Source: an uncultured Armatimonadia bacterium (lineage in GTDB: Bacteria; Armatimonadota; Zipacnadia; UBA1398; CAZMGT01). From it: DNA of 64,000 nucleotides. The notes below the pieces were generated by a model. The model was given only the letters and a program-made list of their open reading frames with translations. It did not search any database and was not told the DNA's origin. Positions 1 through 64,000 of this stretch are shown one piece after another (the stretch's first letter is position 1; every line of letters starts with the position of its first letter). The stretch spans positions 78,510-142,509 of the forward strand of contig CAZMGT010000002.1 in the NCBI GenBank assembly GCA_964565895.1, read 5' to 3'. Both the position numbers and the translations under genes were made by a program.

Positions 1-2
1 TT

Positions 3-2834
3 TGCTCTTGGCTTTCCGACCGCAGCTTGCGCGAGCTCTCGCTGGAGGAGATCGTGCGCGTGCTGCGGCCCGGGGGCGTGGCCATTTTAGGCCGCGCGCG
101 CACGCTGGGCGGGGGCAAGCTGAGCAGAGACGTGCTGCGCTCCTGGCTGGGCAAAGCCCCGGTGGGCGAGGTTTCTGTGCGCGAGAACATCTCCGGCCTG
201 TGGGGCTCGTTCGTTAAGCCCTTCCCCCAGGGGTTCGACGAGTGGACGCACTGGCAGCACGGGCCGGACAACAACCCCGTCTCCAAAGACACGCTAATCA
301 AGCCCCCATATATCACGCAGTACTTAGCCACGCCTTGGTTTTCCCCCATGCCCTCGATCTCCGTTATCGCCGGGGGGCGCATGTTCCGCGCCGCGGGGCA
401 CATGGCCATTCACGAACGCGAGGAGCGCTATCTGAACACGATCTACGCAACCAACGTATTCAACGGCTCGCTCCTCTGGACGCGGCCGATCCCCGTGGGC
501 TACCTCGCCCACCGCTCGCTGTTCGTGGCCACCGCGGAGACGCTATATCTCATCGAGCCTCATCGCTGCCTTCTTCTCGACCCGCAGACGGGCGTTAAGC
601 GCGACGAAATCGTTCTCCCGCCCGAGGACTTCGGCGGCGGCTACTGGCAGTGGATCGCCTATGACGATGGCGTGCTCTACGCTCTCCTTGGCGAGCGCGA
701 CTTTGAGGCGGAGATCATCAAGCGCAAGCGGCCCACCGGCGCCTGGGGCTGGAACCAGCTCTCGCGGGGATATTACACCAAGCAATATCCTTGGGGTTAT
801 GGCACGGTTCTCGTTGCGATAGACCCCAAGACTAAGCGCGTGCTGTGGAAGCATGAGGAGGACAAGCGAATTGACTCCCGTGCGCTGTGCATGGCCGCGG
901 GGCGCATTTTCCTACACAGCGAGGGGAACTTCGTCGCCTGTTTGGACCAAAAGACGGGGAAATTGCTTTGGAAAAACAGCGATCCCCGGCTTCTGCGGGC
1001 AATCTCCGAGCCGATTAACAAGGGCCTGGGGTTTAAGACCACTCCCTATGCCATTTGCACGGACAAGGCGCTGTATTTCGGCGGGCGCGGGCGGAAGAAC
1101 GTCGTCGCCGTCTCCGCCGAGGACGGGCGCCTGCTTTGGTATATCCCCGGGGCGTATAACGCGACGAACCTGTTGTTTTACGAGGGCAAGCTGCTCGCGC
1201 ACATTCCCTCGTGCACGATGCTCGACCCGCTGTCGGGGAAGGTGCTCAAGAACCTGCACATAAACAAGCGCTCGTGCACGCGGATGACCGCCTGCCCCGG
1301 CTACTTCTTCCACCGCGGGAGCTTCCCCAACGACGGCCGCGCGGGCGAGGGAACCATTCGCTACGACTTCGCCGCGGACAAGGCCACCGTGATCCACGCC
1401 TTCCGCCCCGCGTGCAACGACGGCCTGCTTCCCGTAGAGGGAATGCTCATCCGCACGCAGTGGGACTGCGACTGCAACCTCCAGCTCATTGGCTGCATTG
1501 GGCTGTGCCCCGCGGGCGACTTTGACTTCGGCCGCCAGGCGACGGAGGCGGAGCACCTGCAGCGCTTCGCCGCGCCGCCCGCCGGGGCCCCCGACCTCTC
1601 GCCCAGCGACTGGGCCACCTATCGCCACGACAACAGCCGCAGCGCGTTTACGCCCGTTGCCGTAGCGCGCGCCAAGCCGCAGGTAAAGTGGCAGCTTGCT
1701 CTGCGCGGCAGGTTTAAGCCCAGCCCAGCGACGGCGGCCTATGGCTTGGTGTTCGTCGCCGGCGCCGATGGCACGGTGCGCGCCATCGACGCGGCAAGCG
1801 GCGAGCTGCGCTGGCTGTTCTATACCGCGGGTCCCGTCCGCCTGCCCCCGGCGCTTGCGCGCGGCTGCGCCTACGTGGGCTCCGGCGATGGCTACATCTA
1901 CTGCCTAGACGCGGCAACGGGCAACCCCATCTGGCGTTTCCGCGCCGCCCCTGTCGAGCGGCGGATTATGGTCTACGGGGCGCTGTGCTCCACGTGGCCG
2001 GTGAACAGCGGTGTGCTCGTGCGCGACGGCGTGGCCTTTGCCGCAGCGGGGATCATCAACTACGACGGGACGCACGTCTATGCCCTGGACGCGGCGACGG
2101 GGAAGATCGTCTGGCAGAACAACACCTCCGGGCACCTGAACAAGGAGCTGCGCTGCGGGGTGTCCGCGGCGGGCGACCTGACCGTGCTCGACGGCAAGCT
2201 ATGGCTCGCTGGGGGCAATGTCGTCTCGCCCGCGGGCTATGACCTGCAAACGGGCCGGTGCATCAACAAGCCGCCCGGGCCGGGCTGGCCTGCCGCGCCG
2301 CGCGGCTCGGAGATCTGCGCCTTGATGGACGAGTTTGTCGCCGTCGGCGGCCGGAGGATGTATACCCAGGACGACGATTTCATTACCAACTGGCGGCCCT
2401 ATGAGGTGTATAACATAAAGGGCGCGGGGGCTAAGCTCCCGCACGTCCTGCAGGGGCGCGTGCCGCCGGCGTTTGGCAACGGGGCGGTGGCTATGTGCCC
2501 GCGCGGGCCGGTGGTCTGCGCGAGCTGGGACGAAGTTAAGCGGTGGCTGGCCAGCCCCCAGCGTGGCGCTCGGCTGAGGGTCCGCTGGAACACGCCCTCG
2601 TTGCAAAACGCCGTTGACGTGCTCATCGCCAACGACGTCGTGCTTGCCGCTGGCGAGGCGCGGCTTGAGAGCGCGGGCACGCCTTGGGCCGTCCAAGCGT
2701 TTGACGTTAACACAGGGCAGTTGCTCTGGAGCCACGCGCTTTCCGCGCCGCCTTTGCCCGGCGGGTTGTGCGTCGATCGTGAAGGTCGCATTATCGTTGT
2801 GCAAGAAGACGCAAGGGTCGTTTGCTTAAAATAA
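3..2834 (+). CDS. 5'-truncated CDS: tail of a class I SAM-methyltransferase fold fused to a PQQ-like (BamB-like) beta-propeller repeat protein
   Basis: The frame is open from the window edge, with no stop upstream of the TTG at 27. LRPGGVAIL resembles a methyltransferase post-motif. It is followed by repeated blades of the form YALDAATGK..W and YCLDAATGNPIW typical of PQQ/BamB propellers. Stop is at 2834. Confidence 0.6.
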   Translation, partial: CSWLSDRSLRELSLEEIVRVLRPGGVAILGRARTLGGGKLSRDVLRSWLGKAPVGEVSVRENISGLWGSFVKPFPQGFDEWTHWQHGPDNNPVSKDTLIKPPYITQYLATPWFSPMPSISVIAGGRMFRAAGHMAIHEREERYLNTIYATNVFNGSLLWTRPIPVGYLAHRSLFVATAETLYLIEPHRCLLLDPQTGVKRDEIVLPPEDFGGGYWQWIAYDDGVLYALLGERDFEAEIIKRKRPTGAWGWNQLSRGYYTKQYPWGYGTVLVAIDPKTKRVLWKHEEDKRIDSRALCMAAGRIFLHSEGNFVACLDQKTGKLLWKNSDPRLLRAISEPINKGLGFKTTPYAICTDKALYFGGRGRKNVVAVSAEDGRLLWYIPGAYNATNLLFYEGKLLAHIPSCTMLDPLSGKVLKNLHINKRSCTRMTACPGYFFHRGSFPNDGRAGEGTIRYDFAADKATVIHAFRPACNDGLLPVEGMLIRTQWDCDCNLQLIGCIGLCPAGDFDFGRQATEAEHLQRFAAPPAGAPDLSPSDWATYRHDNSRSAFTPVAVARAKPQVKWQLALRGRFKPSPATAAYGLVFVAGADGTVRAIDAASGELRWLFYTAGPVRLPPALARGCAYVGSGDGYIYCLDAATGNPIWRFRAAPVERRIMVYGALCSTWPVNSGVLVRDGVAFAAAGIINYDGTHVYALDAATGKIVWQNNTSGHLNKELRCGVSAAGDLTVLDGKLWLAGGNVVSPAGYDLQTGRCINKPPGPGWPAAPRGSEICALMDEFVAVGGRRMYTQDDDFITNWRPYEVYNIKGAGAKLPHVLQGRVPPAFGNGAVAMCPRGPVVCASWDEVKRWLASPQRGARLRVRWNTPSLQNAVDVLIANDVVLAAGEARLESAGTPWAVQAFDVNTGQLLWSHALSAPPLPGGLCVDREGRIIVVQEDARVVCLK

Positions 2835-2897
2835 GTTAAGCAGTTCAGGTGCCGGCGGCGGCTTCTGCCGGCCAACGCAAAAAAGGAGCCCTGGCAA

Positions 2898-4340
2898 ATG
2901 CCCAACATCCTGCCCGCTTGTGCCAAGCGAAGCGCAGCGAGCTTTGCCTTCTGCTGCCTCGTGGCGCTTGCCTGTTTGGCGCTGGGGGCCGCCCCGGCGC
3001 GGGCCTGCGACACGCCTGTGTTTCAATATGCTTTGTTCAACTGGGAGCCCGACCCCTACTACGTGTTCTACTTCCACCGCGGCGGGGAGAACCCCCAGGA
3101 CGCCGCGGCGAACAAGATCCTCGAGCAGGCCTCGGCCATGGACTCGTTCGCCAACCTCCTGTTCGATCGCGTAAACGTAGCCAACAAGCAGGAGGTCGCC
3201 CCGGGTGGCCTGCGCAGCAAAATCTGGGAGTACCACCGCTCGGAACGGCTTCCGTTTCACGTGGTAATCAGCCCCCAGGGCGTGGAGATTTACTTCGGCC
3301 GCCTTAGCGCCGCAGGAGCGCGCGCGTTGCTCGCCTCGCCCAAGCGCAAACAGGCCGCGCAACTGCTCTGCGACGGCAAGCAGGGCGTGCTTGTTTTGCT
3401 TAAGTGCTCGGACAAGGCGAAAAACGCCTCGGCGGAAAAAACCGTGCGCGCGGCGATCGCCCGCGCCGGCGACGAGGGGCTAAACGTTGGCTTTCTCTCC
3501 CTTGCCCGCAGCGACGGCTCCGAGAAATGGTTCGTGCGCCAGTTGCTGAACGTGGAGAGCGACCTTGAGGGGTTGGACGAACCCATGGTGTTCGGCATGT
3601 TCGGCAGGGGCCATGTGCTTGAGCCATTTGTGGGCAAGGGGATCACCGTGGAGAACATGCTCGACCTAATTGCGTTTATCAACGGCCCCTGTTCGTGCGA
3701 GATAAAGGCCTACAATCCAGGCGTAGACATCCTGCTTGATTGGGACTGGTCGAGCAAGATCGGCGAGTGGGCCTACGAGGAGCCTACGGACCGCTCCGGG
3801 CTGTTCTATGTGGAGTTCGAGGAGCCCTCGACCGAGGCCCCTGCGGAAAACGTGGCCATGGTTTCCGACGAGCCACAGGCCGCCCCTGCGGCCACGCCTT
3901 CGCCAACCGCGCGGGCCAAAAATGACCTGAGCAAGGCTACGCCGGCCACGCCCAAGGCGGGCAAGAAGACGCCAAAGCCTCGCCGCACAGCCGCGCCCAG
4001 CCCCACCGCCGCCCCAACGGCAACGGTGGCCTCCGCCGAAGCTGCGGGCAAACCCCCGCGCGAGCGCGCCGTTGCCGCGCTGCCCCAAAGCAAGGGCAAG
4101 ACCCCGCCCCAGGCAGGCGGCGCAGGAGGCGAGCCTGCCCCGCGCCAGCCGCAGGCGCAGGTAACCTGGGAGGAGCTGTTTGCCCTCGAGGCCACCCCCG
4201 CGGCGCAGAGCCCCGCGCTTGAGGACGACGACTCGTTCGTCTCCTCGCTTTCGTTAAAGCTCGGCTTGGGGCTGGGGGTGGGCATGGTCCTCGTGGTCAT
4301 CGGTGGCTTTGTACTGCTGCGAAGGTATGGTGAGAGATAA
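2898..4340 (+). CDS. hypothetical secreted protein with an N-terminal signal peptide, a globular Cys-containing domain, a Pro/Ala/Thr-rich linker and a C-terminal transmembrane anchor
   Basis: There is an AAGGAG RBS 8 nt upstream of the ATG. The signal peptide is CLVALACLALGAAPARA. A low-complexity linker (APSPTAAPTATVAS...) is followed by a C-terminal TM helix GVGMVLVVIGGFVLL. The stop lies 3 nt before the next gene. I recognise no family. Confidence 0.5.
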   Translation: MPNILPACAKRSAASFAFCCLVALACLALGAAPARACDTPVFQYALFNWEPDPYYVFYFHRGGENPQDAAANKILEQASAMDSFANLLFDRVNVANKQEVAPGGLRSKIWEYHRSERLPFHVVISPQGVEIYFGRLSAAGARALLASPKRKQAAQLLCDGKQGVLVLLKCSDKAKNASAEKTVRAAIARAGDEGLNVGFLSLARSDGSEKWFVRQLLNVESDLEGLDEPMVFGMFGRGHVLEPFVGKGITVENMLDLIAFINGPCSCEIKAYNPGVDILLDWDWSSKIGEWAYEEPTDRSGLFYVEFEEPSTEAPAENVAMVSDEPQAAPAATPSPTARAKNDLSKATPATPKAGKKTPKPRRTAAPSPTAAPTATVASAEAAGKPPRERAVAALPQSKGKTPPQAGGAGGEPAPRQPQAQVTWEELFALEATPAAQSPALEDDDSFVSSLSLKLGLGLGVGMVLVVIGGFVLLRRYGER

Positions 4341-4343
4341 GCG

Positions 4344-5108
4344 ATGAGAAAGCTTGCCCTGCTCGGTGTTGGCCTGGCGCTGTTGGTTTGCGGCTGTCCA
4401 AAGCAGGTGGAGCAGCGCGAAGTGAAAGAGGAGCAAAAGCTAACCGTGCTCTGCGGGGGTTCGTTCCGCCCGCCCATGGAGCGGCTGGCCAGCCTGTTCG
4501 AGGAGGAAACGGGCGTCGCCGTCGAGCTCTCGTTCGGCCAGAGCGAGGACCTTTTGCCCATCGTGAAAATCGGCAAAGAGGGCGACATTTTCGTCACCCA
4601 CGACCCCTACATGGACTATACCAAGGAAGCGAACGCGCTGCTCGACGCCGTGCAGGTGGGCTATGTCGCGCCGGTGCTTGTCGTGCGCAAGGGCAACCCC
4701 GCGGGCGTGAAGTCCATCGAGGACTTGGCCAAGCCCGGGGTAAAAGTCGCCCTGCCCAACCCGGAGTACTCCACCTGCGGCGAAATGCTCTTCCGCTTGC
4801 TTGAGAAAAAGGGCATTAAAGAAGCTGTTTTAAAGAACGCCGAAGGGGCGATCTTCCGCAGCCACTCCCAGACGGGCAACGCGCTAAAGCTGGGCACGCG
4901 CGACGCCGGGGTAATGTGGAACGGCGTGGCCCACACGTTCCGCGACGCTCTGGAGATTATCCCCACGCCTTATGAGTACGATGAGACGATTCGCGTGTGG
5001 GTCATGGGGCTGAGCTATTCCTCGAACACCGAGCTGGTGAAGCAGTTCCTCGACTTCGCCCGCGAAAAGGGCACGGAGGTTTTCGCGGAGTTCGGCTACG
5101 TCAAGTAG
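4344..5108 (+). CDS. modA: ModA-family periplasmic molybdate/tungstate-binding lipoprotein (paralog 1)
   Basis: A lipobox LLVCGC sits after the signal peptide. The core TVLCGGSFRPPMERLASLFEEETGVAVELSFGQSED..DIFVTHDPYMDY and the C-terminus KQFLDFAREKGTEVFAEFGYVK match the ModA pattern (..FKRYGF..K). Confidence 0.7.
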   Translation: MRKLALLGVGLALLVCGCPKQVEQREVKEEQKLTVLCGGSFRPPMERLASLFEEETGVAVELSFGQSEDLLPIVKIGKEGDIFVTHDPYMDYTKEANALLDAVQVGYVAPVLVVRKGNPAGVKSIEDLAKPGVKVALPNPEYSTCGEMLFRLLEKKGIKEAVLKNAEGAIFRSHSQTGNALKLGTRDAGVMWNGVAHTFRDALEIIPTPYEYDETIRVWVMGLSYSSNTELVKQFLDFAREKGTEVFAEFGYVK

Positions 5109-5137
5109 CGGCGGCGTCCGCGTAGGAGGACCGCGGC

Positions 5138-5914
5138 ATGCGTTTTTCGGGCGTCGGGCGCTGGGCAATAGTTTTCGCCGCCCTACTCGCTTGCGGCTGT
5201 GCCAAACAGGAGAAGGAAAAGCCCCTGCTTTATCTTTACTGCGGCGCGGGAATCCGCCCGCCCGTGTCCGAGATGGTCGCGGAGTTTGAGCGCAAGCAGG
5301 GGGTTAAGATGGAGTGCGACTACGCGGGCTCGGAGGTTCTGCTCAGCCGAATAAAGCTCTCCCGCCGCGGCGACTTATACATGCCCGGCGACGCGCGCTA
5401 TGTGGAGCAGGCGCGGCGCGAGGGCCTTATCCTTTCCTCCGTAGACGCCTGTTACTGGATCCCCGTGATCGTTGTGCAAAAGGGCAACCCAAAGGGCATC
5501 GAGAGCGTCGCCGACCTAACCAAGCCCGGCCTGCGCGTGGGCCTAGGCGACCCCACGGCCTGCGCCATCGGCAAAATTAGCGCAAGGGTGCTTAAGAAAA
5601 ACAACATCGCCGAGGAGGACATCGAGCCGAACATCGTCTTCCGCTCGCTTACCGTAAACGAGCTCGGCGTGCACATCAAGACGGGGAAGATCGACGCAGC
5701 CATCGTGTGGGACGGTATCGCCAACCTCTACGCAGACGTGGGCGACGTGGTGCGCATTCCCCCGGAGCAAAACGTGGTGTCCACCGTGCCGCTTGCCGTG
5801 CTCAAGTTCTCCCAGCACCCCGAGCTGGCGAAAAAATTTCAGCAGTTCGTTACCTCCCAGCGCGGGAAGGAGATCTTCGCTAAGTACGGCTACACCACGG
5901 AGCGCCCGGAGTAG
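5138..5914 (+). CDS. ModA-family periplasmic binding lipoprotein (paralog 2)
   Basis: A lipobox LLACGC is present. The layout parallels paralog 1 (VVQKGNPKGIESVADLTKPGLRVGL; C-terminus KKFQQFVTSQRGKEIFAKYGYT). It starts 30 nt after paralog 1. Confidence 0.7.
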   Translation: MRFSGVGRWAIVFAALLACGCAKQEKEKPLLYLYCGAGIRPPVSEMVAEFERKQGVKMECDYAGSEVLLSRIKLSRRGDLYMPGDARYVEQARREGLILSSVDACYWIPVIVVQKGNPKGIESVADLTKPGLRVGLGDPTACAIGKISARVLKKNNIAEEDIEPNIVFRSLTVNELGVHIKTGKIDAAIVWDGIANLYADVGDVVRIPPEQNVVSTVPLAVLKFSQHPELAKKFQQFVTSQRGKEIFAKYGYTTERPE

Positions 5915-5917
5915 AAC

Positions 5918-6739
5918 ATGAGCGCGGCGTATAGCGAAACGGAGTCTGTGCGCGGCTTTCGGGGGCTCCTCTTTTCCCTGGCGTTGTTTGCCTTTTTGGG
6001 CGTGTTTTTGCTCGGGATAATCGGCCTGCTCGCCGCCGACGCGGCCTACATTAACGCCGCGGCGTTTGCCGAGGTCCTCCGCTCGCCGCAAATCCGCGCG
6101 GCAACCTGGCTCAGCCTATGGACGACAACGCTCACCACGCTCATCGCCCTCGTGTTCGCCGTGCCCATCGGCTATGCGCTAAGCCGCTTTCGCTTCCCCG
6201 GCCGGTTCCTCGCGGACACGATTATTGACTTGCCCATCGTCTTTCCCCCGCTGGTCATGGGGCTTAGCTTGCTCGTGTTCTTCCGCACGCCCATCGGGCT
6301 GTGGCTGGAGTCGCTCGGCCTGGAGTTCGTCTATCAACGCAAGGGCATCGTGCTCGCTCAGTTTTTGGTTTCCGCCTCGTTTGGCATTCGCGCGATAAAG
6401 TCCACGTTCGACGATATCGACCGCCGGCAAGAGGAGGTTGCCCTTACCCTGGGCTGCAGCCGGGGCCAGGCGTTTTGGCGCGTCGCCGTGCCCAACGCGC
6501 GCAACGGCATCGTCGCTGGAGCAATCATCACCTGGGCTAGAGCGTTTGGCATTTTCGGCCCGCTGCTTGTGTTCGTAGGCGCCGTGCGCATGCGCACCGA
6601 AGTTCTCCCCACAACGATCTACTTGGAGACATCGATCGGGCGCATCGAAGTGGCCCTTGCCGTGGCCCTGCTCATGATTGTCCTGGCCTCGGTGGCTCTG
6701 GTGCTCATCCGGGTGTTTGCTGGGCCGAAGGTTTGGTGA
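5918..6739 (+). CDS. modB: ABC transporter permease, ModB-like
   Basis: It has several TM helices and an EAA-type loop (EVALTLGCSRGQAFWRVAVPNARNGIVAG). It starts 4 nt after the SBP gene. Confidence 0.7.
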   Translation: MSAAYSETESVRGFRGLLFSLALFAFLGVFLLGIIGLLAADAAYINAAAFAEVLRSPQIRAATWLSLWTTTLTTLIALVFAVPIGYALSRFRFPGRFLADTIIDLPIVFPPLVMGLSLLVFFRTPIGLWLESLGLEFVYQRKGIVLAQFLVSASFGIRAIKSTFDDIDRRQEEVALTLGCSRGQAFWRVAVPNARNGIVAGAIITWARAFGIFGPLLVFVGAVRMRTEVLPTTIYLETSIGRIEVALAVALLMIVLASVALVLIRVFAGPKVW

Positions 6740-6740
6740 G

Positions 6741-7838
6741 ATGATCCGCATCGAGAACCTGAGCCTGGTCGTAGAGCAGTTTTCCCTGCGCGAGATAACG
6801 CTTAACGTGCGCCCGCGGGAGTACTTCGTTCTTCTCGGCAAGCCGGGGAGCGGCAAAACGCTGCTCTTAGAGTGCGTCGCCGGCCTGCGCCGGCTGAGCG
6901 GCGGAGCAATCTACATCGGCGAGCGGCGCGTGGACCACCTCGAGCCCGCGCAGCGCGGCGTGGGCTACGTTCCCCAGGACTACGCCCTGTTTACGGGCAA
7001 GAGCGTGCGCGAGAACATTGAGTTTGGCCTGCGCGTGCGCGGGGTGCCCCGCGCCCAGCGCGAGCGGCGGGTGCGCGAGCTGGCGCGCGCGTTGGGCATC
7101 GAGTACTTGCTTGGCCGGCGGCGCGTGCACGGGCTGTCCGGAGGCGAGCGGCAGCGCGTGGCCCTTGCCCGGGCGCTTGCCCCGCGGCCGGCGATCCTCC
7201 TCCTCGACGAGCCCCTCAGCGCGCTCGACGAGGAAACGCGCGACGAGGTCCTCGCTGAGCTGCGTCGCATTCAGCAGCAAACGCAAACGACCACCCTGCA
7301 CGTGTGCCATAACTTGGACGAGATGCGCATGGTCGCCGACCGCGTGGGGATTCTCTCGCGCGGGCGGCTGGTGCAGGTCGGTGCGCCGCAGGAGATCGCC
7401 CGCAACCCGGCCACCGTGGAAGTCGCGCGACTGTTCCGCCTGGGAACGATCCTCAGCGGCGAGGCGCGGCCCACGCAGGGCCGGGCGATAATCTCGTTCG
7501 GCAGCTTCTCGTTAGCCTGCGCGCACAACTGCGCGGGGCCGGTGGACGTGCTCGTGCGCAGCGCGGCCATCGAGCTTGTCCCGGCCGAGGGCGAGCAGGG
7601 CTTGCCCGCGCAAGTCACCGGCCTGCTCTGGCGCGAAGCAACGGTGCAGGTGGACCTTGCCCTGCACGGGACGCCGCTGCGCGCGGAGCTTTTGCGCGAG
7701 CGCGCGGAGAACCTGCGCCTTGAGCGCGGCGGTGTTGTGCGCGTTGTCGTTCCGCCGGAGGCGCTTTGTGTCTTTCCCAAAGAAAAGCGCACGTGCTGCG
7801 TCTCACACGACGGTGCGCGCGAAAGCGAGGAGCAGTAG
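6741..7838 (+). CDS. modC: ABC transporter ATP-binding protein, ModC-like, with a C-terminal TOBE-like domain
   Basis: Walker A is GKPGSGKT, the signature is LSGGERQRVALARAL, and Walker B is LLLDEPLSALD. The start ATG at 6741 (MIRIENLSL) lies directly after the permease TGA at 6737-6739. The ORF-track start at 6678 is an in-frame upstream extension that overlaps modB, so I rejected it. Confidence 0.7.
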   Translation: MIRIENLSLVVEQFSLREITLNVRPREYFVLLGKPGSGKTLLLECVAGLRRLSGGAIYIGERRVDHLEPAQRGVGYVPQDYALFTGKSVRENIEFGLRVRGVPRAQRERRVRELARALGIEYLLGRRRVHGLSGGERQRVALARALAPRPAILLLDEPLSALDEETRDEVLAELRRIQQQTQTTTLHVCHNLDEMRMVADRVGILSRGRLVQVGAPQEIARNPATVEVARLFRLGTILSGEARPTQGRAIISFGSFSLACAHNCAGPVDVLVRSAAIELVPAEGEQGLPAQVTGLLWREATVQVDLALHGTPLRAELLRERAENLRLERGGVVRVVVPPEALCVFPKEKRTCCVSHDGARESEEQ

Positions 7839-8682
7839 ATGAGCGAGCAGAGAATTAGAATTTTTTCCGCCAAGGCTTGCGCCGCGCCGATCGAGGCCGC
7901 CGCGGAGCGGTTTCGCGAGGAGACGGGAATCGCCGTAGACCTCCTCGTCTGCCGCAGGCACTGCCACACACCCTACGCGGGCGAGGCCGAGGAAGCCGAT
8001 GTTGTCGGCACGCCGCATTTTCTCACCGAGGTCGCGGAGATCGCCGGCCTGGACCTCGTCGTCGCTGGGGCGAGCTATCTCGCCGACGACGGCGAGATCA
8101 TGGGCATTTTCGACCGCTCCGCGCGCCTGTGCCTAGGCTATCGGCGCTCTGCCCTGCTCGTTCAACCGGGCAACCCGAAGGGCATTCGTGCGCTGGCCGA
8201 CCTGGAGCGGGCGGATGTTACAGTGAGTGTTTCGGTCATCGACTGCTTAAAGGGCGCCTATGAGGACATCATTTGCGCAACGCACCGCAGCGAGCTAATT
8301 CGCCCCCAAATTAAGCTCTGGGCAAACGGCTGCGTGGCCCTTGTCGAGTCGGTGGCCCAGGGGCGCGTGGATGTGGGCTCTGCAGGAGGCGGGCGTCACG
8401 AGCCTGATGACGGTGGCCCAGGGGCGCGTGGATGTGGGGGTCGGCTGGTCGGCGTTCGAACATCTTGCCTCCGGGCGTGTCCAGATAATCGAGCTCAACG
8501 GCCCTGAGGCGATCGAGCGCGAGACAACGATTTCTCTGTGCAAAAACTCAGCTAACGGCGCGGCCGCGGAGCGGTTCTTGCAGTTTATCGCCGAGGGCGG
8601 GGCGGATGAGTTTCTCGCCCGCTACGGCTGGCTGCTCCCCGAGGCCCGCCGAAAGATCGTTCGGGAGGCGAAAGCAACATGA
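7839..8682 (+). pseudogene. third ModA-like binding-protein paralog with no signal peptide or lipobox, disrupted by a +1 frameshift caused by a 61-bp partial duplication
   Basis: The N-terminal part (7839-8380, frame 0) reads ..VQPGNPKGIRALADLERADVTVSV..LVESVAQGRVDVG and then runs into nonsense. The same motif restarts in frame +1 (8341-8682) as ..VAQGRVDVGVGWSAFEHLASG...ERFLQFIAEGGADEFLARYGW, which is a ModA C-terminus. The 28-mer cggtggcccaggggcgcgtggatgtggg occurs at 8351 and again at 8412. Confidence 0.6.
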
Positions 8683-9818
8683 GCATTGTCCGAATGCTTT
8701 TCCGGGAGATCGCCCACCGCAAGCTGAACTTCATCCTGGGGCTGATCTCCGTCGTCGCCGCGGTGGCCTTGTTCGTCGCCGTGCTCACCATGTGCGAGGC
8801 GTCCAAACGCGAGACCACGCGGCTCATGCGCGACTTGGGGTTTAACGTGCTCATCGTCCCCAAAAACACCAACATGGCCGACTTTTGGAGCGAGGACTAC
8901 GCTGCGGAGGACATGCCCGAGGAATACGTTTACCGCTTGGCCAACGCCCCGATCATGACCATTCGCCACCTCGTGGCGCGGTTGCAAAGAAAGGTAGAGT
9001 GGCGGGGGCGAAAGATCTTGCTCACCGGCGTGCTCCCCGAGGTGCCGCAGAAGCACCTCAGCCCCAAGCCCCCGATGGGGCTAAACATCCCGCGGGGGTC
9101 GGTTTACGTGGGCCATGAGCTGGCGAAAAGCTTTAACATCAAAGTCGGGCAGAAGATCGATATCCTGGGCAAAAAGTTCACCGTCGCCCGGCTGCTCAAA
9201 GAAAGCGGAAGCAAGGACGACATTCGCATCTACGGCCACCTGCACGACATCCAAGAGGTGCTCGGCCTGCCCGGGCGGATTAACGAGATCGAGGCGCTTA
9301 GCTGCCGCTGCTTCGGCGATCGCTTGGCGAGCATCCGGCAAGACATCGCCGCCGTCCTCCCCGACACCCACGTTACGGAGTTTCGCACGAAAGCCATTGC
9401 CCGCGCCGAGACGCGCAAAATGGTCGAGCGCTACGCGGCGTTTATCATCCCCGCGGTGCTCGTGATGACCGCGGTGTGGATCGGCGTTCTCACGCTGATG
9501 AACGTGCGCGAGCGGCGCGAGGAGATCGGCATTTTGCGGGCGCTGGGCGTGGGCTCGGGGCCGATTGCTGCGTTGTTTATCGGCCGCGCGCTGGTTGTCG
9601 GGATCGTGGGCGCGGGGTTGGGTTTTGCGCTGGGGACGTGGGTTGCTCTGCGCGTGGGGCCGAATATATTCTCGCTTACGGCAAACAAAATTAGCCCGAT
9701 GTTTGCCCTGCTTGGCTGGTCGCTGGTCGGGGCGCCGCTGCTCTGCGCGTTGGCCAGCTACCTGCCGGCAATGGCTGCTGTGTTGCAAGATCCCGCGGAG
9801 GTGCTACAGGAAGAATAG
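8679..9818 (+). CDS. FtsX-like / MacB-LolC-type ABC transporter permease
   Basis: TM1 (ILGLISVVAAVALFVAVL) is followed by a roughly 220-aa extracytoplasmic domain and three C-terminal TM helices carrying the conserved GILRALG motif. It overlaps the upstream frame by 4 nt. Confidence 0.65.
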   Translation: MSIVRMLFREIAHRKLNFILGLISVVAAVALFVAVLTMCEASKRETTRLMRDLGFNVLIVPKNTNMADFWSEDYAAEDMPEEYVYRLANAPIMTIRHLVARLQRKVEWRGRKILLTGVLPEVPQKHLSPKPPMGLNIPRGSVYVGHELAKSFNIKVGQKIDILGKKFTVARLLKESGSKDDIRIYGHLHDIQEVLGLPGRINEIEALSCRCFGDRLASIRQDIAAVLPDTHVTEFRTKAIARAETRKMVERYAAFIIPAVLVMTAVWIGVLTLMNVRERREEIGILRALGVGSGPIAALFIGRALVVGIVGAGLGFALGTWVALRVGPNIFSLTANKISPMFALLGWSLVGAPLLCALASYLPAMAAVLQDPAEVLQEE

Positions 9819-9820
9819 CG

Positions 9821-10519
9821 ATGATTACCGTAGAGGACGTGAGCAAGGTTTTCTCGCGCGGTGAGGAGCAGGTGCGCGCGTTGGATGGCGTCTCGCTGTC
9901 TGTGGAGCGCGGGGAGTTCGTCGCCGTGCGCGGCCCGAGCGGCTCGGGCAAGACTACGCTGCTGCTCACCGTGGGCGGCATGGTCCGGCCGAGCGCGGGG
10001 CGCGTGGTTGTCGATGGCCAGGACGTCTACGCCCTATCTGCGCCCCAGCGCGCTGCGCTTAGGGCGGAGAAGATCGGCTTTGTCTTTCAAATGTTCCACC
10101 TCGTGCCCTATCTTTCTGTTTTGGAAAACGTGCTTATGCCGACGCTCGCCGGCTGCCGTGCGGGCCGCAAGGAGGCCGAGGAGCTGCTCGACTACCTCGG
10201 CCTGAGCCACCGCCTGCGCCATCGCCCGGCCGAGCTGAGCACGGGCGAGCGCCAGCGCGTGGCCATTGCCCGCGCGTTGTTAAAAAAGCCCGCGGTTATC
10301 CTTGCCGACGAGCCCACGGGCAACCTCGACCCGGACAACTCCGAGCAGGTGTTGCGCTACCTCGCCGACTTCCACCGCGGCGGGGGCACGGTGCTCCTCG
10401 TCTCGCACGAGCCGATTGCCGACCGCTACGCCGACCGTGTGCTATTTTTGCGCGCGGGCAAGCTGGTCGAGCCCAACGGGCCGGCGGCGGGGGCGGAGGC
10501 CCAAAGCCAGCCCGCCTAG
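9821..10519 (+). CDS. ABC transporter ATP-binding protein, LolD/MacB family
   Basis: Walker A is GPSGSGKT. The Q-loop and signature read [15 protein letters not shown] and [11 protein letters not shown]. It starts 3 nt after the permease. Confidence 0.7.
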
Positions 10520-11673
10520 CGCAGCGGGTTAAGCCAAATGTCTAGCCGGGGCGTGTCCCAGTTGTAGGGCTTGCCCAGGACGTCCAGGTCGCCGTCGCCA
10601 TCGAGGTCGGCCAGCTTAGATTCGTGGTTGCCGTAGCCCACGGCGATGGTCGTCTTGCGGAAGTGGCCCTGGCCGTCGCCCAGCAAAAGCCACATTTGCG
10701 CGTCGTCGTTGCCTCCGTTCAGGCGCATCTCGGCGCAGAAAATATCGTTGTTCCCATCGCCGTTGACGTCGGCAATGGCCACGCTGTGCCCGTGGTCCAC
10801 GGCGATGCCCAGCGGGTCGTGCCCCACCCAGCGGCCAGCGCGCCACTCATACCACTTCAGCGGGCCGGTGCCGTCGCCGACGACGAAGGCGACCTCCGGC
10901 CGCCCGCCGGCGACGAGCTGGCCTGCTGCGCAGCGGGTAAAGCGTTGCTTGTCGTCGATTACCTCGGCGACGAACTTGCCCCCGCCCACGTGCTTAAACC
11001 AGCAGCCGCCGCCCACGATGTCCACCGTGCCGTCGAGGTCAATATCCGCCGCGGCAAGGCCCTCCGATTCGCGCGGCGAGGTGAATATTGGAGCATATGG
11101 CCAGGGCTCGGTGTTTTTCGGGTCGTCGGGGACCTCCGCAAAGAACAGCTTGTTCGCCCGCTGGTTCCAAAAGACAAGCTCGGGCTGGCCGTCGCCGTCG
11201 AAGTCGCCGAAGAGCTGGTCGTGGTGCTTTTTCGCGCCGGAGTTTTTGATCAGCCGGCGCTTCCAGGGCTTAGAGAAATCCGGCCGCGGGTTCTCCCACC
11301 ACCACACCTCGTTGCTTCGGCTGTCGCCGCCCATGACGATGTCTAAGTCCCCGTCCTTGTCGATGTCGCAATATGCCCCGCCGGCCTCGATGGGCAGCAC
11401 CCCGGGCTCGATGACCCGCCTCTGCCAGCCGCCGGCCGTGCGCCGATACCAAACGAGCGCCGGCCCCGCCCTGCGGCAGCCAATGACGATATCGTTTAAC
11501 CCGTCGCCGTCCACATCGAACACGAGCGACGCCGTCTGCTGCTTGGACTTGCTCGGCGGCTCTAAGTCGCCCGTCCTGCTAGAGAGGTGCTTCCATGTCG
11601 GCTGCGCGGCCAAGCCAAGCGCAGCGAGCGCCGGCAGGCAGGCCGCAACAAGCGCCAATTTCCGCGCGCGCAT
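10516..11673 (-). CDS. secreted FG-GAP / VCBS-like repeat protein
   Basis: The signal peptide is LALVAACLPALAALGLAA. Repeated DxDGDGxxD(I/L) calcium-binding turns appear (DVDGDGLNDIV, DIDKDGDLDIV, DFDGDGQPELV, DVNGDGNNDIF, DLDGDGDLDVL). It converges on, and overlaps by 4 nt, the ABC ATPase stop. Confidence 0.6.
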   Translation of the reverse strand: MRARKLALVAACLPALAALGLAAQPTWKHLSSRTGDLEPPSKSKQQTASLVFDVDGDGLNDIVIGCRRAGPALVWYRRTAGGWQRRVIEPGVLPIEAGGAYCDIDKDGDLDIVMGGDSRSNEVWWWENPRPDFSKPWKRRLIKNSGAKKHHDQLFGDFDGDGQPELVFWNQRANKLFFAEVPDDPKNTEPWPYAPIFTSPRESEGLAAADIDLDGTVDIVGGGCWFKHVGGGKFVAEVIDDKQRFTRCAAGQLVAGGRPEVAFVVGDGTGPLKWYEWRAGRWVGHDPLGIAVDHGHSVAIADVNGDGNNDIFCAEMRLNGGNDDAQMWLLLGDGQGHFRKTTIAVGYGNHESKLADLDGDGDLDVLGKPYNWDTPRLDIWLNPLR

Positions 11674-11718
11674 CTGCCGCTCACCTCCGGTTGGGCGAAG
11701 AAAAGATGCTCCGCGGCG

Positions 11719-13953
11719 TCATTGCCCTGCGCTATAGATAATCGCCGGCTTTACGATGCCCCCGAGGGCAAGCTCGGTCATTCGCCGGTGGTCTACGCAA
11801 ACCGCGATAACATTGACCTTCCCCGGCCGCGCTACCTGCGAAATGTCTACCTCAAACGGCTTGCGCCGCTTCTCGCTCTGGCCCACCTTCCGCCCGTTAA
11901 CGTAAACGGTGGCCAACCCGTCGATCTCGGCAAACCACAGGCGCAGGCGTTCGCGCGGGGCGTCCGGGGGAATGGTTACCCGCGTGCGATACCACATCCA
12001 AGTAAAGCGGTCGGGCAGGCCTTGGTTGCCCAGCGTCGCTGAGTACGTGGCCACCTCGCGCCAGCCGCTGTCGTCAAACCCGGGCTCGGCAAATCCGCGC
12101 TCCTCGCCAACGCCCTCCTCGTCGTAGGCCAGCCGCCAGCGGTCGGGCAGTTGCAGGACGAGGCGGTTCGGCGGCGTGGTGCGCTGATATCCTTCTTCGA
12201 TCGCCGGCGCGAGGAACCGCTCCACATAGCCCGGCGTATAGTGGTTTACCAGCCCCTCGTCGAGCAGGTTTTTCAGGTGCGCGCGCAGCTCGTCAAGCGT
12301 CTTTTTCGCCGCGGCAAAGTCCGCGCGGTTTGTCGCCTCGAAAATCGCCCGATAGTACTTCGCGTTCTCCAGCCCGCGCAAGAACATGCGCACGCGCTCT
12401 CGCTGAACGTCGCTTTGCGCGGCGGCGAGCGCTTGGTTTAGGTCGCGCTCGCACTGGGCGAGCAGCTCCGGCGTATATATGCGGTCAAGCCCGAAGAAGC
12501 AGCCGGCGTGGGTTGCGGTTGTCGCAAATGCGCGGTCGATGCGCTCCCAATAGCGTTTAACATGGGCCGCCGCGGGGCCGAAGAGCTTGGTGTAAAAGTC
12601 GTCCATAATTGCCGCGGGGTCCTGCCTGGGGTCCCAGGCAAGCCGCGCGCTGAGGTAAATGTGCGGCGCGTAGATGCACCAGGAGTTAATCGTCTCCAGA
12701 TTGAGCGCCTCAAAGCCAAGCTTTTTCAGCAAGGGAATATCGTGCGCGTAGATGGAAACCTTGGAAAACGGTACGAGGCACTCCGCCAAGTTGTACTCGT
12801 AGCCCCTGTAGCCCTTGCGCGAAACATAGCGGTCCCAGCCTCGGATGATCTCAAGCAGGCGCTTGCGCGAGGGGCAAATGTCGCTCCCGATGGCGTGCAG
12901 CCGGCAGAAGCGAATGGGGGCGAGCCACATCATAAGGTTCGGCGGGGCGTGCTCTGCATGGCGCGGGGGAAGCGTGTAGTCGGAATAGGCGTAAAAGCAG
13001 AGGATTTTCTCGGGGAACCGCTGCGCAACGCGCCGCGCGACTTCGTTGAAAAACACCATAAACCGGTCCGACATGCACACCGTCCCGCTGGAGGGGTCGA
13101 TGTATGTCGGGTCGTCCAGGGCGCGGCAGTTTGCGCACTGGCAAAAGTGGCGGCCGTCGTCTGGGCTGAGCGAGGCGGAGACGAGCTCTGGGTTGGCCTC
13201 AAACCGCCGGATAATGTTTTCCGCAACAAGCCGCACAACATCGGGGTTTGAGGTGCACAACTGCCCTGGCGCGCGCCGGCCGTCTACCAGAGGATAGTAC
13301 TCCGGGTGCGTGTCGAAATACTGCTTTGGGGGCAGGAGGCGCGACCAGGCGTGGCCCGTCTCCAGGCGCAGCCCGCCCACGCGGTTCCACAGCTTCCAGC
13401 GCGACTCGCGCGCCCAGCGGCTGCCCCAAATCTTGCGTGTGCAAAACGCCGGCCTTTGCTCAACGTCGAGCGCGGGCAAGCGCACCGTGCTCGCCCGGGG
13501 GACGACTTCGCCCAGCGGGTGGTCGAAAAACAGCCGAAACCCCAGCCTCTCGAGCAGGGCAAACGCGCCATAGAGCACGGCGCGCGGCGACTCGCCGGCG
13601 ATGAGCACGCGGCCGTCCTCTACGCGAAGGCGAAAGCCCTCCCTGCTCAAGCTCTGCCCGGCAACGGTTAGTCCGGCGCGCTCGGCCAGCTCGCCCAAAA
13701 GCACAGGCACGGGCTCCTCGGGCACCGCCCTCCCCGCCGGCCACTGCCGCACGGCAAGCCTCGCCCCGGACATTTTCTCAATCGCCGCGGCAAGCTCTTC
13801 CGCAGCGCGCTGCACATCCTGCGGCGCCCCCTCGGCGATATATATCGCTGCCCGCGCCTGCCCGCGCTCCACAAGCGTGCACTCGCCGAACGCAGCACCG
13901 GCCAGGGCAAACAGCAACACCAAGAGCACCACGCTGCGCGGCATGGCCGTCAT
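11719..13953 (-). CDS. secreted DUF4838-like protein with a C-terminal GH2-type sugar-binding (galactose-binding-like) domain
   Basis: A signal peptide is present. The N-terminal region is typical of PVC DUF4838 proteins. The C-terminus has WMWYRTRVTIP..LWFAEIDGLATVYVNGRKVG (jelly-roll of GH2 N-terminal domains). This is a family-level call only. Confidence 0.45.
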   Translation of the reverse strand: MTAMPRSVVLLVLLFALAGAAFGECTLVERGQARAAIYIAEGAPQDVQRAAEELAAAIEKMSGARLAVRQWPAGRAVPEEPVPVLLGELAERAGLTVAGQSLSREGFRLRVEDGRVLIAGESPRAVLYGAFALLERLGFRLFFDHPLGEVVPRASTVRLPALDVEQRPAFCTRKIWGSRWARESRWKLWNRVGGLRLETGHAWSRLLPPKQYFDTHPEYYPLVDGRRAPGQLCTSNPDVVRLVAENIIRRFEANPELVSASLSPDDGRHFCQCANCRALDDPTYIDPSSGTVCMSDRFMVFFNEVARRVAQRFPEKILCFYAYSDYTLPPRHAEHAPPNLMMWLAPIRFCRLHAIGSDICPSRKRLLEIIRGWDRYVSRKGYRGYEYNLAECLVPFSKVSIYAHDIPLLKKLGFEALNLETINSWCIYAPHIYLSARLAWDPRQDPAAIMDDFYTKLFGPAAAHVKRYWERIDRAFATTATHAGCFFGLDRIYTPELLAQCERDLNQALAAAQSDVQRERVRMFLRGLENAKYYRAIFEATNRADFAAAKKTLDELRAHLKNLLDEGLVNHYTPGYVERFLAPAIEEGYQRTTPPNRLVLQLPDRWRLAYDEEGVGEERGFAEPGFDDSGWREVATYSATLGNQGLPDRFTWMWYRTRVTIPPDAPRERLRLWFAEIDGLATVYVNGRKVGQSEKRRKPFEVDISQVARPGKVNVIAVCVDHRRMTELALGGIVKPAIIYSAGQ

Positions 13954-14282
13954 CCCGTTTTCATGATTTGCGCTAAGTGCTGAACCTCGTCGAGCTCGAT
14001 GCTGCGCAGAAAAAACTCCGCCTGCTGCTTAATGTAGTGCGCGGAGAGCCACAAGCACAAGAGGCACAGCAAAACGAGCGCCCCAAGCGTGGCCGGCACA
14101 AGAACGGCTAGGCTTGCCCAAAATGCCTGGCCCCGTGTTGGCCTGCGCCCTTCGGGCAGCGCCGCTCGCCGGCGCAAACTTAGCCAGCACGCGGCGCCGA
14201 GCCACAGGAGAACCGTTCCGCATGCCGCGCCGCCAAACGCCGCGAGGAAGAGCATGGGGTCGCGCTCTCGCCCCTGCCGCAA
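13950..14282 (-). CDS. small two-helix membrane protein, hypothetical
   Basis: Hydrophobic segments are FLAAFGGAACGTVLLWLGAACWL and LAVLVPATLGALVLLCLLCLWL. It overlaps the downstream DUF4838 gene by 4 nt, so it is in-operon. The start is uncertain. Confidence 0.35.
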   Translation of the reverse strand: MRQGRERDPMLFLAAFGGAACGTVLLWLGAACWLSLRRRAALPEGRRPTRGQAFWASLAVLVPATLGALVLLCLLCLWLSAHYIKQQAEFFLRSIELDEVQHLAQIMKTG

Positions 14283-14433
14283 TAGGACTCAGGCGAGCAA
14301 ATAGTCAGCCGCGGCGTGTTGCTTGTCCGCTCGGCGCAGGTTGCCGACCAACGCGCCCGCGGGCAAGCTGTCCAGCGCGCCGGCTCCTACGCGTTTGCTT
14401 AAACCGCGGCCGAGGATGCGCAGGCGAGCTGCC

Positions 14434-15741
14434 CTACTGCCCCTCGCGCAGGGTAAACTTTATCGGCTGGCCCTCGCGGTCGGTAATCCGCGCGACAAGG
14501 CCCCACCGCCCACGCCCCTGCAGAACCTTAAACAGCAGCTTGTTTACCCCGGCCTCAAGCCGCGCTTGAACGACGTCCTGGTCGACCTTCAGCCCCCGCG
14601 TAACGTTGATCGCGTGAATGCGCTTGCCGTTGAGGTAAACCACAACGCCGTCGTCGCTGCCCAGCTTAAGCAAAACGTCCTGCGCCTGGGGAACGGTTAC
14701 CTCGGCGTAGACGAATGCGCAGACATTGTCCAACCGACCGACGGCGCGCTCCAAGTCAACGTGCCCGTCGCCGGGATCGCCGTTGACAAATTTCCACGCG
14801 ATCTCCCGCTGCTCTCCGGCCACGGTTACCGTGTACTTGGCGCCCAGGTCCACGCCCTGCTCCGGGGGCAGCGTCTGCTCAAATGCCGCGCCGCCCTTAT
14901 TGGGCCAGGGCCCGATGACGAACCACTTGCTCAGGAATCCCTGCAGCGCGCAGAGGTCCGTGCCCGGCGCGGGCCAGTTGTCGGGAATGGGAATGGTTAC
15001 CTCGCCCGTGGCCGCCCACTCCGTCCCGCGGCGGACGACCGTTTTAAACGGGACATCGTGCGCGCGCAGGTCGTGGCCCATAACCACTTGGAACACGCGC
15101 CCCTTGCCGTAGTTGACCGTCCAGAACATGGGCTCGTCGCGCCCTGTGCCCCGCGTCTTGGGGTCGGAATACGCTGTGGCGAGCAGGGTAATGTTCTCCT
15201 GCATGCGCAGCCGGTGATAGAGCTCGTCGATGCTGTGCTGAAAGTCGGGCATGTCGCGGGTGATCGGGTGCTCGTGGTTTACGATTTTTACCACATAGGA
15301 ATGCTTCGCTCCGTGGCCCGAGCCCTTGCGCCAGGCGCCACCGATGAGCTTCTCGTATTCCGGCCAGTCGGGAAACGCGTTGTTTGCGGCGTGAATGACG
15401 ACGAACCCGCCCCCCTCGCGCACATACTGGAGCAGGCCCTGCTCCGCGGCTTCGCCCCAGCGCGGGCCGTTGTAGTCGCTGAGCAGGGCGTCGTACTGCT
15501 TAAACGTCTCCAGCGTGCACTTGGCGGGCTCATAGGTAATGTCGCAGACAAACCGCCCGCAGCTTTCTAAGATCTCTTTCAGCGCGGGGGTCGTCTTGCG
15601 CCAATCGTGGTTGTTCGCGCCGGAGAGAATAAGGATTTTCAGCTTTCGCGGCTGCTCCTGAGCAGCCGCCGCGGAGGCCATTGCCCCCAGAGCGAAACAC
15701 AAACACAAACCAGCGACAAAGCAACGCACAACGCGGCTCAT
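14434..15741 (-). CDS. ThuA-family (class I glutamine-amidotransferase-like) secreted protein with a C-terminal beta-sandwich domain
   Basis: The signal peptide is MSRVVRCFVAGLCLCFALGAMASAAAA. The ThuA core is KILILSGANNHDW...GGGFVVIHAANNAF...FWTVNYGKGRVFQ. I moved the start to the internal ATG at 15741. Confidence 0.6.
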   Translation of the reverse strand: MSRVVRCFVAGLCLCFALGAMASAAAAQEQPRKLKILILSGANNHDWRKTTPALKEILESCGRFVCDITYEPAKCTLETFKQYDALLSDYNGPRWGEAAEQGLLQYVREGGGFVVIHAANNAFPDWPEYEKLIGGAWRKGSGHGAKHSYVVKIVNHEHPITRDMPDFQHSIDELYHRLRMQENITLLATAYSDPKTRGTGRDEPMFWTVNYGKGRVFQVVMGHDLRAHDVPFKTVVRRGTEWAATGEVTIPIPDNWPAPGTDLCALQGFLSKWFVIGPWPNKGGAAFEQTLPPEQGVDLGAKYTVTVAGEQREIAWKFVNGDPGDGHVDLERAVGRLDNVCAFVYAEVTVPQAQDVLLKLGSDDGVVVYLNGKRIHAINVTRGLKVDQDVVQARLEAGVNKLLFKVLQGRGRWGLVARITDREGQPIKFTLREGQ

Positions 15742-15790
15742 GTGGCGACATCTCCCGTTCCAAGCAGTGGCGCACAAGCCTGCGCAGGGG

Positions 15791-16657
15791 CTACTTTCCC
15801 GCGATAATCAGGTCCACGCGCTGGCTTAGGTCGCGCAGGACCTCCTCGCTTCCCCCGCGCACCTCCGGGGTGACGAAGCCGGAGTAGCCGACCTCGGCCA
15901 GCGCGCGGCGCACCTCCGGCCAGTTCACGTCGCCCTCGCGCAGGGGAACGAACTTGTGCGCCCTGCGGCTGTAGTCCTTTAGGTGGACCTTCTTAATCCG
16001 CTTGCCCAGCGTGCGAATCCAGTCCTCCGGCCAGCCGTACTTAACGATGTTCCCCACGTCGAAGTACGCCCCGACATAGGGGCTTTCGAACTCGTCTACG
16101 TAGCGCGCGAACTCGATCGGGCTGAGCAAAAAGTTGTTCCACACGTTCTCGATGGCGATGATTACCTTTAGCTCCTCGGCGAGGGGCACGAGCGGGCGAA
16201 TGTTCTCCTGCGAGCGTTTGTAGGCGTCGGCATAGCGCGTTTTGGCGTTGACGATCGCGGGGACGAGGAGCACGGCGTCGGCGCCCAGGTCCTTCGCCGT
16301 GTGCAGGGCGCGGCGCACGCCGTCCTGCCCCCGCTGAACGACCTTCGGGTCGGCGCTGGACAGGGGCGCGCCCCAGCCGCCGTACATGATGGAGTGGATG
16401 CGAATACCCGCGGCCTCGGCCGCGGCGCGCATTTCTTCGCGCGGCTTGCCCTCGCCCAGAGGATAGGCTTCCACGCCCTCAAAACCCAGGCGGCGGGCCA
16501 GCCTAAACCGCTCTTCGAGGCTTAACTCCTTGGGCAGCATGCCCAAGATGAGGGCCTTTTTCAGCGGGGGCATTTGCTCCTGCGCCTGCGCTTCGCCAAG
16601 CGCCGCAGAAGCAACGCCCAGCGCGGCCGCGGCCCTGAGAAACTCTCGCCGGTTCAT
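15791..16657 (-). CDS. sugar phosphate isomerase/epimerase (xylose-isomerase-like TIM barrel), Tat-exported
   Basis: The Tat motif MNRREFLRAAAALG follows a GGAGGAGAAC RBS. TIM-barrel motifs GFEGVE and IAIEN are present. The ORF-track N-terminal extension is rejected. Confidence 0.65.
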   Translation of the reverse strand: MNRREFLRAAAALGVASAALGEAQAQEQMPPLKKALILGMLPKELSLEERFRLARRLGFEGVEAYPLGEGKPREEMRAAAEAAGIRIHSIMYGGWGAPLSSADPKVVQRGQDGVRRALHTAKDLGADAVLLVPAIVNAKTRYADAYKRSQENIRPLVPLAEELKVIIAIENVWNNFLLSPIEFARYVDEFESPYVGAYFDVGNIVKYGWPEDWIRTLGKRIKKVHLKDYSRRAHKFVPLREGDVNWPEVRRALAEVGYSGFVTPEVRGGSEEVLRDLSQRVDLIIAGK

Positions 16658-16688
16658 CGTTCTCCTCCCCCTTCTTAAACGACGGGCC

Positions 16689-18047
16689 CTACGCCTGCTT
16701 CGGGGTAACCCAGTTCGCCTCAACTTCCTCGCGCGTCACGGGGAGCTTCCACGGCTCGCGATACTTCGGCCACACCATGTCGTTCGCTTCCTTGTCGTCG
16801 GGAATGGTCCCCGTCTTGTCGTCCCAGCGCACCTTCCGGCCGACCCAAAGCGAGATGTGGCCCAAGTTCAGCGCGATGTGCACGGGGTAGTGGTACTCCA
16901 CATTGCAGCAGGGCAGCTCGCGTGAGCGCACGCAGTCGATGAACTGGCGCTGGTGCCCGGGCGACTCGGGGAGGAACGGCTCCGGCAGCTCCGGGGGCTT
17001 CTTCGGCGTCTCGGGGATAACCTCGAGGTTGCCGTAGTCGGCGACGAGCGTGCCATACAGCCCCTGGAACCTAATGCTCAGGCGGCGGCCGCGGTTGGGC
17101 GGGTTGCCGAAGCCGAAGTTATAGCTGTTGCCCGCGGTGTGGTGCCAGGTCATGATCATGTCCGGGAACTCCCAGAGGACGTCCAACGTGTCCGGAATGT
17201 CGCTGATGTCGTCGATGACGAACTTGCCCCCTGCGGCGCTTGCGGAAAGGGGCGGGCCGGCCTTTGTCCCCCAAAAGGCGAGGTCTACAATGTGCGGGCC
17301 CATCTCGTGCAGCCAGCTCCCCACGTAGTCCTTAAAGTAGCGGTGGACGCGAAAGCGCGCCGGGTTAAACGGGACATAGGGGGCGGGACCGAGCCAGCGG
17401 TCCCAATCTACATCGGCCGGGGGCTCGGTGTCCGCGGGCTTGCCCACGCCCTTGGGCGCTTCGTTGGTGGTGAAAAAGTTGCGCACGCAGGAGATCTTGC
17501 CCAAGCAGCCGGACTGGGCGATCTCCGCCGCGCGCCGGTAGTTTGCCGTGGAGTGGATTTGCGTGCCGATTTGCGTAACGCGCTTGTATTTGCGCGCCGC
17601 CCAAACCATAGCCCGCGCCTCGCCCGGGAGCCGGCACATAGGCTTTTCGCAGTAAACATCCTTGCCTGCCATGCACGCCGAGACAAAGAGCAAGGCATGC
17701 CAGTGGGGAGGCGTAGCAATGACCACGGCGTCCACGTTGTCGTCGGCGAGGAGGTCCTCGTAGTTATGATAGCCCTTGGCCTTGCCCCCCGCGCGGGCGA
17801 TGGCCCGCTCCAGGCGCGACTTCACTAGGTCAGAGATGGCCACGACCTCGATGTCGCCGAGCTTCAAAAACTGCGTAAGCAGAGACATCCCTCGGCCGCC
17901 CACGCCGATGAACCCCAGGCCCACCTTTTCGTTGGCGGCCGCCTGAGCCACTGCCGTAGACTTAACCACAGTCAGCCCCAAGCCCGCGGCAGCGGCCAGG
18001 CGCGAGGACTTGCTCAAAAACTCCCTCCGGCTAATGCGCTTGCTCAC
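16689..18047 (-). CDS. Gfo/Idh/MocA-family NAD(P)-dependent oxidoreductase, Tat-exported
   Basis: The Tat motif is SRREFLSKSSRLAAAAGLG. The Rossmann motif is GLGFIGVGGRG, with a GTG start. Confidence 0.7.
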   Translation of the reverse strand: MSKRISRREFLSKSSRLAAAAGLGLTVVKSTAVAQAAANEKVGLGFIGVGGRGMSLLTQFLKLGDIEVVAISDLVKSRLERAIARAGGKAKGYHNYEDLLADDNVDAVVIATPPHWHALLFVSACMAGKDVYCEKPMCRLPGEARAMVWAARKYKRVTQIGTQIHSTANYRRAAEIAQSGCLGKISCVRNFFTTNEAPKGVGKPADTEPPADVDWDRWLGPAPYVPFNPARFRVHRYFKDYVGSWLHEMGPHIVDLAFWGTKAGPPLSASAAGGKFVIDDISDIPDTLDVLWEFPDMIMTWHHTAGNSYNFGFGNPPNRGRRLSIRFQGLYGTLVADYGNLEVIPETPKKPPELPEPFLPESPGHQRQFIDCVRSRELPCCNVEYHYPVHIALNLGHISLWVGRKVRWDDKTGTIPDDKEANDMVWPKYREPWKLPVTREEVEANWVTPKQA

Positions 18048-18266
18048 TTTCGCTCAACTCCCCTTTCGCAACATCTCAGCTTGTCCGTGGGGCCGAGAGG
18101 CGCGGCGAAGTTGAAAACCAATGCCAACTTCTCGCCCCCCGCGCTATCTCCTTCGGGCCCGAGAACTTCGCCCAAACCCCTGCCCTCCGCCCCGCGCCCC
18201 GCGATCTGCTATAATTGTCCTGCGTTCGCTGTCAACCGGCGAGAGATTGATTGAAGTGAACGGACA

Positions 18267-20093
18267 TTGGTTAGCCTTCCCGAGGGACTGCTCGCTACAG
18301 TTCAGCGTCCGGCGCGTTATCTCGGCGGCGAGCTCAACGCCGTGCGCAAGGACCTCTCTCGCGTCCGCTTAACGTTTGCCCTGTGCTTTCCCGACGTCTA
18401 CGAAGTGGGCATGTCGCACGTCGGCCTGCGCATCTTGTATCACGTGCTTAACTCGCGCCCGGAGATCGCCGCGGAGCGTGTGTTCATGCCCTGGGTCGAC
18501 TTCGAGCAGCTTTTGCGCAAAACAGCCACGCCGCTGTTTAGCCTGGAAAACAAGCTCCCCCTGCGCAGTTTCGACATCGTCGGCTTCTCGCTGCAATACG
18601 AGCTGACCTATACCAACGTCCTGGCCATGCTCGAGCTGGGGGGCGTCCCCGTGCTCGCCGCCGAGCGGGGGAAGGACGACCCGCTCGTTATCGCCGGCGG
18701 GCCCTGTGCGACAAACCCCGAGCCGCTCGCTCCGTTTCTCGACGCCGTCGTCCTCGGCGACGGCGAGGAGGTTGCCCTAGACCTCGCCCAAGCGACGATC
18801 GAGGGCCGCGAGCGAGGCCTGCCCCGGCGCGACCTGCTCCGCCGGCTGGCGGACATCCCCGGCGTCTACGTCCCCTCGCTCTACCGCGCGCACTACGACG
18901 GCTCCCGCTTTGCCGGCGTAGAGCCGCTGGACGGTGCGCCGCAGCGCGTCGTGCGCCGCATTGTCCTGGACCTCGACGCCGCCCCGTTTCCCTCTGCCCC
19001 CGTGGTCCCGTTCGTGGAGACGATCCACGACCGCGTGGCCCTAGAGATCGCTCGGGGATGCACCCAGGGGTGCCGCTTTTGCCACGCTGGGGCGACGTAT
19101 CGGCCGGTGCGCGAGCGCTCGCGGGGCGTTCTGCGCAGGCTGGCGCGCGAGAGCGTGGACAGCACGGGCTACGACGAAATATCGCTGCTTTCCCTGTCCA
19201 CCACGGACTATAGCGAGATCGAAGCCCTGTGCGACGACCTGCTTGAGGAGTTCTCCGGCGAGCAGGTAAGCATCTCCCTTCCCTCGCTGCGCGTGGATGC
19301 GTTTTCCGTAGGGCTGTGCGAGCGGGTGAGCCGGGTGCGCCGCTCGGGAATTACCCTCGCCGCGGAGGCCGGCACGCAGCGCCTGCGCGACGTGATCAAC
19401 AAGCGGGTGACCGATGATGACATCGAGCGCGCGGCGTGCGCCGCGTTTGACGCGGGCTATCAGCAAATTAAGCTTTACTTCATGATCGGCCTGCCCACGG
19501 AGCGCGAGGAGGACGTTCTGGGGATCGCTGAAACTGTGCGGCGCATTGTGCGTCTGGGGAGGGAAAGGGGCGCGGGGCGGCGCGGCGTAATAGCAAATGT
19601 AAGCGTGGCCTCGTTTGTGCCCAAGCCGCACACGCCGTTTCAGTGGGAGGCCCAGCTTCCCCCGGAGGAGCTCGAGCGGCGGCAGCGGCTAGTTATTGAC
19701 AACCTGCGCACGCGCGCCGTTAAGCTGAGCTGGCACGACGTTCAGCAGAGCCGCCTGGAGGCGATCTTCGCCCGCGGCGACCGCCGCCTAGCCCAGGTTT
19801 TGCTTGAGGCGCGGCGCTTGGGCCTGCGCCTCGACGGCTGGACGGACCTGTTTAACCCCGGCGCGTGGGAGGAGGCGTTCGCCCGCGCCGGGGTGGCGCC
19901 CGAGGAGTACCTCGGCGAACGCGAGGAAGACCAACCGCTCCCCTGGGACCATCTGTCCTGCGGGGTGAGCAAAGATTTTCTGCTGCGCGAGCGCCGCCGC
20001 GCGCTGGCCGGCGAGCCCACGCCGGACTGCCGCCGCGGCCCTTGCGTGGCCTGTGGTGTGGATTGTGAGCATCTGCGTAGAGCTGATCTTTGA
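18267..20093 (+). CDS. TIGR03960-family B12-binding-domain radical SAM protein
   Basis: The N-terminus LLATVQRPARYLGGELN is typical of the family. The Cys cluster CTQGCRFCHAG forms the radical SAM site. It uses a TTG start. This gene is the conserved partner of the next one. Confidence 0.65.
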   Translation: MVSLPEGLLATVQRPARYLGGELNAVRKDLSRVRLTFALCFPDVYEVGMSHVGLRILYHVLNSRPEIAAERVFMPWVDFEQLLRKTATPLFSLENKLPLRSFDIVGFSLQYELTYTNVLAMLELGGVPVLAAERGKDDPLVIAGGPCATNPEPLAPFLDAVVLGDGEEVALDLAQATIEGRERGLPRRDLLRRLADIPGVYVPSLYRAHYDGSRFAGVEPLDGAPQRVVRRIVLDLDAAPFPSAPVVPFVETIHDRVALEIARGCTQGCRFCHAGATYRPVRERSRGVLRRLARESVDSTGYDEISLLSLSTTDYSEIEALCDDLLEEFSGEQVSISLPSLRVDAFSVGLCERVSRVRRSGITLAAEAGTQRLRDVINKRVTDDDIERAACAAFDAGYQQIKLYFMIGLPTEREEDVLGIAETVRRIVRLGRERGAGRRGVIANVSVASFVPKPHTPFQWEAQLPPEELERRQRLVIDNLRTRAVKLSWHDVQQSRLEAIFARGDRRLAQVLLEARRLGLRLDGWTDLFNPGAWEEAFARAGVAPEEYLGEREEDQPLPWDHLSCGVSKDFLLRERRRALAGEPTPDCRRGPCVACGVDCEHLRRADL

Positions 20094-20709
20094 GAAGGGG
20101 AACGAGGTCCGCTTCCTCTCCCACCTCGACGTGGCCCGGGCGATGGAGCGCGCGGTGCGGCGGGCCAAGCTCCCTGTGGCCTACTCCCGCGGCTATAACC
20201 CGCGGCCCAAGCTGGCCTTCGCCTCGCCCCTCCCCCTCGGCGTGTGCGGCTCGGCGGAGCGGGCCGCCCTTGCCCTTTCCCGCCCCATGGCCGCGCGCGA
20301 GGTGTTCGCCGCGCTCGCCCCGTGCATGCCCCCGGGCCTGCGGCTGAAAGACGTCGTCGCTCTGCCCAACGGCCGCAAGCCGGCCTATCACCTGCTCGAC
20401 CGCGCGGACTACGTAGTCTCCTTTCCCGCTCCGCTCGACCCCCCATTGGGCCAGCGCGTGGCCGAGCTTCTCGCGCGCCCCACGCTGCCCGTCGCCCGGC
20501 GCAAGGGGCAGGGGTGGAAGACGGTGGACATCCGCCGGTACATCATTAGCGCTCGCGCGACAAGCGATACCGAACTCGAGCTAACCCTGGCCTGCGGCCC
20601 AGGGGGACACGCGAGCCCGATTGAGGTGCTCAGGGCCCTCGAGGCATATAGCGACGACCAGCCCATGCCCCGCATCGTGCGCACGAGGCTCTACCGCAGG
20701 GCGGGCTAA
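20053..20709 (+). CDS. TIGR03936 / DUF2344-family protein
   Basis: The hallmark IFEKGNEVRFLSHLDVARAMERAVRRAKLPVAYSRGYNPRPKLAFASPLPLG is present. It overlaps the 3' end of the radical SAM gene. The exact start is uncertain. Confidence 0.55.
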   Translation: MVWIVSICVELIFEKGNEVRFLSHLDVARAMERAVRRAKLPVAYSRGYNPRPKLAFASPLPLGVCGSAERAALALSRPMAAREVFAALAPCMPPGLRLKDVVALPNGRKPAYHLLDRADYVVSFPAPLDPPLGQRVAELLARPTLPVARRKGQGWKTVDIRRYIISARATSDTELELTLACGPGGHASPIEVLRALEAYSDDQPMPRIVRTRLYRRAG

Positions 20710-20738
20710 GCGAGCGCCGTGGGAAAGGAGGTGAGCAC

Positions 20739-22439
20739 ATGAAGCGCCACATTTACATTTCCGCGGACACCCGCGAGACGCGCCTGGCCATCGTCGAGGA
20801 CGGGCGGCTTGTGGAGGTTAAGGTCCAGCGCGAGGCGGAGAAGGTGGGGAGCATTTATAAAGGCGTAGTGCGCAAGGTGCTGAGCGGAATGGACTGCGCG
20901 TTTGTGGACATTGGCCTTGAGCGCAACGCGTTTATGCACGTCTCCGACCTCGTCGCCGACGAGCGGGTAATTCGCGGCCGCCGGGGCGCGCGACGGCGCG
21001 GGGCGCGCAAATACCCGCGCATCGAAAAGGTCGTCAAAGAGGGCGACCAGCTTCTCGTCCAGGTCTATCGCGCGCCGATCGGCGAGAAGGGCGCGCGCGC
21101 GACGACGCGCATCTCGCTGCCCGGGCGCTATGTTGTTCTGCTTCCCGTGGGGGCGAACTATGTTGGCGTTTCGCGCAAGATTCTGGACGAGAACGAGCGG
21201 CGGCGCTTGCGCGAGCTGGGCCGCGCCCATCGTCCCCGCGGCCAGGGCCTGATTATCCGCACCGAAGGCGAGGGGTGCACCGAGGAGGAGATCGCCGAGG
21301 ACGTCGAGGCGCTGAAGAAAACGTGGCGCAAAATTCGCGCTGCGTTCCGCTCGAAAAAAGCTCCCGCGCTGCTCCATGAGGAGCTCGAGCTCGTCCCCAG
21401 GGTCATCCGCGACATGTACAGCGACGACGTCGTGTCCATCGTCAGCGATTCCAAGCGCGAGTACGACCAGGCGATAAACGCCCTGCGCGCGATTGACGAG
21501 AAGGCCGTGCGCAAGGTCAAGCTTTACCGCGGGCGGCAGCCGCTGTTTGACAAATATGGCATCGAGGAAGAGATCGCCCGGGCGCTGTCGCACAAAATTT
21601 GGCTGCCCAAGGGGGGCAATATCACCATCGACGAGACGGAAGCCGTGGTGGCCATCGACGTTAACACGGCGCGGTTTGTCGGAGGCAGGGGCGGCCTGGA
21701 GCAAACGATTTTGGAGACAAACCTTGCCGCCGTGGAGGAGATCGGCCGCCAGCTCCGCCTGCAGGACCTGGGCGGGATCATTATCCTCGACCTAATCGAC
21801 ATGTACAACCCCGAGCACCGCAAGCAGGTGATGGCCGCGCTCGAGGAGGTGCTCCGGCGCGACCGCGCGCGCACCCGCGTGGTGCATCTCTCGCCCCTTG
21901 GCCTGGTGGAGATGACGCGCAAGCGCACGGGGCAGTCGCTGTTTGAGTCCTCCTCGGAGACATGCCCCCTGTGCGGTGGCCGGGGAAGGGTGCTCTCCGC
22001 GGCGGCGCGCGCGGCGATCGTCGAGCGCGCCCTGCGCCGCCGGGTAATGAGCGAGCGCGAAGAGGCCTATGTCGTGCGCGTCCCGCTCGACGTCGCCGTG
22101 GAGCTTGTCGGCCCCGACGGCCACGCCGCGGAGGCCCTCGAGGAGCACCTGCGCGTGGCGCTGTTTATCCGCGGCGTAGACAGGCTCGGTCCGGCGGAGT
22201 TCGACATCGAGGGCGGCTCGCTCGCCGCGTTGGAGGAGCAATATTTCCCGTTCCGCAAGGGGCAGATGTATCACGTGCGCCCGCGCGAATACGAGTTCGC
22301 CACGGGAACGACGTGGCTCGCCAACGTCGAGGGCTACATTATCGAGGTCGAGGACGGCTTCGGCCCCGAGGGCGAGCTATGCACCGTTGAGCTGACGGAG
22401 GTCCAGCGCTCGTTCGCCAAGGCCGTGGCCGTCGAATAG
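20739..22439 (+). CDS. rng: ribonuclease G/E family endoribonuclease
   Basis: An S1 domain is followed by the RNase E/G catalytic core (GIYKGVVRKVLSGMDCAFVDIG...GGIIILDLIDM) and a C-terminal CPLCGGRG zinc-link. Confidence 0.7.
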   Translation: MKRHIYISADTRETRLAIVEDGRLVEVKVQREAEKVGSIYKGVVRKVLSGMDCAFVDIGLERNAFMHVSDLVADERVIRGRRGARRRGARKYPRIEKVVKEGDQLLVQVYRAPIGEKGARATTRISLPGRYVVLLPVGANYVGVSRKILDENERRRLRELGRAHRPRGQGLIIRTEGEGCTEEEIAEDVEALKKTWRKIRAAFRSKKAPALLHEELELVPRVIRDMYSDDVVSIVSDSKREYDQAINALRAIDEKAVRKVKLYRGRQPLFDKYGIEEEIARALSHKIWLPKGGNITIDETEAVVAIDVNTARFVGGRGGLEQTILETNLAAVEEIGRQLRLQDLGGIIILDLIDMYNPEHRKQVMAALEEVLRRDRARTRVVHLSPLGLVEMTRKRTGQSLFESSSETCPLCGGRGRVLSAAARAAIVERALRRRVMSEREEAYVVRVPLDVAVELVGPDGHAAEALEEHLRVALFIRGVDRLGPAEFDIEGGSLAALEEQYFPFRKGQMYHVRPREYEFATGTTWLANVEGYIIEVEDGFGPEGELCTVELTEVQRSFAKAVAVE

Positions 22440-22448
22440 CGCGGGCGC

Positions 22449-23321
22449 CTAAAGGTCCCGGCGCTTAAGCACCGCGCTGGCCAGGGCCAGGGCGACGGCG
22501 GCGTGCGCCAGGCCGAGGTAGATGCTGTCTACCGTTGTCGGGTCCACCGGGTCGCCGAAGAGCAGGGCCTTGGCCAGCTCGTGCGTGTGCTGATAGTGGG
22601 GCATGAGCCAGTAGGCCAGTTTCCCCGCCGCGGCCAGCCCAGGCGGCCCGGGCGCCTCGCGCTGGGCGATATCTTGCAGGAATTTCATTACGGCAACAGA
22701 CTTCCACCCCGCGGCGGTGTGCAGCAAGGCAAGGGGCACCGCGGCGATGGGGTTAACCAGCGTAGAAAAACACGTCGCCCACGCGGCCACGGCGACAAGC
22801 GCCGCGCAAACGGCCGCCGCGGCATAAAACACCCGCCAGTGGCTCTCGCCAAGCAGGGCCAGGCCCAGGAGCCAGATCCCCACGGCCAGCGCGGCAACGA
22901 CAACGAGCGTTACCCCAAGCGCGCTGAGAAAGCTTCCCAAGACAATGGCGCTGCGCCGAATGGGGCGCGAGGCGATGGTCTGCGTTGTGGGGCGGCGCGT
23001 CTCATTAAACAGCGCTGAAAGAACCACCGCGCAAACCACGCCCGCGGGAACGAGCAGGTAAATAAAACATACGTCGCGCGCGGTGACCGACATTACCTCG
23101 CGATATTCCTCCTCGTCCAGCTCCTCCTGAACCTTAACGGCGACGCCCGGCTGGCGGCTGTCTGCGAACTGCTCCGCTTGAATCATCCACTCCCGCGGGA
23201 TAGAGCGCACCACACCCCCTAGCGCGAACACGGCGAGCAGCCCAAACCCCAACAGCACATATAGCGCCCAACTGCGCAGGGCCAAACCTACGGCATTCGC
23301 TGCGATAACCAGGGCCTTCAC
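22449..23321 (-). CDS. ABC-2-type transporter permease
   Basis: It is a six-TM hydrophobic protein. It lies downstream of, and overlaps by 4 nt, the ATPase gene. Confidence 0.55.
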   Translation of the reverse strand: MKALVIAANAVGLALRSWALYVLLGFGLLAVFALGGVVRSIPREWMIQAEQFADSRQPGVAVKVQEELDEEEYREVMSVTARDVCFIYLLVPAGVVCAVVLSALFNETRRPTTQTIASRPIRRSAIVLGSFLSALGVTLVVVAALAVGIWLLGLALLGESHWRVFYAAAAVCAALVAVAAWATCFSTLVNPIAAVPLALLHTAAGWKSVAVMKFLQDIAQREAPGPPGLAAAGKLAYWLMPHYQHTHELAKALLFGDPVDPTTVDSIYLGLAHAAVALALASAVLKRRDL

Positions 23322-24316
23322 CTGCGCTCCGCTCCTCCCGCGGGACGCGCGCCGCCCGCGCCCTCGCCCCCGAGCACGGCGTCGAAAAATACCTCCTCCA
23401 GGCTCGACTGGGCCATTGCCAAATAGCGCAGTCGCGCCCCGCAGCGCTCCACGATGCCCGGGATGGGGTCGAGGTCCGACTCGCCGTCTATCTCCCCCAC
23501 AATATACCGCCCGACCACCCGCACATCGCGGGCCACCTCGCCCAGCGCGCGCAGCAGCTCGTCGCTAATCTGCGTGACACCGATGTGCACGTAGCGCCGC
23601 ATTCGGGTAAGCTCCGCGATCTCGCCCTCGCGCACGACCTTCCCCCGGTCGATGATCGCCACGCGGTCGCAGGTCATCTCGATCTCGGAGAGCATGTGCG
23701 AGTTTAGGAAAACGGTCGTCCCGCGCGCCTTTAGGTCAAGCAAAAGCTGTTTGATGTCGCGCCGGCCCACGGGGTCGAGGTTTGCCGTGGGCTCGTCGAG
23801 GAGCACCAGGCGCGGGTCGCCGACGAGCGCCGCGGCGATCCCCAGCCGCTGAAGCATGCCCTTTGACAGCTCGCGCACTTGGCGAAAGGCAACCGCGGCG
23901 AGCCCGACGGCTTCGATCAGCTCATCGGCGTGCGCCCGGCGCCTGCTCCGCGCGACGCCGTGCAGCGCGGCGTGGAACATAAGCACCTGGCGCACGGAAA
24001 GCGACCCGTGATATGCGGGCGTCTCGGAGAGATAGCCCACGGGCTGGCGCGCCTCGACCTTCGTGCAGGAAACGCCAAACAGCCGCGCCTCGCCCTCAAA
24101 CCGCGGGATTAGCCCGAGGAGGACCTTAATCGTCGTTGTCTTTCCCGCGCCGTTGCGCCCGAGAAAGCCGAAGATCTGCGCCTGGGGGACGGTTAGGCTA
24201 ACGCCGTCGACGGCGACCACCGGCCCGCCGCGCCCGCGATAAACCTTGCGCAGGCCGCAAATCTCGATCGCCGGGGGCTCGCCCGCGGGCACGTTGTCTG
24301 CCCTAGCTGGGGACAT
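23318..24316 (-). CDS. ABC transporter ATP-binding protein (ABC-2 / exporter type)
   Basis: Walker A is GRNGAGKTT, the signature is LSKGMLQRLGIAAAL, and Walker B is VLLDEPTANLD. Confidence 0.7.
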   Translation of the reverse strand: MSPARADNVPAGEPPAIEICGLRKVYRGRGGPVVAVDGVSLTVPQAQIFGFLGRNGAGKTTTIKVLLGLIPRFEGEARLFGVSCTKVEARQPVGYLSETPAYHGSLSVRQVLMFHAALHGVARSRRRAHADELIEAVGLAAVAFRQVRELSKGMLQRLGIAAALVGDPRLVLLDEPTANLDPVGRRDIKQLLLDLKARGTTVFLNSHMLSEIEMTCDRVAIIDRGKVVREGEIAELTRMRRYVHIGVTQISDELLRALGEVARDVRVVGRYIVGEIDGESDLDPIPGIVERCGARLRYLAMAQSSLEEVFFDAVLGGEGAGGARPAGGAERR

Positions 24317-24461
24317 TCTCCCACACCCGCCGCGTATATTTCACATACTGCCAAGAAGCCCTTTTCGGTTCGCCCCGGCGGCAAAGCGCCTCGCGCGAGC
24401 GCGACGCTGCCCACGCCAACCGGCTCCTGCGAGCAACTGTTGCCCGCTTTGCCGTGCCGCG

Positions 24462-25805
24462 CTAAAGCCACCTCATCACGTCGTCGCTGCACGTCAGCTC
24501 CGCGTGCGCGGAGATGCGGCAGCCCCGAGGAATTTTCAGCCGCGGGTAGACGAGCACATGGTCCTCAAGGTGCACCCCAGCGCGAATGGTCACCTCGTCG
24601 CCCACCGCGGTATAGCCCTCGATATGCGTCCGCGCCCCCTTGCTCGACTGAATCTCGACCATTACCCCGGTAACGCTATCCTCAACCACCGCAAACGGGC
24701 CGACGATCGACCCCTCGCCGATGGACGAGCGGCGAATCGTGGCGTTGGCGTAGATCTCGCACTCGTCGTCGACGTTGCACTCCTCCAGGGTCACGCCCGC
24801 GGCGATCTGGACGTATTTGCCGATGCGCACGCGCGGGCCGATGTGCACCTCGCCGCTTTTCATGCGCTCGGCAAGCGTTTTGCCCGACCAGGGGTCTTTC
24901 GCGTGCAGCGTTTCCGGCTCCACCCACACTTGCCTCTCGGGAAACGTGGGCGGGCCGAGAGTGGCTTGCGCCGAGCGAAACTCCCCACGCAGCACGCGCA
25001 GCATCGTGTCCAAGTAGGCGGGGATATTGCCCAAGTCGCCCACGCGCTCCACGGGAAAAACATAAACCGGCCTGCCCTGGCGCACGAGCCAGGGGAGGAG
25101 GTCGCGGCCGAAGTCTAAGCTCGTCTCGCGCATTTTGCGGATCTCGCGCTCGTGCCCGAGCTCGCGCAGGGCCTTGGAGTCGACGAGGTAAAAGCCGGCG
25201 TTAATAAGCAACCGGTCCGTGCTCGTCTGCTCCTGCAGCTCCACGGCGCGCGCCGGCCCGGGCTTCTCGACAAACTCCACCACCCGCCGCGTCTCGTCGG
25301 CAACGATCACCCCATAGGTGTCCACCACTTGGCTCGCGGGAACCTCTGTCACGCATACGGTGATTATCGCCCCCGTCCGCTCGTGCTGCTTAACGCACGC
25401 CGCGAGGTCGATGTCGATAATCGAATCCATGGGAAAGACAAACGCCGGCTGCTCAATGCGAAAGTGCTCGAGGTTCATGATCGTCGCGTCGGCGCTGCCG
25501 TGGTCCAGCTTGTCAAACCGCGAGTGCGAATAGCGCACGTTAATCCCCAAGTGCTCCCCGTAGCCGATCAGCCGCTTAACCTGATAGCGGTTCTCCTTGC
25601 CCTTGGTCACCATGAGGTAGGTTGTGACGCCCTGCTGCTTGAGCGCGTCGATAATCCAGTTAATCACGCGCTTGCCGAGCAGGCGCACCGCGCCCTTGGA
25701 GCGCAAATATCCCGCCGCCTTTAGGGTCAGCGGGCGCGACCGCCGGCCCACGCCCCCGGAAAGCCCGACACCGATTATCCCCTGCGCCTGGCTAATGTCG
25801 AACAT
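24462..25805 (-). CDS. NDP-sugar pyrophosphorylase (nucleotidyltransferase domain plus C-terminal left-handed beta-helix)
   Basis: The motif is GVGLSGGVGRRSRPLT. C-terminal hexapeptide repeats are present. I moved the start to the internal ATG at 25805 (MFDISQAQG). The 58-codon low-complexity N-terminal extension in the ORF track is rejected. Confidence 0.55.
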   Translation of the reverse strand: MFDISQAQGIIGVGLSGGVGRRSRPLTLKAAGYLRSKGAVRLLGKRVINWIIDALKQQGVTTYLMVTKGKENRYQVKRLIGYGEHLGINVRYSHSRFDKLDHGSADATIMNLEHFRIEQPAFVFPMDSIIDIDLAACVKQHERTGAIITVCVTEVPASQVVDTYGVIVADETRRVVEFVEKPGPARAVELQEQTSTDRLLINAGFYLVDSKALRELGHEREIRKMRETSLDFGRDLLPWLVRQGRPVYVFPVERVGDLGNIPAYLDTMLRVLRGEFRSAQATLGPPTFPERQVWVEPETLHAKDPWSGKTLAERMKSGEVHIGPRVRIGKYVQIAAGVTLEECNVDDECEIYANATIRRSSIGEGSIVGPFAVVEDSVTGVMVEIQSSKGARTHIEGYTAVGDEVTIRAGVHLEDHVLVYPRLKIPRGCRISAHAELTCSDDVMRWL

Positions 25806-26270
25806 GGCTTTCCCTTCAGTCGCGCGCGGTGATGTGGGGGAGCGTATTGTTGATTCTCCGCGCGGCGGCGCCGTCCTGCCGCGCTGGGTTTCGCCCTGGC
25901 CGGCGCGAGAAGGGGACGCTTCCCCCGGGCCTTGGCATTTGCCACGCGCATGTGGCAAAGAAACTTCCTTCCGCCCCAAAATTTCTGGAGGATGTGGAAT
26001 ATCTACGTCAAAGGACTAACTCCCACCGCAGCGGGGGCGCGTGGCACTTTGGCCTAGGCGAGGTGATGTGTGAAGGCCGTCCCGGTGCAGGCACTTGTTT
26101 GAATTGATAACTGTTTTTTTTCCCTGGCGCGATAGCTGAGCGGGAGCCGACGACGGAGCGGCTTTCGCGCTCCGCTAAGATATCACGCGGTATCGCGCCG
26201 TGTCTTGCGGCTCCTCTAGGCGGGTTTGACCGTGAGGCCGACGTGCCGCGCGCTGCGGGGGTGGTTAGAT

Positions 26271-27380
26271 GTGAAAGCCGTTATTATGGCTGGAGGAGCC
26301 GGCACGCGCTTGCTTCCCCTTACCGAAAATTGCCCCAAACCCCTGGTCACGGTAATGGGCACCGCGCTTATCGACCACATCGTGCACCTCCTCCGCGAGC
26401 ACGGTGTGCGAGAGGTCATTCTCACCCTCGGCGCGCACGCCCCGCTGTTGATTAAACATGTCGAGTCGGCGAACTACGGCATCGCCGTGCGCTACGTCGT
26501 GGAAAACGAGCCCCTGGGCACCGCGGGCGGGGTGAAAAACGCCCGCAAGTGGCTCGACGATACGTTCCTCGTCGTCTCCGGCGATGCCCTTACCGACGCC
26601 GACCTCAGCGCTGCCCTGCGCTTCCACGCCGCCCACGAGGGCAAGGTAACCATGCTGCTTAAGCAGGTGGAGAACATCTTTCTTTACGGCATGGTGGTTA
26701 CCGACGGCGAGGGCCGCGTGCGCCAGTTTTTAGAAAAGCCCAAAAGCGAGCGAGAGGTCGTCTCGCGCATCGCAAACACGGGCATGTACGTCATCGACCC
26801 CGACGTGCTCGACCTTATCCCCGACGGAGAGTTTTTCGACTTCGCGCGCAACCTGTTCCCGCTCATGCTCGAGCGGGGCCTGCCTCTTTACGGCAAGCTC
26901 ATCGACCAGTACTGGTGCGACGTGGGCTCGCTGGGCGACTACCTCCGCGCGCACGCCGACGCTCTTGAGGGCAAGGTGCGCCTCCCCCTCGCCTGGCGCA
27001 TGAGCCCCAAGCGCGTCCATGCCGAGGGCGCGCTTGTTGACCCGCGGGCGTTCATTCGCGCGCCGGTATACATCGGCCGCGGGGCGCGCGTGGAGCAAAA
27101 CGTCTCCCTCGGCCCATATGCCGTCGTCGCCCCCGGGGCGGTGCTCCGTCGCGGGTCGTTCGTGTCAGACAGCGTCATTGGCCCGGGAGCGCACGTGGGC
27201 GAGGGGGCAGAGGTGATCCACTCCGTAATCGCCGCGAAAACCCTCGTTCTCCGCCAGTCGCGGGTCGTGGGCGCGGCGGTTAACGGCCTGCGCGTAAAAG
27301 GACTTGTGGGGAACATCACCGAGCCCCTCGCCGTGCCCGAGGCGCGGCGGCGCTGGGCGGGGCGCCCGGGCATCGCCTAA
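26271..27380 (+). CDS. NDP-sugar pyrophosphorylase, mannose-1-phosphate guanylyltransferase-like
   Basis: The textbook core is AVIMAGGAGTRLLPLTENCPKPLV ... EPLGTAGGV ... VVSGDALTD, plus a C-terminal LbH domain. It has a GTG start after a G-rich SD. Confidence 0.65.
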   Translation: MKAVIMAGGAGTRLLPLTENCPKPLVTVMGTALIDHIVHLLREHGVREVILTLGAHAPLLIKHVESANYGIAVRYVVENEPLGTAGGVKNARKWLDDTFLVVSGDALTDADLSAALRFHAAHEGKVTMLLKQVENIFLYGMVVTDGEGRVRQFLEKPKSEREVVSRIANTGMYVIDPDVLDLIPDGEFFDFARNLFPLMLERGLPLYGKLIDQYWCDVGSLGDYLRAHADALEGKVRLPLAWRMSPKRVHAEGALVDPRAFIRAPVYIGRGARVEQNVSLGPYAVVAPGAVLRRGSFVSDSVIGPGAHVGEGAEVIHSVIAAKTLVLRQSRVVGAAVNGLRVKGLVGNITEPLAVPEARRRWAGRPGIA

Positions 27381-27522
27381 CGCGCCGGGCAAAACTTTTC
27401 CGCGGTGCCCTTTTTCCCCTGGGAAAGGCACAGCACGCTTTGCTCGCACGCCGAGGTGCAGGTTAACGCGCTTGTCTCGCCGAAGCGCTTTGTGGCACAC
27501 TGCCCAGCGCTGGTGGTCGAGA

Positions 27523-28020
27523 GTGAGCACAAAGGGCACAGCGGAGAAAGTATTTCGCGAACAGGCGCTTGACGTGTTCCGCCGCTACCTTGCCGAGCGC
27601 GGGCTGAAGTGGACGAAGCAGCGCCAAGCCATCGCCCAAGCGTTCCTCGCCGCGGAACACCACGTCAGCGCCAAAGAGCTGCACCGCACCGTGCGCAACA
27701 CCCTCGGCGGATCGATCGGCCTGGCCACCGTCTACCGCACGCTGCACCTGCTCTGCGAATGCAACGTTGCCCGCGAGCGCGACTTCGGCAGCGGCCGCGT
27801 GCTCTTCGAGCACATGCTCGGCCACGCCAGCCACGACCACATGATCTGCACCACGTGCGGCGAGATCGCCGAGTTTGAAGCCCCCGAGCTCCAGCGGCTG
27901 CTCGCCGACGTCGCCGCGCGCGCCTCGTTCGATCTTGCCAGCCACCAGCTCGTTCTCTTCGGCACCTGCCGCCGCTGCGCACAGCGCTTCGAAAACCACG
28001 GGAGGGCGAAACGCAAATGA
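27523..28020 (+). CDS. fur: Fur-family metal-responsive transcriptional regulator (Fur/Zur/PerR)
   Basis: A winged-helix domain is followed by the metal site HASHDHMICTTCGEI..FGTCRRC (HxxHDH and 2xCxxC). The start is probably the GTG at 27523. The subtype is not resolved. Confidence 0.6.
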   Translation: MSTKGTAEKVFREQALDVFRRYLAERGLKWTKQRQAIAQAFLAAEHHVSAKELHRTVRNTLGGSIGLATVYRTLHLLCECNVARERDFGSGRVLFEHMLGHASHDHMICTTCGEIAEFEAPELQRLLADVAARASFDLASHQLVLFGTCRRCAQRFENHGRAKRK

Positions 28021-28670
28021 CCGAGGGCTCGACCAGCGTTGACCCGCGCAAGCTCTGGGACGAAGTGGTGTTTCGTGTAAAACAGGGCGATGTGCGCCTT
28101 CAGTTGTGGGAGGCAATGGAGCACTGCATCCCCATTGTCGTTGAGGAGAACGTGCTCGTCCTCGGCATCCCCACCCACGAATACCACCGCGCGGGACAGC
28201 TCACCCAGCACGATGTGCGCGAGGAGATCCTCCGCCACTTGCGTGAGATTACCGGGCGCGAGTTGGACTACACCGTGTTCGAGGGCGAAACTCAGGAGCA
28301 GTGGGAGGCATATAAGGAGCGCCGGCGGATGGCCGAGGAGGCCGCCGCCCTGCAGCGCAAGGTCGCCCTAGAGACCGCGGCCAAGCGCAAAACGTGGGAC
28401 GCCCTGGGCCAGGAGCTGCAGGTAAAGTGGGGCCAGCTTCAGGACCGCTCCCTCCCCTGGGTCCTCGCGCGATACCTGCTTGAGGCCTTCCCCCTCGTCG
28501 CCGAGCTCGAGCGCGAGGCCGTTAATAAACCAGAGGACCAGCACCCCATGGAGCGCCGAAACCTCGCCCGCATCCTCTCCCGCCTGGCTACGCACACCAA
28601 CCTGCCGGTAACCCTCGTCGCGCTGGAATACATGCGCTATAAGGAGCGCGAGGGCCTGCCCTCGCTATAG
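28017..28670 (+). CDS. hypothetical cytoplasmic protein translationally coupled to fur
   Basis: Its ATG overlaps the fur TGA (ATGA). The protein is 217 aa, charged and helical, with no recognisable motif. Confidence 0.45.
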   Translation: MTEGSTSVDPRKLWDEVVFRVKQGDVRLQLWEAMEHCIPIVVEENVLVLGIPTHEYHRAGQLTQHDVREEILRHLREITGRELDYTVFEGETQEQWEAYKERRRMAEEAAALQRKVALETAAKRKTWDALGQELQVKWGQLQDRSLPWVLARYLLEAFPLVAELEREAVNKPEDQHPMERRNLARILSRLATHTNLPVTLVALEYMRYKEREGLPSL

Positions 28671-30173
28671 CTCCTCGCCCGCAAGCAGCGCGTCGATCGC
28701 TGGGTTTGGCTCAAGCTCAAACCGCACGAGCGGGTCGCCCTCGAGCAGACCGTCGAGCAGCGCGCGATAGTCGCTCGAGGTATACAGCCAGCGCTTGTCC
28801 ACGCGCACGACGCGCCGCGGCTGTGGGCGCTGCAGGCGCCAGCGACGAACCTCCGGGGCAAGCGCGGCAAACCGCTCGCCCCACGGTGTGCGCCGGCCTT
28901 GCGCGTCGAGCAGCCCGCACACCCTGGTTATCGCGTCGCCCTCGGGGACGTCTTGAAACGCCCAAACGAGCCAGCCGCTGACAAACCCTCTCGTCTCGCG
29001 CACAACGCGCTCGCACCAGCGGGCGTTGGCCTCGCGCGGGCGACGGTTAAACTCCTCGAGGACCACGGGCTTGCCCACATCTGCCCAGCGCGCCCAGATT
29101 TGCAAATAGCGAAGCTGCTTTTCCTCGTCGCCCGGCGGGTAGACGGGGTAAAAGTGAATTCCTACGAAATCCAAAGCACGGGCAATTTCGCGCACGTTAT
29201 ATTCCGGCCCGCGCGCCGGCCCCTCCCACACGGGCTTCCATAGCTGCCGCAAAATGGGGTTCCACTGCACAAAGCCCATCGTGGTCAGCGCCCCGGGGTC
29301 GGCCGCTTTGACCGCGCGGCTTTGGCGAAAGACAAAGCGAAACGCCGCCCACTCGCGAAAAAGCAGATAGTCGTAAAGAAACGCATCGTTTGTTTTGTTT
29401 TCGTTGCCCGGGGTGCCTTCCCGCAGCTCGCGCCAGTTGGCGCTGTTGTTGCCGTCTTCGCCCGGAGGGACAATGTCCTCCACCCGCGCGAACTGCGTGC
29501 CCCAGGCCGCGTTTGCCCTCTCCAGCGAGCCATAGCGGGCAACGGCCCACCTCCCAAACAGGGCCAGCGCCTGCGGCGCGCGCCACCCGCCGAGCGCCGT
29601 CTCCACGCAAAACGAATAGGCCAAAATGCGCCCGTCGCCCGCAAACCGCCGGGCGAGCTCGCGCCACATCTCCTCGAGGATGGCCAGCGACTCCTCGCCA
29701 AAAAATCCCCCGCCGCGATAAAACCACTGGGGCAGACTACGCCAGCCCGGGTGCACGCAGACAATAAGCCTTATCCCGCGCTCGCCGGCAAGCTCCACTG
29801 CGCGCGCAAGCCGGCGCACCGTCCGCTCGTCAAGACGCACCGCCCCGGGCTGCTGCGGATCGGGAAGAATGAGGCCCAGCGGAGCGACAAACTTTAGCGT
29901 GTTTACGCCCAACGCGCGCATAGCGTCGAGGTCCGCGCGCAGGCGCCTCTCGTCCCACGCCTCGCCGAGGTAGTCCGGGGGCCAGCCCGCCCATGCCGCC
30001 GTATAGTTCGTGCCGAACGGGACAAACGGCGCGCCGCTTTTTGCCCCGCGAAACGTCCAGCCGTCAGGGGCGATCTCCACGCGCTCCATCGTCGGCGCGT
30101 TCGCCGCACTAGCCCACCGCACGGCGCACGCCGCCGCGGCGGCCGCGCACAGGGCAATTTCTAACCCACGCAA
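28665..30173 (-). CDS. secreted glycoside hydrolase, GH5-like (cellulase-family TIM barrel)
   Basis: The signal peptide is LEIALCAAAAAACAVRWASA, from a TTG start with a CGAGGAGC SD. The block LGVNTLKF...IRLIVCVHPGW is GH5-like. This is a family-level call only. Confidence 0.45.
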   Translation of the reverse strand: MRGLEIALCAAAAAACAVRWASAANAPTMERVEIAPDGWTFRGAKSGAPFVPFGTNYTAAWAGWPPDYLGEAWDERRLRADLDAMRALGVNTLKFVAPLGLILPDPQQPGAVRLDERTVRRLARAVELAGERGIRLIVCVHPGWRSLPQWFYRGGGFFGEESLAILEEMWRELARRFAGDGRILAYSFCVETALGGWRAPQALALFGRWAVARYGSLERANAAWGTQFARVEDIVPPGEDGNNSANWRELREGTPGNENKTNDAFLYDYLLFREWAAFRFVFRQSRAVKAADPGALTTMGFVQWNPILRQLWKPVWEGPARGPEYNVREIARALDFVGIHFYPVYPPGDEEKQLRYLQIWARWADVGKPVVLEEFNRRPREANARWCERVVRETRGFVSGWLVWAFQDVPEGDAITRVCGLLDAQGRRTPWGERFAALAPEVRRWRLQRPQPRRVVRVDKRWLYTSSDYRALLDGLLEGDPLVRFELEPNPAIDALLAGEEL

Positions 30174-30343
30174 AGCTCCTCGCCTGCCCAGTTTGCTAGC
30201 CCTCTGTTCTGCCTGAAAACGGCGGCGCCCTTGTCCCACAAAGGGTTAATGTTTCCCGCGCGCTGACGTTTTGTTGCTCTTTGTCCGCCTCCGCCGGCCT
30301 GCTGCGCTGAACAGAACCGCCCGCGGCAGACATTTTCTCATTA

Positions 30344-32146
30344 GTGAATGCATTGGGGGGATGCGTAGAGAACAACACGACAACAGGCGCGTGTTACGCC
30401 TGGGAAGGTTTGACCACGTTGGCCATCGTCCGCGGGACGATCGTTGACGCCGCCAGCGGAGAACGCGTCGCCGCCCGAGTAATAATTCGCTGCAGCGACG
30501 GGACAAAGCCGGGGACCGAATATGCCCACATCGAGGGCCTGTTTGCCCACGGCGAGTTCTCCGTGGAGGTCCCTCCGGGCCCGACCACTGTTCTTGTATG
30601 CAAGGGCCCCGCGTTTTACCCCGAGCGCTTTAGCTTTACCGCGACAGAGCTTCGGCCCGTCCAGCTAAACGTTGCTTTGGAGCGCTGGATTCCCTACGAC
30701 GCCCTGGGCTGGGTCGCCGGCGAGACGCACACGCACATGATCCACGGCGAGCGCGAGACATATATTAGCTTCGCCCGCGCGGCGACGATGGCTGCCGCCG
30801 AGGGCTTGGAGTACATCGTTCTCGGCGGCGAGTGGAACGCCGACGACTGCAGCCCCAAAAGCCTCCTGCGCCTTGCCGCGCAGGCGAGCACGCGCGAGAT
30901 ACGGGTGTTTATCGGCAACGAGGCGCCGAAGAATTACTACCGCGGCGATGTCTCCACCTGTCTGGGCCACTGCTGGACCGTAGGCGCCGACCTCTCCGCG
31001 GGCCAGCCTGACCTCTACGCGGAGATCGCCCAGCTCGAGGCCCACGACTACGAGAGCGAAAAGCCCCCGGTGGCCAACTTTGAGCTCATCGCCAAGCTGC
31101 GCGAAGCAGGCGCCGTCATCTGCTACACGCACCCCCTGCGCTGGTGGACCGGGCCCTGGGGCGGGGTAGGGGAGTTCCCTCGCGACGAGCGCAAGTTTAT
31201 CTCAAACTTGGCCGCTGAGCTGCCGTTCGACACCCTCGCCGGCCCCGTCTACGATGGGATAGACATTCTCATGCGCGAGCCGTGGGACGATGCCGCTCAG
31301 CGCCTGTGGTTTATGCTGTTAAACCGCGGCTATCGCTTGGCGGGGACGACTTCGGGCGATATCTGCTTCGACCGCCGCGGGGCGCTTGGCCCGGGGATGA
31401 AATCGCGCTTGTATACCTACCTCGGCGGCGCCGAGCTTTCCCCGCAAAACCTTGCCGCAGCCATTCGCGCCGGCAAAAACGTCGTCAGCACGGGCCCGTT
31501 CCTTACCCTGGCTATTGGCCGAGGGCAAATCGGCGATACGATCGACCCTAGCCCGCCCGAGCACGAGGTGGTCATCGACGCTTGGGCCGCGAGCGCCCAG
31601 GACGAAGCGATTACCAAAGTCGAGCTCCTCCGCCGCGGAGAGACGATCGCCGAGTGGCACCCTGGGGAACACGACGCCACCGTGCAGACAACTGTCTCCG
31701 CCGAGCCCGGCGACTGGTTCGTCGCGCGCTGCTGGGGCCGCGGCGAGGGCCAAGTGGCCATCACCAACCCCATCTACGTCAAATCCTTCGACCGCCCGGA
31801 GCCCGCGATGGCCCACGTCGAGGTGCGCGTGGTCGATGCGATTACCGGGGAGTCGCTCCGCGCCAGGGTTGAGGAAATCGCCATTGTCGGCGCGGAGCAG
31901 CGCCGCCTGGCCACCCATACCCTGCCCATCGGTTATGCCGAGCTGCTCGTTCCGATCACCCGGCGCCTGCGCGCCTCCGCCCCGGGCTATCAGCCGCAAA
32001 CGCTAAGCCTGCTGTTCGACGTCGACCGCGTGCGCGAGTGGACGCTCGGCCTGCGCGCAGAAGACCTTGTCCGCGAAGATGTTCTCGACGAGCTGTTGCG
32101 CCTGCTTGAGCGCTGCCGGCTAACGTTCCGCCTCTCGCGCGCCTAG
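30344..32146 (+). CDS. PHP-domain / CehA-McbA-like metallohydrolase with an N-terminal carboxypeptidase-regulatory-like beta-sandwich
   Basis: VRGTIVDAASGERVAARVII is CarbopepD_reg-like. GETHTHMIHGE is the PHP HxH metal motif. The start is uncertain. Confidence 0.45.
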   Translation: MNALGGCVENNTTTGACYAWEGLTTLAIVRGTIVDAASGERVAARVIIRCSDGTKPGTEYAHIEGLFAHGEFSVEVPPGPTTVLVCKGPAFYPERFSFTATELRPVQLNVALERWIPYDALGWVAGETHTHMIHGERETYISFARAATMAAAEGLEYIVLGGEWNADDCSPKSLLRLAAQASTREIRVFIGNEAPKNYYRGDVSTCLGHCWTVGADLSAGQPDLYAEIAQLEAHDYESEKPPVANFELIAKLREAGAVICYTHPLRWWTGPWGGVGEFPRDERKFISNLAAELPFDTLAGPVYDGIDILMREPWDDAAQRLWFMLLNRGYRLAGTTSGDICFDRRGALGPGMKSRLYTYLGGAELSPQNLAAAIRAGKNVVSTGPFLTLAIGRGQIGDTIDPSPPEHEVVIDAWAASAQDEAITKVELLRRGETIAEWHPGEHDATVQTTVSAEPGDWFVARCWGRGEGQVAITNPIYVKSFDRPEPAMAHVEVRVVDAITGESLRARVEEIAIVGAEQRRLATHTLPIGYAELLVPITRRLRASAPGYQPQTLSLLFDVDRVREWTLGLRAEDLVREDVLDELLRLLERCRLTFRLSRA

Positions 32147-34618
32147 CGCCGCGGCAACGGCCTCCGCCCGCAGCGTGTCGCAGACGATGTAGACGGGTTG
32201 GTCGTCGAGCTGCGTCGGCCGCTCGCTTGGCGCGCCGAGCATGTCGAAAAACTTAACCCCGGCCTTGGGCAGGGCGAGATCCTCGAAAAACAGCGGCTCC
32301 CACGCCCATAGGGCGAAAATCTCTTCCTTGCCGCGCCGCCAGCGGAAGGCGCAAAGCCGGCTGTCGCCGCGGACGAGCTGCGGCCGCGCGTCCCCGCCCA
32401 TCATGTCCAGCGCGACAAGCAGAGCCACGGCGGCAGCCCTGGGCCTCGGGCCATAGGCGAAAAACGGGTTGCTCATCGTCTCCCCGTGCGGCGTGGCCGC
32501 TTCGGGCAGCGCGGCGAAGAACACGCGCGACGCTCCCGCCCACGTTAACACGACCATCGCGCGGGCCACTGCAGCGGCGGCGGCAAGCTCATCCTCGGCG
32601 GCGCGGGCTATTCCCTCGGCCCACAGCTCGCGCCCGCGCAGCGCGGCAAGCAGCCGCAGCTCCTCGGCCGCCTCCTCGCCTGTCCTTAGCTGCGGGAAGA
32701 CGACGGCAATGTCCGCCGCGCGTGTCGCGCACGAGCCGAGCAGCAGATCGCGCGGGAGCGAAAGCGCCAGCGGCCGCCGCGTCGTTTGGCAGAGGCAGCG
32801 GCGCGCGGCCAGGGCAAGCCAGGCAAAATCATCCGCGGAAAGTTGCCCCTGGGGCGCGTTTTGCTCGGCATCGTAGAAAAGCTGCCACGCTGCGGCGCGT
32901 TTTCCGGCAAACCGCGCCAGCTCTTGCAAAAATTCCTCAAAGTCAAGCGCCTTCCGCGGAGGATACCAGCACAGCGCCGAGCCCCCGCTCGCCGTGCTCA
33001 GCGACTCCGCAGCCGCCGGCCCCGCGGAAGCCCAGCGCGCGCAAGGCGCCGCGAGCAGGACAACTGTGCTCAGCCCTTCGCGCGCGGCAAAGCTCAGCAG
33101 CTCGTCCGCCGGGGCAAAGTTCACGGAGCCCTCCTTGCCGCTTGCCGCGTCCCAGCTTGCGCTGCGGTCGAGCACCCAGTTTATCCCGAGCTTCTTAACC
33201 GCTTGGGCAAGCGCCCCCGATGCTGGGAGATGGTCCAGCCCAAGCCTCGGGGCGAGCGGGCTCAGCTTCGCCCGCGGCGCGCAGAAAAGCCTCATGCGCC
33301 GCTCGCGCTCGCATCGCTCGCCGCGCACGCGGAGCGAGACGGCATACACCCCGCTGTGCTTAAGCTCTACCGCGACGGGCAGCTCGGCCCGCTCCCCAGG
33401 CCTCAGACGAACGGGAAACCAACGCCAAAGGACGCGGCGCCCGCAGTGGTCAAAACACGAAAGCTTAATCGCGGCCTGCGCCGCCTCGCGTCCCGCGTTC
33501 GCCGCGCAAATGTTCAGCTTCGCCCGGTCGCCGGGCGCCGCGAACATTTCGCCCTCGCTTATTATCCCAACCTCGATGTTGTGCGCTGGTCTATAGCTAG
33601 TTGCTTTGCTCCTTGGCTCAAGCTGCACGGCGTCGACCCACAGCGTGGCCTCTTTGAGCTGCGACTTGTCCAAGTCAAGCCCAACGGCAACCCACCCGCG
33701 CGAAGCGCTGGGGACAAACGTCGCGCAATACCTCCCCCATGCCTGCGAAACGCTCGCCTCGGCCCACCGCGGCTCGCTTTGGCCTTCTGAAAGCAGGCCG
33801 AGCAAGGCAACGACTCCCGGCGGCTCGCTGCGCAGGTATGCCGAGAGGGTCATCGGCTTTCCCCGATCCAGCGCCGAGGGCTCAAGCGCGACGGCGGAGA
33901 TCCTCGCCAGCGCGCGGCTTTCCGGCGCGGGCCAGTCGAAAAACAGCCGCGGCAGCTTCTCCCGCTCCAGGCACAAGCGCAAACAGCGCTCGCCGCGCAG
34001 CGCACGGCCGCTCAGCGCGCCGAGGAAGCTTTCCGCCTCAAGCGTCGCCCATCCGCAAAGCCCCAGCTCAAAGCTTGAGTTAAACACGCGGTTTTTGTGG
34101 CGGCAGGGGGCCAATGGCGGCCCCAGCCAGGGCCACACCTCCGCCACCTGCGGCTGAGCGACGTACAGCGTCCCCCCGCTGAAAAATCGCAGGACAACGC
34201 TAACCTCGCGCACCTCGCGCGGGCATACAAACCTCCGCGCAAACGACCGCCAGCGCAAACCCGGCCGCACGCGCCAGGCTGACCCGAGCGCGGCGCCAGT
34301 TTGCCCATCGCGCAGGAGAATTTCCACCTCCGGCCCGCGAACGCGCACGTGCCTGCAGGCTAGGGAAAGCTCATATGCCGCGCCCGCTCGCAGGGGCAGG
34401 GGCAAGCGCCAAGCAAGCTCAACCGCGCCGCCGCGAAATTCCGCGCACCGCACACGGACCGCCGGCTCGCCCGCCGGGCCAACTGTCGGCTCAAGCTGCG
34501 CGACGTTCTCGCCGGCATTCAGCGTATACGGGACCAGTTCCGCCCCCGCGGGGGCTGCCGGCTGCTGCGGCGCTGCGGCGCCGAGAAGTGGCAAAAAGGC
34601 CAAAGCTGTGGGTATCAT
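32120..34618 (-). CDS. large secreted hypothetical protein with beta-sandwich / CBM-like domains
   Basis: The signal peptide MIPTALAFLPLLGAAAP follows the internal ATG at 34618. The protein is about 830 aa with no catalytic motif that I recognise. Confidence 0.4.
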   Translation of the reverse strand: MIPTALAFLPLLGAAAPQQPAAPAGAELVPYTLNAGENVAQLEPTVGPAGEPAVRVRCAEFRGGAVELAWRLPLPLRAGAAYELSLACRHVRVRGPEVEILLRDGQTGAALGSAWRVRPGLRWRSFARRFVCPREVREVSVVLRFFSGGTLYVAQPQVAEVWPWLGPPLAPCRHKNRVFNSSFELGLCGWATLEAESFLGALSGRALRGERCLRLCLEREKLPRLFFDWPAPESRALARISAVALEPSALDRGKPMTLSAYLRSEPPGVVALLGLLSEGQSEPRWAEASVSQAWGRYCATFVPSASRGWVAVGLDLDKSQLKEATLWVDAVQLEPRSKATSYRPAHNIEVGIISEGEMFAAPGDRAKLNICAANAGREAAQAAIKLSCFDHCGRRVLWRWFPVRLRPGERAELPVAVELKHSGVYAVSLRVRGERCERERRMRLFCAPRAKLSPLAPRLGLDHLPASGALAQAVKKLGINWVLDRSASWDAASGKEGSVNFAPADELLSFAAREGLSTVVLLAAPCARWASAGPAAAESLSTASGGSALCWYPPRKALDFEEFLQELARFAGKRAAAWQLFYDAEQNAPQGQLSADDFAWLALAARRCLCQTTRRPLALSLPRDLLLGSCATRAADIAVVFPQLRTGEEAAEELRLLAALRGRELWAEGIARAAEDELAAAAAVARAMVVLTWAGASRVFFAALPEAATPHGETMSNPFFAYGPRPRAAAVALLVALDMMGGDARPQLVRGDSRLCAFRWRRGKEEIFALWAWEPLFFEDLALPKAGVKFFDMLGAPSERPTQLDDQPVYIVCDTLRAEAVAAALGAREAER

Positions 34619-34750
34619 TTTTTTTCCGACAAGCGCGTGTCGCTCCAGGTCATGATTCACTTAACGGGGCAGCTCGTCCTGCGTGGCCCCGACTGGGAGC
34701 GGGGAAGGCCCGCGCCCGCCAATAGCGAACGATGAACAGGGAGAGGGACA

Positions 34751-36223
34751 ATGGGCCAGATCTTAGCGCTGGCCATCGGTGCCTTAACGCTGTGGGAGCT
34801 TTTGTGGAACGCCGTTGTTCCCCTGCAAGGCCTGCTTGGGCACTTCCGCCCGGGAGCCCCGCGCCGGCGCGCAAAATGGCTTCTCCGCGCGAGCCTGAAG
34901 GTCCCCACGATCTTCGGCATGTCCACACGCTTGTCCAAAACCCTGCGCCTCGCTGCCATCTTAAACGCCGACCGCGAGTTTGCCGCGGCGGAGCAGCTCT
35001 GTCGCCAGGCGTTGGCTGGGGAGCACGCGGATAGCCTGCGCACGGTTGGCCTGCGCATCGAGCTCAGCCGCGCCCTCGACGGCCAGTGGAAGATCGCCGA
35101 AGCCGTCGCCGAGGGCCGCCGGGCATGCGAGATTCTCGAGCGCGGCGGCGCGCAAACCGGCCCCCTTGCCTTGGAGACGGCCAACGTGCTCGAATATCAG
35201 GGCAAGTACGACGAGGCGGTAGACGTTCTCCGGCGAGCGCTATATGACCGCAGGCTGCGCGGATACCAGCAGCGGCTGGTTATCGCGCGCTATCTCTCCG
35301 GCTGCCTCGCGCTCCGCCGAAACGTCGAGGCCTATCGCTTTGCCCTCAGCCTTTCCCCGGAAACTTTGTGGGGCGGCCCCAGCCCCGTGCGCTCGCTTAT
35401 GCTCACCGCGCTTACTTGGCTCTATTGCTATTTCGGCTACCTGCGCCACGCCGCGGCGACCGCCGCCGCGGTAACGCACCAACCGCTGCGCCTGCGCGCC
35501 ATTTCCTTCGTCCTCGCCTATAGCGGCCGGCTGACTGAGGCGACGATGGTCATGCGCCAGGCGAGCATGCTCTCCGCGGACGAGCGCTATCCGGACCCCA
35601 TGTACCTCACGCTGCTCGGGCTAAGCGGGCAGTTTCAGCAGATAGTGGACGAGCTGCGCGGGAGGGTGGAACACATTGCCGACGGCGGGACGTCCGAGCG
35701 CCGCTTGCTTGGGGTATGCCTCGCCGTCCTCGGCCACGCATACCTTATGCTTGCCGACTATAACGCGGCGATCGCCCCCCTCCGCCGCGTGGACGAGATC
35801 CCTGGCCAGCAGAACTTCGTGCGCGCCGCAGCGCATAGCGACCTCGCGGCAGCGTTCGGCGCTCTGCGCCGCTTGGCGGAGGCCGAAGAGCACCTGGCCC
35901 GTGCGCGCAGCCTGTGGCAGGCCGTCCATAATGACAGCATAACGGGTGGCGAGGGCGGCGTTTATATAGGCCGCGCGCTGCTGTCTATGGGGCGGGCGCT
36001 GGCCGCGCGCGACGAGCTTTACCACGCGGCGGCGAACATCTCCGACCCTCTCCTGCGTCCGGCGGCGCTCTACTGGCTCGGCGCTGCGGAGCGCGAACTG
36101 GGGAACACACACTCCGCAGCCGCGTGCTTCGAGCAGGCCGCGGCAAGCTGCGTTGCCACATATTGCGCGCGTCAGGCGCAGGCCGAGCTTGCCCGCCTGC
36201 GCAGTAGCTCGGGCGGCCGCTAG
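34751..36223 (+). CDS. tetratricopeptide (TPR) repeat protein
   Basis: It has repeated amphipathic helical pairs of about 34 aa with A/L/Y/G periodicity, and no enzymatic motif. Confidence 0.5.
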   Translation: MGQILALAIGALTLWELLWNAVVPLQGLLGHFRPGAPRRRAKWLLRASLKVPTIFGMSTRLSKTLRLAAILNADREFAAAEQLCRQALAGEHADSLRTVGLRIELSRALDGQWKIAEAVAEGRRACEILERGGAQTGPLALETANVLEYQGKYDEAVDVLRRALYDRRLRGYQQRLVIARYLSGCLALRRNVEAYRFALSLSPETLWGGPSPVRSLMLTALTWLYCYFGYLRHAAATAAAVTHQPLRLRAISFVLAYSGRLTEATMVMRQASMLSADERYPDPMYLTLLGLSGQFQQIVDELRGRVEHIADGGTSERRLLGVCLAVLGHAYLMLADYNAAIAPLRRVDEIPGQQNFVRAAAHSDLAAAFGALRRLAEAEEHLARARSLWQAVHNDSITGGEGGVYIGRALLSMGRALAARDELYHAAANISDPLLRPAALYWLGAAERELGNTHSAAACFEQAAASCVATYCARQAQAELARLRSSSGGR

Positions 36224-36267
36224 CCGCTGCGCTAGTTGTTGCTTCCTCTTTGCTGTGCGTCCGCCGC

Positions 36268-36298
36268 TTGGCCTGTGCTGTTTGCGCTATCTATAATA
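36268..36298 (+). promoter_or_regulatory. candidate promoter (TTGGCC-19-TATAAT) upstream of the GH140-like gene
   Basis: A perfect TATAAT lies at 36293-36298 in GC-rich surroundings. The -35 is weak and the spacer is long. Confidence 0.25.
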
Positions 36299-36365
36299 GG
36301 CTCCAGATCGCCCTAGGTCGGCTGCGAGGCACGTCGCTCTTGGAAGATGCAGGGAGGCTGGGCAA

Positions 36366-38789
36366 ATGTCCTGTCTTTTGCTCGCGCTCTCGCTGGCAAC
36401 GCTGCTGCTCGTGCACGACGCCCAAAGCGCCGAACCAACCGTTGAGCGCTGGGGCATCTTCGAGGTTGAGCTTAAGCAACAAGGCGAGTACGAAAACCCG
36501 TTTAGGCAGGTGTTCCTAAAGGGAACGTTTCGCTGCGGGGAAACGACGATCGTTTGCCACGGATTTTACGACGGAGGGAAAACGTGGAAGATCCGCGTCA
36601 TGCCCACTGTCGTTGGGCGCTGGAGTTATCGCACGGAATCAAACGACCCTGGGCTTGCCGGCAAGACGGGCGCCTTTCGCTGCGTCCCTCCCTCAAAGGG
36701 CAACCATGGGCCAATTGTCGTGCGCAACACCTATCATTTCGCCAATGCCGACGGCACACCTTATTACCCCGTGGGGACAACGCTTTACAACTGGCTTCAT
36801 CGCGAGGAGCAGTTGCAAGAACAAACACTTCAAACATTGCGCCAACACTGCTTTAACAAGGTTCGCTGCTGCGTTTTCCCCAAATGGTATACCTATAATC
36901 ATGTAGAGCCGCCACTTTATCCGTGGCCCAAAAAAGAAAACGGACAGTTCGACTACGACCGATTTAACCCGGAATACTTCAGACATATCGAACGCCGACT
37001 CAACGATCTCTTGGAGTTAGGAATCATCGCCGACCTTATCTTGTTCCACCCTTACGATAAATGGGGTCACTCAAAGATGACCCCGGAGCAGGACGATGCT
37101 TACCTAAAATATGTAATCGCGCGGTTTGCTGCTTTTCGCAATGTGTGGTGGACGCTGGCGAACGAATATGACCTGGTAAAACCGCCCAAGAATTGGGACC
37201 ACATCTTTCAGCTAATACGCGATCTCGACCCCTACGACCACCCGCGCTCTATCCACAATTGCCGTGAGTGGTACGACCACGGCAAGCCCTGGGTTACCCA
37301 CTGCAATATACAAAAGCAGGGGGGCGATGTATATCAGACGGCTGTCCAGGCACGGGAGAAGTATGGCAAGCCCGTGGTGATCGACGAGTACGGCTACGAG
37401 GGCGACGTCAAGCAGCGCTGGGGTTCGCTTTCCCCCGAGGAGGAGACGCAGCGGCACTGGGCCGCGGCGCTCGCCGGGGCTTATGCCTCGCACGGCGAGA
37501 CGTACTATAACCCCGAGGAGAAGCTATGGTGGTCCGTCGGAGGCAAGCTGATCGGAAAAAGCCCCGCGCGCATTGCCTTTCTCAAACAAACAATGGCCGC
37601 CGCGCCATACGAGGAGATGGCCCCGGACCCGCAGTTTTCCCCGGGCGATTACGCCTTGTGCAAAAAGGGCGAATATTACCTCGTCTACCTCACCAGCGAA
37701 GCCCCGCGCACCCTTTCCCTGCCCGCCGACCTGCCCTTTCGCGTGGACGCCATCGATACGTGGAACATGACGATAACCCCGCTCAACGACGTTCTCGACG
37801 GCCGGCTAACGTTCACGCCGCCGGGGCCGTATTACCTGCTGCGCATCGTGGCCTATGGCGCGGGCGAAAGGCGGCGGCCGCGCGCCGAGGGAAGCGTCGA
37901 GCCGCGCGAAGGCGTCGCTCCGCTTGCCGTGCGCTTTTCCTGCCCGGGCAACCTTCCGGTGCTCTGGGACTTCGGCGACGGCGCGCGCTCCGCCGAGCGC
38001 GTCGCCCAGCACACCTACGCAAAACCAGGGCTTTATCGGGTCTCGCTTACCGTAACCGATGACCGCGGGGAAAAGGCCACGCAGTTTTTCACCATAGCCG
38101 CCGACGTTGCGCTGGGCGAGCCGCTTGTGCGCGTGGGCGTTGCCCAGGGCGAGGCGCCGGCGGTTGCTTTTCGCGGGCCGGTGGCGCGGACAGCAGACGG
38201 CGGGCTAAACTTCGGCGCGGGCGAGCCGTGGAAATGGGTTTCCGTGGGCGAGGGGCCGCTTGCTCAGCTCGAAGGTCTGCGCTCGTTTACCATCCTCGGC
38301 TGGCTCAAGCCCGTCGCCTTGCAGACAGGCAGCGGCGGAAACCGCATTGCTTTTAACCTAAACTACAACAAATCCGGCTTCGACCTTGTCCACCTCAGCG
38401 ATGGGCGGCTGAGGCTCGCCGTAAACGAGTGGCCGGACAAAATCTCAAACGACAGCTCGCCGGGAAAGCTCAAGCGCGGACAATGGACGTTCTTCGCTGT
38501 CTCCTACGATTCGACCAAAGACAAAGACAATGTTTGTTGGTATTTTGGTGACCTTAATACTCCCGCATCGCTCGACAAAACAAATACCTATAATCGTGGG
38601 CCGACAGGTAGAAATAGCGGCCCATTAACCGTGGGAAACTACAACGAAACGATCCATCGCCACGGGCTAGACAGACAGTTTCGTGGAATAATCCATGCCC
38701 TTCACATTTTCGGGAGCAAGATTTTTCGCTCGGGTGTGCTAGACCCAAAGACAATAAGGGAGCTACAAGCAAAAACACAACCCAAGTAG
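36366..38789 (+). CDS. secreted multi-domain glycosidase-like protein: DUF5060 plus DUF4038 (GH140-like) core, a PKD domain and a C-terminal LamG/ConA-like lectin domain
   Basis: A GGGAGG RBS is present. The signal peptide is LLLALSLATLLLVHDAQSA. DUF5060- and DUF4038-like N-terminal regions (WTLANEYD) are followed by a PKD signature WDFGDG...HTYAKPGLYRVSLTVTD and a LamG-like tail. GC is mosaic (see findings). Confidence 0.5.
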   Translation: MSCLLLALSLATLLLVHDAQSAEPTVERWGIFEVELKQQGEYENPFRQVFLKGTFRCGETTIVCHGFYDGGKTWKIRVMPTVVGRWSYRTESNDPGLAGKTGAFRCVPPSKGNHGPIVVRNTYHFANADGTPYYPVGTTLYNWLHREEQLQEQTLQTLRQHCFNKVRCCVFPKWYTYNHVEPPLYPWPKKENGQFDYDRFNPEYFRHIERRLNDLLELGIIADLILFHPYDKWGHSKMTPEQDDAYLKYVIARFAAFRNVWWTLANEYDLVKPPKNWDHIFQLIRDLDPYDHPRSIHNCREWYDHGKPWVTHCNIQKQGGDVYQTAVQAREKYGKPVVIDEYGYEGDVKQRWGSLSPEEETQRHWAAALAGAYASHGETYYNPEEKLWWSVGGKLIGKSPARIAFLKQTMAAAPYEEMAPDPQFSPGDYALCKKGEYYLVYLTSEAPRTLSLPADLPFRVDAIDTWNMTITPLNDVLDGRLTFTPPGPYYLLRIVAYGAGERRRPRAEGSVEPREGVAPLAVRFSCPGNLPVLWDFGDGARSAERVAQHTYAKPGLYRVSLTVTDDRGEKATQFFTIAADVALGEPLVRVGVAQGEAPAVAFRGPVARTADGGLNFGAGEPWKWVSVGEGPLAQLEGLRSFTILGWLKPVALQTGSGGNRIAFNLNYNKSGFDLVHLSDGRLRLAVNEWPDKISNDSSPGKLKRGQWTFFAVSYDSTKDKDNVCWYFGDLNTPASLDKTNTYNRGPTGRNSGPLTVGNYNETIHRHGLDRQFRGIIHALHIFGSKIFRSGVLDPKTIRELQAKTQPK

Positions 38790-38890
38790 CATTTGCTGTG
38801 GGGAGAATTGCAGGCACCTTACTGGATCATGTCGCGCACGGAAAGTATTGTGGTGGCCTTCATAGGCCGAGGGGAGGGTGACAAAGAAAA

Positions 38891-40114
38891 ATGAGAAAGC
38901 GCCTTGAACCCTCGGTTTTCAGGCTGCCCATTCACGACATAAGACACGGGTTTTTCTCCGCCGTTTACTTTTGGAGAACAAAACGTGTATTAGAACAGGA
39001 CAACAGACACCCCACAATTACCCACCAAATTTTCCAGAAAAAGGAGAACGTGATAATCTGCGGGACAGACGAAGCCATTGCCATATTGAAAACGGGCACC
39101 GGTTACTACAAAGATTACAGCGCAGCGGCCGAGGCATTTGAGCAGCTTGCGCAACTGCGCCAACAGGCCGACGCCGCACTGCGCGCTCGCGACTATCACG
39201 CGCACAAGAAGTTGTGCGCAAAGTGCGCCGACCTTTCGCGCAAGCTAGACGAGCTCTGGGTGGACTGCTTCGATCGCATCCAAGTGTGGTCGCTTTACGA
39301 TGGCGATCGCCTTTCTGCGTGGGAGACGGCGATGCTCATCGAGGGCGACTATTCGCTCTTCGCCCATCTAGAGTCGCTCTATCTCGGGGTGCTCGCCCGG
39401 CGCACGAAGATCGCCACAAACACACGGGCCCTGGCCGAGGCCGCGCGGGGGAAGCCCGTTTTATACTTCGCGGACCGCTTCGACTACTTCCTCGCCCAGC
39501 CGGGCGACGGCCACGCCGCACAAGTCGGTGGCGCGGCCGGGGTGTGCACGGACGCCATGGCCGCGCTGTGGCAGGGCCGCGGGCTGGGGACCATTCCCCA
39601 CGCGATGATCGTCGCCTACGGCGGAGACACGGCGCTTGCCGCGGAGAAGTTTAACGCGTTCTTGCCCACGGTGAACACGATCAGCCTGGTGGACTTCGAC
39701 AACGACTGCGTAAACACGGCGCTCGCCGTCGCCCGGCGCCTCGGCGAGCGCCTGTGGGGCGTGCGCATTGACACGGCGGAAAACCTCGTCGACCGCTCGC
39801 TGCAAAACCTTGCCCACCTGCCCGACGAGGAAAAATATGGCCCCGTGCCGCTGCTTGCGGAGAAGGTCCGCCAAGCGCTGGACCGCGAGGGGTTTGGGCA
39901 CGTTAAAATCGTCGTCTCCGGCGGGCTAAACCCGGAGAAAATCGCGCGGTTTGAGGAGCGTGGGGCCCCAGTCGACGCCTATGGCGTGGGAAGCTGGATT
40001 CTCTCCGGGCGGTTTGACTTTACCGCCGACGCTGTGCGCTTGGAAGGGAAAAATCTGGCCAAGGTGGGCCGCGAGTATAAGCCCAACGATCGCCTCGAGC
40101 TCGTGCGCGGCTAG
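38891..40114 (+). CDS. pncB: nicotinate phosphoribosyltransferase (class II, about 400 aa)
   Basis: This is NAPRTase family by length and layout. It lies directly upstream of a nicotinamidase gene, giving an NAD salvage pair. Confidence 0.55.
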   Translation: MRKRLEPSVFRLPIHDIRHGFFSAVYFWRTKRVLEQDNRHPTITHQIFQKKENVIICGTDEAIAILKTGTGYYKDYSAAAEAFEQLAQLRQQADAALRARDYHAHKKLCAKCADLSRKLDELWVDCFDRIQVWSLYDGDRLSAWETAMLIEGDYSLFAHLESLYLGVLARRTKIATNTRALAEAARGKPVLYFADRFDYFLAQPGDGHAAQVGGAAGVCTDAMAALWQGRGLGTIPHAMIVAYGGDTALAAEKFNAFLPTVNTISLVDFDNDCVNTALAVARRLGERLWGVRIDTAENLVDRSLQNLAHLPDEEKYGPVPLLAEKVRQALDREGFGHVKIVVSGGLNPEKIARFEERGAPVDAYGVGSWILSGRFDFTADAVRLEGKNLAKVGREYKPNDRLELVRG

Positions 40115-40137
40115 CTTGCTGGCCTAAGGCGAGGAGG

Positions 40138-40710
40138 ATGACCGCGGTGACCATCGACCGCGCCCGCGATGCGCTGATTATCGTGGACTTGCAAAATGAC
40201 TTCTGCCCCGGCGGGGCCCTTCCCGTCCCTCGGGGCGACGAGATCGTCCCCATCATTAACGCGCTTGTGGAGAAGTTCGACCACGTCTTTGCCACGCAGG
40301 ACTGGCACCCGGAAAACCACGTTTCATTTAAAACACAAGGCGGGCCCTGGCCCCCGCACTGCGTCCAGGGATCGCCCGGGGCGGAGCTGCACCCCAACCT
40401 GCGCGCGGAGAACGCCGTGCGCGTGCGCAAGGGGACCAACCCCCAGCGCGAGGCCTACTCCGGCTTTGAGGGGACCGACCTTGCGGACAAGCTGCGCGCT
40501 GCCGGCGTGCGCCGCGTGTTCGTGTGCGGCCTGGCCACGGACTACTGCGTTAAGGCCACAGTGCTCGACGCTCTGCGCGAGGGGTTTGACGTGGTTGTCG
40601 TCTCCGACGCCGTGCGCGGGGTTGACGTAAAGCCCGGAGACTCCCAAGCGGCGCTTGAGGAAATGAAGGCCGCCGGGGCGGCGGTAGTCGCTTCGAGCGA
40701 GATTTGCTAG
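40138..40710 (+). CDS. pncA: nicotinamidase / pyrazinamidase (isochorismatase family)
   Basis: IVDLQNDFCPGGAL is the PncA N-terminal motif. The catalytic Cys lies in VFVCGLATDYCV. A GAGGAGG RBS is present. Confidence 0.7.
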   Translation: MTAVTIDRARDALIIVDLQNDFCPGGALPVPRGDEIVPIINALVEKFDHVFATQDWHPENHVSFKTQGGPWPPHCVQGSPGAELHPNLRAENAVRVRKGTNPQREAYSGFEGTDLADKLRAAGVRRVFVCGLATDYCVKATVLDALREGFDVVVVSDAVRGVDVKPGDSQAALEEMKAAGAAVVASSEIC

Positions 40711-40849
40711 CGCGCCGGCCGCTGAGCGCCGGACGCGGTTTGCCAGCGGCCGCGCGATCCGCCTTGGCCAAGAGCTTGCGCCGAAGCGCGGCGTGGGGCG
40801 GCAGCCGTGGCGGAGGAGGAGGGCAAGCGCTAGCGAACGGGCGTTTGTA

Positions 40850-40878
40850 TTGACAAATTGAAACGGCCGTTCTATAAA
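40850..40878 (+). promoter_or_regulatory. consensus sigma-70-type promoter (TTGACA-17-TATAAA) with a perfect 10-bp palindrome AACGGCCGTT in the spacer, a candidate TetR operator
   Basis: TTGACA is at 40850-40855, the 17-nt spacer is aattgaaacggccgttc, and TATAAA is at 40873-40878. The palindrome is at 40862-40871. This is an AT-rich patch in an otherwise GC-rich genome, about 70 nt upstream of the tetR ATG. Confidence 0.5.
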
Positions 40879-40944
40879 TGAAACCGCTCTTCTAATTCGG
40901 GCCCGCAGAAACGACTCGCTTTGTACACAAGGCAGGAGCTAGCC

Positions 40945-41586
40945 ATGGCTGCGGAGAAGCTTTCGCGGCGGGAGCGAGAGCGCGAGAGGCACCGCGAGCT
41001 AATCTTGCACGCCGCGGAGAGGCTTTTTGCGGAAAAGGGTTTTTATCGGACGACGATGCAGGAGATTGCACAGCGGGCGGAGTTTGCGCTAGGGACGGTA
41101 TACCGCTTTTTCCGGGGGAAGCAGGAGCTTTATGAGCAGCTTTTGGAGCGCAAGCTGCAGGAGCTTGTAGCGACGGTTTGCGACCAGATGGCGCAGGAAC
41201 AGTCGCCGTTGGGGCGGGTGCGCAAGTTTATCGAGGCCAAGCTTACGTTCCTCGCCGGAAACGCCCACTTCGCCCGCCTGTTCTTTGCCGAAGCCCATGC
41301 CTGGCGCTCCTCCGTGAGCCAGCGCTTGGAGCGCAAGCTGCGCGACAAATATAACGACCTCCTCGACAAGCTCAGCGGAACGTTCGAGGAAGGCATGGGC
41401 CAGGGCATCTTTGCTCAAACCGACCCGCGCTTGCTTGCCCTAGCCCTCGATGGGCTAACCAGCGCGCTTGCCCTGCGCTGGGCGGAATGGCGCGAGCAAA
41501 GCAGCGATGTTTCGCCAGCGTCGGAAATCGAAGCCGCCAAGCGGCTTTTCCTGCAGGGCGTGCTTGCCCGACCGCAGACAATGTAG
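40945..41586 (+). CDS. TetR/AcrR-family transcriptional regulator
   Basis: The HTH is FAEKGFYRTTMQEIAQRAEFALGTVYRFF. An AGGCAGGAG RBS precedes the ATG at 40945. Confidence 0.7.
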   Translation: MAAEKLSRRERERERHRELILHAAERLFAEKGFYRTTMQEIAQRAEFALGTVYRFFRGKQELYEQLLERKLQELVATVCDQMAQEQSPLGRVRKFIEAKLTFLAGNAHFARLFFAEAHAWRSSVSQRLERKLRDKYNDLLDKLSGTFEEGMGQGIFAQTDPRLLALALDGLTSALALRWAEWREQSSDVSPASEIEAAKRLFLQGVLARPQTM

Positions 41587-41631
41587 TCCTAGCGCTCGAC
41601 TCATCCTGGGCCACGGGGAGATGGGTGAGCT

Positions 41632-43095
41632 ATGGACTGGCAAACGGTGTTCCGCAACGATTCCTTGCGCGCCGTGCTGCGCACGTTGATTTCCTATGGC
41701 TTGTTCCGGCAGGGCACGATCCGGTTCATCGAGCGCAAGGCGCAGGAGGCGTTGCTCTACGAGGACGCCTATGGCCGGCCGCTGCAGGTGCAGGAGGACA
41801 AAAAGGCCCTCCTTTCCGCTGTGTTGCACAGCATCGATCGCGGCATTGAGCGCGGGCTGATATCCAAGCGCGTGCTCGACCGTGCCCTGCGCATCTTCCT
41901 CCTCGATGTCCTGTGCAGCCGCGACATCCGCCTTCGCGCGCAGGAGCGCTTGGGGTTTATGCCCCCCCTGTTTGTGACCATTAGCCCGACGATGAAGTGC
42001 AACCTGCGCTGCCCCGGGTGCTACGCGACAAGCGCCCCGCACTGCGAGGCCAAGCTCGACTGGGATACGTTCGACCGTATTCTTACCGAGATGAAGGAGC
42101 TCTGGGGCTCGTGCTTTGCGGTAATCTCCGGCGGCGAGCCGTTTTTGTGGAACGACAACGGCCGCACGTTCCTGGACATGGCCGAAAAGCACGACTATCG
42201 CTTTTTCCTCGTCTACACCAACGGCACGCTCATCGATGACAAGCTCGCCCGGCGCCTGGCCGAGCTGGGCAACATTACCCCGGCCATTTCCGTGGAGGGC
42301 TATGAGGCGGAGACCGACGCCATTCGCGGCAAGGGCGTCTACAAGCGCATTCTCCGTGCGTTTGACGCCCTGCGCGAAGCGGGCGTGATGTTTGGCATCT
42401 CGATTACCGCGACGAGGCGCAACTGGGACTTAGTGACCCGTGAGGAGCTGTTTGACTTCTACTTCGAGGAGCAGGGCGCGCTTTACGCGTGGATCTTCCA
42501 ATACATGCCCATTGGGCGCAAGCACGCGTTCGACCTAATGGTCACCCCGCAGCAGCGGCTAGAGATGCTCCGCCGCGTTTGGCGCCTTGTGCGCGAGCGC
42601 AAAATGTTCATCGCCGACTTCTGGAACAGCGGAACGGCGAGCGACGGGTGCATCGCCGCGGGCCGCGCCGGCGGATACTTCTACATCAACTGGAACGGCG
42701 ACGTTACCCCGTGCGTGTTCATCCCCTATGCCGCGGCGAACATCTACGACATCTACCGTAGCGGGGGGACGCTGAACGACGTTCTGCAGACGCCGCTGTT
42801 TAAGCGCATTCGCGACTGGCAGCACGAATATGGCTATCAGCAGCCTGCGGAGAAGACGCGCAACTGGCTTTGCCCCTGCGCCATTCGCGACCATTTCGAC
42901 AACTTCCTTAAAGCGGCGCAGGAGTGCCCCGTGACACCGATTGACCCCGACGCCGAGCAGGCCCTCGGCGACCCGGAGTATCACCGCGCGATGATCCAAT
43001 ACGGCAAGGAGTTCGACCGCATTAGCAGCGAGATCTGGGAGCGCGAGTACATCGCCCCGCACAAGGGCGGCGATCAGCAGCGCGTCGCCGTATAG
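41632..43095 (+). CDS. radical SAM enzyme with a partial SPASM/Twitch-like C-terminal Cys cluster and an unusual N-terminal extension of about 125 aa
   Basis: CNLRCPGCY (CxxxCxxC) sits at about residue 130, after ISPTMK. GGEPFLW is the glycine-rich SAM motif. Later, DGCIAAGRAGGYFYINWNGDVTPC (a SPASM-like C...G.V.PC) and NWLCPC are present. It starts 45 nt after tetR. Confidence 0.55.
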   Translation: MDWQTVFRNDSLRAVLRTLISYGLFRQGTIRFIERKAQEALLYEDAYGRPLQVQEDKKALLSAVLHSIDRGIERGLISKRVLDRALRIFLLDVLCSRDIRLRAQERLGFMPPLFVTISPTMKCNLRCPGCYATSAPHCEAKLDWDTFDRILTEMKELWGSCFAVISGGEPFLWNDNGRTFLDMAEKHDYRFFLVYTNGTLIDDKLARRLAELGNITPAISVEGYEAETDAIRGKGVYKRILRAFDALREAGVMFGISITATRRNWDLVTREELFDFYFEEQGALYAWIFQYMPIGRKHAFDLMVTPQQRLEMLRRVWRLVRERKMFIADFWNSGTASDGCIAAGRAGGYFYINWNGDVTPCVFIPYAAANIYDIYRSGGTLNDVLQTPLFKRIRDWQHEYGYQQPAEKTRNWLCPCAIRDHFDNFLKAAQECPVTPIDPDAEQALGDPEYHRAMIQYGKEFDRISSEIWEREYIAPHKGGDQQRVAV

Positions 43096-43121
43096 CGCGC
43101 AAAAGCAAGGCAAAAGTCGCT

Positions 43122-43152
43122 CGCGGGCGGCCCTGCCCGCGGGCGTTTTTTT
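43122..43152 (+). terminator. rho-independent terminator after the radical SAM gene (possibly bidirectional with convergent fpg)
   Basis: Stem cgcgggc / gcccgcg with loop ggccct, then ggcg and TTTTTTT at 43146-43152. Confidence 0.6.
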
Positions 43153-43157
43153 GTGGC

Positions 43158-43970
43158 TTACCTTTGGCAGCGCGGGCAGAAGTAGGTGCTTCGGTTCTGC
43201 TGACCGATCCTCTTAATCTTCGCCCCACAGCGCAGGCAAGGCTCGCCCTCGCGCCCGTAGACCTTAAGAAAGTTTTGAAACGAGCCCTCATCGCCCTGCG
43301 CATCGCGATACTCGCTAACGGTCGTTCCGCAGAACGCTATTGCGCGGCGGAGAACGCCACGTATCGCGCGGTGTAGCCGGCGCACTTCGTCTGGGCAAAG
43401 CGAGCCCGCCGGCCGCTCGGGGTGTAGGCCCGCCGCGAACAATATCTCCGCGGCGTAAATGTTGCCGATCCCCGCAACTTTGTCCTGGCGCATGAGCCAC
43501 AGCTTAAGCCCCTGCTTGCTTTGGCCAAGAAGCTCCGCTAGGCGTCGCGCCGTCAGCTCACGGCTGAGGGGCTCCACCCCTTGCGGGGCGACCTCCTCCA
43601 CCTTGCGGCACAGGTGCATCGTCCCCAGCCGGCGCAAGTCGCAAAACCACAGGCTCCCTTTGCTTAAGCGCACGCGAGCGCGCAGCCTGCGCCGGTCCTC
43701 GGGGCCGATGCGCGGGGCGTAAAACAGCCTGCCCGTCATGCGCAGGTGAAAGCACAGCCACAGGCCCTCGCCGTCGCGCGGGGCGGGCCCGAGCTCGATC
43801 GCCACAACCTTTCCCCGGCGCGTTACCCCGCGCACCTTGCGCCCTCGCGCGCGCTCGGGCTGAGGCACGCCAAGCCGCGCGTCGAGCACTTGCACCTCGC
43901 GCACAACCAACCCCGGCAACACGGGCGCGAGCTGGCGGACGATCGTCTCTACCTCGGGCAGCTCGGGCAT
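43158..43970 (-). CDS. mutM: formamidopyrimidine-DNA glycosylase
   Basis: The N-terminus is MPELPEVETI. A C-terminal zinc finger CPRCQR is present. Confidence 0.75.
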   Translation of the reverse strand: MPELPEVETIVRQLAPVLPGLVVREVQVLDARLGVPQPERARGRKVRGVTRRGKVVAIELGPAPRDGEGLWLCFHLRMTGRLFYAPRIGPEDRRRLRARVRLSKGSLWFCDLRRLGTMHLCRKVEEVAPQGVEPLSRELTARRLAELLGQSKQGLKLWLMRQDKVAGIGNIYAAEILFAAGLHPERPAGSLCPDEVRRLHRAIRGVLRRAIAFCGTTVSEYRDAQGDEGSFQNFLKVYGREGEPCLRCGAKIKRIGQQNRSTYFCPRCQR

Positions 43971-43976
43971 CGCTGG

Positions 43977-44138
43977 CTAGTCGGTGGGGTCGAAAAACTC
44001 CTTGCCCAGCCCACACACGGGGCACACCCAGTCCTCGGGCAGGTCCTCGAACAACGTCCCCGGGGCAACGCCGTTTTCCGGGTCGCCCTTCTCGGGGTCG
44101 TAGATATAGCCGCACGCCGTGCACTTGTATTTTTGCAT
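43977..44138 (-). CDS. rubredoxin
   Basis: [15 protein letters not shown]...WVCPVCG carries the two CxxCG knuckles. A GGAGGAAGG RBS is present. The longer ORF in the track is rejected. Confidence 0.7.
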
Positions 44139-44163
44139 GGGCTTCAACCCCTTCCTCCGCGCC

Positions 44164-45363
44164 CTACTGCGCCGGGGCCAGACCCCTGTGCCGCTCGGCA
44201 ATGGCCTCGGCCAAGCGCTCGATCGCCTGCTCGTCCTCGGGCCGGGGCAAGCCCCTGACAAGCACGGGCTCGAGCAGCTCCAGGCGCAGGCCGCCAAGCA
44301 GCTCCGCCAACTGCTCCACCGTGTGCCCGCCCCATCCATACGACCCGATCACTGCCGCAAAGCGCGCCTTTGGGCGCAGGGCATTCGCCAAATATGCCGC
44401 ATAGACAGCGCTCGGGTGCGCCCCGCCGAGCACCGTGGGCGCCCCTAAGACGATCGTCGCCGCGTCAACCAGCGTCATGGCCAACTTGCCCAGGTCCGTG
44501 ACCTGAAGGTCGAACACCTCGCAGGGCACGCCGCGCGCGGCCAACGCCTCGACGAGCCGCGCGACCAGCGCCCGCGTGCTCCCGTGCATCGAGACATAGC
44601 ACACAGCGGCAAGGTTCTTGGGCTCGCCGCTTACCCATTCGCGATAGGCGTCGAGGATAAACCGCGGCTCGCTATGCAGCGGGCCGTGGCTGGGCGCGAT
44701 AAGCAAAGGGTCAAGCTCCTCGACCTTCGCCAGGTGTTTTTCGATCGTCCGGGCGAAGGGCATCATGATTTCCGCATAGTAGCGCTTTGCCGCGAGGTAT
44801 AGCGCGCGCCGGTCGGGGGCGAACAGCTCGCTCGTGGCCAGGTGCGAGCCAAACAGGTCGCAGGGAAACAGCGTCCGCTCCTGTTCGAGATAGGTAAGCA
44901 TCGTCTCCGGCCAGTGCACCCAGGGGGCGTGAATAAAGCGCAGGGTCCGGTCGCCAAGCGGGAGCCGCTCCCCGTCGCCCACGGTGAGGAACCTCTCCTC
45001 GGGCAGGTGCAGGAGGTTAACGAGCAGCCCCTTTGCTTTTTCGGTACAAACAACTTTTGCGCTGGCAAACCGCGCGAGAACTTGGGGCAGAGCGCCGGAG
45101 TGGTCTTGCTCTGCGTGGTTGGCGATAACGTAGTGTAGCTCGCTTATCCCCAAGCTCTCCAGCCGGGCAAGCAGCACGTCGGCCTTGGGCGGGTCAACGG
45201 TGTCCACAAGCGCCGTGGCTTCGCTTCCGCGGACGAGGTAGGCGTTGTAGCTCGTCCCGTCGGGCAGGGGGATGAGGGCGTCGAACATGCGGCGCTCCCA
45301 GTCCACCGCGCCCACCCAAAACACGCGCTCGGAAACCGCCTTTGGCGTAAACCGCACAGTCAC
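44164..45363 (-). CDS. flavodiiron protein (FprA/ROO-type: metallo-beta-lactamase-like diiron domain plus a flavodoxin domain)
   Basis: The diiron signature HAEQDH (HxExDH) is present. A C-terminal flavodoxin-like domain follows. It is translationally coupled (4-nt overlap) to the upstream rubrerythrin-like gene. Confidence 0.7.
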
Positions 45364-45872
45364 TCTCCCGCTCCCTTCCCCCGGGCCTCGGCCAGGCGTT
45401 TGTTTAGCTGGGCAATGTGCCCCAGCTCCTCCTTAATTATCGCCTCAATGCGCTCCCGTCCGAGCCTCTGGGGAACGAGCTCGCGCATTTGCACATAGAA
45501 CACGATGGAGTCTTTTTCCAGCTCGATCGCCGTGGCCAGGATCTCCTCCAGAGGCTCGCCACCACGGAGAAGCTCCGCGGGGTCCTTGCGAATGTCGAAG
45601 ACATAGCCGTCGGCCATTGCGTGCAGGTAAAGCCCGGCTTCGCCCGTGGGGTCGAACACTGTGGCCCGGCGCTCGGCGGGGGAGAGCTCGCTGCGCATTT
45701 GGGCAAACGTGCGCTCGTGGTCCTCCTCCATTTTCGCCAGGTCAAGCAGGGCCTGGCGCGCTGGTCCCGAGGCGTTCTCCGCGGCCAGGTGGTAAAACCG
45801 CGCTCCATTGCGCTCGATGCGCTCGGCCATTTGCAAAATCTCGTCCGCGTTAAACGTAATGCTCATGCTCAT
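45360..45872 (-). CDS. ferritin-like diiron protein, rubrerythrin family (no rubredoxin domain)
   Basis: Two ExxH motifs (MEEDHERTF, EELGHIAQL) sit in a helical ferritin-like fold. A GGAGGAGG RBS is present. Confidence 0.55.
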   Translation of the reverse strand: MSMSITFNADEILQMAERIERNGARFYHLAAENASGPARQALLDLAKMEEDHERTFAQMRSELSPAERRATVFDPTGEAGLYLHAMADGYVFDIRKDPAELLRGGEPLEEILATAIELEKDSIVFYVQMRELVPQRLGRERIEAIIKEELGHIAQLNKRLAEARGKGAGE

Positions 45873-46013
45873 GCCTCCTCCGCGGGCGCTCGTTGCCTGG
45901 TTTCGCCGGCGGGTGCCTGGCGGGAGCCTCGGCGGCGAGCTATGAATATCAATAGCGCGCGTTTGCCAAAAGTTCCCCGCGCAGGCCGCGCTCGGGCGGC
46001 ATGCCCTGCTTGG

Positions 46014-47396
46014 CTACCAGCCGTAGCGCTCAGGGCCCCAGTCGCGCAGCTCGAGCTGTTGCTTGGCCAAAACGAGCTTTCCGCTGGGCAGATCCTCGTA
46101 GAGAATCACGCCCGGCCCGACGCAGCTATAGCAGCCGACCTTTACCCCAGGCATGAGAATCGCGTTTACGCCCGTGCGCGAATGGTCGCCGAGATACGAG
46201 GCGTTTGCCCCCACGCGAGGGATCTCCGGCCGGCCCTTTACCCGGTGCACGGTGGAGCCATCATCAAAGCGCAGCGTCCCGCATACCGTCGCCGCGCCGA
46301 TGTCCACCGCGCGCCCGAGCACCCCGCACACCTCGCAGTAGTGATACAGATACACCCGCTCGAACGTTACCCCGGCAAACTCCGCGCAGTGCGCGACAAT
46401 GCCAAACTCGCCCAGCGACGACCACGCGCCAACCTTGCAGTAATCCTCAACCCGGCAGTTTCGCCCGACGACCACCTGCCCCCCGAGGATCGCTCCGTTG
46501 CTAATCGTCGTGTTCTCGCCGACGATCGCGTCTCCCCCAATGACTACCCGCTTGCCGATGTGCACGTTCTCGCCGAGGACGAGCCTGCCCGAGATCTCCG
46601 CGCTGTCGCTAATCGTGCACGACCGGCCAATGCGCTCCTCGGGGTGCAGGGCGAGCAGGTGGGCGATCGCCGCGCGGTTGGCGGAGAGGATATGCCACGG
46701 CTTGTCAATGTCCACGCACGGCCCGCGGGCCTCCACCGCGGCGACGGCCACGCCGTCCTCGATCATCATCTGCAGCGACTGGGCGAGCTCCGCCTCGCGC
46801 GGGGGCATGCCGCCCACGGGGACGGCGGTCATTATCCCCGGGTTTTCGCGCAGGTGCTTAACGTGCGCCGGGCGCAGGGCAAACACCCCGCCCAGGCGGT
46901 GCGTTCCGCCGCGGGGGTGGCCCTCCACTCCGCGCACAACGCCGTCGCCAACGCTCGCGCAAATCCAGTCCTGCGGGCGCTCCCCCGCGAGAGGGACAAC
47001 GAGCGCCGCGGCCTCCGCCTCGCCCCGCTCCACTGCCTCGCGCACGGCGCGCAGGTCCTCGCGCGTCACGAACACATCGCCATAGACGACAAGCGCAAGG
47101 TCGAAATCCTCGTCCTCAAGCGCGGCAAGGGCGGCGTCCGCCGTTCCCGTGGGCTGCTCTTGGGTAATGTAGCGCACGCGCTCGCTCCACTGCCGCAGGG
47201 CATAGCGCACGCTCGGCGCGTTGTGCCCGACAACCACGTGAAGGCCCTCTGCGCCGCTGGCGAGCAGCTCCTCGGCGAGGTGGGCGATAAGGGGCTTTCC
47301 CGCAATGGGCACGGCGCATTTTTGCCGCAGCTCGCCAAACGGCCAGGCGCGGCTGCCCTTTCCCGCGGCAAGCACAACAACGCGCACCTGCGCCAT
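46014..47396 (-). CDS. GlmU-like bifunctional nucleotidyltransferase plus left-handed beta-helix acyltransferase
   Basis: VVVLAAGKGSRAWPFGELRQKCAVPIAGKPLI is an NTP-transferase motif. A long hexapeptide-repeat C-terminus follows. The start is at 47396 after a GGGAGGGG SD. Whether this is the true glmU is unresolved. Confidence 0.55.
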   Translation of the reverse strand: MAQVRVVVLAAGKGSRAWPFGELRQKCAVPIAGKPLIAHLAEELLASGAEGLHVVVGHNAPSVRYALRQWSERVRYITQEQPTGTADAALAALEDEDFDLALVVYGDVFVTREDLRAVREAVERGEAEAAALVVPLAGERPQDWICASVGDGVVRGVEGHPRGGTHRLGGVFALRPAHVKHLRENPGIMTAVPVGGMPPREAELAQSLQMMIEDGVAVAAVEARGPCVDIDKPWHILSANRAAIAHLLALHPEERIGRSCTISDSAEISGRLVLGENVHIGKRVVIGGDAIVGENTTISNGAILGGQVVVGRNCRVEDYCKVGAWSSLGEFGIVAHCAEFAGVTFERVYLYHYCEVCGVLGRAVDIGAATVCGTLRFDDGSTVHRVKGRPEIPRVGANASYLGDHSRTGVNAILMPGVKVGCYSCVGPGVILYEDLPSGKLVLAKQQLELRDWGPERYGW

Positions 47397-47435
47397 CTCC
47401 CTCGCCCCTCCCGCGTAAGCCACACCGCCCCGCTG

Positions 47436-48737
47436 CTAGCCCAGCTCCATCGCCGGCTCGCGCGGCGAAATTCCGTCCGGGTCGTTGGCCCGCGCGCCCT
47501 TTGGCGCGGGAACGGGGCCGGCGAGCAGCGGGTCGTCCGTCTCGTTCATCCACCGCTCAAGCCGCGCGCGCATTTCCTCGAGCACCTGCTTGTGCGCGGG
47601 GTCGGCGGCGAGGTTGTTCGTCTCCACGGGGTCGAAGATAAGGTCGTATAGCTGCTCCTCGGCGACGGGCCGCTCGCGCCAGCCGTGGGCCAGCCACAAG
47701 TCCTTGCTCGGGCTGTCGTCGCAGTTGGGAAGCACCGGCCGCGTCCGCCCGTCGAACCGCCGAATGTACTTCCACCGCCTCGTGCGCACGGCGCGCATCG
47801 GCTCATACGCTGCGTGATAGGTTACCTCGGCGAAAATCTCCTCGCGAATCTCCTCCGCCTCCCCGCGAATGAGGGGCATGAGCGACTTCCCCTGCAGCCA
47901 GGGCGGGGGATCGACCTCCAACAGCTCGCAAATCGTCGGATACAGATCGATTTGCGAGACGAGGGCGTCGCACACCCGGCCCCCCTCAAACCCTCCCGGC
48001 CCGCGCATAATGAGCATGACCCCGATCCCGTGGTCCGTCAGGTTGCACTTCATCCAGGGGAAGGCAATGCCGTGGTCTGTGGTGCAGATAACGAGGGTGT
48101 TTTCGGCAAGCCCCGCTTCCTCGAGCGCTTCAAGCACGATGCCAAACCCCTCGTCGAGCACCCGCGCGCTCGCCTTATAGCAGGCCATGTCGTAGCGCGT
48201 CTCCGGGGCGTCGGGAATGGGCAGCGGCGGCTGGCAATAGCGCGGGTCCTCCGCGGGCCCCGGCTCCTCGTAAACGCGGTGCGTGTCGTTAAACCCTGCG
48301 GAGAGGAAAAACGGCTGCTCCGGCTTTCCCCGCAGCCACTGCGCGACCACTTGCGCGCGCTCCGGCGCCCGCGGGGGAACGTCGGTAATCGTCTCGTCGT
48401 AGCCGATTACCGAGGGGTCGCGCGCGATGTGCTGGGTGCCGATGAGCGTCGAGCGATAGCCTGCGCGGCGCAGGGTGTGCACGATGTGCTTGCCGTAGTC
48501 GTTTAGCGAAAATCCGCGGTGCGCCAGGCCAATCATCCCGCAGCAGTGCGGATATTGGCCGGTAAGCAACGCGGCGCGGCTGGGAGAGCACGTCGGCCCC
48601 CCGCAAAACGCCTGGCGAAAGAGCACCCCTTGCTCCGCCAGCCGCTGAATGTTCGGCGTGGCGATGGCAAAGCCATAGGGTTGCACATAGCGCCCGCTGT
48701 CGTGCGAGTGGAGGTAGAGAATGTTCGGTCGTTCCAT
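47436..48737 (-). CDS. formylglycine-dependent sulfatase (arylsulfatase family) with no signal peptide
   Basis: CSPSRAALLTG carries the CxPxR sulfatase signature. The N-terminus MERPNILYLHSHD has no hydrophobic leader. A GAGGTG SD is present. Confidence 0.7.
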   Translation of the reverse strand: MERPNILYLHSHDSGRYVQPYGFAIATPNIQRLAEQGVLFRQAFCGGPTCSPSRAALLTGQYPHCCGMIGLAHRGFSLNDYGKHIVHTLRRAGYRSTLIGTQHIARDPSVIGYDETITDVPPRAPERAQVVAQWLRGKPEQPFFLSAGFNDTHRVYEEPGPAEDPRYCQPPLPIPDAPETRYDMACYKASARVLDEGFGIVLEALEEAGLAENTLVICTTDHGIAFPWMKCNLTDHGIGVMLIMRGPGGFEGGRVCDALVSQIDLYPTICELLEVDPPPWLQGKSLMPLIRGEAEEIREEIFAEVTYHAAYEPMRAVRTRRWKYIRRFDGRTRPVLPNCDDSPSKDLWLAHGWRERPVAEEQLYDLIFDPVETNNLAADPAHKQVLEEMRARLERWMNETDDPLLAGPVPAPKGARANDPDGISPREPAMELG

Positions 48738-48980
48738 TGGCTCACACCTCGTTTGGGCTCAGGCGGCAAACTGTCGCGCGGGGCTGGCGGCCTCCGCGCT
48801 TTGTGCGCATTCGTTGGCTGGGGCCGTTTCCCTTCACTGTCGCGCGCGGGCGCGCCGCTGAGGTTCGTTGCCCACCGGCCCCTGGCGCGCGCCCGAACCG
48901 TGCAGGACGGCGCACCCCGCCGGCGAAACTATCCTTGGCCGGCGCGCCGTATCCCCAGTGCTGCGCGAGGTGGTTTTGGC

Positions 48981-50435
48981 GTGAGGGGAAGGCTTTGGCT
49001 GTGCATACTATTCGCCGCGGGCCTTGTGCTTCCCGCGCAGGGCGCGGTGGTTCACGTACTCACGATTAAGGGCATCGTTAACCCCGCCATGGCGCGCTAT
49101 ATCGAGCGGGGGATCGAAGTCGCCGACAGCGAGAACTCCGCGCTTGTGGTCATTATGCTCAACACGCCGGGCGGGCTACTCGACTCCACGCGCGACATAA
49201 CCGAGCTTTTGCTCAACTCGCCCGTTCCCGTGGCCTGCTATGTCTGGCCCAAGGGGGCGCAGGCGGCTTCCGCGGGAACGTTTATCGTCATGGCGGCCCA
49301 CATCGCGGCCATGGCGCCAGCGACAAACATCGGCGCGGCGCACCCCGTGCTCCTCGGGGGCTCGCCCATGTTTCCCGAGCTCACGCCAACGCCCACCCCG
49401 CCCGCGCCCGCCCGCGAGCAGCCCACGCCCCAGCCTAAGGGCGAAACAGCCGCGGGCAAGGCGAAAACTCTCCCCGCGCAGAGCACTGCAACACCCGAGC
49501 CCACGCCGGGCGACTTGGGCATGCAGACCCTTGCCCGAAAAGTGGAGAACGACGCCGCCGCTCAGCTCCGCGCGATCGCCGAAGCGCGCGGGCGCAACGT
49601 GCAGTGGGCCGAGGAGGCCGTCCGGCGCAGCGTTTCGGTCACCGCCGAGCGCGCCGTTAAGCTTAACGTCGTTGACTTCGTTGCCGAGGACCTGGACGAC
49701 CTGCTGAGAAAGTGCGAGGGGCGTAAGGTTAACGTCCCCGCAGGCGAGATTATCCTGCACACCAAAGACGCCTCCGTGCGCTATGTTCCCATGACCTTCG
49801 GGGAGACGTTTTTGTTTTACCTCGCCCATCCCCAAGTGGCTTACATTCTGCTGCTCTTGGGGACGCTCGGGTTGATCGTTGAGGTCAAAACGCCGGGCTT
49901 TGGCGGGGCGGGCGTCGCCGGCGGGATCTGCCTCCTGCTCGCGCTTTATGCCATGTCCGTGCTCCCGATAAACTACGTCGGGCTGGCGCTCATTCTTTTG
50001 GGCTTGGGGTTTTTGCTGGGCGAGCTGTATACGCCGACGTTTGGCCTGCTTACCCTGGGTGGGGCGGTGTCGCTGTTTGTTGGGTCGCTCATGCTCATTA
50101 ACTCTCCTTCGCTACGCATTTCCCTCGGGATCATCATTCCCACGGTATTAAGCCTCGTTGCCTTTTTCGTGTTTTGCCTGGGCGCGGTAGTGCGCAGCCA
50201 AAGGCGGCCCGTGGTTACCGGTCGCGAGGGGCTGGTTGGGGCCACGGCGGTGGCCACGACAGACCTTAACCCCGTGGGCACGGTAAAGACCGAGGGCACG
50301 CTGTTTACTGCGGAGGTCGAGGGCGAGCCCGTGGCGAAGGGCGAAAAGGTAGAAGTTGTCGCCGTTAACGGGCTTAGGCTCACGGTGCGCCGCCTGGAGC
50401 AGCAGTCCCCCCAGGCGCAACAACCTTCGCGCTGA
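48981..50435 (+). CDS. NfeD-family membrane-bound ClpP-class serine protease
   Basis: GTG start. A signal/TM segment is followed by a ClpP-like domain ([18 protein letters not shown]...[19 protein letters not shown]), a central TM bundle and a C-terminal OB-fold. Confidence 0.65.
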
Positions 50436-50458
50436 GCATAGCGAAAGGAGAGGTTGGT

Positions 50459-51247
50459 ATGCAGTCGCTTCTCGGTTTTCTGGCGTTCCCCGCGCTGATT
50501 CTGCTCATCATTATCCTCAGCGGAATCCGCGTGGTGAACGAGTACGAGCGCGGCGTGGTGTTCCGCTTGGGGCGGCTCGTGGGCGCACGCGGCCCGGGGC
50601 TGTTCTACGTTATCCCGTTCATCGAGAAGATGGTTAAGCTCGACCTGCGCATCGTCGTCCTCGACGTGCCCAAGCAGGAAGTGATTACCAAAGACAACGT
50701 TACCGTAAAAGTCAACGCCGTGTGCTACTTCCGCGTGATGGACCCCGAGGCCGCCGTCGTTCAGGCCCAGCAGTATTGGATCGCCACCTCGCAGATGGCC
50801 CAAACGACCCTGCGCAGCGTTATCGGCCAGGTCGAGCTCGACGAGCTCCTCTCCGAACGCGACAAAATTAACCATACCCTGCAGTCGATCATCGACGAGC
50901 AGACCGACCCCTGGGGCGTAAAGGTAACCAACGTCGAGGTCAAAGACGTAGAGCTGCCCACAGAAATGCAGCGGGCCATTGCCCGCCAAGCCGAGGCAGA
51001 GCGCGAGCGGCGGGCGAAGATCATCGCCGCCGACGGCGAGTATCAGGCGGCGGAGCGCCTCGCCGCTGCCGCGCGCACGATCGGTGCCGCGCCCCCCGCG
51101 CTGCAGCTTAGGATCCTGCAGACGCTCACCGAGATCTCCACGGAGAAAGCGACGACGGTCGTCTTCCCCTTGCCCATCGAGCTGGCTGAGCTGTTTGAGA
51201 GGAAAAAGCCCGTCGAGGCGCCCGCCAACCCAGAACCTTCGCAGTAG
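50459..51247 (+). CDS. SPFH / stomatin-prohibitin (band 7) family protein
   Basis: The band-7 core is [54 protein letters not shown]. An AGGAGAGG RBS is present. This is the classic NfeD-stomatin pair. Confidence 0.75.
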
Positions 51248-51269
51248 CGCAAGCAAACCGAAAGGCCGC

Positions 51270-51301
51270 GCGGGCCGCGACGCTAAGCGGCCCGCTTTTT
51301 T
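51270..51301 (+). terminator. rho-independent terminator after the stomatin gene; the hairpin also encodes the basic C-terminal tail of convergent lon
   Basis: Stem gcgggccgc / gcggcccgc (9 bp) with loop gacgctaa, then TTTTTT. The lon stop codon (minus strand, 51283-51285) lies inside the loop. Confidence 0.55.
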
Positions 51302-53655
51302 CGCCGCCGCTTGTGCAGCGCTAGCTCCAAAACCTCGTCAATGCTCTCCACATAGCGAAACTGAATCTTCTTGCGCACTTCCTCGGGCACTTCGCTAATG
51401 TCTACCTCGTTGCGCTTGGGCAAAATTACCGTGCGAATCCCGTGCCGCGCCGCGGCGAGCACCTTCTCCTTAATCCCGCCCACAGGCAGCACGCGCCCCT
51501 GCAGGGTAATCTCGCCGGTCATCGCCACATCGTGGCGCACGAGCCGCCCGGTAAGCGCCGAGGCCAGCGCCGTGGCCATCGTTATCCCCCCAGAGGGCCC
51601 GTCCTTCGGGATCGCCCCCTGGGGCACGTGAATGTGGATCGTCAGCTTGTCGAAAACGTTCGGGTCGATGCCTAGCTCGCGCGCCCGCGAGCGGATGCAC
51701 GTTACCGCGGCCTGCGCGGACTCCTTCATGACATCGCCGAGCTGGCCCGTGAGGATGAGCGAGGGCCGGCCCTCGTTGCAGCTCGCCTCGACGAACAGCA
51801 CGTCGCCCCCGGACGAGGTCCAAGCCAGGCCCGTGGCCACGCCGGGAACTTGCGTGCGCACAATGCTTTCCTCGAAGAACTTCCGCGGGCCGAGATACTC
51901 CTGCAGGTCGTCCTTGTGCACAACCACGCGCTTTTTGTTCCCCTCGGCCAGGGCGCGCGCCCGCTTGCGGCAAATCGCCGCGATCTCTCGCTCCAAGTTG
52001 CGCAGCCCCGCCTCGCGCGTATACTGCCTGATAATCGCCGAAAGCGCGCTTTGGGTAATGTGTAGATGCTTGCGCTCCAGCCCGTGCTCCGCAAGCTGCC
52101 GGGGAATCAAATACCGCCGGGCAATCTGAATCTTCTCCTGCTCCGTATACCCAGGCAGGTGCAAAACCTCCATCCGGTCGCGCAGGGCGGGGGGAATCGT
52201 GTCCAGGACGTTCGCCGTGGTCAAAAACATTACGCGGGAAAGGTCGAAGTCCACGTCGAGGTAGTGGTCGCGAAAGGCAAAGTTTTGCTCCGGGTCGAGC
52301 ACCTCAAGCAGCGCCGCGGAAGGGTCGCCGCGAAAGTCCGCGCCCACTTTGTCGATCTCGTCGAGCATAAACACGGGGTTGTTTGTCCCGGCGTTGGCGA
52401 TCCCCTGGATAATGCGCCCGGGCAAGGCGCCGATGTACGTCCTGCGGTGGCCGCGAATCTCCGCCTCGTCGCGGATCCCCCCGAGCGACATGCGCACGAA
52501 CTTGCGCCCCAGCGCCCGCGCGATCGATCGGCCGAGCGAGGTCTTGCCCGTGCCCGGGGGGCCGACAAAGCACAAAATCGGCCCCTTCATGTCGCCCTTT
52601 AAGCTGAGCACGGAGAGATACTCCAGGATGCGGTCCTTTACTTTCTGCAGGTTATAGTGGTCCTCGTCGAGGATCTTCGCCGCGCGCTCGATGTCCATAA
52701 TATCCTCGGTGCTCTTGTTCCAGGGCATGCGCAACAGCCAGTCCAGGTAGGTGCGCACCACGCTATATTCCGCCGAGGCCGTGGGCATTTTGGACAGCCG
52801 GTCGAGCTCCTTCTCCGCTTGCTCGCGCGCCTCGTCGGGCATCCCAGACTCGGCGATCGCCTTGCGCAGCTCCTCGATCTCCCGGCTCTGCTCGTCGACC
52901 TCGCCTAGCTCCTTGCGAATGGCCTCGAGCTGCTGGCGCAAAAAATATTCCCGCTGGGCGCGGTCCATCTGGCTGCGCGCCTCGGACTGAATTTTCTGCC
53001 CCAGCTCCAAAACGGCGACCTCGGAGTTCAACAGCTCGGTAACCTTCGTCAGCCGCTCTTTTACGTTAAACGTGGCAAGCACGCTTTGCCGCGTGCTTAC
53101 ATCGGTCTGGATGTTGGACACGGCGAAGTCGGCCAGTTTGCCCGGCTCCTCGATGTTGTGCGCGGTGATCAGCACTTCCTCGGTCAGCGCGGGGGAGAGC
53201 TCAACGCAGCGCTGCAGTAGCTGGCGCACGCTGCGCACGAGAGCGTCGATCTCCACGCCCGAGGGCTGCTCCTCCTCGACGACTTCGATCTCCGCGAGCA
53301 TAAACGGCCGCCGCTGGAGCACACGGAGCACACGAAAGCGCTTCTCACCCTGAATCAGCGCCCGCCGCGTGCCGTCGGGCACCTTAACCATTTTGAGCAC
53401 CGAGGACACCGTGCCCACGTCGAAAATATCCTCTGGCCCGACTTCGTCGCGTGGAGCAGGCGGGCGCTTGGGCTTGGCGGCGACGCAGCCGATGCTCTTA
53501 TACTTCACCAGCGCCTCGTCCATCGCCGCCATGTCTTGCTCGCGCAGGACAACCAGGGGAACCATCATATGGGGAAAGACGACTACCTCGTCGGTAACGA
53601 GTAGCGGCAACACTCTGGGCGGCTGCGGGGGTGTACGTCCAGCATCTTGCGCCAC
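51283..53655 (-). CDS. lon: ATP-dependent Lon protease (La)
   Basis: An N-terminal LON domain, the AAA+ Walker [10 protein letters not shown], and the protease Ser-Lys dyad region PKDGPSGG are present. It ends in a poly-basic tail KRRRKKRAA. Confidence 0.8.
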
Positions 53656-53682
53656 AGCGACGCCTCCTTGGCGCGTGGTTGG

Positions 53683-54123
53683 TTATTCGATGTTTATCGT
53701 CTTTCCCCGAGGAGTGGCCTTTCTGATGCGTATCTCCAAAAACCCGCGGTCTAGCGTCGCGCGCACCGAGTCGCGGTCTACCTCAGCGGGCAGGCGCACC
53801 GTCCGCTTAAACGTGCCAAACTCTATCTCGCGCTGGTGGATTACCCTAACGCCCGGCGCGGTGTCCCTTCGCTCGCCCTGAATCGTGAGCAGGTTGCCCT
53901 CGATCTCCGCGCTAATGTGCCGCTCATCTACCCCGGCGATGTCCATGAGCACGAGGATCTCGTCGTCTGTCTCATAGACATCGACATTGGGCTGCCAGAC
54001 CTCGGTGACAAAAACAATGGGCCGCCCGAAGGACATCATGTTGTCCATCAGCCGGCTCACTTCACGGTGTATGCTAAGCACTTCCTGGATCGCCGACGGG
54101 CGTCGCCTGCGAGCAAAGTCCAC
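53683..54123 (-). CDS. Hsp20 / alpha-crystallin small heat-shock protein
   Basis: The alpha-crystallin domain is VDVYETDDEILVLMDIAGVDERHISAEIEGNLLTIQGER. It lies immediately upstream of lon. Confidence 0.7.
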   Translation of the reverse strand: MDFARRRRPSAIQEVLSIHREVSRLMDNMMSFGRPIVFVTEVWQPNVDVYETDDEILVLMDIAGVDERHISAEIEGNLLTIQGERRDTAPGVRVIHQREIEFGTFKRTVRLPAEVDRDSVRATLDRGFLEIRIRKATPRGKTINIE

Positions 54124-54303
54124 CGCGTCAACCCCCTAGGCCCGAGCTGTGCTGGTCTCTCTGTGGCATCCCCGCCATGAAAAGCGCAAGCAAGAATACC
54201 ACTTAATCCCCGGCGTGTAAACTGCTCCGCCAAATCTGCGCTCTCCGGGGCGCGCGCCCGCGCTTTCCTCTCGCCGCCGCTTTCCTTAGCACGCTCCCTC
54301 TGC

Positions 54304-55551
54304 TCAACCGCGCGGGAAGAGCTCGGCAAACGGCCTTGTGCCGATGCCCAGCCGCCCCTGCGCGTCCATCTCGCGCAAAAGGGGCATGGCCGGCGGCCTG
54401 CGCGCGCTCTTCGTCTCGGGCAGGAGCCTGCCCTCAATAACCACGTTCTCCGCCTTGCCGATGAGATAGCGCTGCTCCTCGCTTAGCCCGAAAAACCTGT
54501 TGTTTGCGATGATGATGTTGTTGGGCATGCACCCCTCTACGGGAATGCCGTTGTGCTTGCCATAGGAGACGGAGATCGCTACCAGTTCCCTAAACTTCGT
54601 CCGCGTGCGCAGGTTGCGAAACACGTTTTCGCAAATCAGCCCCGAGCCGTCGCGAATGCCCACCCCGTGGCGCAACTGCTCAAACACGTTGCGCTCGACG
54701 ACAAACGTGCCGTCCATCCCGGGGTGGGTGTCCACGGCGCATAGCTCATATTCGCTCTGGTCGTTGCTCCCCACGCGGTTGTGGACAAACTCCCAGTGCG
54801 TTTTGCGAAAGCCCGGCTTGTGCACGTATTTGCCCAAGCGCTTGGGGCTGCTCCAGTCCAGCGCTCCGTTGGAGGCCAGGGAGTGTCTGTTTTGCTCGAA
54901 GTTGTTGTCGCAGACCAGAACATATGCCCCGGAGTAGATGGCCACCCCATAGCCCAGCCCGCTGCGCAGATTGTGGTGAATGTAGCAGTGGTCCACCTGC
55001 GCCGTGGCTTCGTCGCAAAAGCTCGTGGCATAGCTAAACCCGAGCAGCTCGCAGTGGTCCACGCGCACGTTTTGCGCCCGCGAGACGAAAATGCCATAGG
55101 TGTTGTTCTCCTCGCTCGTCGTCGTGTCCGCACCGACAAGCTTCAGCCGCGTAAAGCGCACGCCGTCGCCCTGCACGCGAAACAGGCGCGTGCTGCGCGT
55201 CTTCGCCCGGCACACCGTGCGCGACCCTTCGCCCAGCACCGTAACCCCAGCGGGAACGGCAACCTGCTTGTCGAAAACGTACTCCCCCGCGGGCAGAAAC
55301 ACCACGCGCGCCCCGTCTCTCGCCGCCTTATCGCACGCCTCTTGCACCGCCTGCGCCGTTGGCGAAGACACGACAACGCGCGGGGCAAGCCGCTTTGCCT
55401 CCGCTGCGCTCAGGGGAACATCCGGCCCAACGGGCCCGCGCGGGCCGACGTCCACCTGCTCGCGCAAACCGCTTTCGTTCGCCGACTGAGCGACAGCTAG
55501 CGCGCCAGCGATAAGCGCAGCCGCCAGCGCAGCGCCCACACGCCGAGCCAT
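54304..55551 (-). CDS. secreted right-handed parallel beta-helix repeat protein (pectate-lyase / NosD-like fold)
   Basis: The signal peptide MARRVGAALAAALIAGALAVAQSA follows a GAGGGAGGGG SD at 55551. Repeated ..V.H..I..N... beta-helix rungs appear. The 125-codon N-terminal extension in the ORF track is rejected. Confidence 0.5.
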   Translation of the reverse strand: MARRVGAALAAALIAGALAVAQSANESGLREQVDVGPRGPVGPDVPLSAAEAKRLAPRVVVSSPTAQAVQEACDKAARDGARVVFLPAGEYVFDKQVAVPAGVTVLGEGSRTVCRAKTRSTRLFRVQGDGVRFTRLKLVGADTTTSEENNTYGIFVSRAQNVRVDHCELLGFSYATSFCDEATAQVDHCYIHHNLRSGLGYGVAIYSGAYVLVCDNNFEQNRHSLASNGALDWSSPKRLGKYVHKPGFRKTHWEFVHNRVGSNDQSEYELCAVDTHPGMDGTFVVERNVFEQLRHGVGIRDGSGLICENVFRNLRTRTKFRELVAISVSYGKHNGIPVEGCMPNNIIIANNRFFGLSEEQRYLIGKAENVVIEGRLLPETKSARRPPAMPLLREMDAQGRLGIGTRPFAELFPRG

Positions 55552-56171
55552 GGGCAACCCCTCCCTCATCCGTGCGCGCTCCGGCGCAAATCGCACGGCG
55601 CCTGGCGCAAAATCACCTGCCTCGCAGCACACGGCCAAACGCCAGCCGCACCGTGCGCCGAAGACACACCCAGCGCTCACGCTCGCCTCCCACATTGTAA
55701 CAGGAATTGCCCTCGCGCGGCGCACTATGCAAATCGCTCTCCCGCACGCGCTGCTAGGGCCTGCCATAGACACGGCGCGGCTGAGCGAGCAGACCGCCGT
55801 CAACAGCGCCCGGCGCGCCCGCGCGCGCTCAGCCGCCGAATGTGCACAGGCCGGCGTAGCGGCCCTAGGGCGCAGCAGGATCTTTTTAACGCTAGAAAAA
55901 AGTTCTGCCTTGACATTCGCGCGCACTCCGTGCCATTACTCGCTCACAGGCGCTGCCGGCTGCCTGTCGCCCCCAAACCCGCCGCTGACCGCGGCGAAAA
56001 AGCACCGGCCAGTGCGCGCAGCAGGCGCGGCAAGGCGCGCAGTGGCGCACATGCCCACCCGCCCCTGTTTTCCTGAAGATGGGAGGCACCCGCCCCGGCC
56101 CTCTGTTGACCGAAGCTTGGGGAAAGCATTATCCTCCCAAAGTTCGTGCAACAGCGGCCACAGCTCGGGGG

Positions 56172-57236
56172 GTGTGTGCCATCGTCGAAATCGACGGCGC
56201 GATAGGGGAGGGCGGGGGGCAGGTCCTGCGCACGGCGCTTGCCCTAAGCGCCTTGCTGCGCCGGCCGCTGCATATCGTTAACATCCGCCGCGGGCGCGAC
56301 AAGCCCGGCCTCCGCCCGCAGCACCTGGCCGGCGCGCGCGCCGTGGCCGAAATTACCGGCGGCCGGCTCGAGGGCGACGCCGTGGGCTCGCTCGAGCTCC
56401 GCCTTTTTCCCGGAAAACCACGCCCCGGCCGCTATATCTTCGACGTCGCCGAACAACGGCGCAGCGCCGGGGCGATCACCCTCCTCGCGCAGACCATTAT
56501 GCCGATCATCGCCCTCACCCCTGGCCCCTGGCGCGTGACGCTCAAGGGCGGGACACACGTTCCGTTCAGCCCGCCGTTCGACTACTTCGACGATGTCTTT
56601 TTGCCCGCGCTCGAGGCGATGGGCGTCTACGTTGCCGCGCGCCTGGACTCCGCCGGTTTTTACCCCCACGGCGGCGGCGTAGCGCACATCGAAAGCGAGG
56701 GCGCCTCTGCGCTTGCCCCGTTGTCCCTGGCTACGCGCGGGCCGTGCGAGCGCATCGAGCTGCGCGCGGTGATCGCCAACCTCAGGGAGGACATCGCCCA
56801 TCGCGAGCTGCGCGCGGCGCGCGAGGAGCTGGCCAAAGCGGGCTACCACGGCGTGCACCACTCGATATCGAGGCTGCGCTCGCCCGCGCCGGGGACGGTG
56901 CTTTTCGTGCTTGCCGAGGCCGCGCACAGCGTGGCCGGGTTTACTTCGCTCGGCCGCCGGGGTAAACGCGCGGAGACCGTGGGCATCGAGGCCGCGCGCG
57001 AGGCCGTCGCCTACCTCGACAGCGAAGCCGCGGTCGACCGCCATCTTGCCGACCAGCTCGTGCTCTATATGGCGCTTGCCCGCGGGCGCAGCGTGCTCAC
57101 CACGGAGCAAGTAACCAGCCACTTGCTGACGAATATCCAGGTCGTCAGCCGGTTTCTCGATGTCCAGTTTGAGGTCGAGGGCGAACTTGGCGCGCCGGGC
57201 ACAATTGCCGTCGAAGGGGTTGGCTTTTCCAGCTAG
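56172..57236 (+). CDS. rtcA: RNA 3'-terminal phosphate cyclase
   Basis: IDGAIGEGGGQVLRTALALSALL is the RtcA N-terminal signature. The typical length of about 350 aa fits. A GTG start is inferred. No rtcB or rtcR is adjacent. Confidence 0.65.
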   Translation: MCAIVEIDGAIGEGGGQVLRTALALSALLRRPLHIVNIRRGRDKPGLRPQHLAGARAVAEITGGRLEGDAVGSLELRLFPGKPRPGRYIFDVAEQRRSAGAITLLAQTIMPIIALTPGPWRVTLKGGTHVPFSPPFDYFDDVFLPALEAMGVYVAARLDSAGFYPHGGGVAHIESEGASALAPLSLATRGPCERIELRAVIANLREDIAHRELRAAREELAKAGYHGVHHSISRLRSPAPGTVLFVLAEAAHSVAGFTSLGRRGKRAETVGIEAAREAVAYLDSEAAVDRHLADQLVLYMALARGRSVLTTEQVTSHLLTNIQVVSRFLDVQFEVEGELGAPGTIAVEGVGFSS

Positions 57237-57260
57237 CCCCCACGCGGGAGGAGCGAACGT

Positions 57261-58100
57261 TTGATGGAATGCCAACTGGGTTGCATGACCATTCCCTACC
57301 GCCACTTTACGCTCCAGGAGGCGTTTGCGGGGATCGCTGCCGCGGGCTTTAAGTATGTCTGCCCCGGGCCGCACCATTTCGGCCGCGGGCCGGACGAGCC
57401 GGAGATCTCCGCGGAGAAGGTTGACGAGCTGAACAAGCTCGCCGAGGAGCACGGGCTAAAGATCGTCATGATCTTCGGCTGCCGCGGGCCGCTGAAGTCG
57501 CTGCACGATGTGCAGACGTATAAGCAGGACGTGGACGTTTGCGCAGCGCTGGGCGCGCCCTATCTGCTGACCATGGGCCCCTGGGCCTATGCTGAGGGAA
57601 TTATCCGCCGCAAACCGGACGAAGAGTGGAACGCCGACGTCGAGGCCTATTACCGCTGGATGAAGCCCGTCGCCCAGTATGCCGGGGAGAAGGGGGTAAC
57701 GATCCTCATCAAGCCCCACGCCAACGTCTGCGCCCACGCCAGCTTGTGCGTGCAAACCATTCAGGCCATTGGCTCGCCGCACGTGCGCATTTGCTACGAT
57801 GGGGGAAACGTCCACTTCTACGAGGGCATTGACCCTCACATCGATCTCTCCCTCTGCGCCGACTATGTCCGTGCGCTGGTGGTTAAGAATCATCGCGGCG
57901 GGCGCGGTGTGCGCGACTTTCCCCCGCCCGCCGAAGGCGATGTAGACCACGCCCGGCTGTTGCGCATCCTCAGCGAACACAACTTCTCCGGCCCCGTCGT
58001 CGTGGAGCGCCTGGGCGACTTGGAGGAGCTCGCGGCGATTAACGAGGAGGCGAAAAAAGCGTTTCGCTATCTTACCGAGATCCTCGGCTCCCTAAGCTAG
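57261..58100 (+). CDS. sugar phosphate isomerase/epimerase (xylose-isomerase-like TIM barrel)
   Basis: The AP-endonuclease-2 / xylose-isomerase-like TIM-barrel layout is present. It is a second paralog in this window. Confidence 0.55.
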   Translation: MMECQLGCMTIPYRHFTLQEAFAGIAAAGFKYVCPGPHHFGRGPDEPEISAEKVDELNKLAEEHGLKIVMIFGCRGPLKSLHDVQTYKQDVDVCAALGAPYLLTMGPWAYAEGIIRRKPDEEWNADVEAYYRWMKPVAQYAGEKGVTILIKPHANVCAHASLCVQTIQAIGSPHVRICYDGGNVHFYEGIDPHIDLSLCADYVRALVVKNHRGGRGVRDFPPPAEGDVDHARLLRILSEHNFSGPVVVERLGDLEELAAINEEAKKAFRYLTEILGSLS

Positions 58101-58136
58101 CGCTGCACGCCGCCGCAACTCATGGAGGTGACCTGC

Positions 58137-59282
58137 ATGACGTTCTACGTGCCGACCAAGGTAATCGTTGGCCCGGGAACGCTCGCCGAGGTGCCCGAGC
58201 AGGCCAAACAGCTCGGCGCAAGCCGCGCGGTTGTTGTCTGCGGCAAAAGCGTCGCCCAAAGCGGCTATGCGGAAAAGCTCGCCGAAATGCTCCGCCGCGG
58301 GGGCGTTGAGGCAACGGTGTTTTCCGAGGTCGAGCCCGACCCCTCCGCGCGCACAATCCACCGCGGCGCAGAGCTGCTGCGCGAAAGCGCCGCCGACCTT
58401 GTCGTAGGCATCGGCGGCGGAAGCAGCATGGACGCCGCGAAAGCCATGGCCGCGGTCGCTACTAACGACGTCTCCGTGGTTGACCTCGAGGGCCCGCACG
58501 ACTACCCAAACGACCCACTGCCCATCATCTGCGTGGCGACTACTGCGGGCACGGCCAGCGAAGTTACCCCGTTTGCCGTGGTCACCGATACCGAGCGCAG
58601 CTACAAGTTCCCGATAATCAGCCCTCAGATTTACCCGAAGGTCGCCGTGCTCGACCCAGAGCTTTTGGCCACTGCTCCCACGGGGGCTCTCGTTGCCGCG
58701 GGGATGGACGCCCTAACCCACGCCATCGAGTCCTACATTTGCAAGGCGGCGCACACCCACACGCAAATGTGCGCGCTTGAGGCGATTCGTCTCATCGGCG
58801 AAAACCTCAGGCGGCTCGTCGCCGACCCCGAAAACATCGAGGCCGCGCAGAACATGCTTGTCGCCTCGAACATCGCCGGCTTTGCGTTTAGCAACACCCG
58901 CTTGGGGGTGGTCCATGCAATGGCCCTGCCCCCTGGGGCGCTGTTCGGCGTTCCCCACGGAATGGCGAACAGCATTCTCCTCCCCCACGGGATGGAGTTT
59001 AACCTAATTGCCGCCGAGGACAAGTTTTGCGACATCGCCGAGGCGCTGGGCGCAAGCACCGAGGGCCTGTCGCTGCGCGACGGCGCACAACTCGCCGTGG
59101 ACGCCGTGCGCCAGCTCGCCCAGGACATCAACGCTCCCTCGTCGCTTGCCCAGGCCGGCGTTAGCGAGGAGGCCATCCCGCGCATGGCCGAGGACGCCAT
59201 GAAAAGCGGGCACATTCCCATTAACCCGCGGCGCGTGACAAAAGAGGACATCGTCGCCCTCTATCACGCGGCGATGGACTAG
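58137..59282 (+). CDS. iron-containing (group III) alcohol dehydrogenase
   Basis: GIGGGSSMDAAKAMA is the Fe-ADH NAD/metal motif. The metal His residues are in AHTH and LPHG. A GGAGGTGA RBS precedes the ATG at 58137. Confidence 0.7.
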   Translation: MTFYVPTKVIVGPGTLAEVPEQAKQLGASRAVVVCGKSVAQSGYAEKLAEMLRRGGVEATVFSEVEPDPSARTIHRGAELLRESAADLVVGIGGGSSMDAAKAMAAVATNDVSVVDLEGPHDYPNDPLPIICVATTAGTASEVTPFAVVTDTERSYKFPIISPQIYPKVAVLDPELLATAPTGALVAAGMDALTHAIESYICKAAHTHTQMCALEAIRLIGENLRRLVADPENIEAAQNMLVASNIAGFAFSNTRLGVVHAMALPPGALFGVPHGMANSILLPHGMEFNLIAAEDKFCDIAEALGASTEGLSLRDGAQLAVDAVRQLAQDINAPSSLAQAGVSEEAIPRMAEDAMKSGHIPINPRRVTKEDIVALYHAAMD

Positions 59283-59295
59283 GAGGGGCCCGTCG

Positions 59296-59982
59296 CTAGC
59301 CTTCCAGGCGATAGCCCACGGCGTGCACCGTTTGGATGATCTTCGGGTTTGAGGGGTCCTCCTCGATCTTCTTGCGCAGCCGGGCGATGTGCATATCCAA
59401 CGCGCGGCCCTCGAGCTCCGAGGTCCCCCAAATGTGCTCCATTAGCTCCTCGCGCGTGACCACCCGCCCCGCGTTGCGCACGAGAAACGTTAGGATCTCA
59501 AACTCCGTCCGCGTAAGCTCAATCTCGCGCGCGCCGACATATGCCGTGTGCCGGCCGAGGTCTATCTTAACCTTTCCCGCCTCGAGCGTCGTCTGGCCCA
59601 TCGTCGGCGCGGCATACTCCTTCGCTCGGCGGAGCAGGGCGCGCACGCGCGTGCGAAACTCCGCCGGGCGCACGGGCTTGCCCAGGTAGTCGTCCGCGCC
59701 CAGCTCCATGCCCACGACGAGGTCCGTCTCCTCGTCGCGCCAGGTAACCATTATGATCGGCACGTGCGACTCGCGCCGGAGCACACGGCAGACCTCCAGC
59801 CCGTCCATCCCGGGCATGACCACGTCGAGGATCACCAAGTCGGGGTTCTCCCGCCGGGCAAGCTCCAGCCCTTGCTCCCCGTCGGAAGCCTTGAGCACGT
59901 CGTAGCCTTCGTGTTTAAGCAGCGTCTCATATAGCTCCAGCGCTTCTGGATCGTCGTCAATGACCAAAATCCGCGCGCTCAA
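59296..59982 (-). CDS. OmpR/PhoB-family response regulator (REC plus winged-helix)
   Basis: The REC domain is ILVIDDDPEAL..DLVILDVVMPGMDG. The C-terminal Trans_reg_C is VGYRLEG. Confidence 0.75.
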   Translation of the reverse strand: MSARILVIDDDPEALELYETLLKHEGYDVLKASDGEQGLELARRENPDLVILDVVMPGMDGLEVCRVLRRESHVPIIMVTWRDEETDLVVGMELGADDYLGKPVRPAEFRTRVRALLRRAKEYAAPTMGQTTLEAGKVKIDLGRHTAYVGAREIELTRTEFEILTFLVRNAGRVVTREELMEHIWGTSELEGRALDMHIARLRKKIEEDPSNPKIIQTVHAVGYRLEG

Positions 59983-60038
59983 CGTTTACATTCCCTTCCC
60001 AGGCGAACTCTCCCGCCGCCTACGCCCCCGAGCCCGAA

Positions 60039-60710
60039 CTACGGGCGGTAGGGATAGCCCGACCTCGGCCGCGACCGCTCCGTGGCGCGCCACAGCGCCT
60101 CGTTGTCTTCCTCGGCCATCTCCTCGCGGCGGCGCAGGGGCTTGTAGTCCACGGCGTTTGCGCGCACCGTCTTGCGAAACTCCGCCTCGTTGGCGAGCAG
60201 CAGATGCAGCGTGCCCTCGGCGCGCGCCTCGGCGACTTGCCGCCGCCACTCGTGGGCGAGGACCTCCTCGCGCGAATAAGGCTTGGGAGTGGGCGCGAGC
60301 GGGGCGACTTCCTCCGCGGGAGCGGCCTCCTCCGCCGCTTCCTCCGGGGCGGCCTCCTCGGGCTCCGCCTTTTCCGCGGGTGCTTGCTCAGGCGCCGGGG
60401 TCGCCTCCCCCTTCGGGGTCACCTCAATGGGCGCAGCCCCCGCGCCCTCCTCGAGTGCAGCACCCTCGGCTTCCTCGAGCATCTTCTCCTCTTCCGCGGT
60501 CTGCCGGGCCTTGCGCGCGGCAACCTTTTTCGCCTTCCCCGGCTGCTTGCCCAACTCGCGCGCAATGCGCGGAATATTCTGCCCCACTACAGGCAGCAGC
60601 GCAGGCTCGGGCCCCGCCGCGCGCGCCAAAATCTCCCCGCCCCAGACAAATGCGGCGAGCGCCCCCACGACGCACGTCGCTATCCCTAGCGCAAATATCG
60701 CCCTGCTCAC
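60039..60710 (-). CDS. hypothetical N-terminally membrane-anchored protein with an Ala/Glu/Pro-rich acidic low-complexity region
   Basis: The TM anchor is IFALGIATCVVGALAAFVW. Then comes EEAEGAALEEGAGAAPIEVTPKGEATPAPEQAPAEKAEPEEAAPEEAAEEAAPAEE. No known domain is present. Confidence 0.4.
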   Translation of the reverse strand: MSRAIFALGIATCVVGALAAFVWGGEILARAAGPEPALLPVVGQNIPRIARELGKQPGKAKKVAARKARQTAEEEKMLEEAEGAALEEGAGAAPIEVTPKGEATPAPEQAPAEKAEPEEAAPEEAAEEAAPAEEVAPLAPTPKPYSREEVLAHEWRRQVAEARAEGTLHLLLANEAEFRKTVRANAVDYKPLRRREEMAEEDNEALWRATERSRPRSGYPYRP

Positions 60711-60774
60711 TGTCCCTTCCCCTCGCTTCCACTGTACGCCCTCGCCGCACGACTAGCAAGCGGCCTAAGCTGCG

Positions 60775-61596
60775 CTACCACGTCAGCTCCATGCCGTCGA
60801 ACGCTACTTCTACCCCCTGCGGCTCAAGGCGCTCTACGAGCTCGTCGTGCAGCAAAAGCCCGTTGTGCGAAAAATGCGTGGCCACAAACCGCGTGCCCTC
60901 GTCCACGCAGCCGATCTCCGCGAGCTTGGCCTTTACAGACAAAACGTCGGGAATTCCAAGATGGTTTTCCCCACACTGGCGCTTGCCGCAAGTGCAGTCC
61001 ATGACAACAACGCTCAGCCGCTTACCCGCGAGGAACTCCCATGTCTCCTCGGGATACCACCCCGTGTCGTTGCCCTGGAGCAGGTAGCGCCCGTTGGCGC
61101 AAAGGAGGAAGTTCAGCGCGACCTCTTCCTCTGCGGCGTGGCTGGCGACGATCGGCGTGGCCTCCAGGCCGTCGGGCAGGGAAACGGGGCGAAACGGCTC
61201 TAGCTCGACAAACTGCACGCTCAGAAGCTCCAGCTCCTCCGCGCCCTGGCGCAGCTTGCGCCCCACGGCGGCGTTGCCGTAAATACGCAGGGGCGCGGGG
61301 GGCACACCGGCCCAGAATCCCTTGCGCCTCATGTTTAGCTCGTGCGCGCAAAAGTGGTCCTGGTGGCTGTGCGTTATCAGCAGGTCGGTAATGTTCGCCA
61401 GGCAAATGCCAAACCGTACCGACTGCACGTAGATATCCGGCCCAAAGTCAATGAGCACGCGGCGGCCCACGAGATAGGCCGCCCGCAAGCGCAGGTTCTT
61501 GCCCCCCAGCTCGCGCGCCTTGCGGCACACTGCGCAGTCGCAAAAAATTCCCGGCCAGCCCTCTGCGGCCGCCGTGCCAAGGATCTTAAACCTCAT
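60775..61596 (-). CDS. MBL-fold metallo-hydrolase (PhnP-like)
   Basis: THSHQDH is the beta-lactamase-fold HxHxDH motif. Confidence 0.6.
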   Translation of the reverse strand: MRFKILGTAAAEGWPGIFCDCAVCRKARELGGKNLRLRAAYLVGRRVLIDFGPDIYVQSVRFGICLANITDLLITHSHQDHFCAHELNMRRKGFWAGVPPAPLRIYGNAAVGRKLRQGAEELELLSVQFVELEPFRPVSLPDGLEATPIVASHAAEEEVALNFLLCANGRYLLQGNDTGWYPEETWEFLAGKRLSVVVMDCTCGKRQCGENHLGIPDVLSVKAKLAEIGCVDEGTRFVATHFSHNGLLLHDELVERLEPQGVEVAFDGMELTW

Positions 61597-61635
61597 CGCT
61601 CGTGCCTCGTTCTCATCAACAACCGCCGCTGCGCC

Positions 61636-62346
61636 CTAGCACTCCGCGCAGGGCAAACGCACGATCACGCACCGGCCGTCTCTCTCCAGCTCGCCCCCGT
61701 GCTGGCGGGCAATCGCCGCGCACGCGCTAAAGCACAGCTCCGCCGCCCAGCCACTCGCGCCTCCATCGCCCGCGCGCTCCGCCGGCGCCCCCTGGCCCGC
61801 CGGCTCCTCGACGATCTCCACCCGCGCCGCGTGGCCCTCGCGCCGCGCACGCAGGGCGACGCTCCCTCCGCCTGCGGCGCGTACGTTGTCGATCGCCGCC
61901 AGACAAAGCCCGAGAAAAAGCTGGCGCAAAAGGGGCGCATCCCCGCGCACGGTTAGCGCCTCGTCGTCCAGCGCGGGCGAAAGCACAACGTTGGAGTGGC
62001 GCGCCTTTGTGCTCAAAATCTCGGCCACCTGGGCGAACAGGTCGCGCAGGGAAACGGACTCCTCCGTCCCCTGTGGCCCCTCGCCCACCTTGCCGATGGC
62101 CTCGGTGGACTGCGAGAGCTTTTGCACGAGCTCGTTCAGCGCCGTCGCCCGCTCGCGCACGGCGGGGTCGGTCGCCGTCATCGCCAAGAGCTGGGCCAAC
62201 CCGGAGAGGCTGGCCAGGCTGTTGTTGATGTTATGCACCAAGCTGGGAACAAGCTGCCCCAGCAAAAGCACGCGATGGTTCTCGATAACCTGCGCGTCGC
62301 TCTCCAAAGAGCGGTTTTCTCCTTCCCCCCGCGTCTCTGTGCTCAC
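61636..62346 (-). CDS. sensor histidine kinase core (HisKA plus HATPase_c) with no sensor or TM domain
   Basis: The H-box region is LVHNINNSL. The ATPase has G-rich boxes. A GTG start with a GGAGGGG SD at 62346 avoids overlap with the upstream gene. Confidence 0.55.
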   Translation of the reverse strand: MSTETRGEGENRSLESDAQVIENHRVLLLGQLVPSLVHNINNSLASLSGLAQLLAMTATDPAVRERATALNELVQKLSQSTEAIGKVGEGPQGTEESVSLRDLFAQVAEILSTKARHSNVVLSPALDDEALTVRGDAPLLRQLFLGLCLAAIDNVRAAGGGSVALRARREGHAARVEIVEEPAGQGAPAERAGDGGASGWAAELCFSACAAIARQHGGELERDGRCVIVRLPCAEC

Positions 62347-62374
62347 GGTTGTCCCCTCCACGTCGCGCTTGGCG

Positions 62375-64000
62375 TTACTTGGAAATTGGAATATGGACCA
62401 AGACCAATGTTTCGTGGCCCCCGCGCACCTTTTCCCCATCGACTTCGGGGGGCAGCGGATTGTTGACCGCCCAGGCCACAAGCATCGCCTCGTCTGCGTT
62501 GCAAAATGCTCCCCCGTTGTTCTCCACAACCGCGCGCAACACCGCCCGACGGCTGTCTCCCGAGCTAGGCCTCGGCGTACTGTCTATCTTCGCTTGGAGC
62601 GCCGACTCGCACTCCGGGCCGCGCTGTTCGAGCTCCAACAAAATGCGCCGATACTGCTCCTCGTCCGCGGGAGGCGCGCCCGCGAACGAAGTGGAAAACC
62701 ACCGCTTTTCCAGGGCTTCGTCCAGTTTCATGAGGACGTCTTTTTTGATCCCGGGCACGATAGTGCCGACAAACTCGGCCGTCCCCCGATAGCACAGCAC
62801 AGCATCCTCAAGCTGCAGCCCCGTGCGATTGTCGATTGTCCCGCGAAGGCAGCCTCCCACGCGGACAAGCCGCGCCTCAAGCGGACCGTCGAAGCGCAGG
62901 ACGGCCTCCGCGCCAAGCCAGCGCTCGCTCCACATGCCTACGCCAAACTCGCGGGCAACATTTTCTTCGCCTTCTTGGAACACGCGCAGCTCTGCATCCT
63001 GAGGCACAGGATATGTCCCCACTGCCCCCGCCTGCAAGGGAAGAAAAATCGCCGCCCCTTCTCCGTCAAAGCGCACGTTATACTCCGCTCGCCTGCCGGA
63101 GAAGATTTGCGTATAGCTGCGCACCCGGCCGTAACGCGAGCCCGAGCGCATCTCCACCGCGCACGCCGTGCGCACCGTCGTCGCTAAGCCTCTCTCTCGC
63201 ACGCCAATGGCATATGCTACCGCGGTGAATACAGCAACGATAACTATTGTGGTCAGCCAAGCAAGCTCCCGCCGCCGCAGCGCATGCAGAACAAGGTAGT
63301 TCACCGGAACGAGGCACACCGCGTATAGCGCAAGGAACAGGCCAACGAAAAGCATCGAGGGATGGTGCTTCCGCCCCTCAGCAAACGCGCTGCGTACCAG
63401 CCCCAGCTCGTTAATCGTCCGCACGTAGCCGTGCGCGCGCCAGCGCGCCTCGGCAAGCACCCGCGCGAACACGTCGGCCATGCCGGGCCAACTGCGCAGG
63501 GGCTCGGCCAACGGCGAAAAGGCGAAAAACCACACCCTTCCCATGCCCAGCGTGCGCCGGGCAATGAGCGGCACGCCGTCCTGGCGCAGGCAAACCTCGC
63601 CTGCGGCCAACTCGCCCGTGGTCACGGCAACAGGGCCGGCTGGCTCGGGCGTTGCCCCTGCCCACGCGGCAAGCTTCCCCGCGTCGCCGAGCACCTGGCA
63701 GCCCCGCGGCGCGATGGGCAGGAGCCCCGCAAGCGGGCTGTCCGCAAGCTCGCGCCACCTCTCCCCGCCCCAGACAACGAGCGTTTCCCCGCGCGCCACC
63801 CAGCGCGCGATGGCTTGCGCCTGCGCCGTGGTCAGCTTCTGCGCTGCACGCGGCCCGAGGACGACAACGTCCGCGCCGTCATACCCTTCCCAGCGCTCGG
63901 GCGCCAGCTCCGCGGGGACGACGGCGACCGCGGTTTTCCACTCAACCGCCGCGGCGAAGTTGCGCGCCTCGGGCCGCGGGGGGATGAACCTTTTCCCCAT
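62375..64000 (-). CDS. multi-pass membrane protein with an N-terminal GATase1-like/DUF4350-like alpha/beta domain and a C-terminal soluble domain; possibly 5'-partial
   Basis: An ATG sits exactly at the window edge (revcomp of 63998-64000), but the frame may continue beyond it. The TM helices are MLFVGLFLALYAVCLVPVNYLVL and LTTIVIVAVFTAVAYAIGV. Confidence 0.4.
   Translation of the reverse strand: MGKRFIPPRPEARNFAAAVEWKTAVAVVPAELAPERWEGYDGADVVVLGPRAAQKLTTAQAQAIARWVARGETLVVWGGERWRELADSPLAGLLPIAPRGCQVLGDAGKLAAWAGATPEPAGPVAVTTGELAAGEVCLRQDGVPLIARRTLGMGRVWFFAFSPLAEPLRSWPGMADVFARVLAEARWRAHGYVRTINELGLVRSAFAEGRKHHPSMLFVGLFLALYAVCLVPVNYLVLHALRRRELAWLTTIVIVAVFTAVAYAIGVRERGLATTVRTACAVEMRSGSRYGRVRSYTQIFSGRRAEYNVRFDGEGAAIFLPLQAGAVGTYPVPQDAELRVFQEGEENVAREFGVGMWSERWLGAEAVLRFDGPLEARLVRVGGCLRGTIDNRTGLQLEDAVLCYRGTAEFVGTIVPGIKKDVLMKLDEALEKRWFSTSFAGAPPADEEQYRRILLELEQRGPECESALQAKIDSTPRPSSGDSRRAVLRAVVENNGGAFCNADEAMLVAWAVNNPLPPEVDGEKVRGGHETLVLVHIPISK

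Follow-up and report, generated by a model that had tools for sequence, protein, structure and literature searches.

The row of genes at positions 4344-10519 of the window (the whole stretch of 64,000 nucleotides analysed here, from an uncultured Armatimonadia bacterium) is tentatively read as an instance of a conserved cluster of several genes, not described before, that acquires a sulfate-like oxyanion (group VI, tetrahedral), likeliest a sulfur oxyanion. We place this reading somewhat short of an even chance. Sulfate, thiosulfate and sulfite are examples of the sulfur species that we regard as the likeliest substrates. The first-pass annotation knew of no described system with this architecture, and our literature search likewise found no published description of it.

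Composition of the gene row

The first-pass annotation described seven ORFs in one row. Six of them (g1-g4, g6 and g7) are whole at the claimed coordinates on the + strand; the fifth, g5, is split by a frameshift. The gaps, claimed as -4 to +30 nt, measure 29, 3, 1, 0 and 2 nt for g1-g2, g2-g3, g3-g4, g4-g5 and g6-g7, respectively (0-29 nt), and the claimed -4 applies solely to the shifted frame of g5, which overlaps g6. The row begins upstream of 4344, as the stop of a further gene, g0, lies at 4340, 3 nt before g1, and the stop of a PQQ_2 propeller gene lies 63 nt 5' of g0. At the other end g7 is the final gene; it is followed by a convergent FG-GAP gene, and the genes downstream are unrelated. 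The features are as follows.

27..2834, + strand: PQQ_2 beta-propeller protein (Pfam PQQ_2 at 1.4e-40), its 5' end probably truncated by the window edge
2898..4340, + strand: g0, exported, C-terminally membrane-anchored protein with a predicted tandem thioredoxin-fold periplasmic domain (AF2, Foldseek)
4344-5108, + strand: g1, lipoprotein SBP_bac_11 binding protein (E = 5e-42)
5138-5914, + strand: g2, second lipoprotein SBP_bac_11 binding protein (E = 9e-53)
5918-6739, + strand: g3, type I ABC importer permease of the molybdate/sulfate/tungstate permease group (BPD_transp_1; TIGR01581)
6741-7838, + strand: g4, importer ATPase with a TOBE-like C-terminal regulatory domain (ABC_tran at 8e-29)
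7839..8507, + strand: N-terminal reading frame of g5, the fifth gene of the ABC row (frame 0, 222 aa)
8350..8438, + strand: insertion scar in g5, a 28-nt perfect direct repeat around a 33-nt filler
8377..8682, + strand: C-terminal part of g5 (frame +1), with a 4-nt overlap with the g6 start codon
8679-9818, + strand: g6, type VII (MacB/FtsX-type) permease with four TM helices (MacB_PCD + FtsX)
9821-10519, + strand: g7, ATPase of the LolD/MacB/FtsE group (ABC_tran at 9e-34)

The profile searches proposed at first pass were run with Pfam and NCBIfam models and equivalog cutoffs, and they back every family call. Judged from sequence, the binding proteins g1 and g2, the homodimer-type ModB-like permease g3 and the TOBE-tailed ATPase g4 form a type I importer. 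Against the modA equivalog TIGR01256 (cutoff 62.5 bits), g2 scores 80.7 bits and g1 57.4 bits. By alignment, S40 and S67 of g1 are the equivalents of E. coli ModA Ser12 and Ser39, and its binding loops carry the extra conserved C37 and C145; the binding-loop C35 and C142 of g2 are kept in 89% and 94% of orthologues. C18 of g1 and C21 of g2, the lipobox cysteines, recur in 95% and 91% of orthologues, respectively, and, with the profiles, bear out the domain identities and lipoprotein status first proposed. The permease g3, in which C180 is invariant, passes TIGR01581 (214.1 bits, cutoff 210.3) and stays under the cutoffs for modB (157 bits), sulfate permease (150 bits) and WtpB (147 bits). Among NCBIfam models g4 matches WtpC best, with 293 bits (cutoff 440) over positions 1-341, and the ATG at 6741 is the start that aligns with position 1 of this model. 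Its TOBE-like tail is weak (TOBE_3 20.4 bits, under the 27-bit cutoff).

By their sequence features, g6 and g7 are a type VII ABC pair. The permease scores 55 bits against lolCE (cutoff 362 bits), has MacB, YtrF, LolF and LolE as PDB relatives, every match being weak, and carries an invariant C209-x-C211 in its periplasmic domain; the top match of g7 is LolD (220 bits, cutoff 307.75 bits). The statement that the periplasmic adaptor is absent misses the conserved upstream gene g0, a candidate periplasmic partner of this pair. No Pfam or NCBIfam profile matches g0. Its AF2 model (pLDDT 91.9) finds PDI a-b, ERp57 bb' and calsequestrin with Foldseek, and a Cys triad (C37 and C265-x-C267) is invariant in 27 homologues. 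Its signal peptide and its TM helix near the C-terminus were both read off the sequence. Among 72 related loci, g0 adjoins g6/g7 in 10; the companions of g6/g7 are often g0 and often a PQQ-type propeller. In 11 of the 72 loci PQQ_2 homologues flank the cluster or stand between g0 and g6, and the orthologue in locus L001 has methyltransferase domains in addition. That g0-like genes are also found alone or with just an ATPase counts against our reading. The g6/g7 pair may act on periplasmic g0 by ATP-driven mechanotransmission, in parallel with FtsEX, LolCDE, MacB and YbbAP acting with EnvC, LolA, MacA and TesA, respectively.

The third binding protein and its insertion

The gene g5 was taken at first as a whole ORF, and its frameshift in the window genome was overlooked. 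Residues 1-180 of frame 0 are those of a leaderless, Cys-lined SBP_bac_11 protein and are followed by 42 out-of-frame residues. The frame is shifted because of a 61-nt insertion, made up of the filler (8378-8410) and a duplicated 28-mer (copies at 8350-8377 and 8411-8438). With these 61 nt taken out, the gene encodes 260 aa; this restored protein hits SBP_bac_11 at 7e-19, with 46/46 family-invariant residues retained. The identical scar structure is found in an independent metagenome contig, Ga0190363_1018001 (2 SNPs relative to the window in 3228 nt); the disruption is therefore independent of the assembler. No counterpart of the filler occurs in any relative or elsewhere in the window. The insertion that breaks g5 is recent. 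An identical 222-aa product is already present in a public database (P0002).

The g5 family is small and leaderless, in agreement with the lack of a signal peptide noted at first pass, and its ligand cleft contains five invariant cysteines. The binding-loop difference noted in g5 is real as well: C-x-R-H-C is an invariant motif of the family. By sequence and structure prediction, the five Cys, a His and basic residues lie at or beside the cleft positions equivalent to the ModA ligand site. In profile comparison with solved structures, g5 scores 57-58 bits with PEB3/AcfC and 25 bits with ModA. The first-pass annotation would have regarded the juxtaposition as accidental if this ORF were absent or a pseudogene in all relatives; g5 is whole in every relative examined, and that objection therefore falls away.

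Gene neighbourhoods and the likely substrate

All relatives in the neighbourhood comparison of 72 loci are MAGs, which counts against our reading. They had been expected in PVC genomes; the nearest are Armatimonadota MAGs, though the family is mostly planctomycetal. An Armatimonadota MAG has the same gene order as the window at 59-79% identity, L001 has the window's order plus ChrA, and L073 holds the entire gene set. The binding proteins g1/g2 are present in 35 loci, g3/g4 in 27 and g6/g7 in 18. In 15 of these 18, from Planctomycetota, Verrucomicrobiota, Lentisphaerota and Armatimonadota, the FtsX module occurs with the importer, and their juxtaposition is therefore not accidental. The importer-FtsX linkage claimed at first pass is thus non-random, but the FtsX module is separable, as it is missing from 12 of the 27 importer loci, a count against our reading.

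A half-size TauE/TSUP gene lies directly 5' of g5 in 51/72 loci, and in relatives g2 stands directly 5' of this TauE-g5 pair even without an ABC permease close by. In the nearest relatives g5 shares its cluster with ChrA. The window showed neither a TauE nor a ChrA gene, and g5 may have decayed there after the loss of its carrier partner. In C. glutamicum the TSUP/DUF81 protein CysZ is regarded as the model sulfate transporter and has its place in the assimilatory sulphate-reduction cluster cysIXHDNYZ (PMC5840216; PMC1266029).

Sulfate-assimilation or Cys/Met genes (PAPS reductase, sulfite reductase-TusA, PALP enzymes, MetY, ThiS/ThiF/JAB) occur in 18/72 loci, and genes of sulfur mobilisation (NifS/NifU/ThiG/ThiH/PP-loop) in 10/72. 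One locus (L009) has g1, g2, g0, g6 and g7 beside Rrf2, PAPS reductase, TauE, g5 and PALP within 9.5 kb; another (L072) reads Rrf2, PAPS_reduct, TauE, g5, PALP, ThiS, ThiF, JAB, PALP, NIR_SIR-TusA. Several observations count against a sulfur substrate. The sulfur context is mainly that of the TauE-g5 pair, and sulfur genes occur with any of g1-g4 in only 9 loci; g1 and g2 reach only ~20 bits with sulfate SBP models and are nearer ModA by profile; and an MFS_MOT1 gene, from a family that takes its name from molybdate transport, lies 5' of TauE-g5 or g5 in 11 loci. No sulfur-assimilation gene was identified in the window. If the sulfur-oxyanion reading is right, g1 and g2 would both hand the anion to the importer, as Sbp and CysP share CysTWA, and cytoplasmic g5 may be an acceptor or sensor, at the secondary carrier, for the anion or a thiol-reactive derivative.

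It is also possible, though we consider it unlikely, that the cluster takes up molybdate or tungstate and that cytoplasmic g5 is a receiver or sensor of Mo/W; the Cys-lined sites would make thiomolybdate or thiotungstate a possible form of it in sulfidic habitats. The modA score of g2, the retained ligand serines of g1, the ModA proteins as top PDB sequence matches of g1 and g2, the 'Mo_ABC_porter' model (TIGR01581) passed by g3, the tungstate ATPase as top match of g4 and the MOT1 genes all agree with it. However, g3 and g4 fall under the modB and modC cutoffs, g5 is closer to PEB3/AcfC than to ModA, and the MOT1 genes lie within sulfate-assimilation clusters in four loci (L055, L058, L063, L064). 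An Rfam search gave no match, Moco riboswitch included. The uptake and handover idea of the first-pass annotation finds no contextual support: moa, moe, mog, modE, molybdoenzyme and tungstoenzyme genes are not recurrent in the 72 loci, and sulfur-assimilation genes are. The same context weighs on the suggestion, in our view distinctly improbable, that the cluster handles another thiophilic species, such as As(III), Sb(III), a soft metal or selenium, with the Cys pairs and triads as ligands. The five Cys and His of g5, the g0 triad, the g6 C-x-C and the binding-loop or membrane Cys of g1, g2 and g3 would suit such ligands, and methyltransferase-like lipoproteins and a methyltransferase-PQQ protein recur close by. 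Yet ars, cop, czc and mer genes and metal-responsive regulators are not recurrent, the only recurrent metabolic context is sulfur assimilation, and g3 belongs to an oxyanion permease group.

The row might instead be a mere adjacency of two or three independent systems, namely an ordinary oxyanion importer, a decaying orphan SBP gene and an unrelated Lol/MacB-like module. The FtsX module does switch sides and orientation with respect to the importer, g0-like genes also occur without importer genes, about half of the loci have g5 without g1-g4, and g5 is broken in the window genome. Nevertheless, we doubt this explanation, since the modules keep together across four phyla despite rearrangement, the closest relative has the same eight-gene order despite its low identity, and the genes are closely packed (0 to 3 nt apart, g1-g2 excepted, with one 4-nt overlap). 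In addition, conserved Cys at periplasmic or ligand-site positions are common to g0, g1, g2, g3, g5 and g6, and g6 and g7 are far under the Lol cutoffs.

Comparison with known systems

The importer resembles ModABC/WtpABC in its lipoprotein SBP_bac_11 proteins, single ModB-type permease gene and ATPase with a TOBE-like C-terminal domain, with the modA model passed by g2 and both ligand serines in g1. It differs in its two tandem binding proteins with conserved binding-loop Cys, in a permease and ATPase under the modB, modC and WtpBC cutoffs, in the lack of Mo/W genes nearby, and in the added leaderless, Cys-lined third copy and type VII ABC module. In the sulfate/thiosulfate importer of Enterobacteria, CysPTWA with Sbp, one translocator is served by two binding-protein paralogues. 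The cluster shares with it the two paralogues, a putative group VI oxyanion substrate and, in relatives, linkage to sulfate-assimilation genes; however, g1 and g2 are ModA-sized (~230 aa mature) rather than of Sbp/CysP size and score poorly on sulfate SBP models, and there is a single permease gene instead of CysT and CysW.

The nearest solved relatives of g5 are in the PEB3/AcfC subfamily of SBP_bac_11 (Foldseek E = 1e-16, with the profile scores given above), with which it shares the loop ahead of the 'GlWED' helix. Both PEB3 and AcfC are secreted proteins whose cleft is not lined with Cys, whereas g5 lacks a leader peptide and has an 18-residue insertion with C-x-R-H-C plus three more invariant cysteines. 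As with CysZ among TSUP/TauE/DUF81 carriers, the TauE-family gene before g5 is often inside sulfate-assimilation operons. Unlike those carriers, this partner is half-size, its 159 aa covering just positions 126-237 of the 237-position profile, and is coupled to a cytoplasmic SBP-fold protein, a coupling that to our knowledge is not described for TSUP carriers; unlike their loci, the window has no TauE gene.

Type VII systems such as MacAB-TolC, LolCDE-LolA, FtsEX-EnvC and YbbAP-TesA each have a dedicated periplasmic partner, according to PMC12646458. The pair g6/g7 resembles them in its four-TM FtsX and MacB_PCD permease and LolD/MacB/FtsE-group ATPase and, in several relatives, in a dedicated non-transporter gene, g0, beside the pair, comparable to EnvC, LolA, MacA and TesA (PMC12646458). 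It differs in having no HlyD/MacA adaptor, in scores far under all Lol, MacB and FtsX cutoffs, in the invariant C-x-C of the g6 periplasmic domain, and in a candidate partner that is a C-terminally anchored protein of tandem thioredoxin fold.

Gene row and the interruption of g5

The first-pass annotation had described a row of seven ORFs at 4344-10519 on the forward strand. Six of these are intact, and the third binding-protein gene, g5, is frameshifted. The family calls made for the six intact ORFs were upheld by profile searches with Pfam and NCBIfam.

Genes of the row and its flanks
27-2834 (+): large PQQ_2 beta-propeller gene, 5' of the cluster
2898-4340 (+): g0; no match in Pfam or NCBIfam; 3 nt between its end and g1
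4344-5108 (+): g1, lipoprotein binding protein; SBP_bac_11, 5e-42; intact
5138-5914 (+): g2, lipoprotein binding protein; SBP_bac_11, 9e-53; intact
5918-6739 (+): g3, ModB-type permease; BPD_transp_1; TIGR01581 at 214.1 bits, only just over the cutoff of 210.3; intact
6741-7838 (+): g4, ATPase; ABC_tran with a sub-threshold TOBE_3; intact
8679-9818 (+): g6, permease; FtsX PF02687 (8e-14) and MacB_PCD PF12704 (3.7e-07); intact
9821-10519 (+): g7, ATPase; LolD nearest, 220 bits (cutoff 307.75); intact
10516-11673 (-): FG-GAP gene
11719-13953 (-): DUF4838 gene, also with glycoside-hydrolase accessory domains
14437-15741 (-): ThuA-like gene

The intergenic spacings in the row of the six intact genes are 29, 3, 1, 0 and 2 nt. 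The lipobox cysteines of the binding proteins are kept in orthologues (g1 C18 in 95%, g2 C21 in 91%), and the top NCBIfam match of g4 is WtpC, at 293.5 bits (cutoff 440). The row terminates at g7, because the convergent FG-GAP, DUF4838 and ThuA-like genes, which look unrelated to the cluster, come next. A promoter and terminator scan of the cluster gave nothing over the shuffled background, and an Rfam search of window positions 1-12000 returned 0 matches.

The third ModA-like copy had been taken as a single ORF, which does not hold in the window. The g5 frame opens at 7839 and ends at a stop at 8507 (222 codons), and the conserved C-terminal part is encoded in frame +1, up to 8682. The shift is caused by a 61-nt insertion, in which a perfect 28-nt direct repeat (8350-8377 and 8411-8438) encloses 33 nt of unrelated filler. 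With the 61 nt taken out, the sequence encodes an SBP_bac_11 protein of 260 aa (7e-19). Because this repaired product retains all of the family-invariant residues (46/46), the lesion is considered recent. The duplicated segment exists in two versions, of which the upstream 'LWANGCVALVES' alone agrees with the relatives; it bears an invariant Cys. A simple tandem duplication was ruled out as the origin of the insertion, since the filler has no counterpart elsewhere in the window, in the relatives or in the other loci, and NGC, invariant in the g5 family, is present only in version A of the duplicated segment. An assembly artefact was also ruled out: the separately assembled JGI contig Ga0190363_1018001 (3228 nt), which differs from the window by 2 substitutions, carries the identical 61-nt structure, and the insertion is therefore taken as real DNA. 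Within the filler, AGGAGG at 8384-8389 is followed by an in-frame ATG at 8407. However, a split gene with internal re-initiation from this ATG is unlikely because the spacing is 17 nt, compared with about 6-10 nt at the real start sites of the cluster.

Neighbourhood in related genomes

One genome per species was subjected to a pattern scan, which yielded 70 loci. All of them come from MAGs, the majority being Planctomycetota and a smaller number Verrucomicrobiota, Lentisphaerota, Nitrospirota and Armatimonadota. The loci were annotated by BLAST with a limited query set, namely the window proteins and Pfam-labelled neighbours from two further loci, and neighbours were counted over 72 loci.

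Neighbour counts over 72 loci
Half-size TauE gene (159 aa) immediately 5' of g5: 51
g1/g2: 35
g3/g4: 27
g6/g7: 18 (15 with g3/g4, 10 with g0)
Sulfate-assimilation or Cys/Met genes: 18
PQQ_2 propeller: 11
MFS_MOT1: 11
NifS/NifU/ThiG/ThiH/PP-loop genes: 10
ChrA: 2

The gene order proposed for the cluster is conserved exactly in the nearest relative, an Armatimonadota MAG (L001/L002, 59-79% identity), where the PQQ protein and g0 to g4 are followed by an intact g5, then g6, g7 and ChrA. The common planctomycetal order is g1, g2, TauE, g5, often two small membrane proteins, g3 and g4, and several of these loci continue with g0, the PQQ protein, g6 and g7. A second arrangement, without TauE, is shared by the window, its Armatimonadota relatives, a Victivallis MAG (L010) and L021. 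The 64-kb window was searched for TauE and ChrA homologues in ORFs of at least 60 aa, with no match. The window genome may have lost its carrier, after which g5 decayed; this would fit the pattern in the relatives, where g5 has TauE alongside or, in the nearest ones, ChrA in the cluster.

Several accessory genes accompany the cluster. In 11 loci (L073 7809-8647, also e.g. L012, L016, L036, L041 and L054), conserved genes for two small membrane proteins of 155 and 123 aa lie between g5 and that of the permease; these proteins have no Pfam match and are missing from the window. The PQQ_2 gene adjoins the cluster or lies between g0 and g6 in 11 of the relatives' loci, and its L001 orthologue (1794-4994) carries fused SAM-methyltransferase domains. 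Some relatives encode a TP_methylase (tetrapyrrole-methylase fold; L073 3569-4513, also L031 and L056) with an apparent lipoprotein signal peptide from a putative start codon, its gene being placed between those of the binding proteins and TauE-g5; it would be unusual for a member of this SAM-dependent family to be exported. In several loci annotated as Pirellulales or Phycisphaerae (L051, L052, L065 and L069), g1 is preceded by genes for a sigma factor of the ECF type, an anti-sigma factor bearing an H-x3-C-x2-C motif (zinc-binding anti-sigma-like) and a methyltransferase-fold lipoprotein, which may form a dedicated regulatory unit.

The g5 family, g0 and the FtsX module

A search of 5.8 billion proteins with g5 returned the truncated product of the window itself, 21 complete homologues (about 250 aa), all with an intact frame, and one distant match. 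The family is small, since only 35 of 1.84 billion representatives matched its profile at E < 1e-30. The long proteins matching this profile are g2-like binding proteins, tandem or N-terminally extended; P0192 and P0097, for example, show either a tandem duplication or an additional N-terminal domain of some 170 aa. No Rosetta-stone fusion of TauE and g5 was found. The first-pass annotation was right that the third copy lacks a signal peptide, and none is present in any of the g5 homologues. The repaired window sequence contains all of the listed invariants of the family: C14, C38-x-R40-H41-C42, D135-C136-L-K138-G, G164-C165, W183, H188, R207 and T209. An alignment to g1, g2 and ModA of E. coli appears to place the invariant cysteines on or next to the anion-binding loops of ModA, and the C-x-R-H-C motif is located in an 18-residue insertion that takes the place of the Ser39 loop. 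The AF2 model has a binding-protein fold (pLDDT 91.1) with PEB3, AcfC and ModA as the top structural matches. By profile, g5 is clearly nearer to PEB3/AcfC (57-58 bits) than to ModA (25 bits), and no NCBIfam model matches the repaired protein.

The 27 members of the g0 family have a signal peptide, a mature N-terminus A-C-D-T-P-V-Y, an invariant G-P-C-S-C-E, a Pro/Ala-rich linker and a C-terminal membrane anchor. The periplasmic domain was modelled at pLDDT 91.9, and in a structure search it resembles thioredoxin-fold pairs (PDI a-b, ERp57 bb' and calsequestrin). The global TM-scores are low, which would be consistent with another inter-domain orientation. The pair g6/g7 (the FtsX module) is of the type VII ABC kind, g6 being a four-TM FtsX-type permease with a periplasmic MacB_PCD domain and g7 its cognate ATPase, with LolD, MacB and FtsE as top matches. 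An invariant C-x-C is also present in the periplasmic domain of g6. According to PMC12646458, the type VII ABC systems so far characterised each act on their own periplasmic partner, and by analogy g0 is proposed as the partner of g6/g7. The adaptor of this pair had been called absent, and none of the genes at 27-10519 encodes an HlyD/MacA adaptor domain; g0, with its thioredoxin-type fold, would probably resolve the puzzle. More remote g0-like genes are found by themselves or accompanied by an ATPase gene alone. In L077 (4879-7210) and L078 (10001-11975), genes for a LolD-like ATPase and a response regulator come directly after such a gene, and an FtsX permease is missing; a single-pass thioredoxin-fold protein is an unusual companion for an ATPase.

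Substrate and comparison with known transporters

The genomic context of g5 points to sulfur. In L072, g5 is flanked by PAPS reductase/TauE on one side and PALP/ThiS/ThiF/JAB/sulfite reductase-TusA on the other, and similar operons are found in several other loci. In seven or eight loci, g5 lies 3' of NifU, NifS, PP-loop, ThiG and ThiH genes, and in L009 it adjoins g1, g2, g0, g6 and g7. MFS_MOT1 (PF16983), a family named for eukaryotic molybdate transporters, is encoded 5' of TauE-g5 or g5 in L007, L024, L046, L055, L058-L060 and L062-L064. Because four of the MFS_MOT1 loci place the gene within a sulfate-assimilation cluster, there is a hint that the bacterial proteins of this family may transport sulfate. 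The carrier families near g5 (TSUP, ChrA and MOT1) fit sulfate-like anions, which are among the substrates of ChrA and MOT1-type carriers. C. glutamicum CysZ, the sulfate importer of the cys operon, is a TSUP/DUF81 protein (PMC5840216; PMC1266029). Every component of the cluster has conserved cysteines, a sequence feature that suggests a thiol-reactive ligand or redox control.

We therefore favour a sulfur oxyanion as the substrate, a tentative assignment that we place slightly short of an even chance. The first-pass annotation had proposed molybdate or tungstate, and sequence profiles place the importer in the group that transports molybdate, tungstate or sulfate and do not separate these. 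No gene for molybdenum-cofactor synthesis, ModE or a molybdoenzyme recurs over the 72 loci, and no Moco riboswitch was found by Rfam in window positions 1-12000. We regard Mo/W as a rather improbable substrate. Another thiophilic species is less probable again. It is also conceivable that independent systems are merely adjacent. The FtsX module is indeed separable, as its side and orientation vary between loci. Yet it recurs beside the importer in four phyla, which speaks against chance, and we regard mere adjacency as improbable.

In a bolder reading, three cooperating modules would form an undescribed machine for acquisition of sulfur or another thiol-reactive anion in Planctomycetota, Verrucomicrobiota, Lentisphaerota and Armatimonadota, a proposal that we consider doubtful. 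The first module would be the ModA-type ABC importer. The second would be the half-size TSUP carrier, served by a binding protein, with a cytoplasmic Cys-lined acceptor of the binding-protein fold. The third would be the type VII mechanotransmission ABC, working on the periplasmic tandem-thioredoxin protein. If the sulfur reading is true, the cluster would add a cytoplasmic Cys-lined member of the periplasmic-binding-protein fold, partnered with a half-size TSUP carrier; it would be a novelty for a substrate-binding protein to serve a secondary carrier from the cytoplasm. A thioredoxin-fold protein would likewise be a further partner type for type VII ABC mechanotransmitters; neither arrangement has yet been described. 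On the same condition, many bacteria of the PVC group and Armatimonadota would take up sulfur by a route unlike the textbook CysPTWA, SulP and CysZ. The g0 family and the 155- and 123-aa membrane proteins are three families without functional annotation, and g5 is annotated only as generic SBP_bac_11; the conserved neighbourhood provides a testable hypothesis for each of the four. As a lead, the cluster is moderately interesting at the level of the family and less so for the window genome. The window organism is a poor model since g5, the most interesting gene, is inactivated, and relatives with an intact gene are preferable.

The E. coli ModA residues that hydrogen-bond the oxyanion are Ser12, Ser39, the Ala125 backbone and Tyr170. 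In alignments, g1 would have S40, S67, C145 and W192 at these positions, g2 appears to keep the Ser39 equivalent alone, and in g5 the contact region seems exchanged for a Cys/His/Arg loop. With the modA model TIGR01256 (cutoff 62.5 bits), g2 scores 80.7 and g1 57.4, and the repaired g5 gives no match; g3 (157.4 bits) and g4 (187.8 bits) are below the modB and modC cutoffs of 182.6 and 285.05. The sulfate models were not reached either: the binding-protein model TIGR00971 gives 24.3 and 16.9 bits (cutoff 155.5), the permease model TIGR00969 149.6 (cutoff 240) and the ATPase model TIGR00968 185.7 (cutoff 342.75). Identity of g6/g7 with LolCDE was ruled out by the scores (g6 lolCE 55.2 bits, cutoff 362.45; g7 LolD 220, cutoff 307.75). 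Unlike MacAB-TolC, the pair has no MacA/HlyD adaptor alongside but the thioredoxin-type g0. In agreement with the first-pass annotation, no described system with this architecture was found in a literature search, which also returned no description of a conserved association of the importer, g5 and the FtsX module, of a leaderless Cys-lined binding-protein family or its pairing with a half-size TSUP carrier, or of a thioredoxin-fold companion of an FtsX pair. The cluster lies below the equivalog criteria of ModBC, WtpBC, CysPTWA, LolCDE and MacB, and its parts belong to known superfamilies.

Follow-up and report, generated by a model that had tools for sequence, protein, structure and literature searches.

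A spacer-sized insertion within a 28-bp target duplication disrupts a ModA-like gene of an uncultivated bacterium: a candidate off-target CRISPR integration

The findings presented here concern a conserved gene for a small ModA-like binding protein that has lost its reading frame. The gene carries 61 additional bp, laid out as X-Y-X, in which X is a 28-bp stretch of the gene itself and Y is a 33-bp sequence lying between the two copies of X. The explanation that we put forward, with even confidence, is that X-Y-X arose in nature when a spacer was integrated off target (a "neo-CRISPR" event), inactivating this SBP_bac_11 gene, a proposal made from the geometry and sequence of the insertion.

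The 61-bp insertion and the gene that it interrupts

We analysed a 64-kb stretch of DNA (hereafter, the window), in which the perfect 28-mer CGGTGGCCCAGGGGCGCGTGGATGTGGG is present twice at a spacing of 61 bp (Table 1). The two copies were identical at 28 out of 28 positions and could be extended on neither side. No comparable pair appeared in 100 shuffles, even when three mismatches were permitted, and this was the only closely spaced direct repeat of at least 22 bp within the window. The first-pass annotation had correctly reported the repeat and its 61-bp offset, although its coordinates (8351 and 8412) were one base too high. Its description of a 61-bp partial duplication has to be corrected, since only 28 bp are duplicated and the insertion is not a 61-bp unit present twice. 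The remaining 33 bp, CTCTGCAGGAGGCGGGCGTCACGAGCCTGATGA, are unrelated to the flanks or to the rest of the window. Y was identical to the 33 bp preceding X1 at 10 out of 33 positions and to the 33 bp following X2 at 9 out of 33, which is the chance level, as 26% of random 33-mers from the window scored as well against the flanks. A decayed tandem duplication was discarded on these grounds. A longer decayed array was also ruled out, because nothing X-like was found at 61 or 122 bp on either side.

As 61 is not a multiple of three, the gene is frameshifted. Frame 0 from position 7839 reads ...LVESVAQGRVDVG followed by 43 junk codons and a stop at 8505-8507, and through X1 it spells ...NGCVALVESVAQGRVDVG before entering the out-of-frame stretch. 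The +1 frame from X2 reads (T)VAQGRVDVGVGWSAFEHL... and continues to 8682. Removal of the 61 bp produced an ORF of 783 nt, the product of which (260 aa) matched the SBP_bac_11 family in the Pfam search (E=7e-19, residues 6-244), with a score of 68.9 bits for PF13531 against a gathering cutoff of 25 and coverage of profile positions 1-226 out of 227. This repaired protein presented neither an N-terminal signal nor a lipobox, and there was no room for a signal peptide. Two upstream paralogues (4344-5108 and 5138-5914; 254 and 258 aa) had lipoprotein-type N-termini and were ~22-24% identical to it. The frameshift in a cytoplasmic ModA-like gene, with frame 0 stopping at 8507 and the +1 frame running to 8682, and the recovery of a 260-aa protein close in size to its paralogues had both been proposed in the first-pass annotation and were confirmed. 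The 222-aa product was also called on the ENA contig k141_289516 (NCBI record P0002), and the JGI gene call was a 103-aa fragment ORF (P0025) starting at the ATG at 8371. In the repaired frame, the stop codon of the SBP-like gene and the start codon of the FtsX-like gene behind it overlap (ATGA, 8679-8682), implying a translational coupling that the frameshift would break.

Table 1. Positions of the insertion, its parts and the affected reading frames in the window
Feature	Position	Strand	Remarks
X1, first 28-bp copy of the duplicated target (pseudo-repeat)	8350..8377	+	Frame 0 encodes (S)VAQGRVDVG
IR2-like GCGTGGAT, X1 positions 16-23	8365..8372	+	7/8 vs GCGGGGAT; again in X2, 8426-8433
Y, spacer-like 33-bp insert	8378..8410	.	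No counterpart in window or orthologue
X2, second 28-bp copy	8411..8438	+	Read in +1 frame, codon register same as X1
Disrupted gene, signal-peptide-less SBP_bac_11 (ModA-like); 260 aa without the 61 bp	7839..8682	+	Pfam and gap-free orthologue alignment
Truncated ORF as it stands, 222 aa (179 native + 43 out-of-frame residues)	7839..8507	+	
Untranslated or orphaned C-terminal 90 codons	8411..8682	+	+1 frame

Comparison with orthologues, which had been suggested at first pass, found the gene uninterrupted in 11 out of 11 (P0001 and P0003-P0012; 248-258 aa, 46-72% identity); those with names came from Armatimonadota MAGs, so that the host probably belongs to this phylum. The repaired protein aligned to them gap-free through the invariant GC-A--E...D---GW-AF-HL block, which is among the most conserved of the family. 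The best orthologue, P0001 (GCA_030601885.1), showed the same operon order as the window, consisting of an unknown protein (434 aa in the P0001 locus), two SBPs, a permease, an ABC ATPase, the SBP_bac_11 protein, an FtsX-like permease and a second ABC ATPase. At the DNA level, this P0001 locus (L004) was collinear with the window and 70% identical across the empty site. Uninterrupted orthologues, gap-free alignment, synteny and a collinear empty site indicate that the 61 bp were inserted into a gene that is conserved and otherwise intact. Since the repeats are perfect and no second lesion was present in the gene, the event must be recent, which upholds the recent inactivation that the first-pass annotation had listed among its options.

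The disrupted gene belongs to a family of small, signal-peptide-less SBP_bac_11 proteins (~250 aa), labelled 'AcfC' or 'molybdate SBP' in their sources, in which the cysteines at positions 14, 38, 42 (C-x-R-H-C motif), 136 and 165 are invariant. In both loci examined (the window and L004 5138-12577), the operon includes two lipoprotein SBPs, a TOBE-domain ABC ATPase and an FtsX/MacB-like permease, and the cytoplasmic cysteine-rich binding protein is placed between two ABC systems. The first gene of the operon (window 2898-4340, 480 aa; L004 5138-6442, 434 aa) is conserved in position and had no Pfam match.

Likeness to a type I-E acquisition unit

During spacer acquisition, Cas1-Cas2 performs two strand transfers separated by the length of one repeat, which is then duplicated by gap repair. 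In type I-E systems, the repeat is 28 bp long (Goren et al. 2016, PMC5039180) and a single acquisition adds 61 bp to the array (PMC11788318). An E. coli K-12 array used as control (CRISPR-I, L007) showed a period of 61 bp. The X-Y-X lengths match those of a type I-E unit throughout, with a 28-bp duplication, a 33-bp insert and a total of 61 bp, a correspondence that the first-pass annotation had missed.

The second cut of the I-E integrase is measured from two anchors, IR2 (GCGGG), which ends 8 nt before the junction, and IR1 (CCCCGCG), which ends 16 nt before it, and mutation of either IR lowers adaptation in E. coli ~100-fold (PMC5039180). In X, the GCGGG-like part of GCGTGGAT ends 8 nt before the X/Y junction, in the same register as in the I-E repeat. 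Positions 16-20 of X read GCGTG, which agrees with IR2 at 4 out of 5 bases and keeps the critical second base C, while the match to the IR1 anchor was poor (GCCCAGG against CCCCGCG, 4/7). When IR2 was extended by the next three bases of the E. coli repeat (GAT), GCGTGGAT agreed with GCGGGGAT at 7 out of 8 bases. To be read with these frequencies is that the reference was the E. coli repeat, which comes from a distant phylum and may differ from that of the host, and that the resemblance was spotted before it was formalised: among all 127,946 28-mers of the window, which served as null, an 8-mer match as good as that of X was found in 0.10% per strand, or 0.20% per site with both orientations counted, both anchor thresholds were reached by 0.8% per strand, and the summed anchor score was reached by 3.8% of sites in either orientation, giving P = 0.008-0.04 for the two published anchors. 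The resemblance of X to the anchors, partly post-hoc and with the E. coli repeat as a stand-in, would lend moderate support to integration by Cas1-Cas2.

X itself does not behave as a known CRISPR repeat, and this identity was rejected: it matched none of the Rfam CRISPR-DR families and contained no palindrome or Cas6e-type hairpin. Such a result would be anticipated if X were a chance target, but does not count as positive support. Because X lacks a Cas6e-type hairpin, the X-Y-X unit is probably not processed into crRNA and would represent a mutational scar rather than a working array. A canonical CRISPR array at this position was also dismissed, as there are only two copies of X, with no Rfam CRISPR-DR match or hairpin, and Pfam scans of ~50 ORFs in the 64-kb window detected housekeeping, transport and glycoside-hydrolase genes only and no cas genes. 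No CRISPR array was found elsewhere in the window either. An AT-rich, leader-like patch upstream of X1 was not unusual (P ~0.18) and was not used as evidence. Our literature search on the CRISPR types of Armatimonadota returned nothing useful.

Apart from this, four ORFs of the window (45417-48506, 56244-57980, 59960-61391 and 27665-28051) had no Pfam match. Some of them showed a third-position G+C of 0.42-0.72, compared to ~0.8 elsewhere, and the four could represent acquired genes or else spurious ORF calls.

We then considered the origin of Y. No second occurrence was detected in the window, even with three mismatches, and there were no exact matches of at least 11 nt on either strand of the 64 kb or of at least 12 nt in the orthologous locus. 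These results excluded nearby DNA of either strand as the template of Y, whether through a quasi-palindrome or a local template switch. Given that Y shows no relation to the flanks, the window or the orthologous locus, it was brought in from elsewhere. Its G+C content is 67%, compared to 65% for the host, and its distribution over codon-like positions (5/11, 10/11 and 7/11) suggests that Y derives from coding sequence in a genome rich in G+C. No protospacer was found in viral contigs when exact Y, wobble-masked Y and three 20-mers were used as queries, no source in genome and metagenome contigs by a wobble-masked scan, and none in phages and plasmids by blastn. Natural spacers mostly remain without a match. 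The sole match to wobble-masked Y in the genome collection, L005 7834-7866 from a Lachnospiraceae MAG (JAKSRW010000008.1), encodes TLQEAGVTRLII within a large surface-type protein and agrees at 3 out of the 11 masked positions; we judged it to be a chance or motif-level similarity and not the source of Y. As no protospacer was found, no PAM could be read. With X oriented like the repeat, the first base of Y is C, and that of its reverse complement is T. The leader-proximal, PAM-derived G that is typical of E. coli AAG-PAM systems is missing, a feature that is not universal among I-E systems.

On these data, the following sequence of events can be proposed. A Cas1-Cas2 complex of type I-E geometry, encoded elsewhere in the genome, would have put the 33-bp prespacer Y into the SBP_bac_11 gene rather than into a CRISPR array. 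Two staggered strand transfers 28 bp apart, between 8349 and 8350 and between 8377 and 8378 of the ancestral sequence, would have opened the target, with GCGTGGAT presumably helping to place the second cut. Gap repair would then have copied X to both sides of Y, resulting in a one-spacer 'neo-CRISPR' unit of 61 bp. We infer here both the integrase as the agent and the presence of an I-E-type system in the host. Off-target integration by Cas1-Cas2 has precedents. In E. coli, it takes place in vivo at partly repeat-like chromosomal sites, according to the accounts of Nivala 2018 in PMC7054753 and bioRxiv 10.1101/148544, and it has been obtained in vitro with Pyrococcus (PMC6698737). Natural cases in Yersinia pestis and Sulfolobus islandicus are presented as putative and circumstantial in the accounts available of that work (Nivala, Shipman & Church 2018, Nat Microbiol 3:310, via PMC7054753, PMC6698737 and bioRxiv 10.1101/148544). 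Our confidence in integration by Cas1-Cas2 was kept at an even level because the 64 kb contained no cas genes or array, X had no repeat-family match or hairpin, no source of Y was found and the PAM-derived G was missing. That X-Y-X is a single event also counts against it.

Other explanations for X-Y-X

A replication or repair accident that involved no integrase is a possible, though less probable, origin. By template switching (MMBIR/FoSTeS-like) or end joining, 28 bp would have been re-copied and 33 bp acquired from a distant genomic template, and such repair is known to generate duplications with templated filler at the junction. The lack of cas genes in the 64-kb window fits this account, as does the nature of Y, which is coding-like and close to the host in G+C (67% vs 65%), as expected for a copy from the host chromosome. 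However, a local template is lacking, as the search for matches of at least 11 nt on both strands of the 64 kb showed, and no microhomology was visible at the junctions in the available sequence (flanks T/CGG... and A/CGG...). In addition, a repair accident requires two coincidences, namely the 28/33/61 geometry and the in-register IR2-like motif (P ~0.002-0.04).

An artefact, in which the true genome carries an intact 260-aa gene, had been raised in the first-pass annotation and now appears very unlikely. X-Y-X was identical base for base in the window, in the ENA contig ERZ27248349 k141_289516, which was built by MEGAHIT with k=141, and in the JGI contig 3300021472 Ga0190363_1018001. The JGI sample, "GB-1867", is listed among geothermal and hydrothermal sediment metagenomes (bioRxiv 10.1101/2022.04.06.487207). 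The ENA contig differed from the window only at 4116 (G>A) and 4202 (G>T), and the JGI contig only at 11497 (T>C) and 11503 (G>A), both at the very end of the contig. As each contig differs from the window at two positions, the assemblies are separate ones that sample a single near-clonal population. Moreover, X-Y-X measures 89 bp, which is shorter than one read and than one 141-mer, so that the 28-bp repeat could not have created it as a graph loop, and Y and both junctions must be present in the reads. It is true that all the data are short-read metagenome assemblies judged from contigs alone and that some reads may be common to the three assemblies. The intact 260-aa sequence was nevertheless absent from a collection of 15 billion proteins by exact look-up, and neither this look-up nor the homology search revealed a near-identical intact allele. 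The homology search with the repaired protein would be weak on its own in this respect, because it missed P0025, although this 103-aa C-terminal fragment is itself a representative in the collection searched and shows 100% identity over ~90 residues.

X-Y-X might also be what is left of a larger element, either a prophage or island with 28-bp att cores or an unknown transposon that duplicates a long target, after the loss of everything except 33 bp. Direct repeats do flank an insert inside a gene, as this origin predicts, but the internal deletion would have had to spare both 28-bp cores exactly. The ends of Y have no inverted repeats, no integrase or transposase was found nearby, and no transposon family is known to produce 28-bp target duplications. 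We consider such a remnant highly improbable.

A simple slipped-strand tandem duplication, possibly making the gene a contingency locus, is more doubtful still and is refuted by the sequence. A perfect repeat at a short distance that gives a frameshift would be in line with slippage, but this process requires two full 61-bp copies, and 33 of the 61 bp occur just once, their identity to the flanks being at the chance level. Furthermore, there is one repeat pair and no repeat tract. The slippage-prone contingency site considered in the first-pass annotation therefore does not hold as an origin, since slippage between the 28-bp copies could delete the insert but cannot create it. For the same reason X-Y-X is not a two-way switch, as slippage can remove the insert and not regenerate it. 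RecA-independent slippage between the copies could still restore the gene precisely, making the knock-out revertible.

Finally, we find it barely credible that the full protein is still made by a programmed bypass of the type known from T4 gene 60, with ribosomes hopping over 61 nt between X1 and X2. Take-off in X1 and landing in X2 could be matched, since frame 0 of the former and the +1 frame of the latter have the same codons, but no stop codon follows the take-off site, where frame 0 continues for 43 codons, the RNA is not unusually structured (z = -0.2) and no orthologue contains the gap.

Consequences and comparison with known systems

The frameshift is predicted to truncate the SBP_bac_11 protein after residue 179 out of 260 and to uncouple translation of the downstream FtsX/ABC genes. 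Expression of this FtsX/ABC pair may also be reduced, because ribosomes now stop 170 nt earlier than the intact stop that overlaps the FtsX-like start.

If X-Y-X did originate by off-target integration, it would be a natural mis-fire of a CRISPR integrase, a type I-E Cas1-Cas2 acting in trans in an uncultivated hydrothermal-sediment bacterium, and the insertion allele would be the sole one observed in its population. X-Y-X would count among very few natural off-target integrations and would apparently be the first one located inside a conserved gene and inactivating it. In nature, CRISPR adaptation would then have a genuine price in mutations, and ordinary coding sequence could seed new repeat-spacer units. 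The locus bears on the natural rate of off-target integration, on its cost and on array seeding, and it provides a clean, datable example, in which the repeats are perfect, the gene bears no further lesion and relatives show the empty site. The X target can be compared with the known ruler anchors, and the locus would offer a concrete substrate on which a non-model integrase could be studied for its specificity. A simple genome-wide screen also suggests itself, for intragenic target duplications and inserts whose lengths equal those of the host repeat and spacer. If integration by Cas1-Cas2 were wrong, X-Y-X would merely mark a recent pseudogene produced by an unusual duplication-plus-filler repair, of little wider interest.

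X-Y-X shares features with several known systems. With translational bypassing (phage T4 gene 60, with its 50-nt gap, and the 'byp' elements of Magnusiomyces mitochondria), it shares a gap of tens of nt in an ORF and matching codons on both sides, but it lacks the take-off stop, the special structure and the conservation. With slipped-strand tandem duplications, it has in common a short perfect direct repeat, a frameshift and a possible reversion by deletion; in contrast to them, 33 out of the 61 inserted bp were not copied from adjacent sequence.

The canonical type I-E unit, represented by E. coli K-12 CRISPR-I, presents the same 61-bp period, made up of a 28-bp repeat and a 33-bp spacer that includes the PAM-derived base, and the IR2-like GCG-GGAT motif occupies the same position in the repeat. 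Unlike a canonical array, X-Y-X contains two repeat copies and has no palindromic hairpin, leader or neighbouring cas genes, and its 'repeat' is ordinary coding sequence that is conserved in orthologues. The off-target units described by Nivala also consist of a lone spacer-sized insert within a perfect duplication of a non-CRISPR target, the duplication being equal to the repeat length, and their targets are likewise only partly repeat-like, chromosomal and away from the cas genes. Those units were produced by over-expressed E. coli Cas1-Cas2, whereas X-Y-X is natural and apparently fixed in an environmental population, and it lies inside a conserved gene that it inactivates.

Follow-up and report, generated by a model that had tools for sequence, protein, structure and literature searches.

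Two low-GC tracts with atypical codon usage within a glycosidase-pncB locus of a high-GC bacterium, and their possible origin by fragmentary lateral transfer

Lateral transfer among prokaryotes commonly leaves breakpoints inside genes, giving rise to mosaic genes (Chan, Beiko, Darling and Ragan 2009, PMC2817436), and single transformation events often leave multiple discontinuous donor segments close by one another (Lombardino et al. 2026, PMC13344027). Additionally, E. coli and bacteria with natural competence are known to undergo homology-facilitated illegitimate recombination (PMC3240628). These systems provide the framework for examining a locus in which parts of two adjacent genes depart sharply in composition from the rest of the DNA around them.

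The locus and its two low-GC tracts

The window, i.e., the whole 64-kb stretch of DNA that was analysed, has a mean GC of 0.650, with 0.672 in the 6 kb upstream, and not the 67-70% background given in a preliminary description of this DNA. The first gene of the locus (36366..38789, forward strand) codes for a secreted glycoside hydrolase-like protein of 807 aa (hereinafter the glycosidase), for which the ORF list and Pfam matches yield the architecture DUF5060, Apiosidase-like (GH140-type) catalytic domain, DUF5605, PKD (aa 528-577) and Laminin_G_3. The Apiosidase-like match (PF13204, aa 121-380; 72.9 bits against a cut-off of 26.5) places it in a GH140-type family, with its enzymatic specificity being putative, and the closest solved structure, 4n0r (E 1.9e-106, aa 25-473), is an uncharacterised ‘putative glycoside hydrolase’. 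A 101-nt spacer (38790..38890; GC 0.52-0.525) separates it from a pncB-like gene for a probable nicotinate phosphoribosyltransferase of 407 aa (38891..40114, forward strand; Pfam QRPTase_N/C). The pncB product scores 354.9 bits with NCBIfam PRK07188 against a cut-off of 378, in an alignment that covers aa 128-405 only; it has PDB matches to 2i14 and 1ytd, and its homologues are named nicotinate phosphoribosyltransferase (NAPRTase) in their sources. This is followed by a pncA nicotinamidase gene of host-like composition (40138..40710, forward strand; Pfam Isochorismatase; NCBIfam PRK11609, 187 bits against a cut-off of 174), a neighbour that, like the naming of the homologues, lends support to the PncB assignment. 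The pncB-pncA pair is conserved and adjacent in other loci too, and the order glycosidase-then-pncB is absent from the 17 glycosidase loci and 81 pncB loci sampled.

A two-state GC HMM run over the full window delimits exactly two low-GC tracts, 780-880 nt in length, namely patch 1 (36456..37338; GC 0.52) and patch 2 (38339..39119; GC 0.485), between which lies 1 kb of GC 0.667 and GC3 0.78-0.79 (37339..38338), all given on the forward strand. Likewise, a 200-nt scan of the window drops below a GC of 0.53 in these two places only, with the core of patch 1 by this measure at 36684-37296. Both tracts are 5-6 SD under the GC of same-length windows: 36750-37330 has a GC of 0.503 as against a mean of 0.654 (SD 0.029, minimum 0.580) elsewhere, and 38480-39150 has 0.480 as against a minimum of 0.587. 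The two low-GC segments of the preliminary description are hence recovered quantitatively, the HMM returning the same two tracts and no others, and both of the low-GC strings it quoted occur where it had placed them.

Patch 1 corresponds to aa ~31-324, which takes in the last part of DUF5060 and the greater part of the catalytic domain. The host-like middle runs from the end of the catalytic domain through DUF5605 and PKD into the start of the LamG-like domain, such that the earlier designation of 37340-38400 as a high-GC PKD domain was right as to composition (GC 0.655) and too narrow as to content. Patch 2 is one continuous tract that extends over the last ~150 codons of the glycosidase, through the spacer and on over the initial ~76-91 codons of pncB, this 5' end being the only low-GC part of that gene. 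As it passes the glycosidase stop codon, the spacer and the pncB start codon without a break, its signal belongs to a DNA tract rather than to a protein domain. The extension into pncB had been correctly noted, with an end at about 39150; this border is imprecise and lies between 39119 and ~39316. An abrupt step in composition and codon usage inside intact genes, by which mosaic genes are recognized, is therefore present at this locus.

The source is evidently a metagenome assembly and every matching contig comes from a few related samples, which raises the prospect of a chimera of high-GC and low-GC organisms from the same metagenome. Against this, the same four junctions are found in three assemblies that differ by SNPs. 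The two other assemblies are ~99.9% identical to the window with scattered differences, one of which (39046) falls inside a patch; an ENA contig (L001) carries the same mosaic with 19 SNPs in 21,267 nt and a JGI contig (L015) with 4 SNPs in 3,356 nt. Further, both genes are in frame and collinear with their homologues, and genomes of 65% and ~50% GC would rarely share the long exact k-mers that would be required at four junctions. The mosaic exists in the natural population and is not a product of assembly, with a chimera being an extremely improbable explanation.

A search for other features at the locus produced little of note. No Rfam family scored above threshold, the sole match being to a fly lncRNA model (25 bits versus a gathering score of 80). 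Promoter-like and terminator-like sites were lacking in the 38790-38890 spacer and did not exceed the shuffled-sequence level, and overlapping or antisense ORFs in the patches had no Pfam match. Neither flanking repeats nor repeats of patch sequence were detected within 34-42 kb. In this same interval there is no template repeat, and the neighbouring genes include no reverse transcriptase, which speaks against a diversity-generating retroelement target. The window has no tRNA gene, and neither the 10 kb before the glycosidase gene nor the ~8.8 kb after it encodes an integrase or transposase. With neither these elements nor flanking repeats, and with only parts of genes being atypical, a genomic island or whole-gene transfer can be set aside.

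Codon usage and comparison with homologues

To separate codon choice from protein composition, conditional GC3 was computed, wherein the expected value derives from the amino acids and the window's own codon usage. Patch GC3 lies 5 to 8.5 SD under this expectation: 0.594 observed versus 0.799 expected in patch 1 (36681-37331; z = -7.7), 0.540 versus 0.817 in the glycosidase part of patch 2 (z = -8.5) and 0.571 versus 0.786 in its pncB part (z = -5.1). Neighbouring parts of the same two genes match host codon usage, with z of -1.7 (glycosidase middle) and -0.3. In 90-codon windows, z goes down to -6.2 in patch 1, and the patches lie beyond all 750 reference windows, whose minimum is -4.7. The drop in GC is thus mainly in synonymous codon choice; amino-acid composition fails as its cause, given expected GC3 values of 0.79-0.82 in the patches as against the observed 0.54-0.59. 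Change points in GC3 fall at glycosidase codon 286/330 on the right side of patch 1, and at 38517 and 39163 for patch 2, with GC3 values of 0.46 for glycosidase codons 718-807 and 0.58 for pncB codons 1-91. On its left, patch 1 has a GC3 shoulder extending back to the start codon (0.63 for codons 1-286). Averaged over whole genes, GC3 is only mildly low, at 0.69 for the glycosidase and 0.77 for pncB.

The codon dialect of the patches is that of a lower-GC organism. AGA supplies 21% of Arg codons in the patches versus 1% in host genes, and comparable shifts affect ACA (0.34 versus 0.08), GAA (0.50 versus 0.15), CAA (0.57 versus 0.23) and AAT (0.39 versus 0.08). A regression over 72 pncB loci translates the patch GC3 of 0.46-0.63 into a source-genome GC of ~0.41-0.52, and the GC3 of 0.82 in the remainder into 0.64, close to the host. 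Amino-acid replacements lean the same way as the synonymous shift: when scored against the residue that prevails among the nearest homologues, Gly, Ala, Arg and Pro (GARP) are lost 33 times and gained 9 times in the low-GC3 parts, versus 15 and 11 times in the middle segment.

The same dip was sought in orthologues from high-GC genomes, as the preliminary description had proposed, and is absent from them. Glycosidase homologues from genomes of 65-69% GC have GC3 values of 0.77-0.97 in the equivalent segments, and across 81 pncB homologue loci the GC3 of the N-terminus minus that of the remaining gene spans -0.14 to +0.10, compared with -0.23 in the window. The near-uniform GC3 of the 11 glycosidase loci and 81 pncB loci rules out a family-wide constraint. 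As a separate observation, a milder dip of its own occurs in one pncB homologue of low GC (L016). These comparisons also bear on selection for AT-rich DNA or RNA at this locus in particular, be it for an internal promoter or nucleoid-protein binding region serving pncB, for an mRNA with little structure where pncB begins, or for clusters of codons that slow translation. Patch 2 does include the region upstream of pncB together with its first codons, and the patches coincide with those segments of the glycosidase protein that are best conserved (58% and 62% mean identity versus 42% and 51% elsewhere). Such an account is nevertheless very improbable, with the feature not being common to the homologues and tracts of 780-880 nt far exceeding start-codon or promoter effects.

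Inspection of the homologues likewise disposes of domain shuffling, which the preliminary description had entertained as domain-level mosaicism. All of the best 120 glycosidase homologues listed, each full-length or longer, share the five-domain Pfam architecture, and the patch borders lie inside the catalytic and LamG-like domains. Protein phylogeny of the glycosidase or pncB does not reveal clear incongruence between segments, at a resolution that is poor because the nearest homologues are only 64-69% identical. In the glycosidase, the N-terminal part has the same nearest relatives as patch 1 and as the middle, and in pncB the N-terminus shares its nearest relatives with the remaining protein; the expectation that separate segments would trace to different lineages was accordingly not borne out, and a donor was not found. 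In both patch 1 and the middle, the glycosidase of the window is an ordinary member of one clade, with no long branch in patch 1, and only its last 107 aa are ambiguous, being slightly more distant from every homologue. Fragments are exchanged within this glycosidase family, as shown by the homologue P0004, in which aa ~91-390 derive from one clade and the remainder from another, and this speaks for import.

The absence of a foreign signal or of a long branch in patch 1 in the protein phylogeny would fit a change in place, in which native tracts lost their GC-ending codons locally, through tract-limited AT-biased mutation or repair or the loss of a GC-maintaining force. A process of this type would ignore gene boundaries, as patch 2 does, and would dispense with a donor of the same gene order, for which the searches came up empty. 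However, it has to account for a fall in GC3 from an expected ~0.80-0.82 to ~0.54-0.59, with a large proportion of GC-ending sites altered in less than 1 kb beside unaffected sequence, and the AGA share of 21% of Arg and the GGC to GGA/GGT changes are unlike simple C-to-T/G-to-A deamination. Moreover, the 64 kb contain no further tract of the kind, and we know of no tract-limited process of this type in bacteria. Change in place is hence improbable. A special form of it, in which native DNA was rewritten by tract-limited AT-directed mutation or repair at a large proportion of its GC-ending synonymous sites over 0.8-0.9 kb, as a bacterial counterpart of clustered hypermutation, with selection preserving the proteins, would explain both the missing foreign signal in the protein phylogeny and the missing donor with this gene order; we accord it only a very small chance.

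Fragmentary import and the extent of the incoming DNA

The reading that we favour, and regard as probable, is lateral transfer in fragments, in which DNA from a source with a GC of some 41-52% took the place of homologous segments. The foreign synonymous usage, the homologues devoid of the signal and the continuity of patch 2 across a gene boundary lend compositional support to the earlier proposal of a horizontally acquired or recombined patch, as opposed to whole-gene transfer; from these we infer that the DNA is foreign, roughly what GC its source had, and that recombination was the mechanism. The donor would be a moderate-GC bacterium (~41-52%) with homologues of the same genes, whose DNA would have recombined into the resident glycosidase-pncB locus and replaced the corresponding segments. 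The outcome would be a discontinuous donor/recipient/donor mosaic, resulting from one import or two neighbouring imports, and position-for-position homologous replacement, as proposed here, would have left both reading frames and proteins intact. This would be lateral transfer of a known kind, if unusually sharp in its expression.

The longest stretches of exact nucleotide identity with high-GC homologues cluster where patch 1 ends on its right, with lengths of 26 nt (37224), 38 nt (37365) and 27 nt (37380), and exact shared runs of 14-17 nt occur close to where patch 2 begins on its left (38424-38484). Judging from these runs, the two borders appear to sit where crossovers would be most feasible. 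On the other hand, the GC-defined border in pncB (39119-39163) falls in the least conserved stretch of that gene, which counts against import. Further points against it are that the donor would need the same glycosidase-then-pncB order, seen in no sampled locus, and that a donor of ~50% GC would have only ~65-75% identity to a recipient of 65% GC, which is low for RecA-type exchange.

Searches for donor-like sequence reached at best 75-80% protein and ~74% nucleotide identity to the patches, with the best protein identity for patch 1 being about equal for P0246 and P0002, the homologues whose source DNA was inspected and whose genomes have a GC of 53% and 68%, respectively. A protein search with both patch segments joined remained at or below 80% identity; plasmid and phage collections gave only distant matches or none, and a genome contig collection contained neither the species nor a close relative (best match 54%), such that no available orthologue exceeds 67% amino-acid identity. 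Exact look-ups of pncA and a 53-aa rubredoxin, directed at diverged sister strains, returned the same population only, and those of the window's glycosidase protein and of the homologue P0242 returned no record.

A larger incoming fragment may also be considered, namely one import of ~2.9 kb covering the whole glycosidase gene and the 5' end of pncB, the middle 1 kb of which was later converted to a host-like state by a resident paralogue. This version posits a homology anchor in pncB and an illegitimate join upstream, in the manner of homology-facilitated illegitimate recombination. The lowered GC3 from the start of the gene (0.63 over codons 1-286), the GC of 0.60 in the spacer upstream of the glycosidase gene and the fact that the conserved pair is pncB-pncA are all in its favour; the glycosidase-pncB adjacency being unique to this lineage, the import itself could have created it. 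However, the fully host-like middle (GC 0.667, GC3 0.78-0.79) compels an additional conversion event, for which the 64-kb window offers no paralogue as the source of the middle sequence. The middle also has the same nearest relatives as patch 1, and the region is without flanking repeats, tRNA genes or mobility genes. We therefore consider this larger import unlikely.

Implications and relation to known systems

The locus probably offers a clean natural example of lateral transfer at sub-gene scale, at which gene-by-gene composition or tree methods would dilute or miss such tracts. It also cautions against taking every sharp GC step inside a gene of a metagenome-assembled genome for a chimera. 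If the fragmentary import is true, recombination can join sequences that differ by ~25-35%, and an unsampled relative of ~41-52% GC with the same glycosidase-pncB order shares the habitat. Additionally, patch 2 puts AT-rich DNA upstream of and across the start of an NAD-salvage operon, which could alter its regulation.

Among known systems, genomic islands and whole-gene transfers likewise stand out from the host genome in GC and codon usage, but the tracts here are shorter than 1 kb, constitute parts of genes, and come with no tRNA gene, flanking repeat, integrase or transposase. Homology-facilitated illegitimate recombination (PMC3240628) could explain why foreign DNA would end in pncB at a homologous, in-frame position with its other end in or near the intergenic region. 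However, it predicts one continuous foreign block, in contrast to the two blocks and host-like middle seen here, where there is no identifiable anchor sequence. A further parallel is natural transformation (PMC13344027), in which there are likewise two donor-like segments of a few hundred bases each, ~1 kb apart, with recipient sequence between them. The genomes in that case are similar enough for homologous exchange, whereas the divergence implied here is ~25-35% and transformation competence is hypothetical. The fragmentary transfers behind mosaic genes (PMC2817436) similarly place sub-genic tracts of different origin in an intact ORF, with borders that ignore the limits of domains and genes and with function presumably being kept. 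They differ from the present case in that its support is compositional, without a phylogenetic breakpoint or a donor, and in that the GC contrast, ~0.49-0.52 against 0.65-0.67, is much larger than in the classic mosaic genes of close species.

Compositional segmentation of the glycosidase-pncB locus

The sub-genic compositional mosaic at this locus is real and statistically extreme. GC in the window averages 0.650 (SD 0.048 in 200-nt windows) and, in a scan with windows of that size, falls below 0.53 at two places only, about 36684-37296 and about 38336-39187. Segmentation of the whole 64 kb by an HMM with two states (GC 0.665 versus 0.485) recovers exactly two low-GC tracts irrespective of the choice of switching penalty, namely 36456-37338 (GC 0.52; patch 1) and 38339-39119 (GC 0.485; patch 2), between which lies a stretch with a GC of 0.655-0.667 (37339-38338; the middle). 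The two segments seen by eye in the preliminary description are thus borne out: its intervals have a GC of 0.503 and 0.480, as against at least 0.58 in all same-length windows elsewhere, and both strings that it quoted are found in the sequence. The background, placed there at 67-70% GC, measures 65-67%.

The first gene involved (36366-38789, forward strand, from ORF and Pfam analysis) codes for a glycosidase-like protein of 807 aa whose domains are DUF5060 (aa 25-93), Apiosidase-like (catalytic; aa 121-380), DUF5605 (aa 432-494), PKD (aa 528-577) and Laminin_G_3 (aa 638-784); its nearest solved structure is 4n0r, an uncharacterised hydrolase. It is followed on the forward strand by a nicotinate phosphoribosyltransferase-like gene (pncB; 38891-40114, 407 aa), whose product scores slightly below the cut-off of NCBIfam PRK07188, and by a nicotinamidase gene (pncA; 40138-40710). 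On these coordinates patch 1 lies within DUF5060 and the catalytic domain, while patch 2 runs from the interior of the LamG-like domain through the stop codon and a 101-nt spacer to about 76-91 codons into pncB. The middle, earlier identified with the PKD domain, takes in much more than that domain. Directly downstream of pncA, a TetR-family regulator gene and then a radical SAM/SPASM-domain gene (40921-43095) have host-like composition; as a pair they may form a small unit for peptide maturation or with a cofactor-related role.

Within the patches GC is lowered at all three codon positions, the third most. Expected third-position GC (GC3) was computed given the encoded amino acids and the codon usage of 32 other genes of the window. 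In patch 1 (36681-37331) the observed value is 0.594 against an expected 0.799 (z -7.7), in the glycosidase part of patch 2 (38400-38786) it is 0.540 against 0.817 (z -8.5), and in pncB codons 1-86 it is 0.571 against 0.786 (z -5.1); the glycosidase middle (0.782 against 0.816, z -1.7) and the remainder of pncB (0.811 against 0.817, z -0.3) lie close to expectation. On the scale of 90-codon windows, the patches reach z = -6.2, -7.9 and -5.1, versus a lowest value of -4.7 among 750 reference windows. Change points in GC3 divide the glycosidase gene into codons 1-286 (0.63), 287-717 (0.78) and 718-807 (0.46), and pncB into codons 1-91 (0.58) and 92-407 (0.82), with an alternative border at codon 142. 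AGA makes up 21% of arginine codons in the patches versus a host share of 1%; ACA, GAA, CAA, AAA and AAT are likewise commoner in the patches, and the enriched codons are those of a lower-GC organism. Because the GC3 deficit and the codon shift persist given the amino acids, amino-acid composition by itself is excluded as the cause of the dip.

The reference set left out the longest ORFs at 45417-48506, 56244-57980 and 59960-61087, in which GC by codon position is atypical: either GC1 is 0.80-0.85 and GC3 is 0.66-0.72, or GC2 is 0.75. The true genes there probably lie in another frame or on the opposite strand. Among the reference genes, the lowest conditional GC3 belongs to that at 54304-55926 on the reverse strand (z down to -4.7, GC3 0.66-0.70), whose compositional departure is mild and much smaller than that of either patch.

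An assembly chimera would also juxtapose DNA of differing composition. However, the patch junctions are identical in an ENA MEGAHIT contig (L001), which aligns to the window without gaps over 21,267 nt at 19 mismatches, and in a JGI contig from a separate data set (L015; 3,356 nt, 4 mismatches). Both contigs differ from the window by SNPs, one of which (39046) falls within patch 2, and the glycosidase and pncB are both collinear with their homologues, all of which makes a chimera very unlikely indeed.

Composition and architecture among homologues

The preliminary description also raised the possibility of domain-level mosaicism. This has to be given up, as the Pfam domain set is identical in the top 120 glycosidase homologues, all of them full-length or longer, and the patch borders fall within domains. 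The architecture is old and common to the family, and the DNA is what is mosaic.

The closest glycosidase homologues come from high-GC DNA (P0002, 67% identity, locus GC 0.68; P0003, 64%, 0.655; P0006, 59%, 0.69) and keep high GC3 throughout the patch-equivalent segments; across all 11 homologous glycosidase loci, spanning a GC of 0.37-0.68, GC3 is near-uniform over the four segments. For pncB, the GC3 of the first 86 codons minus that of the rest ranges from -0.14 to +0.10 in 81 homologous loci (roughly 45 high-GC loci lie within -0.12 to +0.08), and the window, at -0.23, is the most extreme. A family-wide constraint is thus excluded by 11 glycosidase and 81 pncB loci without such a dip, and the patches are specific to the window's lineage. 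Since the high-GC homologues show no comparable local dip in GC3, the comparison that the preliminary description proposed as a refutation of foreign origin does not refute it. Selection of a regulatory kind at the locus is distinctly improbable; no Rfam family was found, promoter-like and terminator-like sites are not in excess, and overlapping ORFs have no Pfam match.

Several features of pncB may be recorded separately. The second most extreme of the 82 genes (-0.14) is a homologue on a 42% GC contig (L016:10001-11224, Logan SRR14699978), in which GC3 is 0.32-0.45 up to codon ~120 and rises to about 0.63 over codons 121-240. The PRK07188 match covers aa 128-405 only; aa 1-127 (38891-39271) lie outside it and are conserved in 24 aligned relatives (e.g., invariant Y26, F27, W28 and R29). 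A length reduced by ~58 aa is seen in about 40 soil-type homologues, whose matches span 1044 nt for residues 2-405; this points to a variable insert, specific to a subfamily, around aa 75-125.

Origin of the patches

The explanation best supported, and the one we consider probable, is that moderate-GC foreign DNA was imported and took the place of homologous stretches in the glycosidase-pncB locus, which would leave donor, recipient and again donor sequence in succession. In a comparison of 72 pncB loci, gene GC3 predicts flank GC (r = 0.94); by this relation the patch GC3 of 0.46-0.63 points to a source with a genomic GC of about 0.41-0.52, and the remainder (0.82) to 0.64, near the host. When the residue carried by most of the nearest homologues is taken as the reference, Gly, Ala, Arg and Pro were lost 33 times and gained 9 times in the low-GC3 parts, as compared with 15 and 11 times in the middle, a loss consistent with a longer time spent at lower GC. 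The nearest pncB relatives with examinable loci belong to genomes of 42-51% GC, which is compatible with a lower-GC source and names no particular one. Exact nucleotide matches between the window and its high-GC homologues are longest where patch 1 ends on the right, with runs of 26 nt (37224), 38 nt (37365) and 27 nt (37380), and several runs of 14-17 nt lie at 38424-38484, close to the left border of patch 2; at such positions exchange between diverged homologues is most feasible.

A further glycosidase homologue, P0004 (JGI, 794 aa), is an independent mosaic at the protein level: aa ~91-390 follow one clade (75-87% identical to P0002/P0003, 49-68% to P0011), while aa 1-90 and the part from aa 391 on resemble P0011 (65-93%) more than P0003. 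In this family, exchange between clades seems to involve the catalytic core.

Other observations fit replacement by imported DNA less well. Phylogenetic incongruence was not found for patch 1, in which the window sits unremarkably within the P0002-P0006 clade (72-78% identity to it, against 71-81% within it), and the nearest proteins are the same for the middle. Likewise, the pncB N-terminus and remainder share their nearest relatives (64-67% and 66-70% identity). Searches with both patch segments gave no match above 80% identity and none donor-like in plasmid and phage collections; P0246, from a 53% GC genome (L098), equals P0002 in closeness to patch 1 and is not closer. As patch 2 spans the glycosidase-pncB junction, a donor would need that arrangement, an adjacency absent from all sampled loci. 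The GC-defined pncB border of patch 2 falls in the least conserved stretch of pncB, while the GC3 fit lets it reach about 39316, beside a conserved block. Further checks revealed no repeats, template-like copies, flanking repeats or tRNA genes, no mobility genes near the locus and no paralogue within the window. The second-closest glycosidase homologue has, some 10 kb downstream, a gene with a Pfam match to HZS_alpha (hydrazine synthase alpha-like; L003:22328-22427 and L004:12611-12710, JGI 3300009034), a neighbour that may be a clue to organism type or habitat.

Among prokaryotes, transfer of fragments with breakpoints inside genes is a common occurrence (PMC2817436), and one transformation event will often leave behind several separate donor segments in close proximity (PMC13344027). 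One larger import, the middle of which was reconverted afterwards, would give the same pattern, and we regard this variant as rather unlikely; AT-directed change in place is less likely still, ahead of regulatory selection and then of an assembly chimera. Replacement of homologous segments by imported DNA would be an event of a known kind, of which the glycosidase-pncB mosaic is a new example, notable in that its GC contrast is large, its borders are sharp and it crosses a gene junction.

Follow-up and report, generated by a model that had tools for sequence, protein, structure and literature searches.

A tetR-radical SAM gene pair with a conserved promoter-operator and a probable role in membrane-spanning lipid synthesis

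The tetR locus and its promoter-operator

The window, by which we mean the whole 64-kb stretch of DNA analyzed, carries a tetR gene followed by a gene for a radical SAM enzyme (Table 1). The initial annotation had described a TetR gene and a SPASM/Twitch-like radical SAM gene as a unit whose strong promoter holds an operator in its spacer and which ends in a terminator. This description was found to hold, and the reported 45-nt gap and 487-aa enzyme were both confirmed. No strong terminator was found in the tetR-radical SAM spacer and the two genes are therefore likely to be co-transcribed; in relatives the gap varies from -4 nt (overlapping genes, locus L001) to 209 nt. The strong hairpin with seven dT residues begins slightly upstream of position 43122, where it had been placed. 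Ten of its 12 stem pairs are G-C, the folding energy is -33.5 kcal/mol, and it starts 22 nt past the stop codon of the radical SAM gene. Since an A-rich tract flanks the upstream side of the stem, the terminator may also serve the convergent fpg gene. The upstream leader of about 60 nt, the gap between the genes and the closeness of the terminator leave no room for a precursor-peptide gene, in agreement with the absence noted earlier for this locus. A search of Rfam over positions 39500-44500 returned no riboswitch and no other family. In the window the operon is preceded by NAD salvage genes and followed by fpg. The window also encodes rubredoxin, flavodiiron-like and rubrerythrin-like proteins, from which the host was judged to be an anaerobe.

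Table 1. Features of the tetR-radical SAM locus, with positions in the window.
Feature	Position	Strand	Basis or remark
-35 hexamer TTGACA	40850-40855	+	Motif match; kept in orthologous loci
Operator site 1, 16-mer TGAAACGGCCGTTCTA	40859-40874	+	Predicted; includes palindrome 40862-40871
-10 hexamer TATAAA	40873-40878	+	5/6 match to TATAAT, final T missing
Operator site 2 TGAAACCGCTCTTCTA	40879-40894	+	Predicted; 13/16 matches to site 1
tetR, TetR-family repressor, 213 aa from ATG	40945-41586	+	TetR_N 60.5 bits
tetR-radical SAM spacer, 45 nt, GGGGAGA ribosome-binding site	41587-41631	+	
Radical SAM enzyme, 487 aa, Mss-like family (clade A)	41632-43095	+	Radical_SAM 75.6 bits
N-terminal six-helix domain, residues 1-107	41632-41952	+	AlphaFold2 model; family-conserved
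CxxxCxxC cluster C123/C127/C130	41998-42021	+	Invariant in 53 family members
Twitch-like auxiliary-cluster region, C340/hairpin/C361/C414-x-C416	42649-42879	+	Conserved Cys, model
Intrinsic terminator, 12-bp stem then TTTTTTT	43118-43152	+	Hairpin; stem 43118-43145
fpg, convergent	43158-43970	-	Identified by Pfam/NCBIfam-type profile match

The -35 and -10 hexamers are separated by 17 nt. They had been called perfect, and TTGACA-17-TATAAA is indeed present, but the -10 hexamer falls short of perfection by its final dT. The combination is found at one place in the 64 kb and was absent from all 100 shuffles. A sigma-70 promoter scan, which demands a dT at position 6 of the -10 hexamer, called no promoter. 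Despite this the promoter was kept because of comparative evidence: TTGACA is invariant 5' of the orthologous tetR genes in loci L085, L086, L087, and L001 and is found in most of the remaining tetR-radical SAM loci, and L085 and L087 have TATAAT at the position aligned with TATAAA of the window.

The perfect 10-bp palindrome reported in the spacer, AACGGCCGTT, is present and unique in the window. Alone it is weakly significant, as 14 of 100 shuffles contain a copy. By sequence comparison, the predicted operator is conserved in its outer half-sites, and the central GGCC, to which the palindrome owes its perfection, is not among the conserved parts. Predicted site 1 occupies the -35/-10 spacer and overlaps the first two -10 bases, while site 2, the sole other match to the 16-mer in the window, begins 20 bp after site 1 and lies across the expected transcription start. 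The 16-mer frame of site 1 was found at an equal distance from TTGACA in L085 (TGAAACGGCTGTTCTA) and L087 (TGAAACCGGGGTTCTA), and in weaker versions in L086 and L001. L086 also carries a perfect palindrome, TAGAATAGTCATTCTA, immediately 3' of its -10 hexamer. In L025 the operator is flipped (TAGAACGGTGGTTTCA, 14/16), with a score unmatched by any shuffle of the region, and two sites are likewise spaced by 20 bp. The layout shared by orthologous tetR-radical SAM pairs, TTGACA-N3-TGAAAC-N4-GTTCTA-TAAT, appears to be new to the literature, and its recurrence 5' of these pairs strengthens the operator position that had been proposed for the window.

The tetR product has the N-terminal helix-turn-helix (HTH) and the all-helical ligand domain, about 200 aa in all, of the TetR family, with Pfam matches to TetR_N (PF00440, 60.5 bits against a cut-off of 24) and TetR_C_24 (PF17932, 28.9 against 26.4). 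There are 97 TetR relatives in the PDB, among them FadR of B. subtilis (3whb). Its top NCBIfam matches are the acyl-CoA-sensing FadR (NF053878, 64.4 bits), which is the best, and FasR (57 bits). Both lie far below their equivalog cut-offs of 200 and 330, and identity as a FadR equivalog was rejected. The likeness to FadR (Bacillus YsiA) and FasR consists of the TetR_N HTH, a TetR_C_24-type ligand domain and operator sites overlapping the promoter, to which the window TetR is presumed to bind. The operator TGAAAC-N4-GTTCTA itself is specific to the orthologue group of the window TetR, unlike those of FadR and FasR. TetR orthologues encoded 5' of orthologous radical SAM genes are 42-55% identical, with a near-invariant HTH (AEFALGTVYRFF) and a conserved recognition helix. 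A tetR gene lies directly 5' of the radical SAM gene in all three of the closest relatives examined and in 13 of 68 informative loci.

The position of the operator and its conservation across loci suggest that TetR represses its own operon. A strong sigma-70-type promoter would drive tetR and the radical SAM gene together. A TetR dimer would occupy the predicted 16-bp site (TGAAAC-N4-GTTCTA) between the -35 and -10 hexamers, filling the spacer, and would also bind the second site, which starts 20 bp further on and covers the expected transcription start. With both sites bound, RNA polymerase would be blocked and both genes repressed.

Architecture and identity of the radical SAM enzyme

The enzyme has the CxxxCxxC motif and the core fold of the radical SAM superfamily. 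The motif had been placed from about residue 130; it is present, but its cysteines are C123, C127, and C130. The C...G.V.PC element and the CPC reported for the C-terminal part were recovered as C340...G...PC361 and C414-P-C416. C340, C361, and C416 are invariant among the family and C414 is found in most members. In the AlphaFold2 model (mean pLDDT 90.6) a beta-hairpin of residues 349-359 lies between C340 and C361, and the C-terminal Cys region aligns with the Twitch region of SkfB. Judged by sequence and model, the arrangement fits the Twitch pattern of a Cys, a beta-hairpin, a second Cys and one or two further Cys. The seven-Cys SPASM motif (CX9-15GX4C...CX2CX5CX3C...C) was not found in the enzyme, which lacks the CX2CX5CX3C block, and the Pfam SPASM match is marginal (24.0 bits against a cut-off of 21.5). 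The three to four conserved C-terminal cysteines thus point to one Twitch-like cluster and not to a full SPASM domain.

The N-terminal domain is modeled as six helices (residues 3-8, 10-21, 23-43, 51-73, 79-95, and 97-107) with no strands. Its conserved residues include R26, P50, V53, D56, A63, and S78, and Pfam gave nothing better than E = 0.12 for it. The all-helical prediction is consistent with the earlier statement that the extension is no RiPP-recognition fold. The domain is a conserved feature of the family, whose members are conserved along their full length.

Profile classification, proposed earlier as a check, identified a radical SAM enzyme with a marginal SPASM match, and no NCBIfam model reached its cut-off. 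A fold search of the PDB listed SuiB, SkfB, and anSME first and GDGT-MAS tenth, a model-based ranking that does not separate lipid from peptide enzymes. SkfB, SuiB, anSME, and other peptide maturases are the best sequence and fold matches, and maturases of mycofactocin, sactipeptides and ranthipeptides are among the top NCBIfam matches, as would be expected of a SPASM/Twitch RiPP-type peptide or protein maturase with its precursor encoded elsewhere. Such an enzyme was the implicit model of the initial annotation. However, these NCBIfam matches are far below their cut-offs (MftC, 81.5 against 265 bits), as are those of all family models. A RiPP maturase with an RRE combines three helices and a three-stranded sheet with an adjacent precursor, whereas the N-terminal domain modeled here differs from that of SkfB, SuiB, and anSME and lacks the RRE strands. 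In more than 80 related loci no precursor-peptide-like small ORF is conserved beside the gene, the short neighbors being phasin-like proteins of 100-110 aa, and the genes that do recur there belong to lipid metabolism (see below). Identities of 45-63% across phyla are also unusually high for such enzymes, and we regard a RiPP-type maturase as improbable.

The window contains a Cys-type sulfatase gene with a CSPSR motif 4.3 kb downstream (47436-48737), and in an anaerobic host, as judged by gene content, the enzyme might be the anSME that matures it. This is very doubtful: the enzyme reaches 43.7 bits with the anSME model (TIGR03942), whose cut-off is 349, anSME has two auxiliary clusters and no N-terminal helical domain whereas one set of three to four Cys is found here, the sulfatase gene is on the opposite strand past four unrelated genes, and sulfatases are not recurrent neighbors in 80 loci. 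The TetR-radical SAM pair also resembles mftR-mftC, and the enzyme was compared with maturases of cofactors and heme such as AhbD, NirJ, MftC, and PqqE. Mycofactocin was rejected on scores and context. Scores against this group of models are 60-82 bits with cut-offs of 265-650 (73.2 for AhbD and 74.7 for NirJ, each against 500), TetR scores 33.8 bits against 224.9 for MftR, and no ahb, nir, mft, or pqq genes were found in the window or in related loci. A maturase of this kind is hardly credible here.

More than 4000 clusters at 90% identity match the enzyme at E < 1e-3, and the top 120 matches share 52-63% identity with 95-100% of the length aligned. A relative is encoded by at least 564 species-level genomes from Planctomycetota, Verrucomicrobiota, WOR-3, Aminicenantes, Armatimonadota, Omnitrophota, Latescibacterota, KSB1, Chloroflexota, Desulfobacterota, Spirochaetota, and Patescibacteria. 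The family covers almost all anaerobic phyla and is almost wholly bacterial, with one archaeal locus (Altiarchaeota) and no Thermotoga or Thermoanaerobacter among the best 80 of the 564 genome matches. A homologue search with a member from a Bacillota MAG returned only the same candidate-phyla clade. Membership of so large and conserved a family speaks against the earlier view of a self-contained novelty of unknown chemistry.

Lipid genes beside relatives and the relation to Mss

A comparison of neighborhoods, also asked for earlier, weighs against that view as well. In the 80+ related loci the recurrent neighbors are ABC1/UbiB (14 loci), patatin (14), UppS (10), phasin-like (8), and DegV (6) genes, and MMPL/RND, FabH-like, and B12-radical SAM genes also recur beside family members. 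Two HGD-D genes and one BcrAD_BadFG gene come after the Halothermothrix homologue; together they supply the domains that make up the PlsA/Ger ether-lipid enzymes. The genomic context of the family is lipid metabolism. The association with membrane-lipid genes that would be expected of an Mss is seen in relatives and is absent from this window: no lipid genes adjoin the operon, and no homologues of UbiB, patatin, phasin, UppS, DegV, MMPL, FabH, or PlsA/Ger were found in the 64 kb.

Mss, the bacterial membrane-spanning lipid synthase, couples fatty acyl chains tail to tail through a C-C bond, which yields diabolic or iso-diabolic acids, and is represented by Tmari_0825 of Thermotoga maritima and WP_129545148.1 of Thermoanaerobacter ethanolicus (Sahonero-Canavesi et al. 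2022, PMC13159169). Both Mss and the window enzyme are radical SAM enzymes about 460-490 aa long that occur in anaerobes. Its homologues are broadly distributed among phyla in anaerobes (PMC13159169; PMC11868695), and the literature already counts them in Planctomycetota and many candidate phyla. The same restriction to anaerobes and breadth of phyla were found here, the range in common comprising PVC, FCB, candidate phyla, Spirochaetes, Chloroflexi, Patescibacteria, and some DPANN-type archaea.

The window enzyme belongs to clade A of the family. Clade B includes proteins from Moorella, Thermanaeromonas (including sp. C210), Koleobacter, Thermosediminibacterales, Desulforudis, Ammonifex, Halothermothrix, Atribacteria, and Synergistales; homologue accessions recovered include WP_173297768 and WP_206708432. 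These taxa figure among the published carriers of Mss, with species of Moorella, Thermanaeromonas (sp. C210), Koleobacter, Desulforudis, and Thermosediminibacterales given as Mss-positive (PMC13159169; Table S2 of PMC13274423). The published criterion for Mss is E <= 1e-50, at least 30% identity to Mss of T. ethanolicus or T. maritima, and a length of at least 400 aa. Against P0283, a clade B protein that serves as a proxy and is not a characterized Mss, the window enzyme is 35% identical over 474 aa (E = 1e-84). Clades A and B grade into one another at identities of 30-50%. Some neighbors are also common to both: ABC1/UbiB adjoins the Moorella gene (clade B), and a wHTH regulator of about 230 aa adjoins the clade B gene in three of four genomes inspected and lies near the radical SAM gene in eight Chloroflexi loci of clade A. 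Taxon overlap, the proxy clade and the shared neighbors place the window enzyme most plausibly within the published Mss homologue group. Assignment to a characterized family with a conserved N-terminal domain had been named in advance as evidence against the initial annotation. The present assignment comes close to this, if by an indirect route, and the family does not count among the classical housekeeping families.

Proposed reaction and its control

We consider it probable that the locus is a tetR-radical SAM operon, autorepressed by TetR, that encodes an Mss-like enzyme coupling lipid tails. The analyses establish the family of the enzyme, the lipid genes around its relatives and its domain architecture, which combines a six-helix cap, a radical SAM core with C123/C127/C130, and a Twitch-like domain with C340/C361/C414/C416 for a predicted single cluster. 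The exact reaction is modeled on the characterized Mss of T. maritima and T. ethanolicus and on the archaeal enzymes Tes and Gms: the enzyme would split SAM reductively, take a hydrogen from the end of an acyl or alkyl tail of a membrane lipid, and join this tail to a second one by a C-C bond, giving membrane-spanning lipids of the diabolic-acid type. The relation to Tes/GDGT-MAS (PDB 7TOL/7TOM) is remote; neither homology beyond the radical SAM core nor three [4Fe-4S] clusters were found, and this identity was rejected.

Clade A might instead be an Mss paralogue, also under TetR control, that carries out a different reaction on a lipid or another hydrophobic molecule, such as Gms-like mid-chain cross-linking, a cyclisation or some other change to the tail. 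The window enzyme shares only 35% identity with the clade in which the characterized enzymes presumably fall, and clade A has an extra conserved stretch relative to Mss, its first 75 or so residues, which is unmatched by most clade B representatives. B12-radical SAM genes, possibly for Gmm-like methylases, lie beside some members. The six-helix N-terminal domain is a feature described for Gms, the archaeal GMGT synthase and lipid cross-linker, where it faces the lipid pocket (PMC11186832). Gms and the window enzyme are both of the SPASM/Twitch class with SuiB as best structural template (PMC11186832; PMC11214058), and the Gms architecture of six-helix N-terminus, radical SAM core and beta-hairpin is matched by the model of the window enzyme. 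Against a different reaction stand the continuity of clades A and B, their shared specific neighbors and the practice of published screens, which class everything under E = 1e-50 as Mss. Gms, moreover, has two auxiliary [4Fe-4S] clusters with four Cys each and about 83% of its homologues are archaeal, whereas the window family conserves three to four Cys for one putative cluster and has the single archaeal locus mentioned above; identity as Gms was rejected. We therefore hold a paralogue of different reaction to be unlikely, although clearly less so than a peptide maturase.

For an Mss-like enzyme, the weak FadR/FasR-like similarity of TetR and the lipid context of the enzyme suggest that TetR would be released by a ligand, most plausibly a fatty acyl-CoA or some other lipid; given the FadR score of 64 bits against 200, the identity of the ligand is a guess. 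Expression of mss reportedly varies with growth phase, as would suit control by a dedicated regulator or repressor, and in the mss literature accessible to us no regulator or operator is described.

Palaeoclimate studies make wide use of branched tetraether and diabolic-acid lipids as proxies, yet it is still a matter of debate which bacteria produce them and how their synthesis is controlled. The locus and its relatives offer a concrete regulatory unit, with a TetR protein and a predicted 16-bp operator conserved within a near-consensus promoter, the wHTH regulator taking the position of tetR in other lineages. Should TetR prove to respond to a lipid or acyl-CoA, this ligand would reveal the signal that switches on membrane-spanning lipid synthesis, and such a signal would bear directly on the environmental response of the lipid proxies. 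More speculatively, and with rather low confidence, clade A may differ in function from Mss and be a distinct radical enzyme of lipid tails with a single auxiliary cluster and a six-helix cap, made only once a lipid-sensing TetR has left its operator. In that case it would form a class of bacterial membrane lipids yet to be assigned, for example some of the orphan tetraethers, branched or overly branched, found in anoxic waters and sediments. For annotation, thousands of entries named 'radical SAM protein' or 'PqqE/MftC-like' would shift towards a lipid role. Clade A dominates uncultured anaerobic phyla.

Promoter, putative operator and terminator of the tetR-radical SAM unit

Judged from sequence comparison, the locus belongs, under predicted TetR repression, to the family of lipid radical SAM (rSAM) enzymes that resemble Mss, the bacterial membrane-spanning lipid synthase. 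The initial annotation described a tetR gene and a 487-aa rSAM protein 45 nt apart, with a CxxxCxxC motif and C-terminal cysteine elements, behind a perfect -35/-10 promoter carrying a palindrome in its spacer. These features were all found, except that the -10 hexamer lacks the conserved final T and the promoter is not perfect in this respect; a sigma-70 scan returned no promoter for the same reason. The arrangement TTGACA-17 nt-TATAAA was found a single time in the window, and none of 100 shuffles contained it. The palindrome was also unique in the window, and is by itself weakly unexpected (a copy in 14 of 100 shuffles). It forms the core of candidate operator site 1, and site 2 covers the expected transcription start.

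Positions of features in the window and, for the winged-helix (wHTH) protein, in related loci
Feature	Position	Strand	Details
Secreted 807-aa protein	36366-38789	+	DUF5060, apiosidase-like catalytic domain, DUF5605, PKD, LamG
Nicotinate phosphoribosyltransferase	38891-40114	+	NAD salvage
Nicotinamidase/pyrazinamidase	40138-40710	+	NAD salvage
-35	40850-40855	+	TTGACA; 17-nt spacer before -10
Site 1	40859-40874	+	16-mer TGAAACGGCCGTTCTA; contains the palindrome
Palindrome	40862-40871	+	AACGGCCGTT
-10	40873-40878	+	TATAAA
Site 2	40879-40894	+	second 16-mer copy; 13/16 matches; 20 bp 3' of site 1
tetR	40945-41586	+	213 aa; clear TetR_N domain
rSAM gene	41632-43095	+	487 aa; 45-nt gap after tetR
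Terminator	43118-43152	+	hairpin and seven T; 12-bp stem, 10 G-C pairs, -33.5 kcal/mol
fpg	43158-43970		convergent
Rubredoxin	43977-44339 (ORF)	-	domain in last 50 or so residues; true start probably later
Flavodiiron-like ODP/metallo-beta-lactamase protein	44164-45363	-
Rubrerythrin-like protein	45360-45872	-
Cys-type sulfatase	47436-48737	-	CSPSR motif at residue 50
wHTH protein, Firmicutes	L083 7435-8130; L088 5164-5856; L089 5284-5985

The strong hairpin with its T7 run does close the unit, as described. However, within 43096-43160 it is flanked 5' by an A-rich tract, and the stop codon of the convergent fpg is 12 nt away; it is therefore probably a bidirectional terminator common to tetR-rSAM and fpg, and not the operon's own.

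Among 68 informative loci of relatives, tetR was found directly upstream of the rSAM gene on the same strand in 13 and no more than three genes away in 18, and the loci with a nearby tetR cover at least six phyla. It was upstream in all three closest relatives inspected, and in locus L001 a 4-nt overlap between them indicates an operon. The promoter layout recurred in orthologous tetR-rSAM pairs when the window (TTGACAaatTGAAACGGCCGTTCTATAAA) was aligned with loci L085 (TTGACAaggTGAAACGGCTGTTCTATAAT) and L087 (TTGACAataTGAAACCGGGGTTCTATAAT), and in weaker forms in L086 and L001. A perfect palindrome, TAGAATAGTCATTCTA, lies 3' of the -10 in L086. In L025 the asymmetric site of the aligned pairs stands in flipped orientation, TAGAACGGTGGTTTCA, just 3' of the -10, with a second site 20 bp further. 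The central GGCC, to which the window owes its 'perfect' palindrome, was not kept in relatives. From the aligned promoters, the conserved element of the putative operator is thus not the centre but a pair of 6-bp half-sites with four variable bases between them.

Across six TetR orthologues identity was 42-55% and the recognition region, AEFALGTVYRFF, varied hardly at all, which fits an operator common to the orthologues. The straightforward reading of the putative sites is that TetR would cover the spacer together with the -10 and the start site, repressing by occlusion. The best family matches of TetR were the acyl-CoA sensors FadR and FasR, both far below their cut-offs, and B. subtilis FadR was among its PDB relatives. 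Expression of mss is reported to be growth-phase-dependent; the published accounts of it, as far as surveyed, describe no regulator, and a conserved TetR operator appears not to have been described so far.

A winged-helix protein of about 230 aa is conserved beside the Mss-like gene in Firmicutes and in Chloroflexi of clade A, the family group holding the window rSAM (L027, L047, L048, L052, L059, L067, L073, and L074). The protein had no precomputed Pfam matches in the Firmicutes loci, and a Chloroflexi representative gave weak DtxR/TrmB/IclR HTH matches only. In loci lacking TetR it seems to serve as the dedicated regulator instead, and likewise appears undescribed. The putative TetR operator and this regulator of other lineages are readily testable parts.

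The radical SAM enzyme and its family

The cysteines of the rSAM are arranged as C123-x3-C127-x2-C130, followed by C340...PC361 and C414-P-C416. In an alignment of 53 sequences C123, C127, C130, C340, C361, and C416 were invariant, and C414 was present in most members. This pattern differs from the seven-Cys SPASM motif and is read as one rSAM cluster with a single Twitch-like auxiliary site. No NCBIfam model came near its cut-off, the best match being the mycofactocin maturase (81.5 bits against a cut-off of 265). Heme, cofactor and mycofactocin maturases were excluded by score and by the lack of pathway genes.

The AlphaFold2 model was confident (mean pLDDT 90.6). It shows six helices over residues 3-107, then the RS barrel and, with C340 and C361 on either side, a beta-hairpin (349-359); the C-terminal part is again helical. 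A Pfam search matched no family in the N-terminal and C-terminal parts. According to the model, the N-terminal domain is all-helical and so no RiPP recognition element (RRE), in agreement with the initial annotation, and the predicted fold puts the rSAM in the SPASM/Twitch class while leaving its substrate undecided.

A search of 5.8 billion proteins gave more than 4000 clusters related to the rSAM. The best 120 aligned over practically the whole length at 52-63% identity, the N-terminal part included, and to describe that part as an 'unexplained extension' is wrong. In a scan of one genome per species, at least 564 species carried a relative; almost all of them are uncultured anaerobes, of Planctomycetota, Verrucomicrobiota, WOR-3, Aminicenantes, Armatimonadota, Omnitrophota, Latescibacterota, KSB1, Chloroflexota, Desulfobacterota, Nitrospirota, Spirochaetota, Bacteroidota, and Bacillota. 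The best 80 of these included one archaeon (Altiarchaeota), and a second search added Patescibacteria. By sequence similarity the rSAM is not an orphan but a member of a large conserved family. With this distribution and the lipid-gene context of relatives, the earlier label of unknown chemistry no longer applies.

Gene neighbourhoods and probable relation to Mss

The neighbourhood comparison proposed initially was made by calling ORFs in 80 related loci (best 80 of at least 564) and clustering their products. Membrane-lipid genes recurred. Neighbours of the rSAM were TetR (17 of 80 loci), an ABC1/UbiB atypical kinase (14), a patatin-like phospholipase (14), undecaprenyl-diphosphate synthase UppS (10), a phasin-like protein of about 105 aa (8), the wHTH protein, here about 235 aa (8), a DegV fatty-acid-binding protein (6) and a B12-binding rSAM (5). 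MMPL/RND exporters, accompanied by LolA-like partners, recurred too, as did FabH-like genes. Labelled by precomputed Pfam, the neighbourhoods of the closest relatives read tetR-rSAM-phasin-ABC1/UbiB-RND (protein P0002, 63% identical), B12-rSAM-tetR-rSAM-phasin (P0012), and tetR-rSAM alone, like the window (P0005). None of the recurrent lipid genes was present in the 64-kb window, where the operon is placed between an NAD-salvage pair and fpg.

As the initial annotation had it for the window, no precursor-peptide ORF emerged: no Cys/Gly-rich small ORF was conserved near the rSAM across the related loci. By gene content, the relatives' neighbourhood is one of membrane lipids and not of peptide maturation. 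That the rSAM is a RiPP or protein maturase is thus disfavoured by the lipid gene context of relatives, the lack of an RRE and of a precursor peptide, and an unusually high family conservation.

A module of a 100-110-aa phasin-like protein, ABC1/UbiB kinase, patatin-like phospholipase and MMPL/RND exporter recurs 3' of the Mss-like gene (L085 6002-9793, L087 6533-6868, L009, L013, L027, L052, L073, and others), which suggests that the enzyme is coupled to a system that handles or exports lipids. A B12-binding rSAM adjoins the Mss-like gene in L087 (2477-3955, with DUF4070), L028, L037, L045, L050, and L051, and could by analogy with archaeal Gmm be a lipid methylase.

[quoted passage not shown] Mss homologues (E <= 1e-50) were reported from Firmicutes, Thermotogae, Synergistetes, Spirochaetes, Armatimonadetes, Chloroflexi, Nitrospirae, and Atribacterota, and also from FCB, PVC, candidate phyla and some archaea, with a closely related group in candidate phyla, FCB, Spirochaetes, Chloroflexi, and deltaproteobacteria (PMC13159169). 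A Black Sea study found them in Planctomycetota, Omnitrophota, Armatimonadota, Latescibacterota, Patescibacteria, and Spirochaetota. This published phylum distribution is the same as that of the window rSAM family.

The bridge to Mss was sought indirectly, through a proxy clade. When 1.84 billion representatives were searched exhaustively with a profile, 788 proteins were obtained at E < 1e-30, which form a continuum of 30-50% identity. The sister group clade B, represented by P0283, was 35% identical to the window rSAM (E = 1e-84, 474 aa). Its members include proteins of Moorella, Thermanaeromonas (including sp. C210), Koleobacter, Thermosediminibacterales, Desulforudis, Ammonifex, Halothermothrix, Atribacteria, and Synergistales; its genera and species are named in the literature as Mss carriers or iso-diabolic-acid producers. 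Clades A and B also have neighbours in common: ABC1/UbiB adjoins the Moorella clade B gene, and in three of the four genomes inspected the clade B gene has as its neighbour a wHTH protein homologous to the one that eight Chloroflexi loci hold near their clade A genes. In Halothermothrix orenii (CP001098.1; L081 7664-10866) two HGD-D genes and a BcrAD_BadFG activase gene come after the clade B homologue; together they carry the domain set of the PlsA/Ger ether-lipid enzymes, there split into separate genes.

By published operational criteria the window rSAM would almost certainly count as an Mss homologue, and from these comparisons it likely belongs to Mss. Gms, the archaeal GMGT synthase, is a less likely home, since about 83% of its homologues come from archaea and it carries two full auxiliary clusters (PMC11186832), compared to the single predicted Twitch-like site here. 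A serious rival is that clade A carries out a lipid-tail reaction different from that of the characterised Mss enzymes; the present evidence does not separate this from the Mss reaction.

Other genes in the window

The NAD-salvage pair (38891-40710, +) lies directly upstream of the tetR promoter, with no evident functional link to the operon. The minus-strand genes at 43977-45872 make up a set for oxygen/ROS detoxification, as is typical of an anaerobe. The Cys-type sulfatase of the window requires a formylglycine-generating maturase. As anSME for this sulfatase the rSAM was excluded by score (43.7 bits against a cut-off of 349), cysteine pattern and context, and this maturase must therefore be encoded elsewhere. 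The secreted 807-aa protein is a large enzyme of polysaccharide degradation, as typically found in PVC-type heterotrophs.
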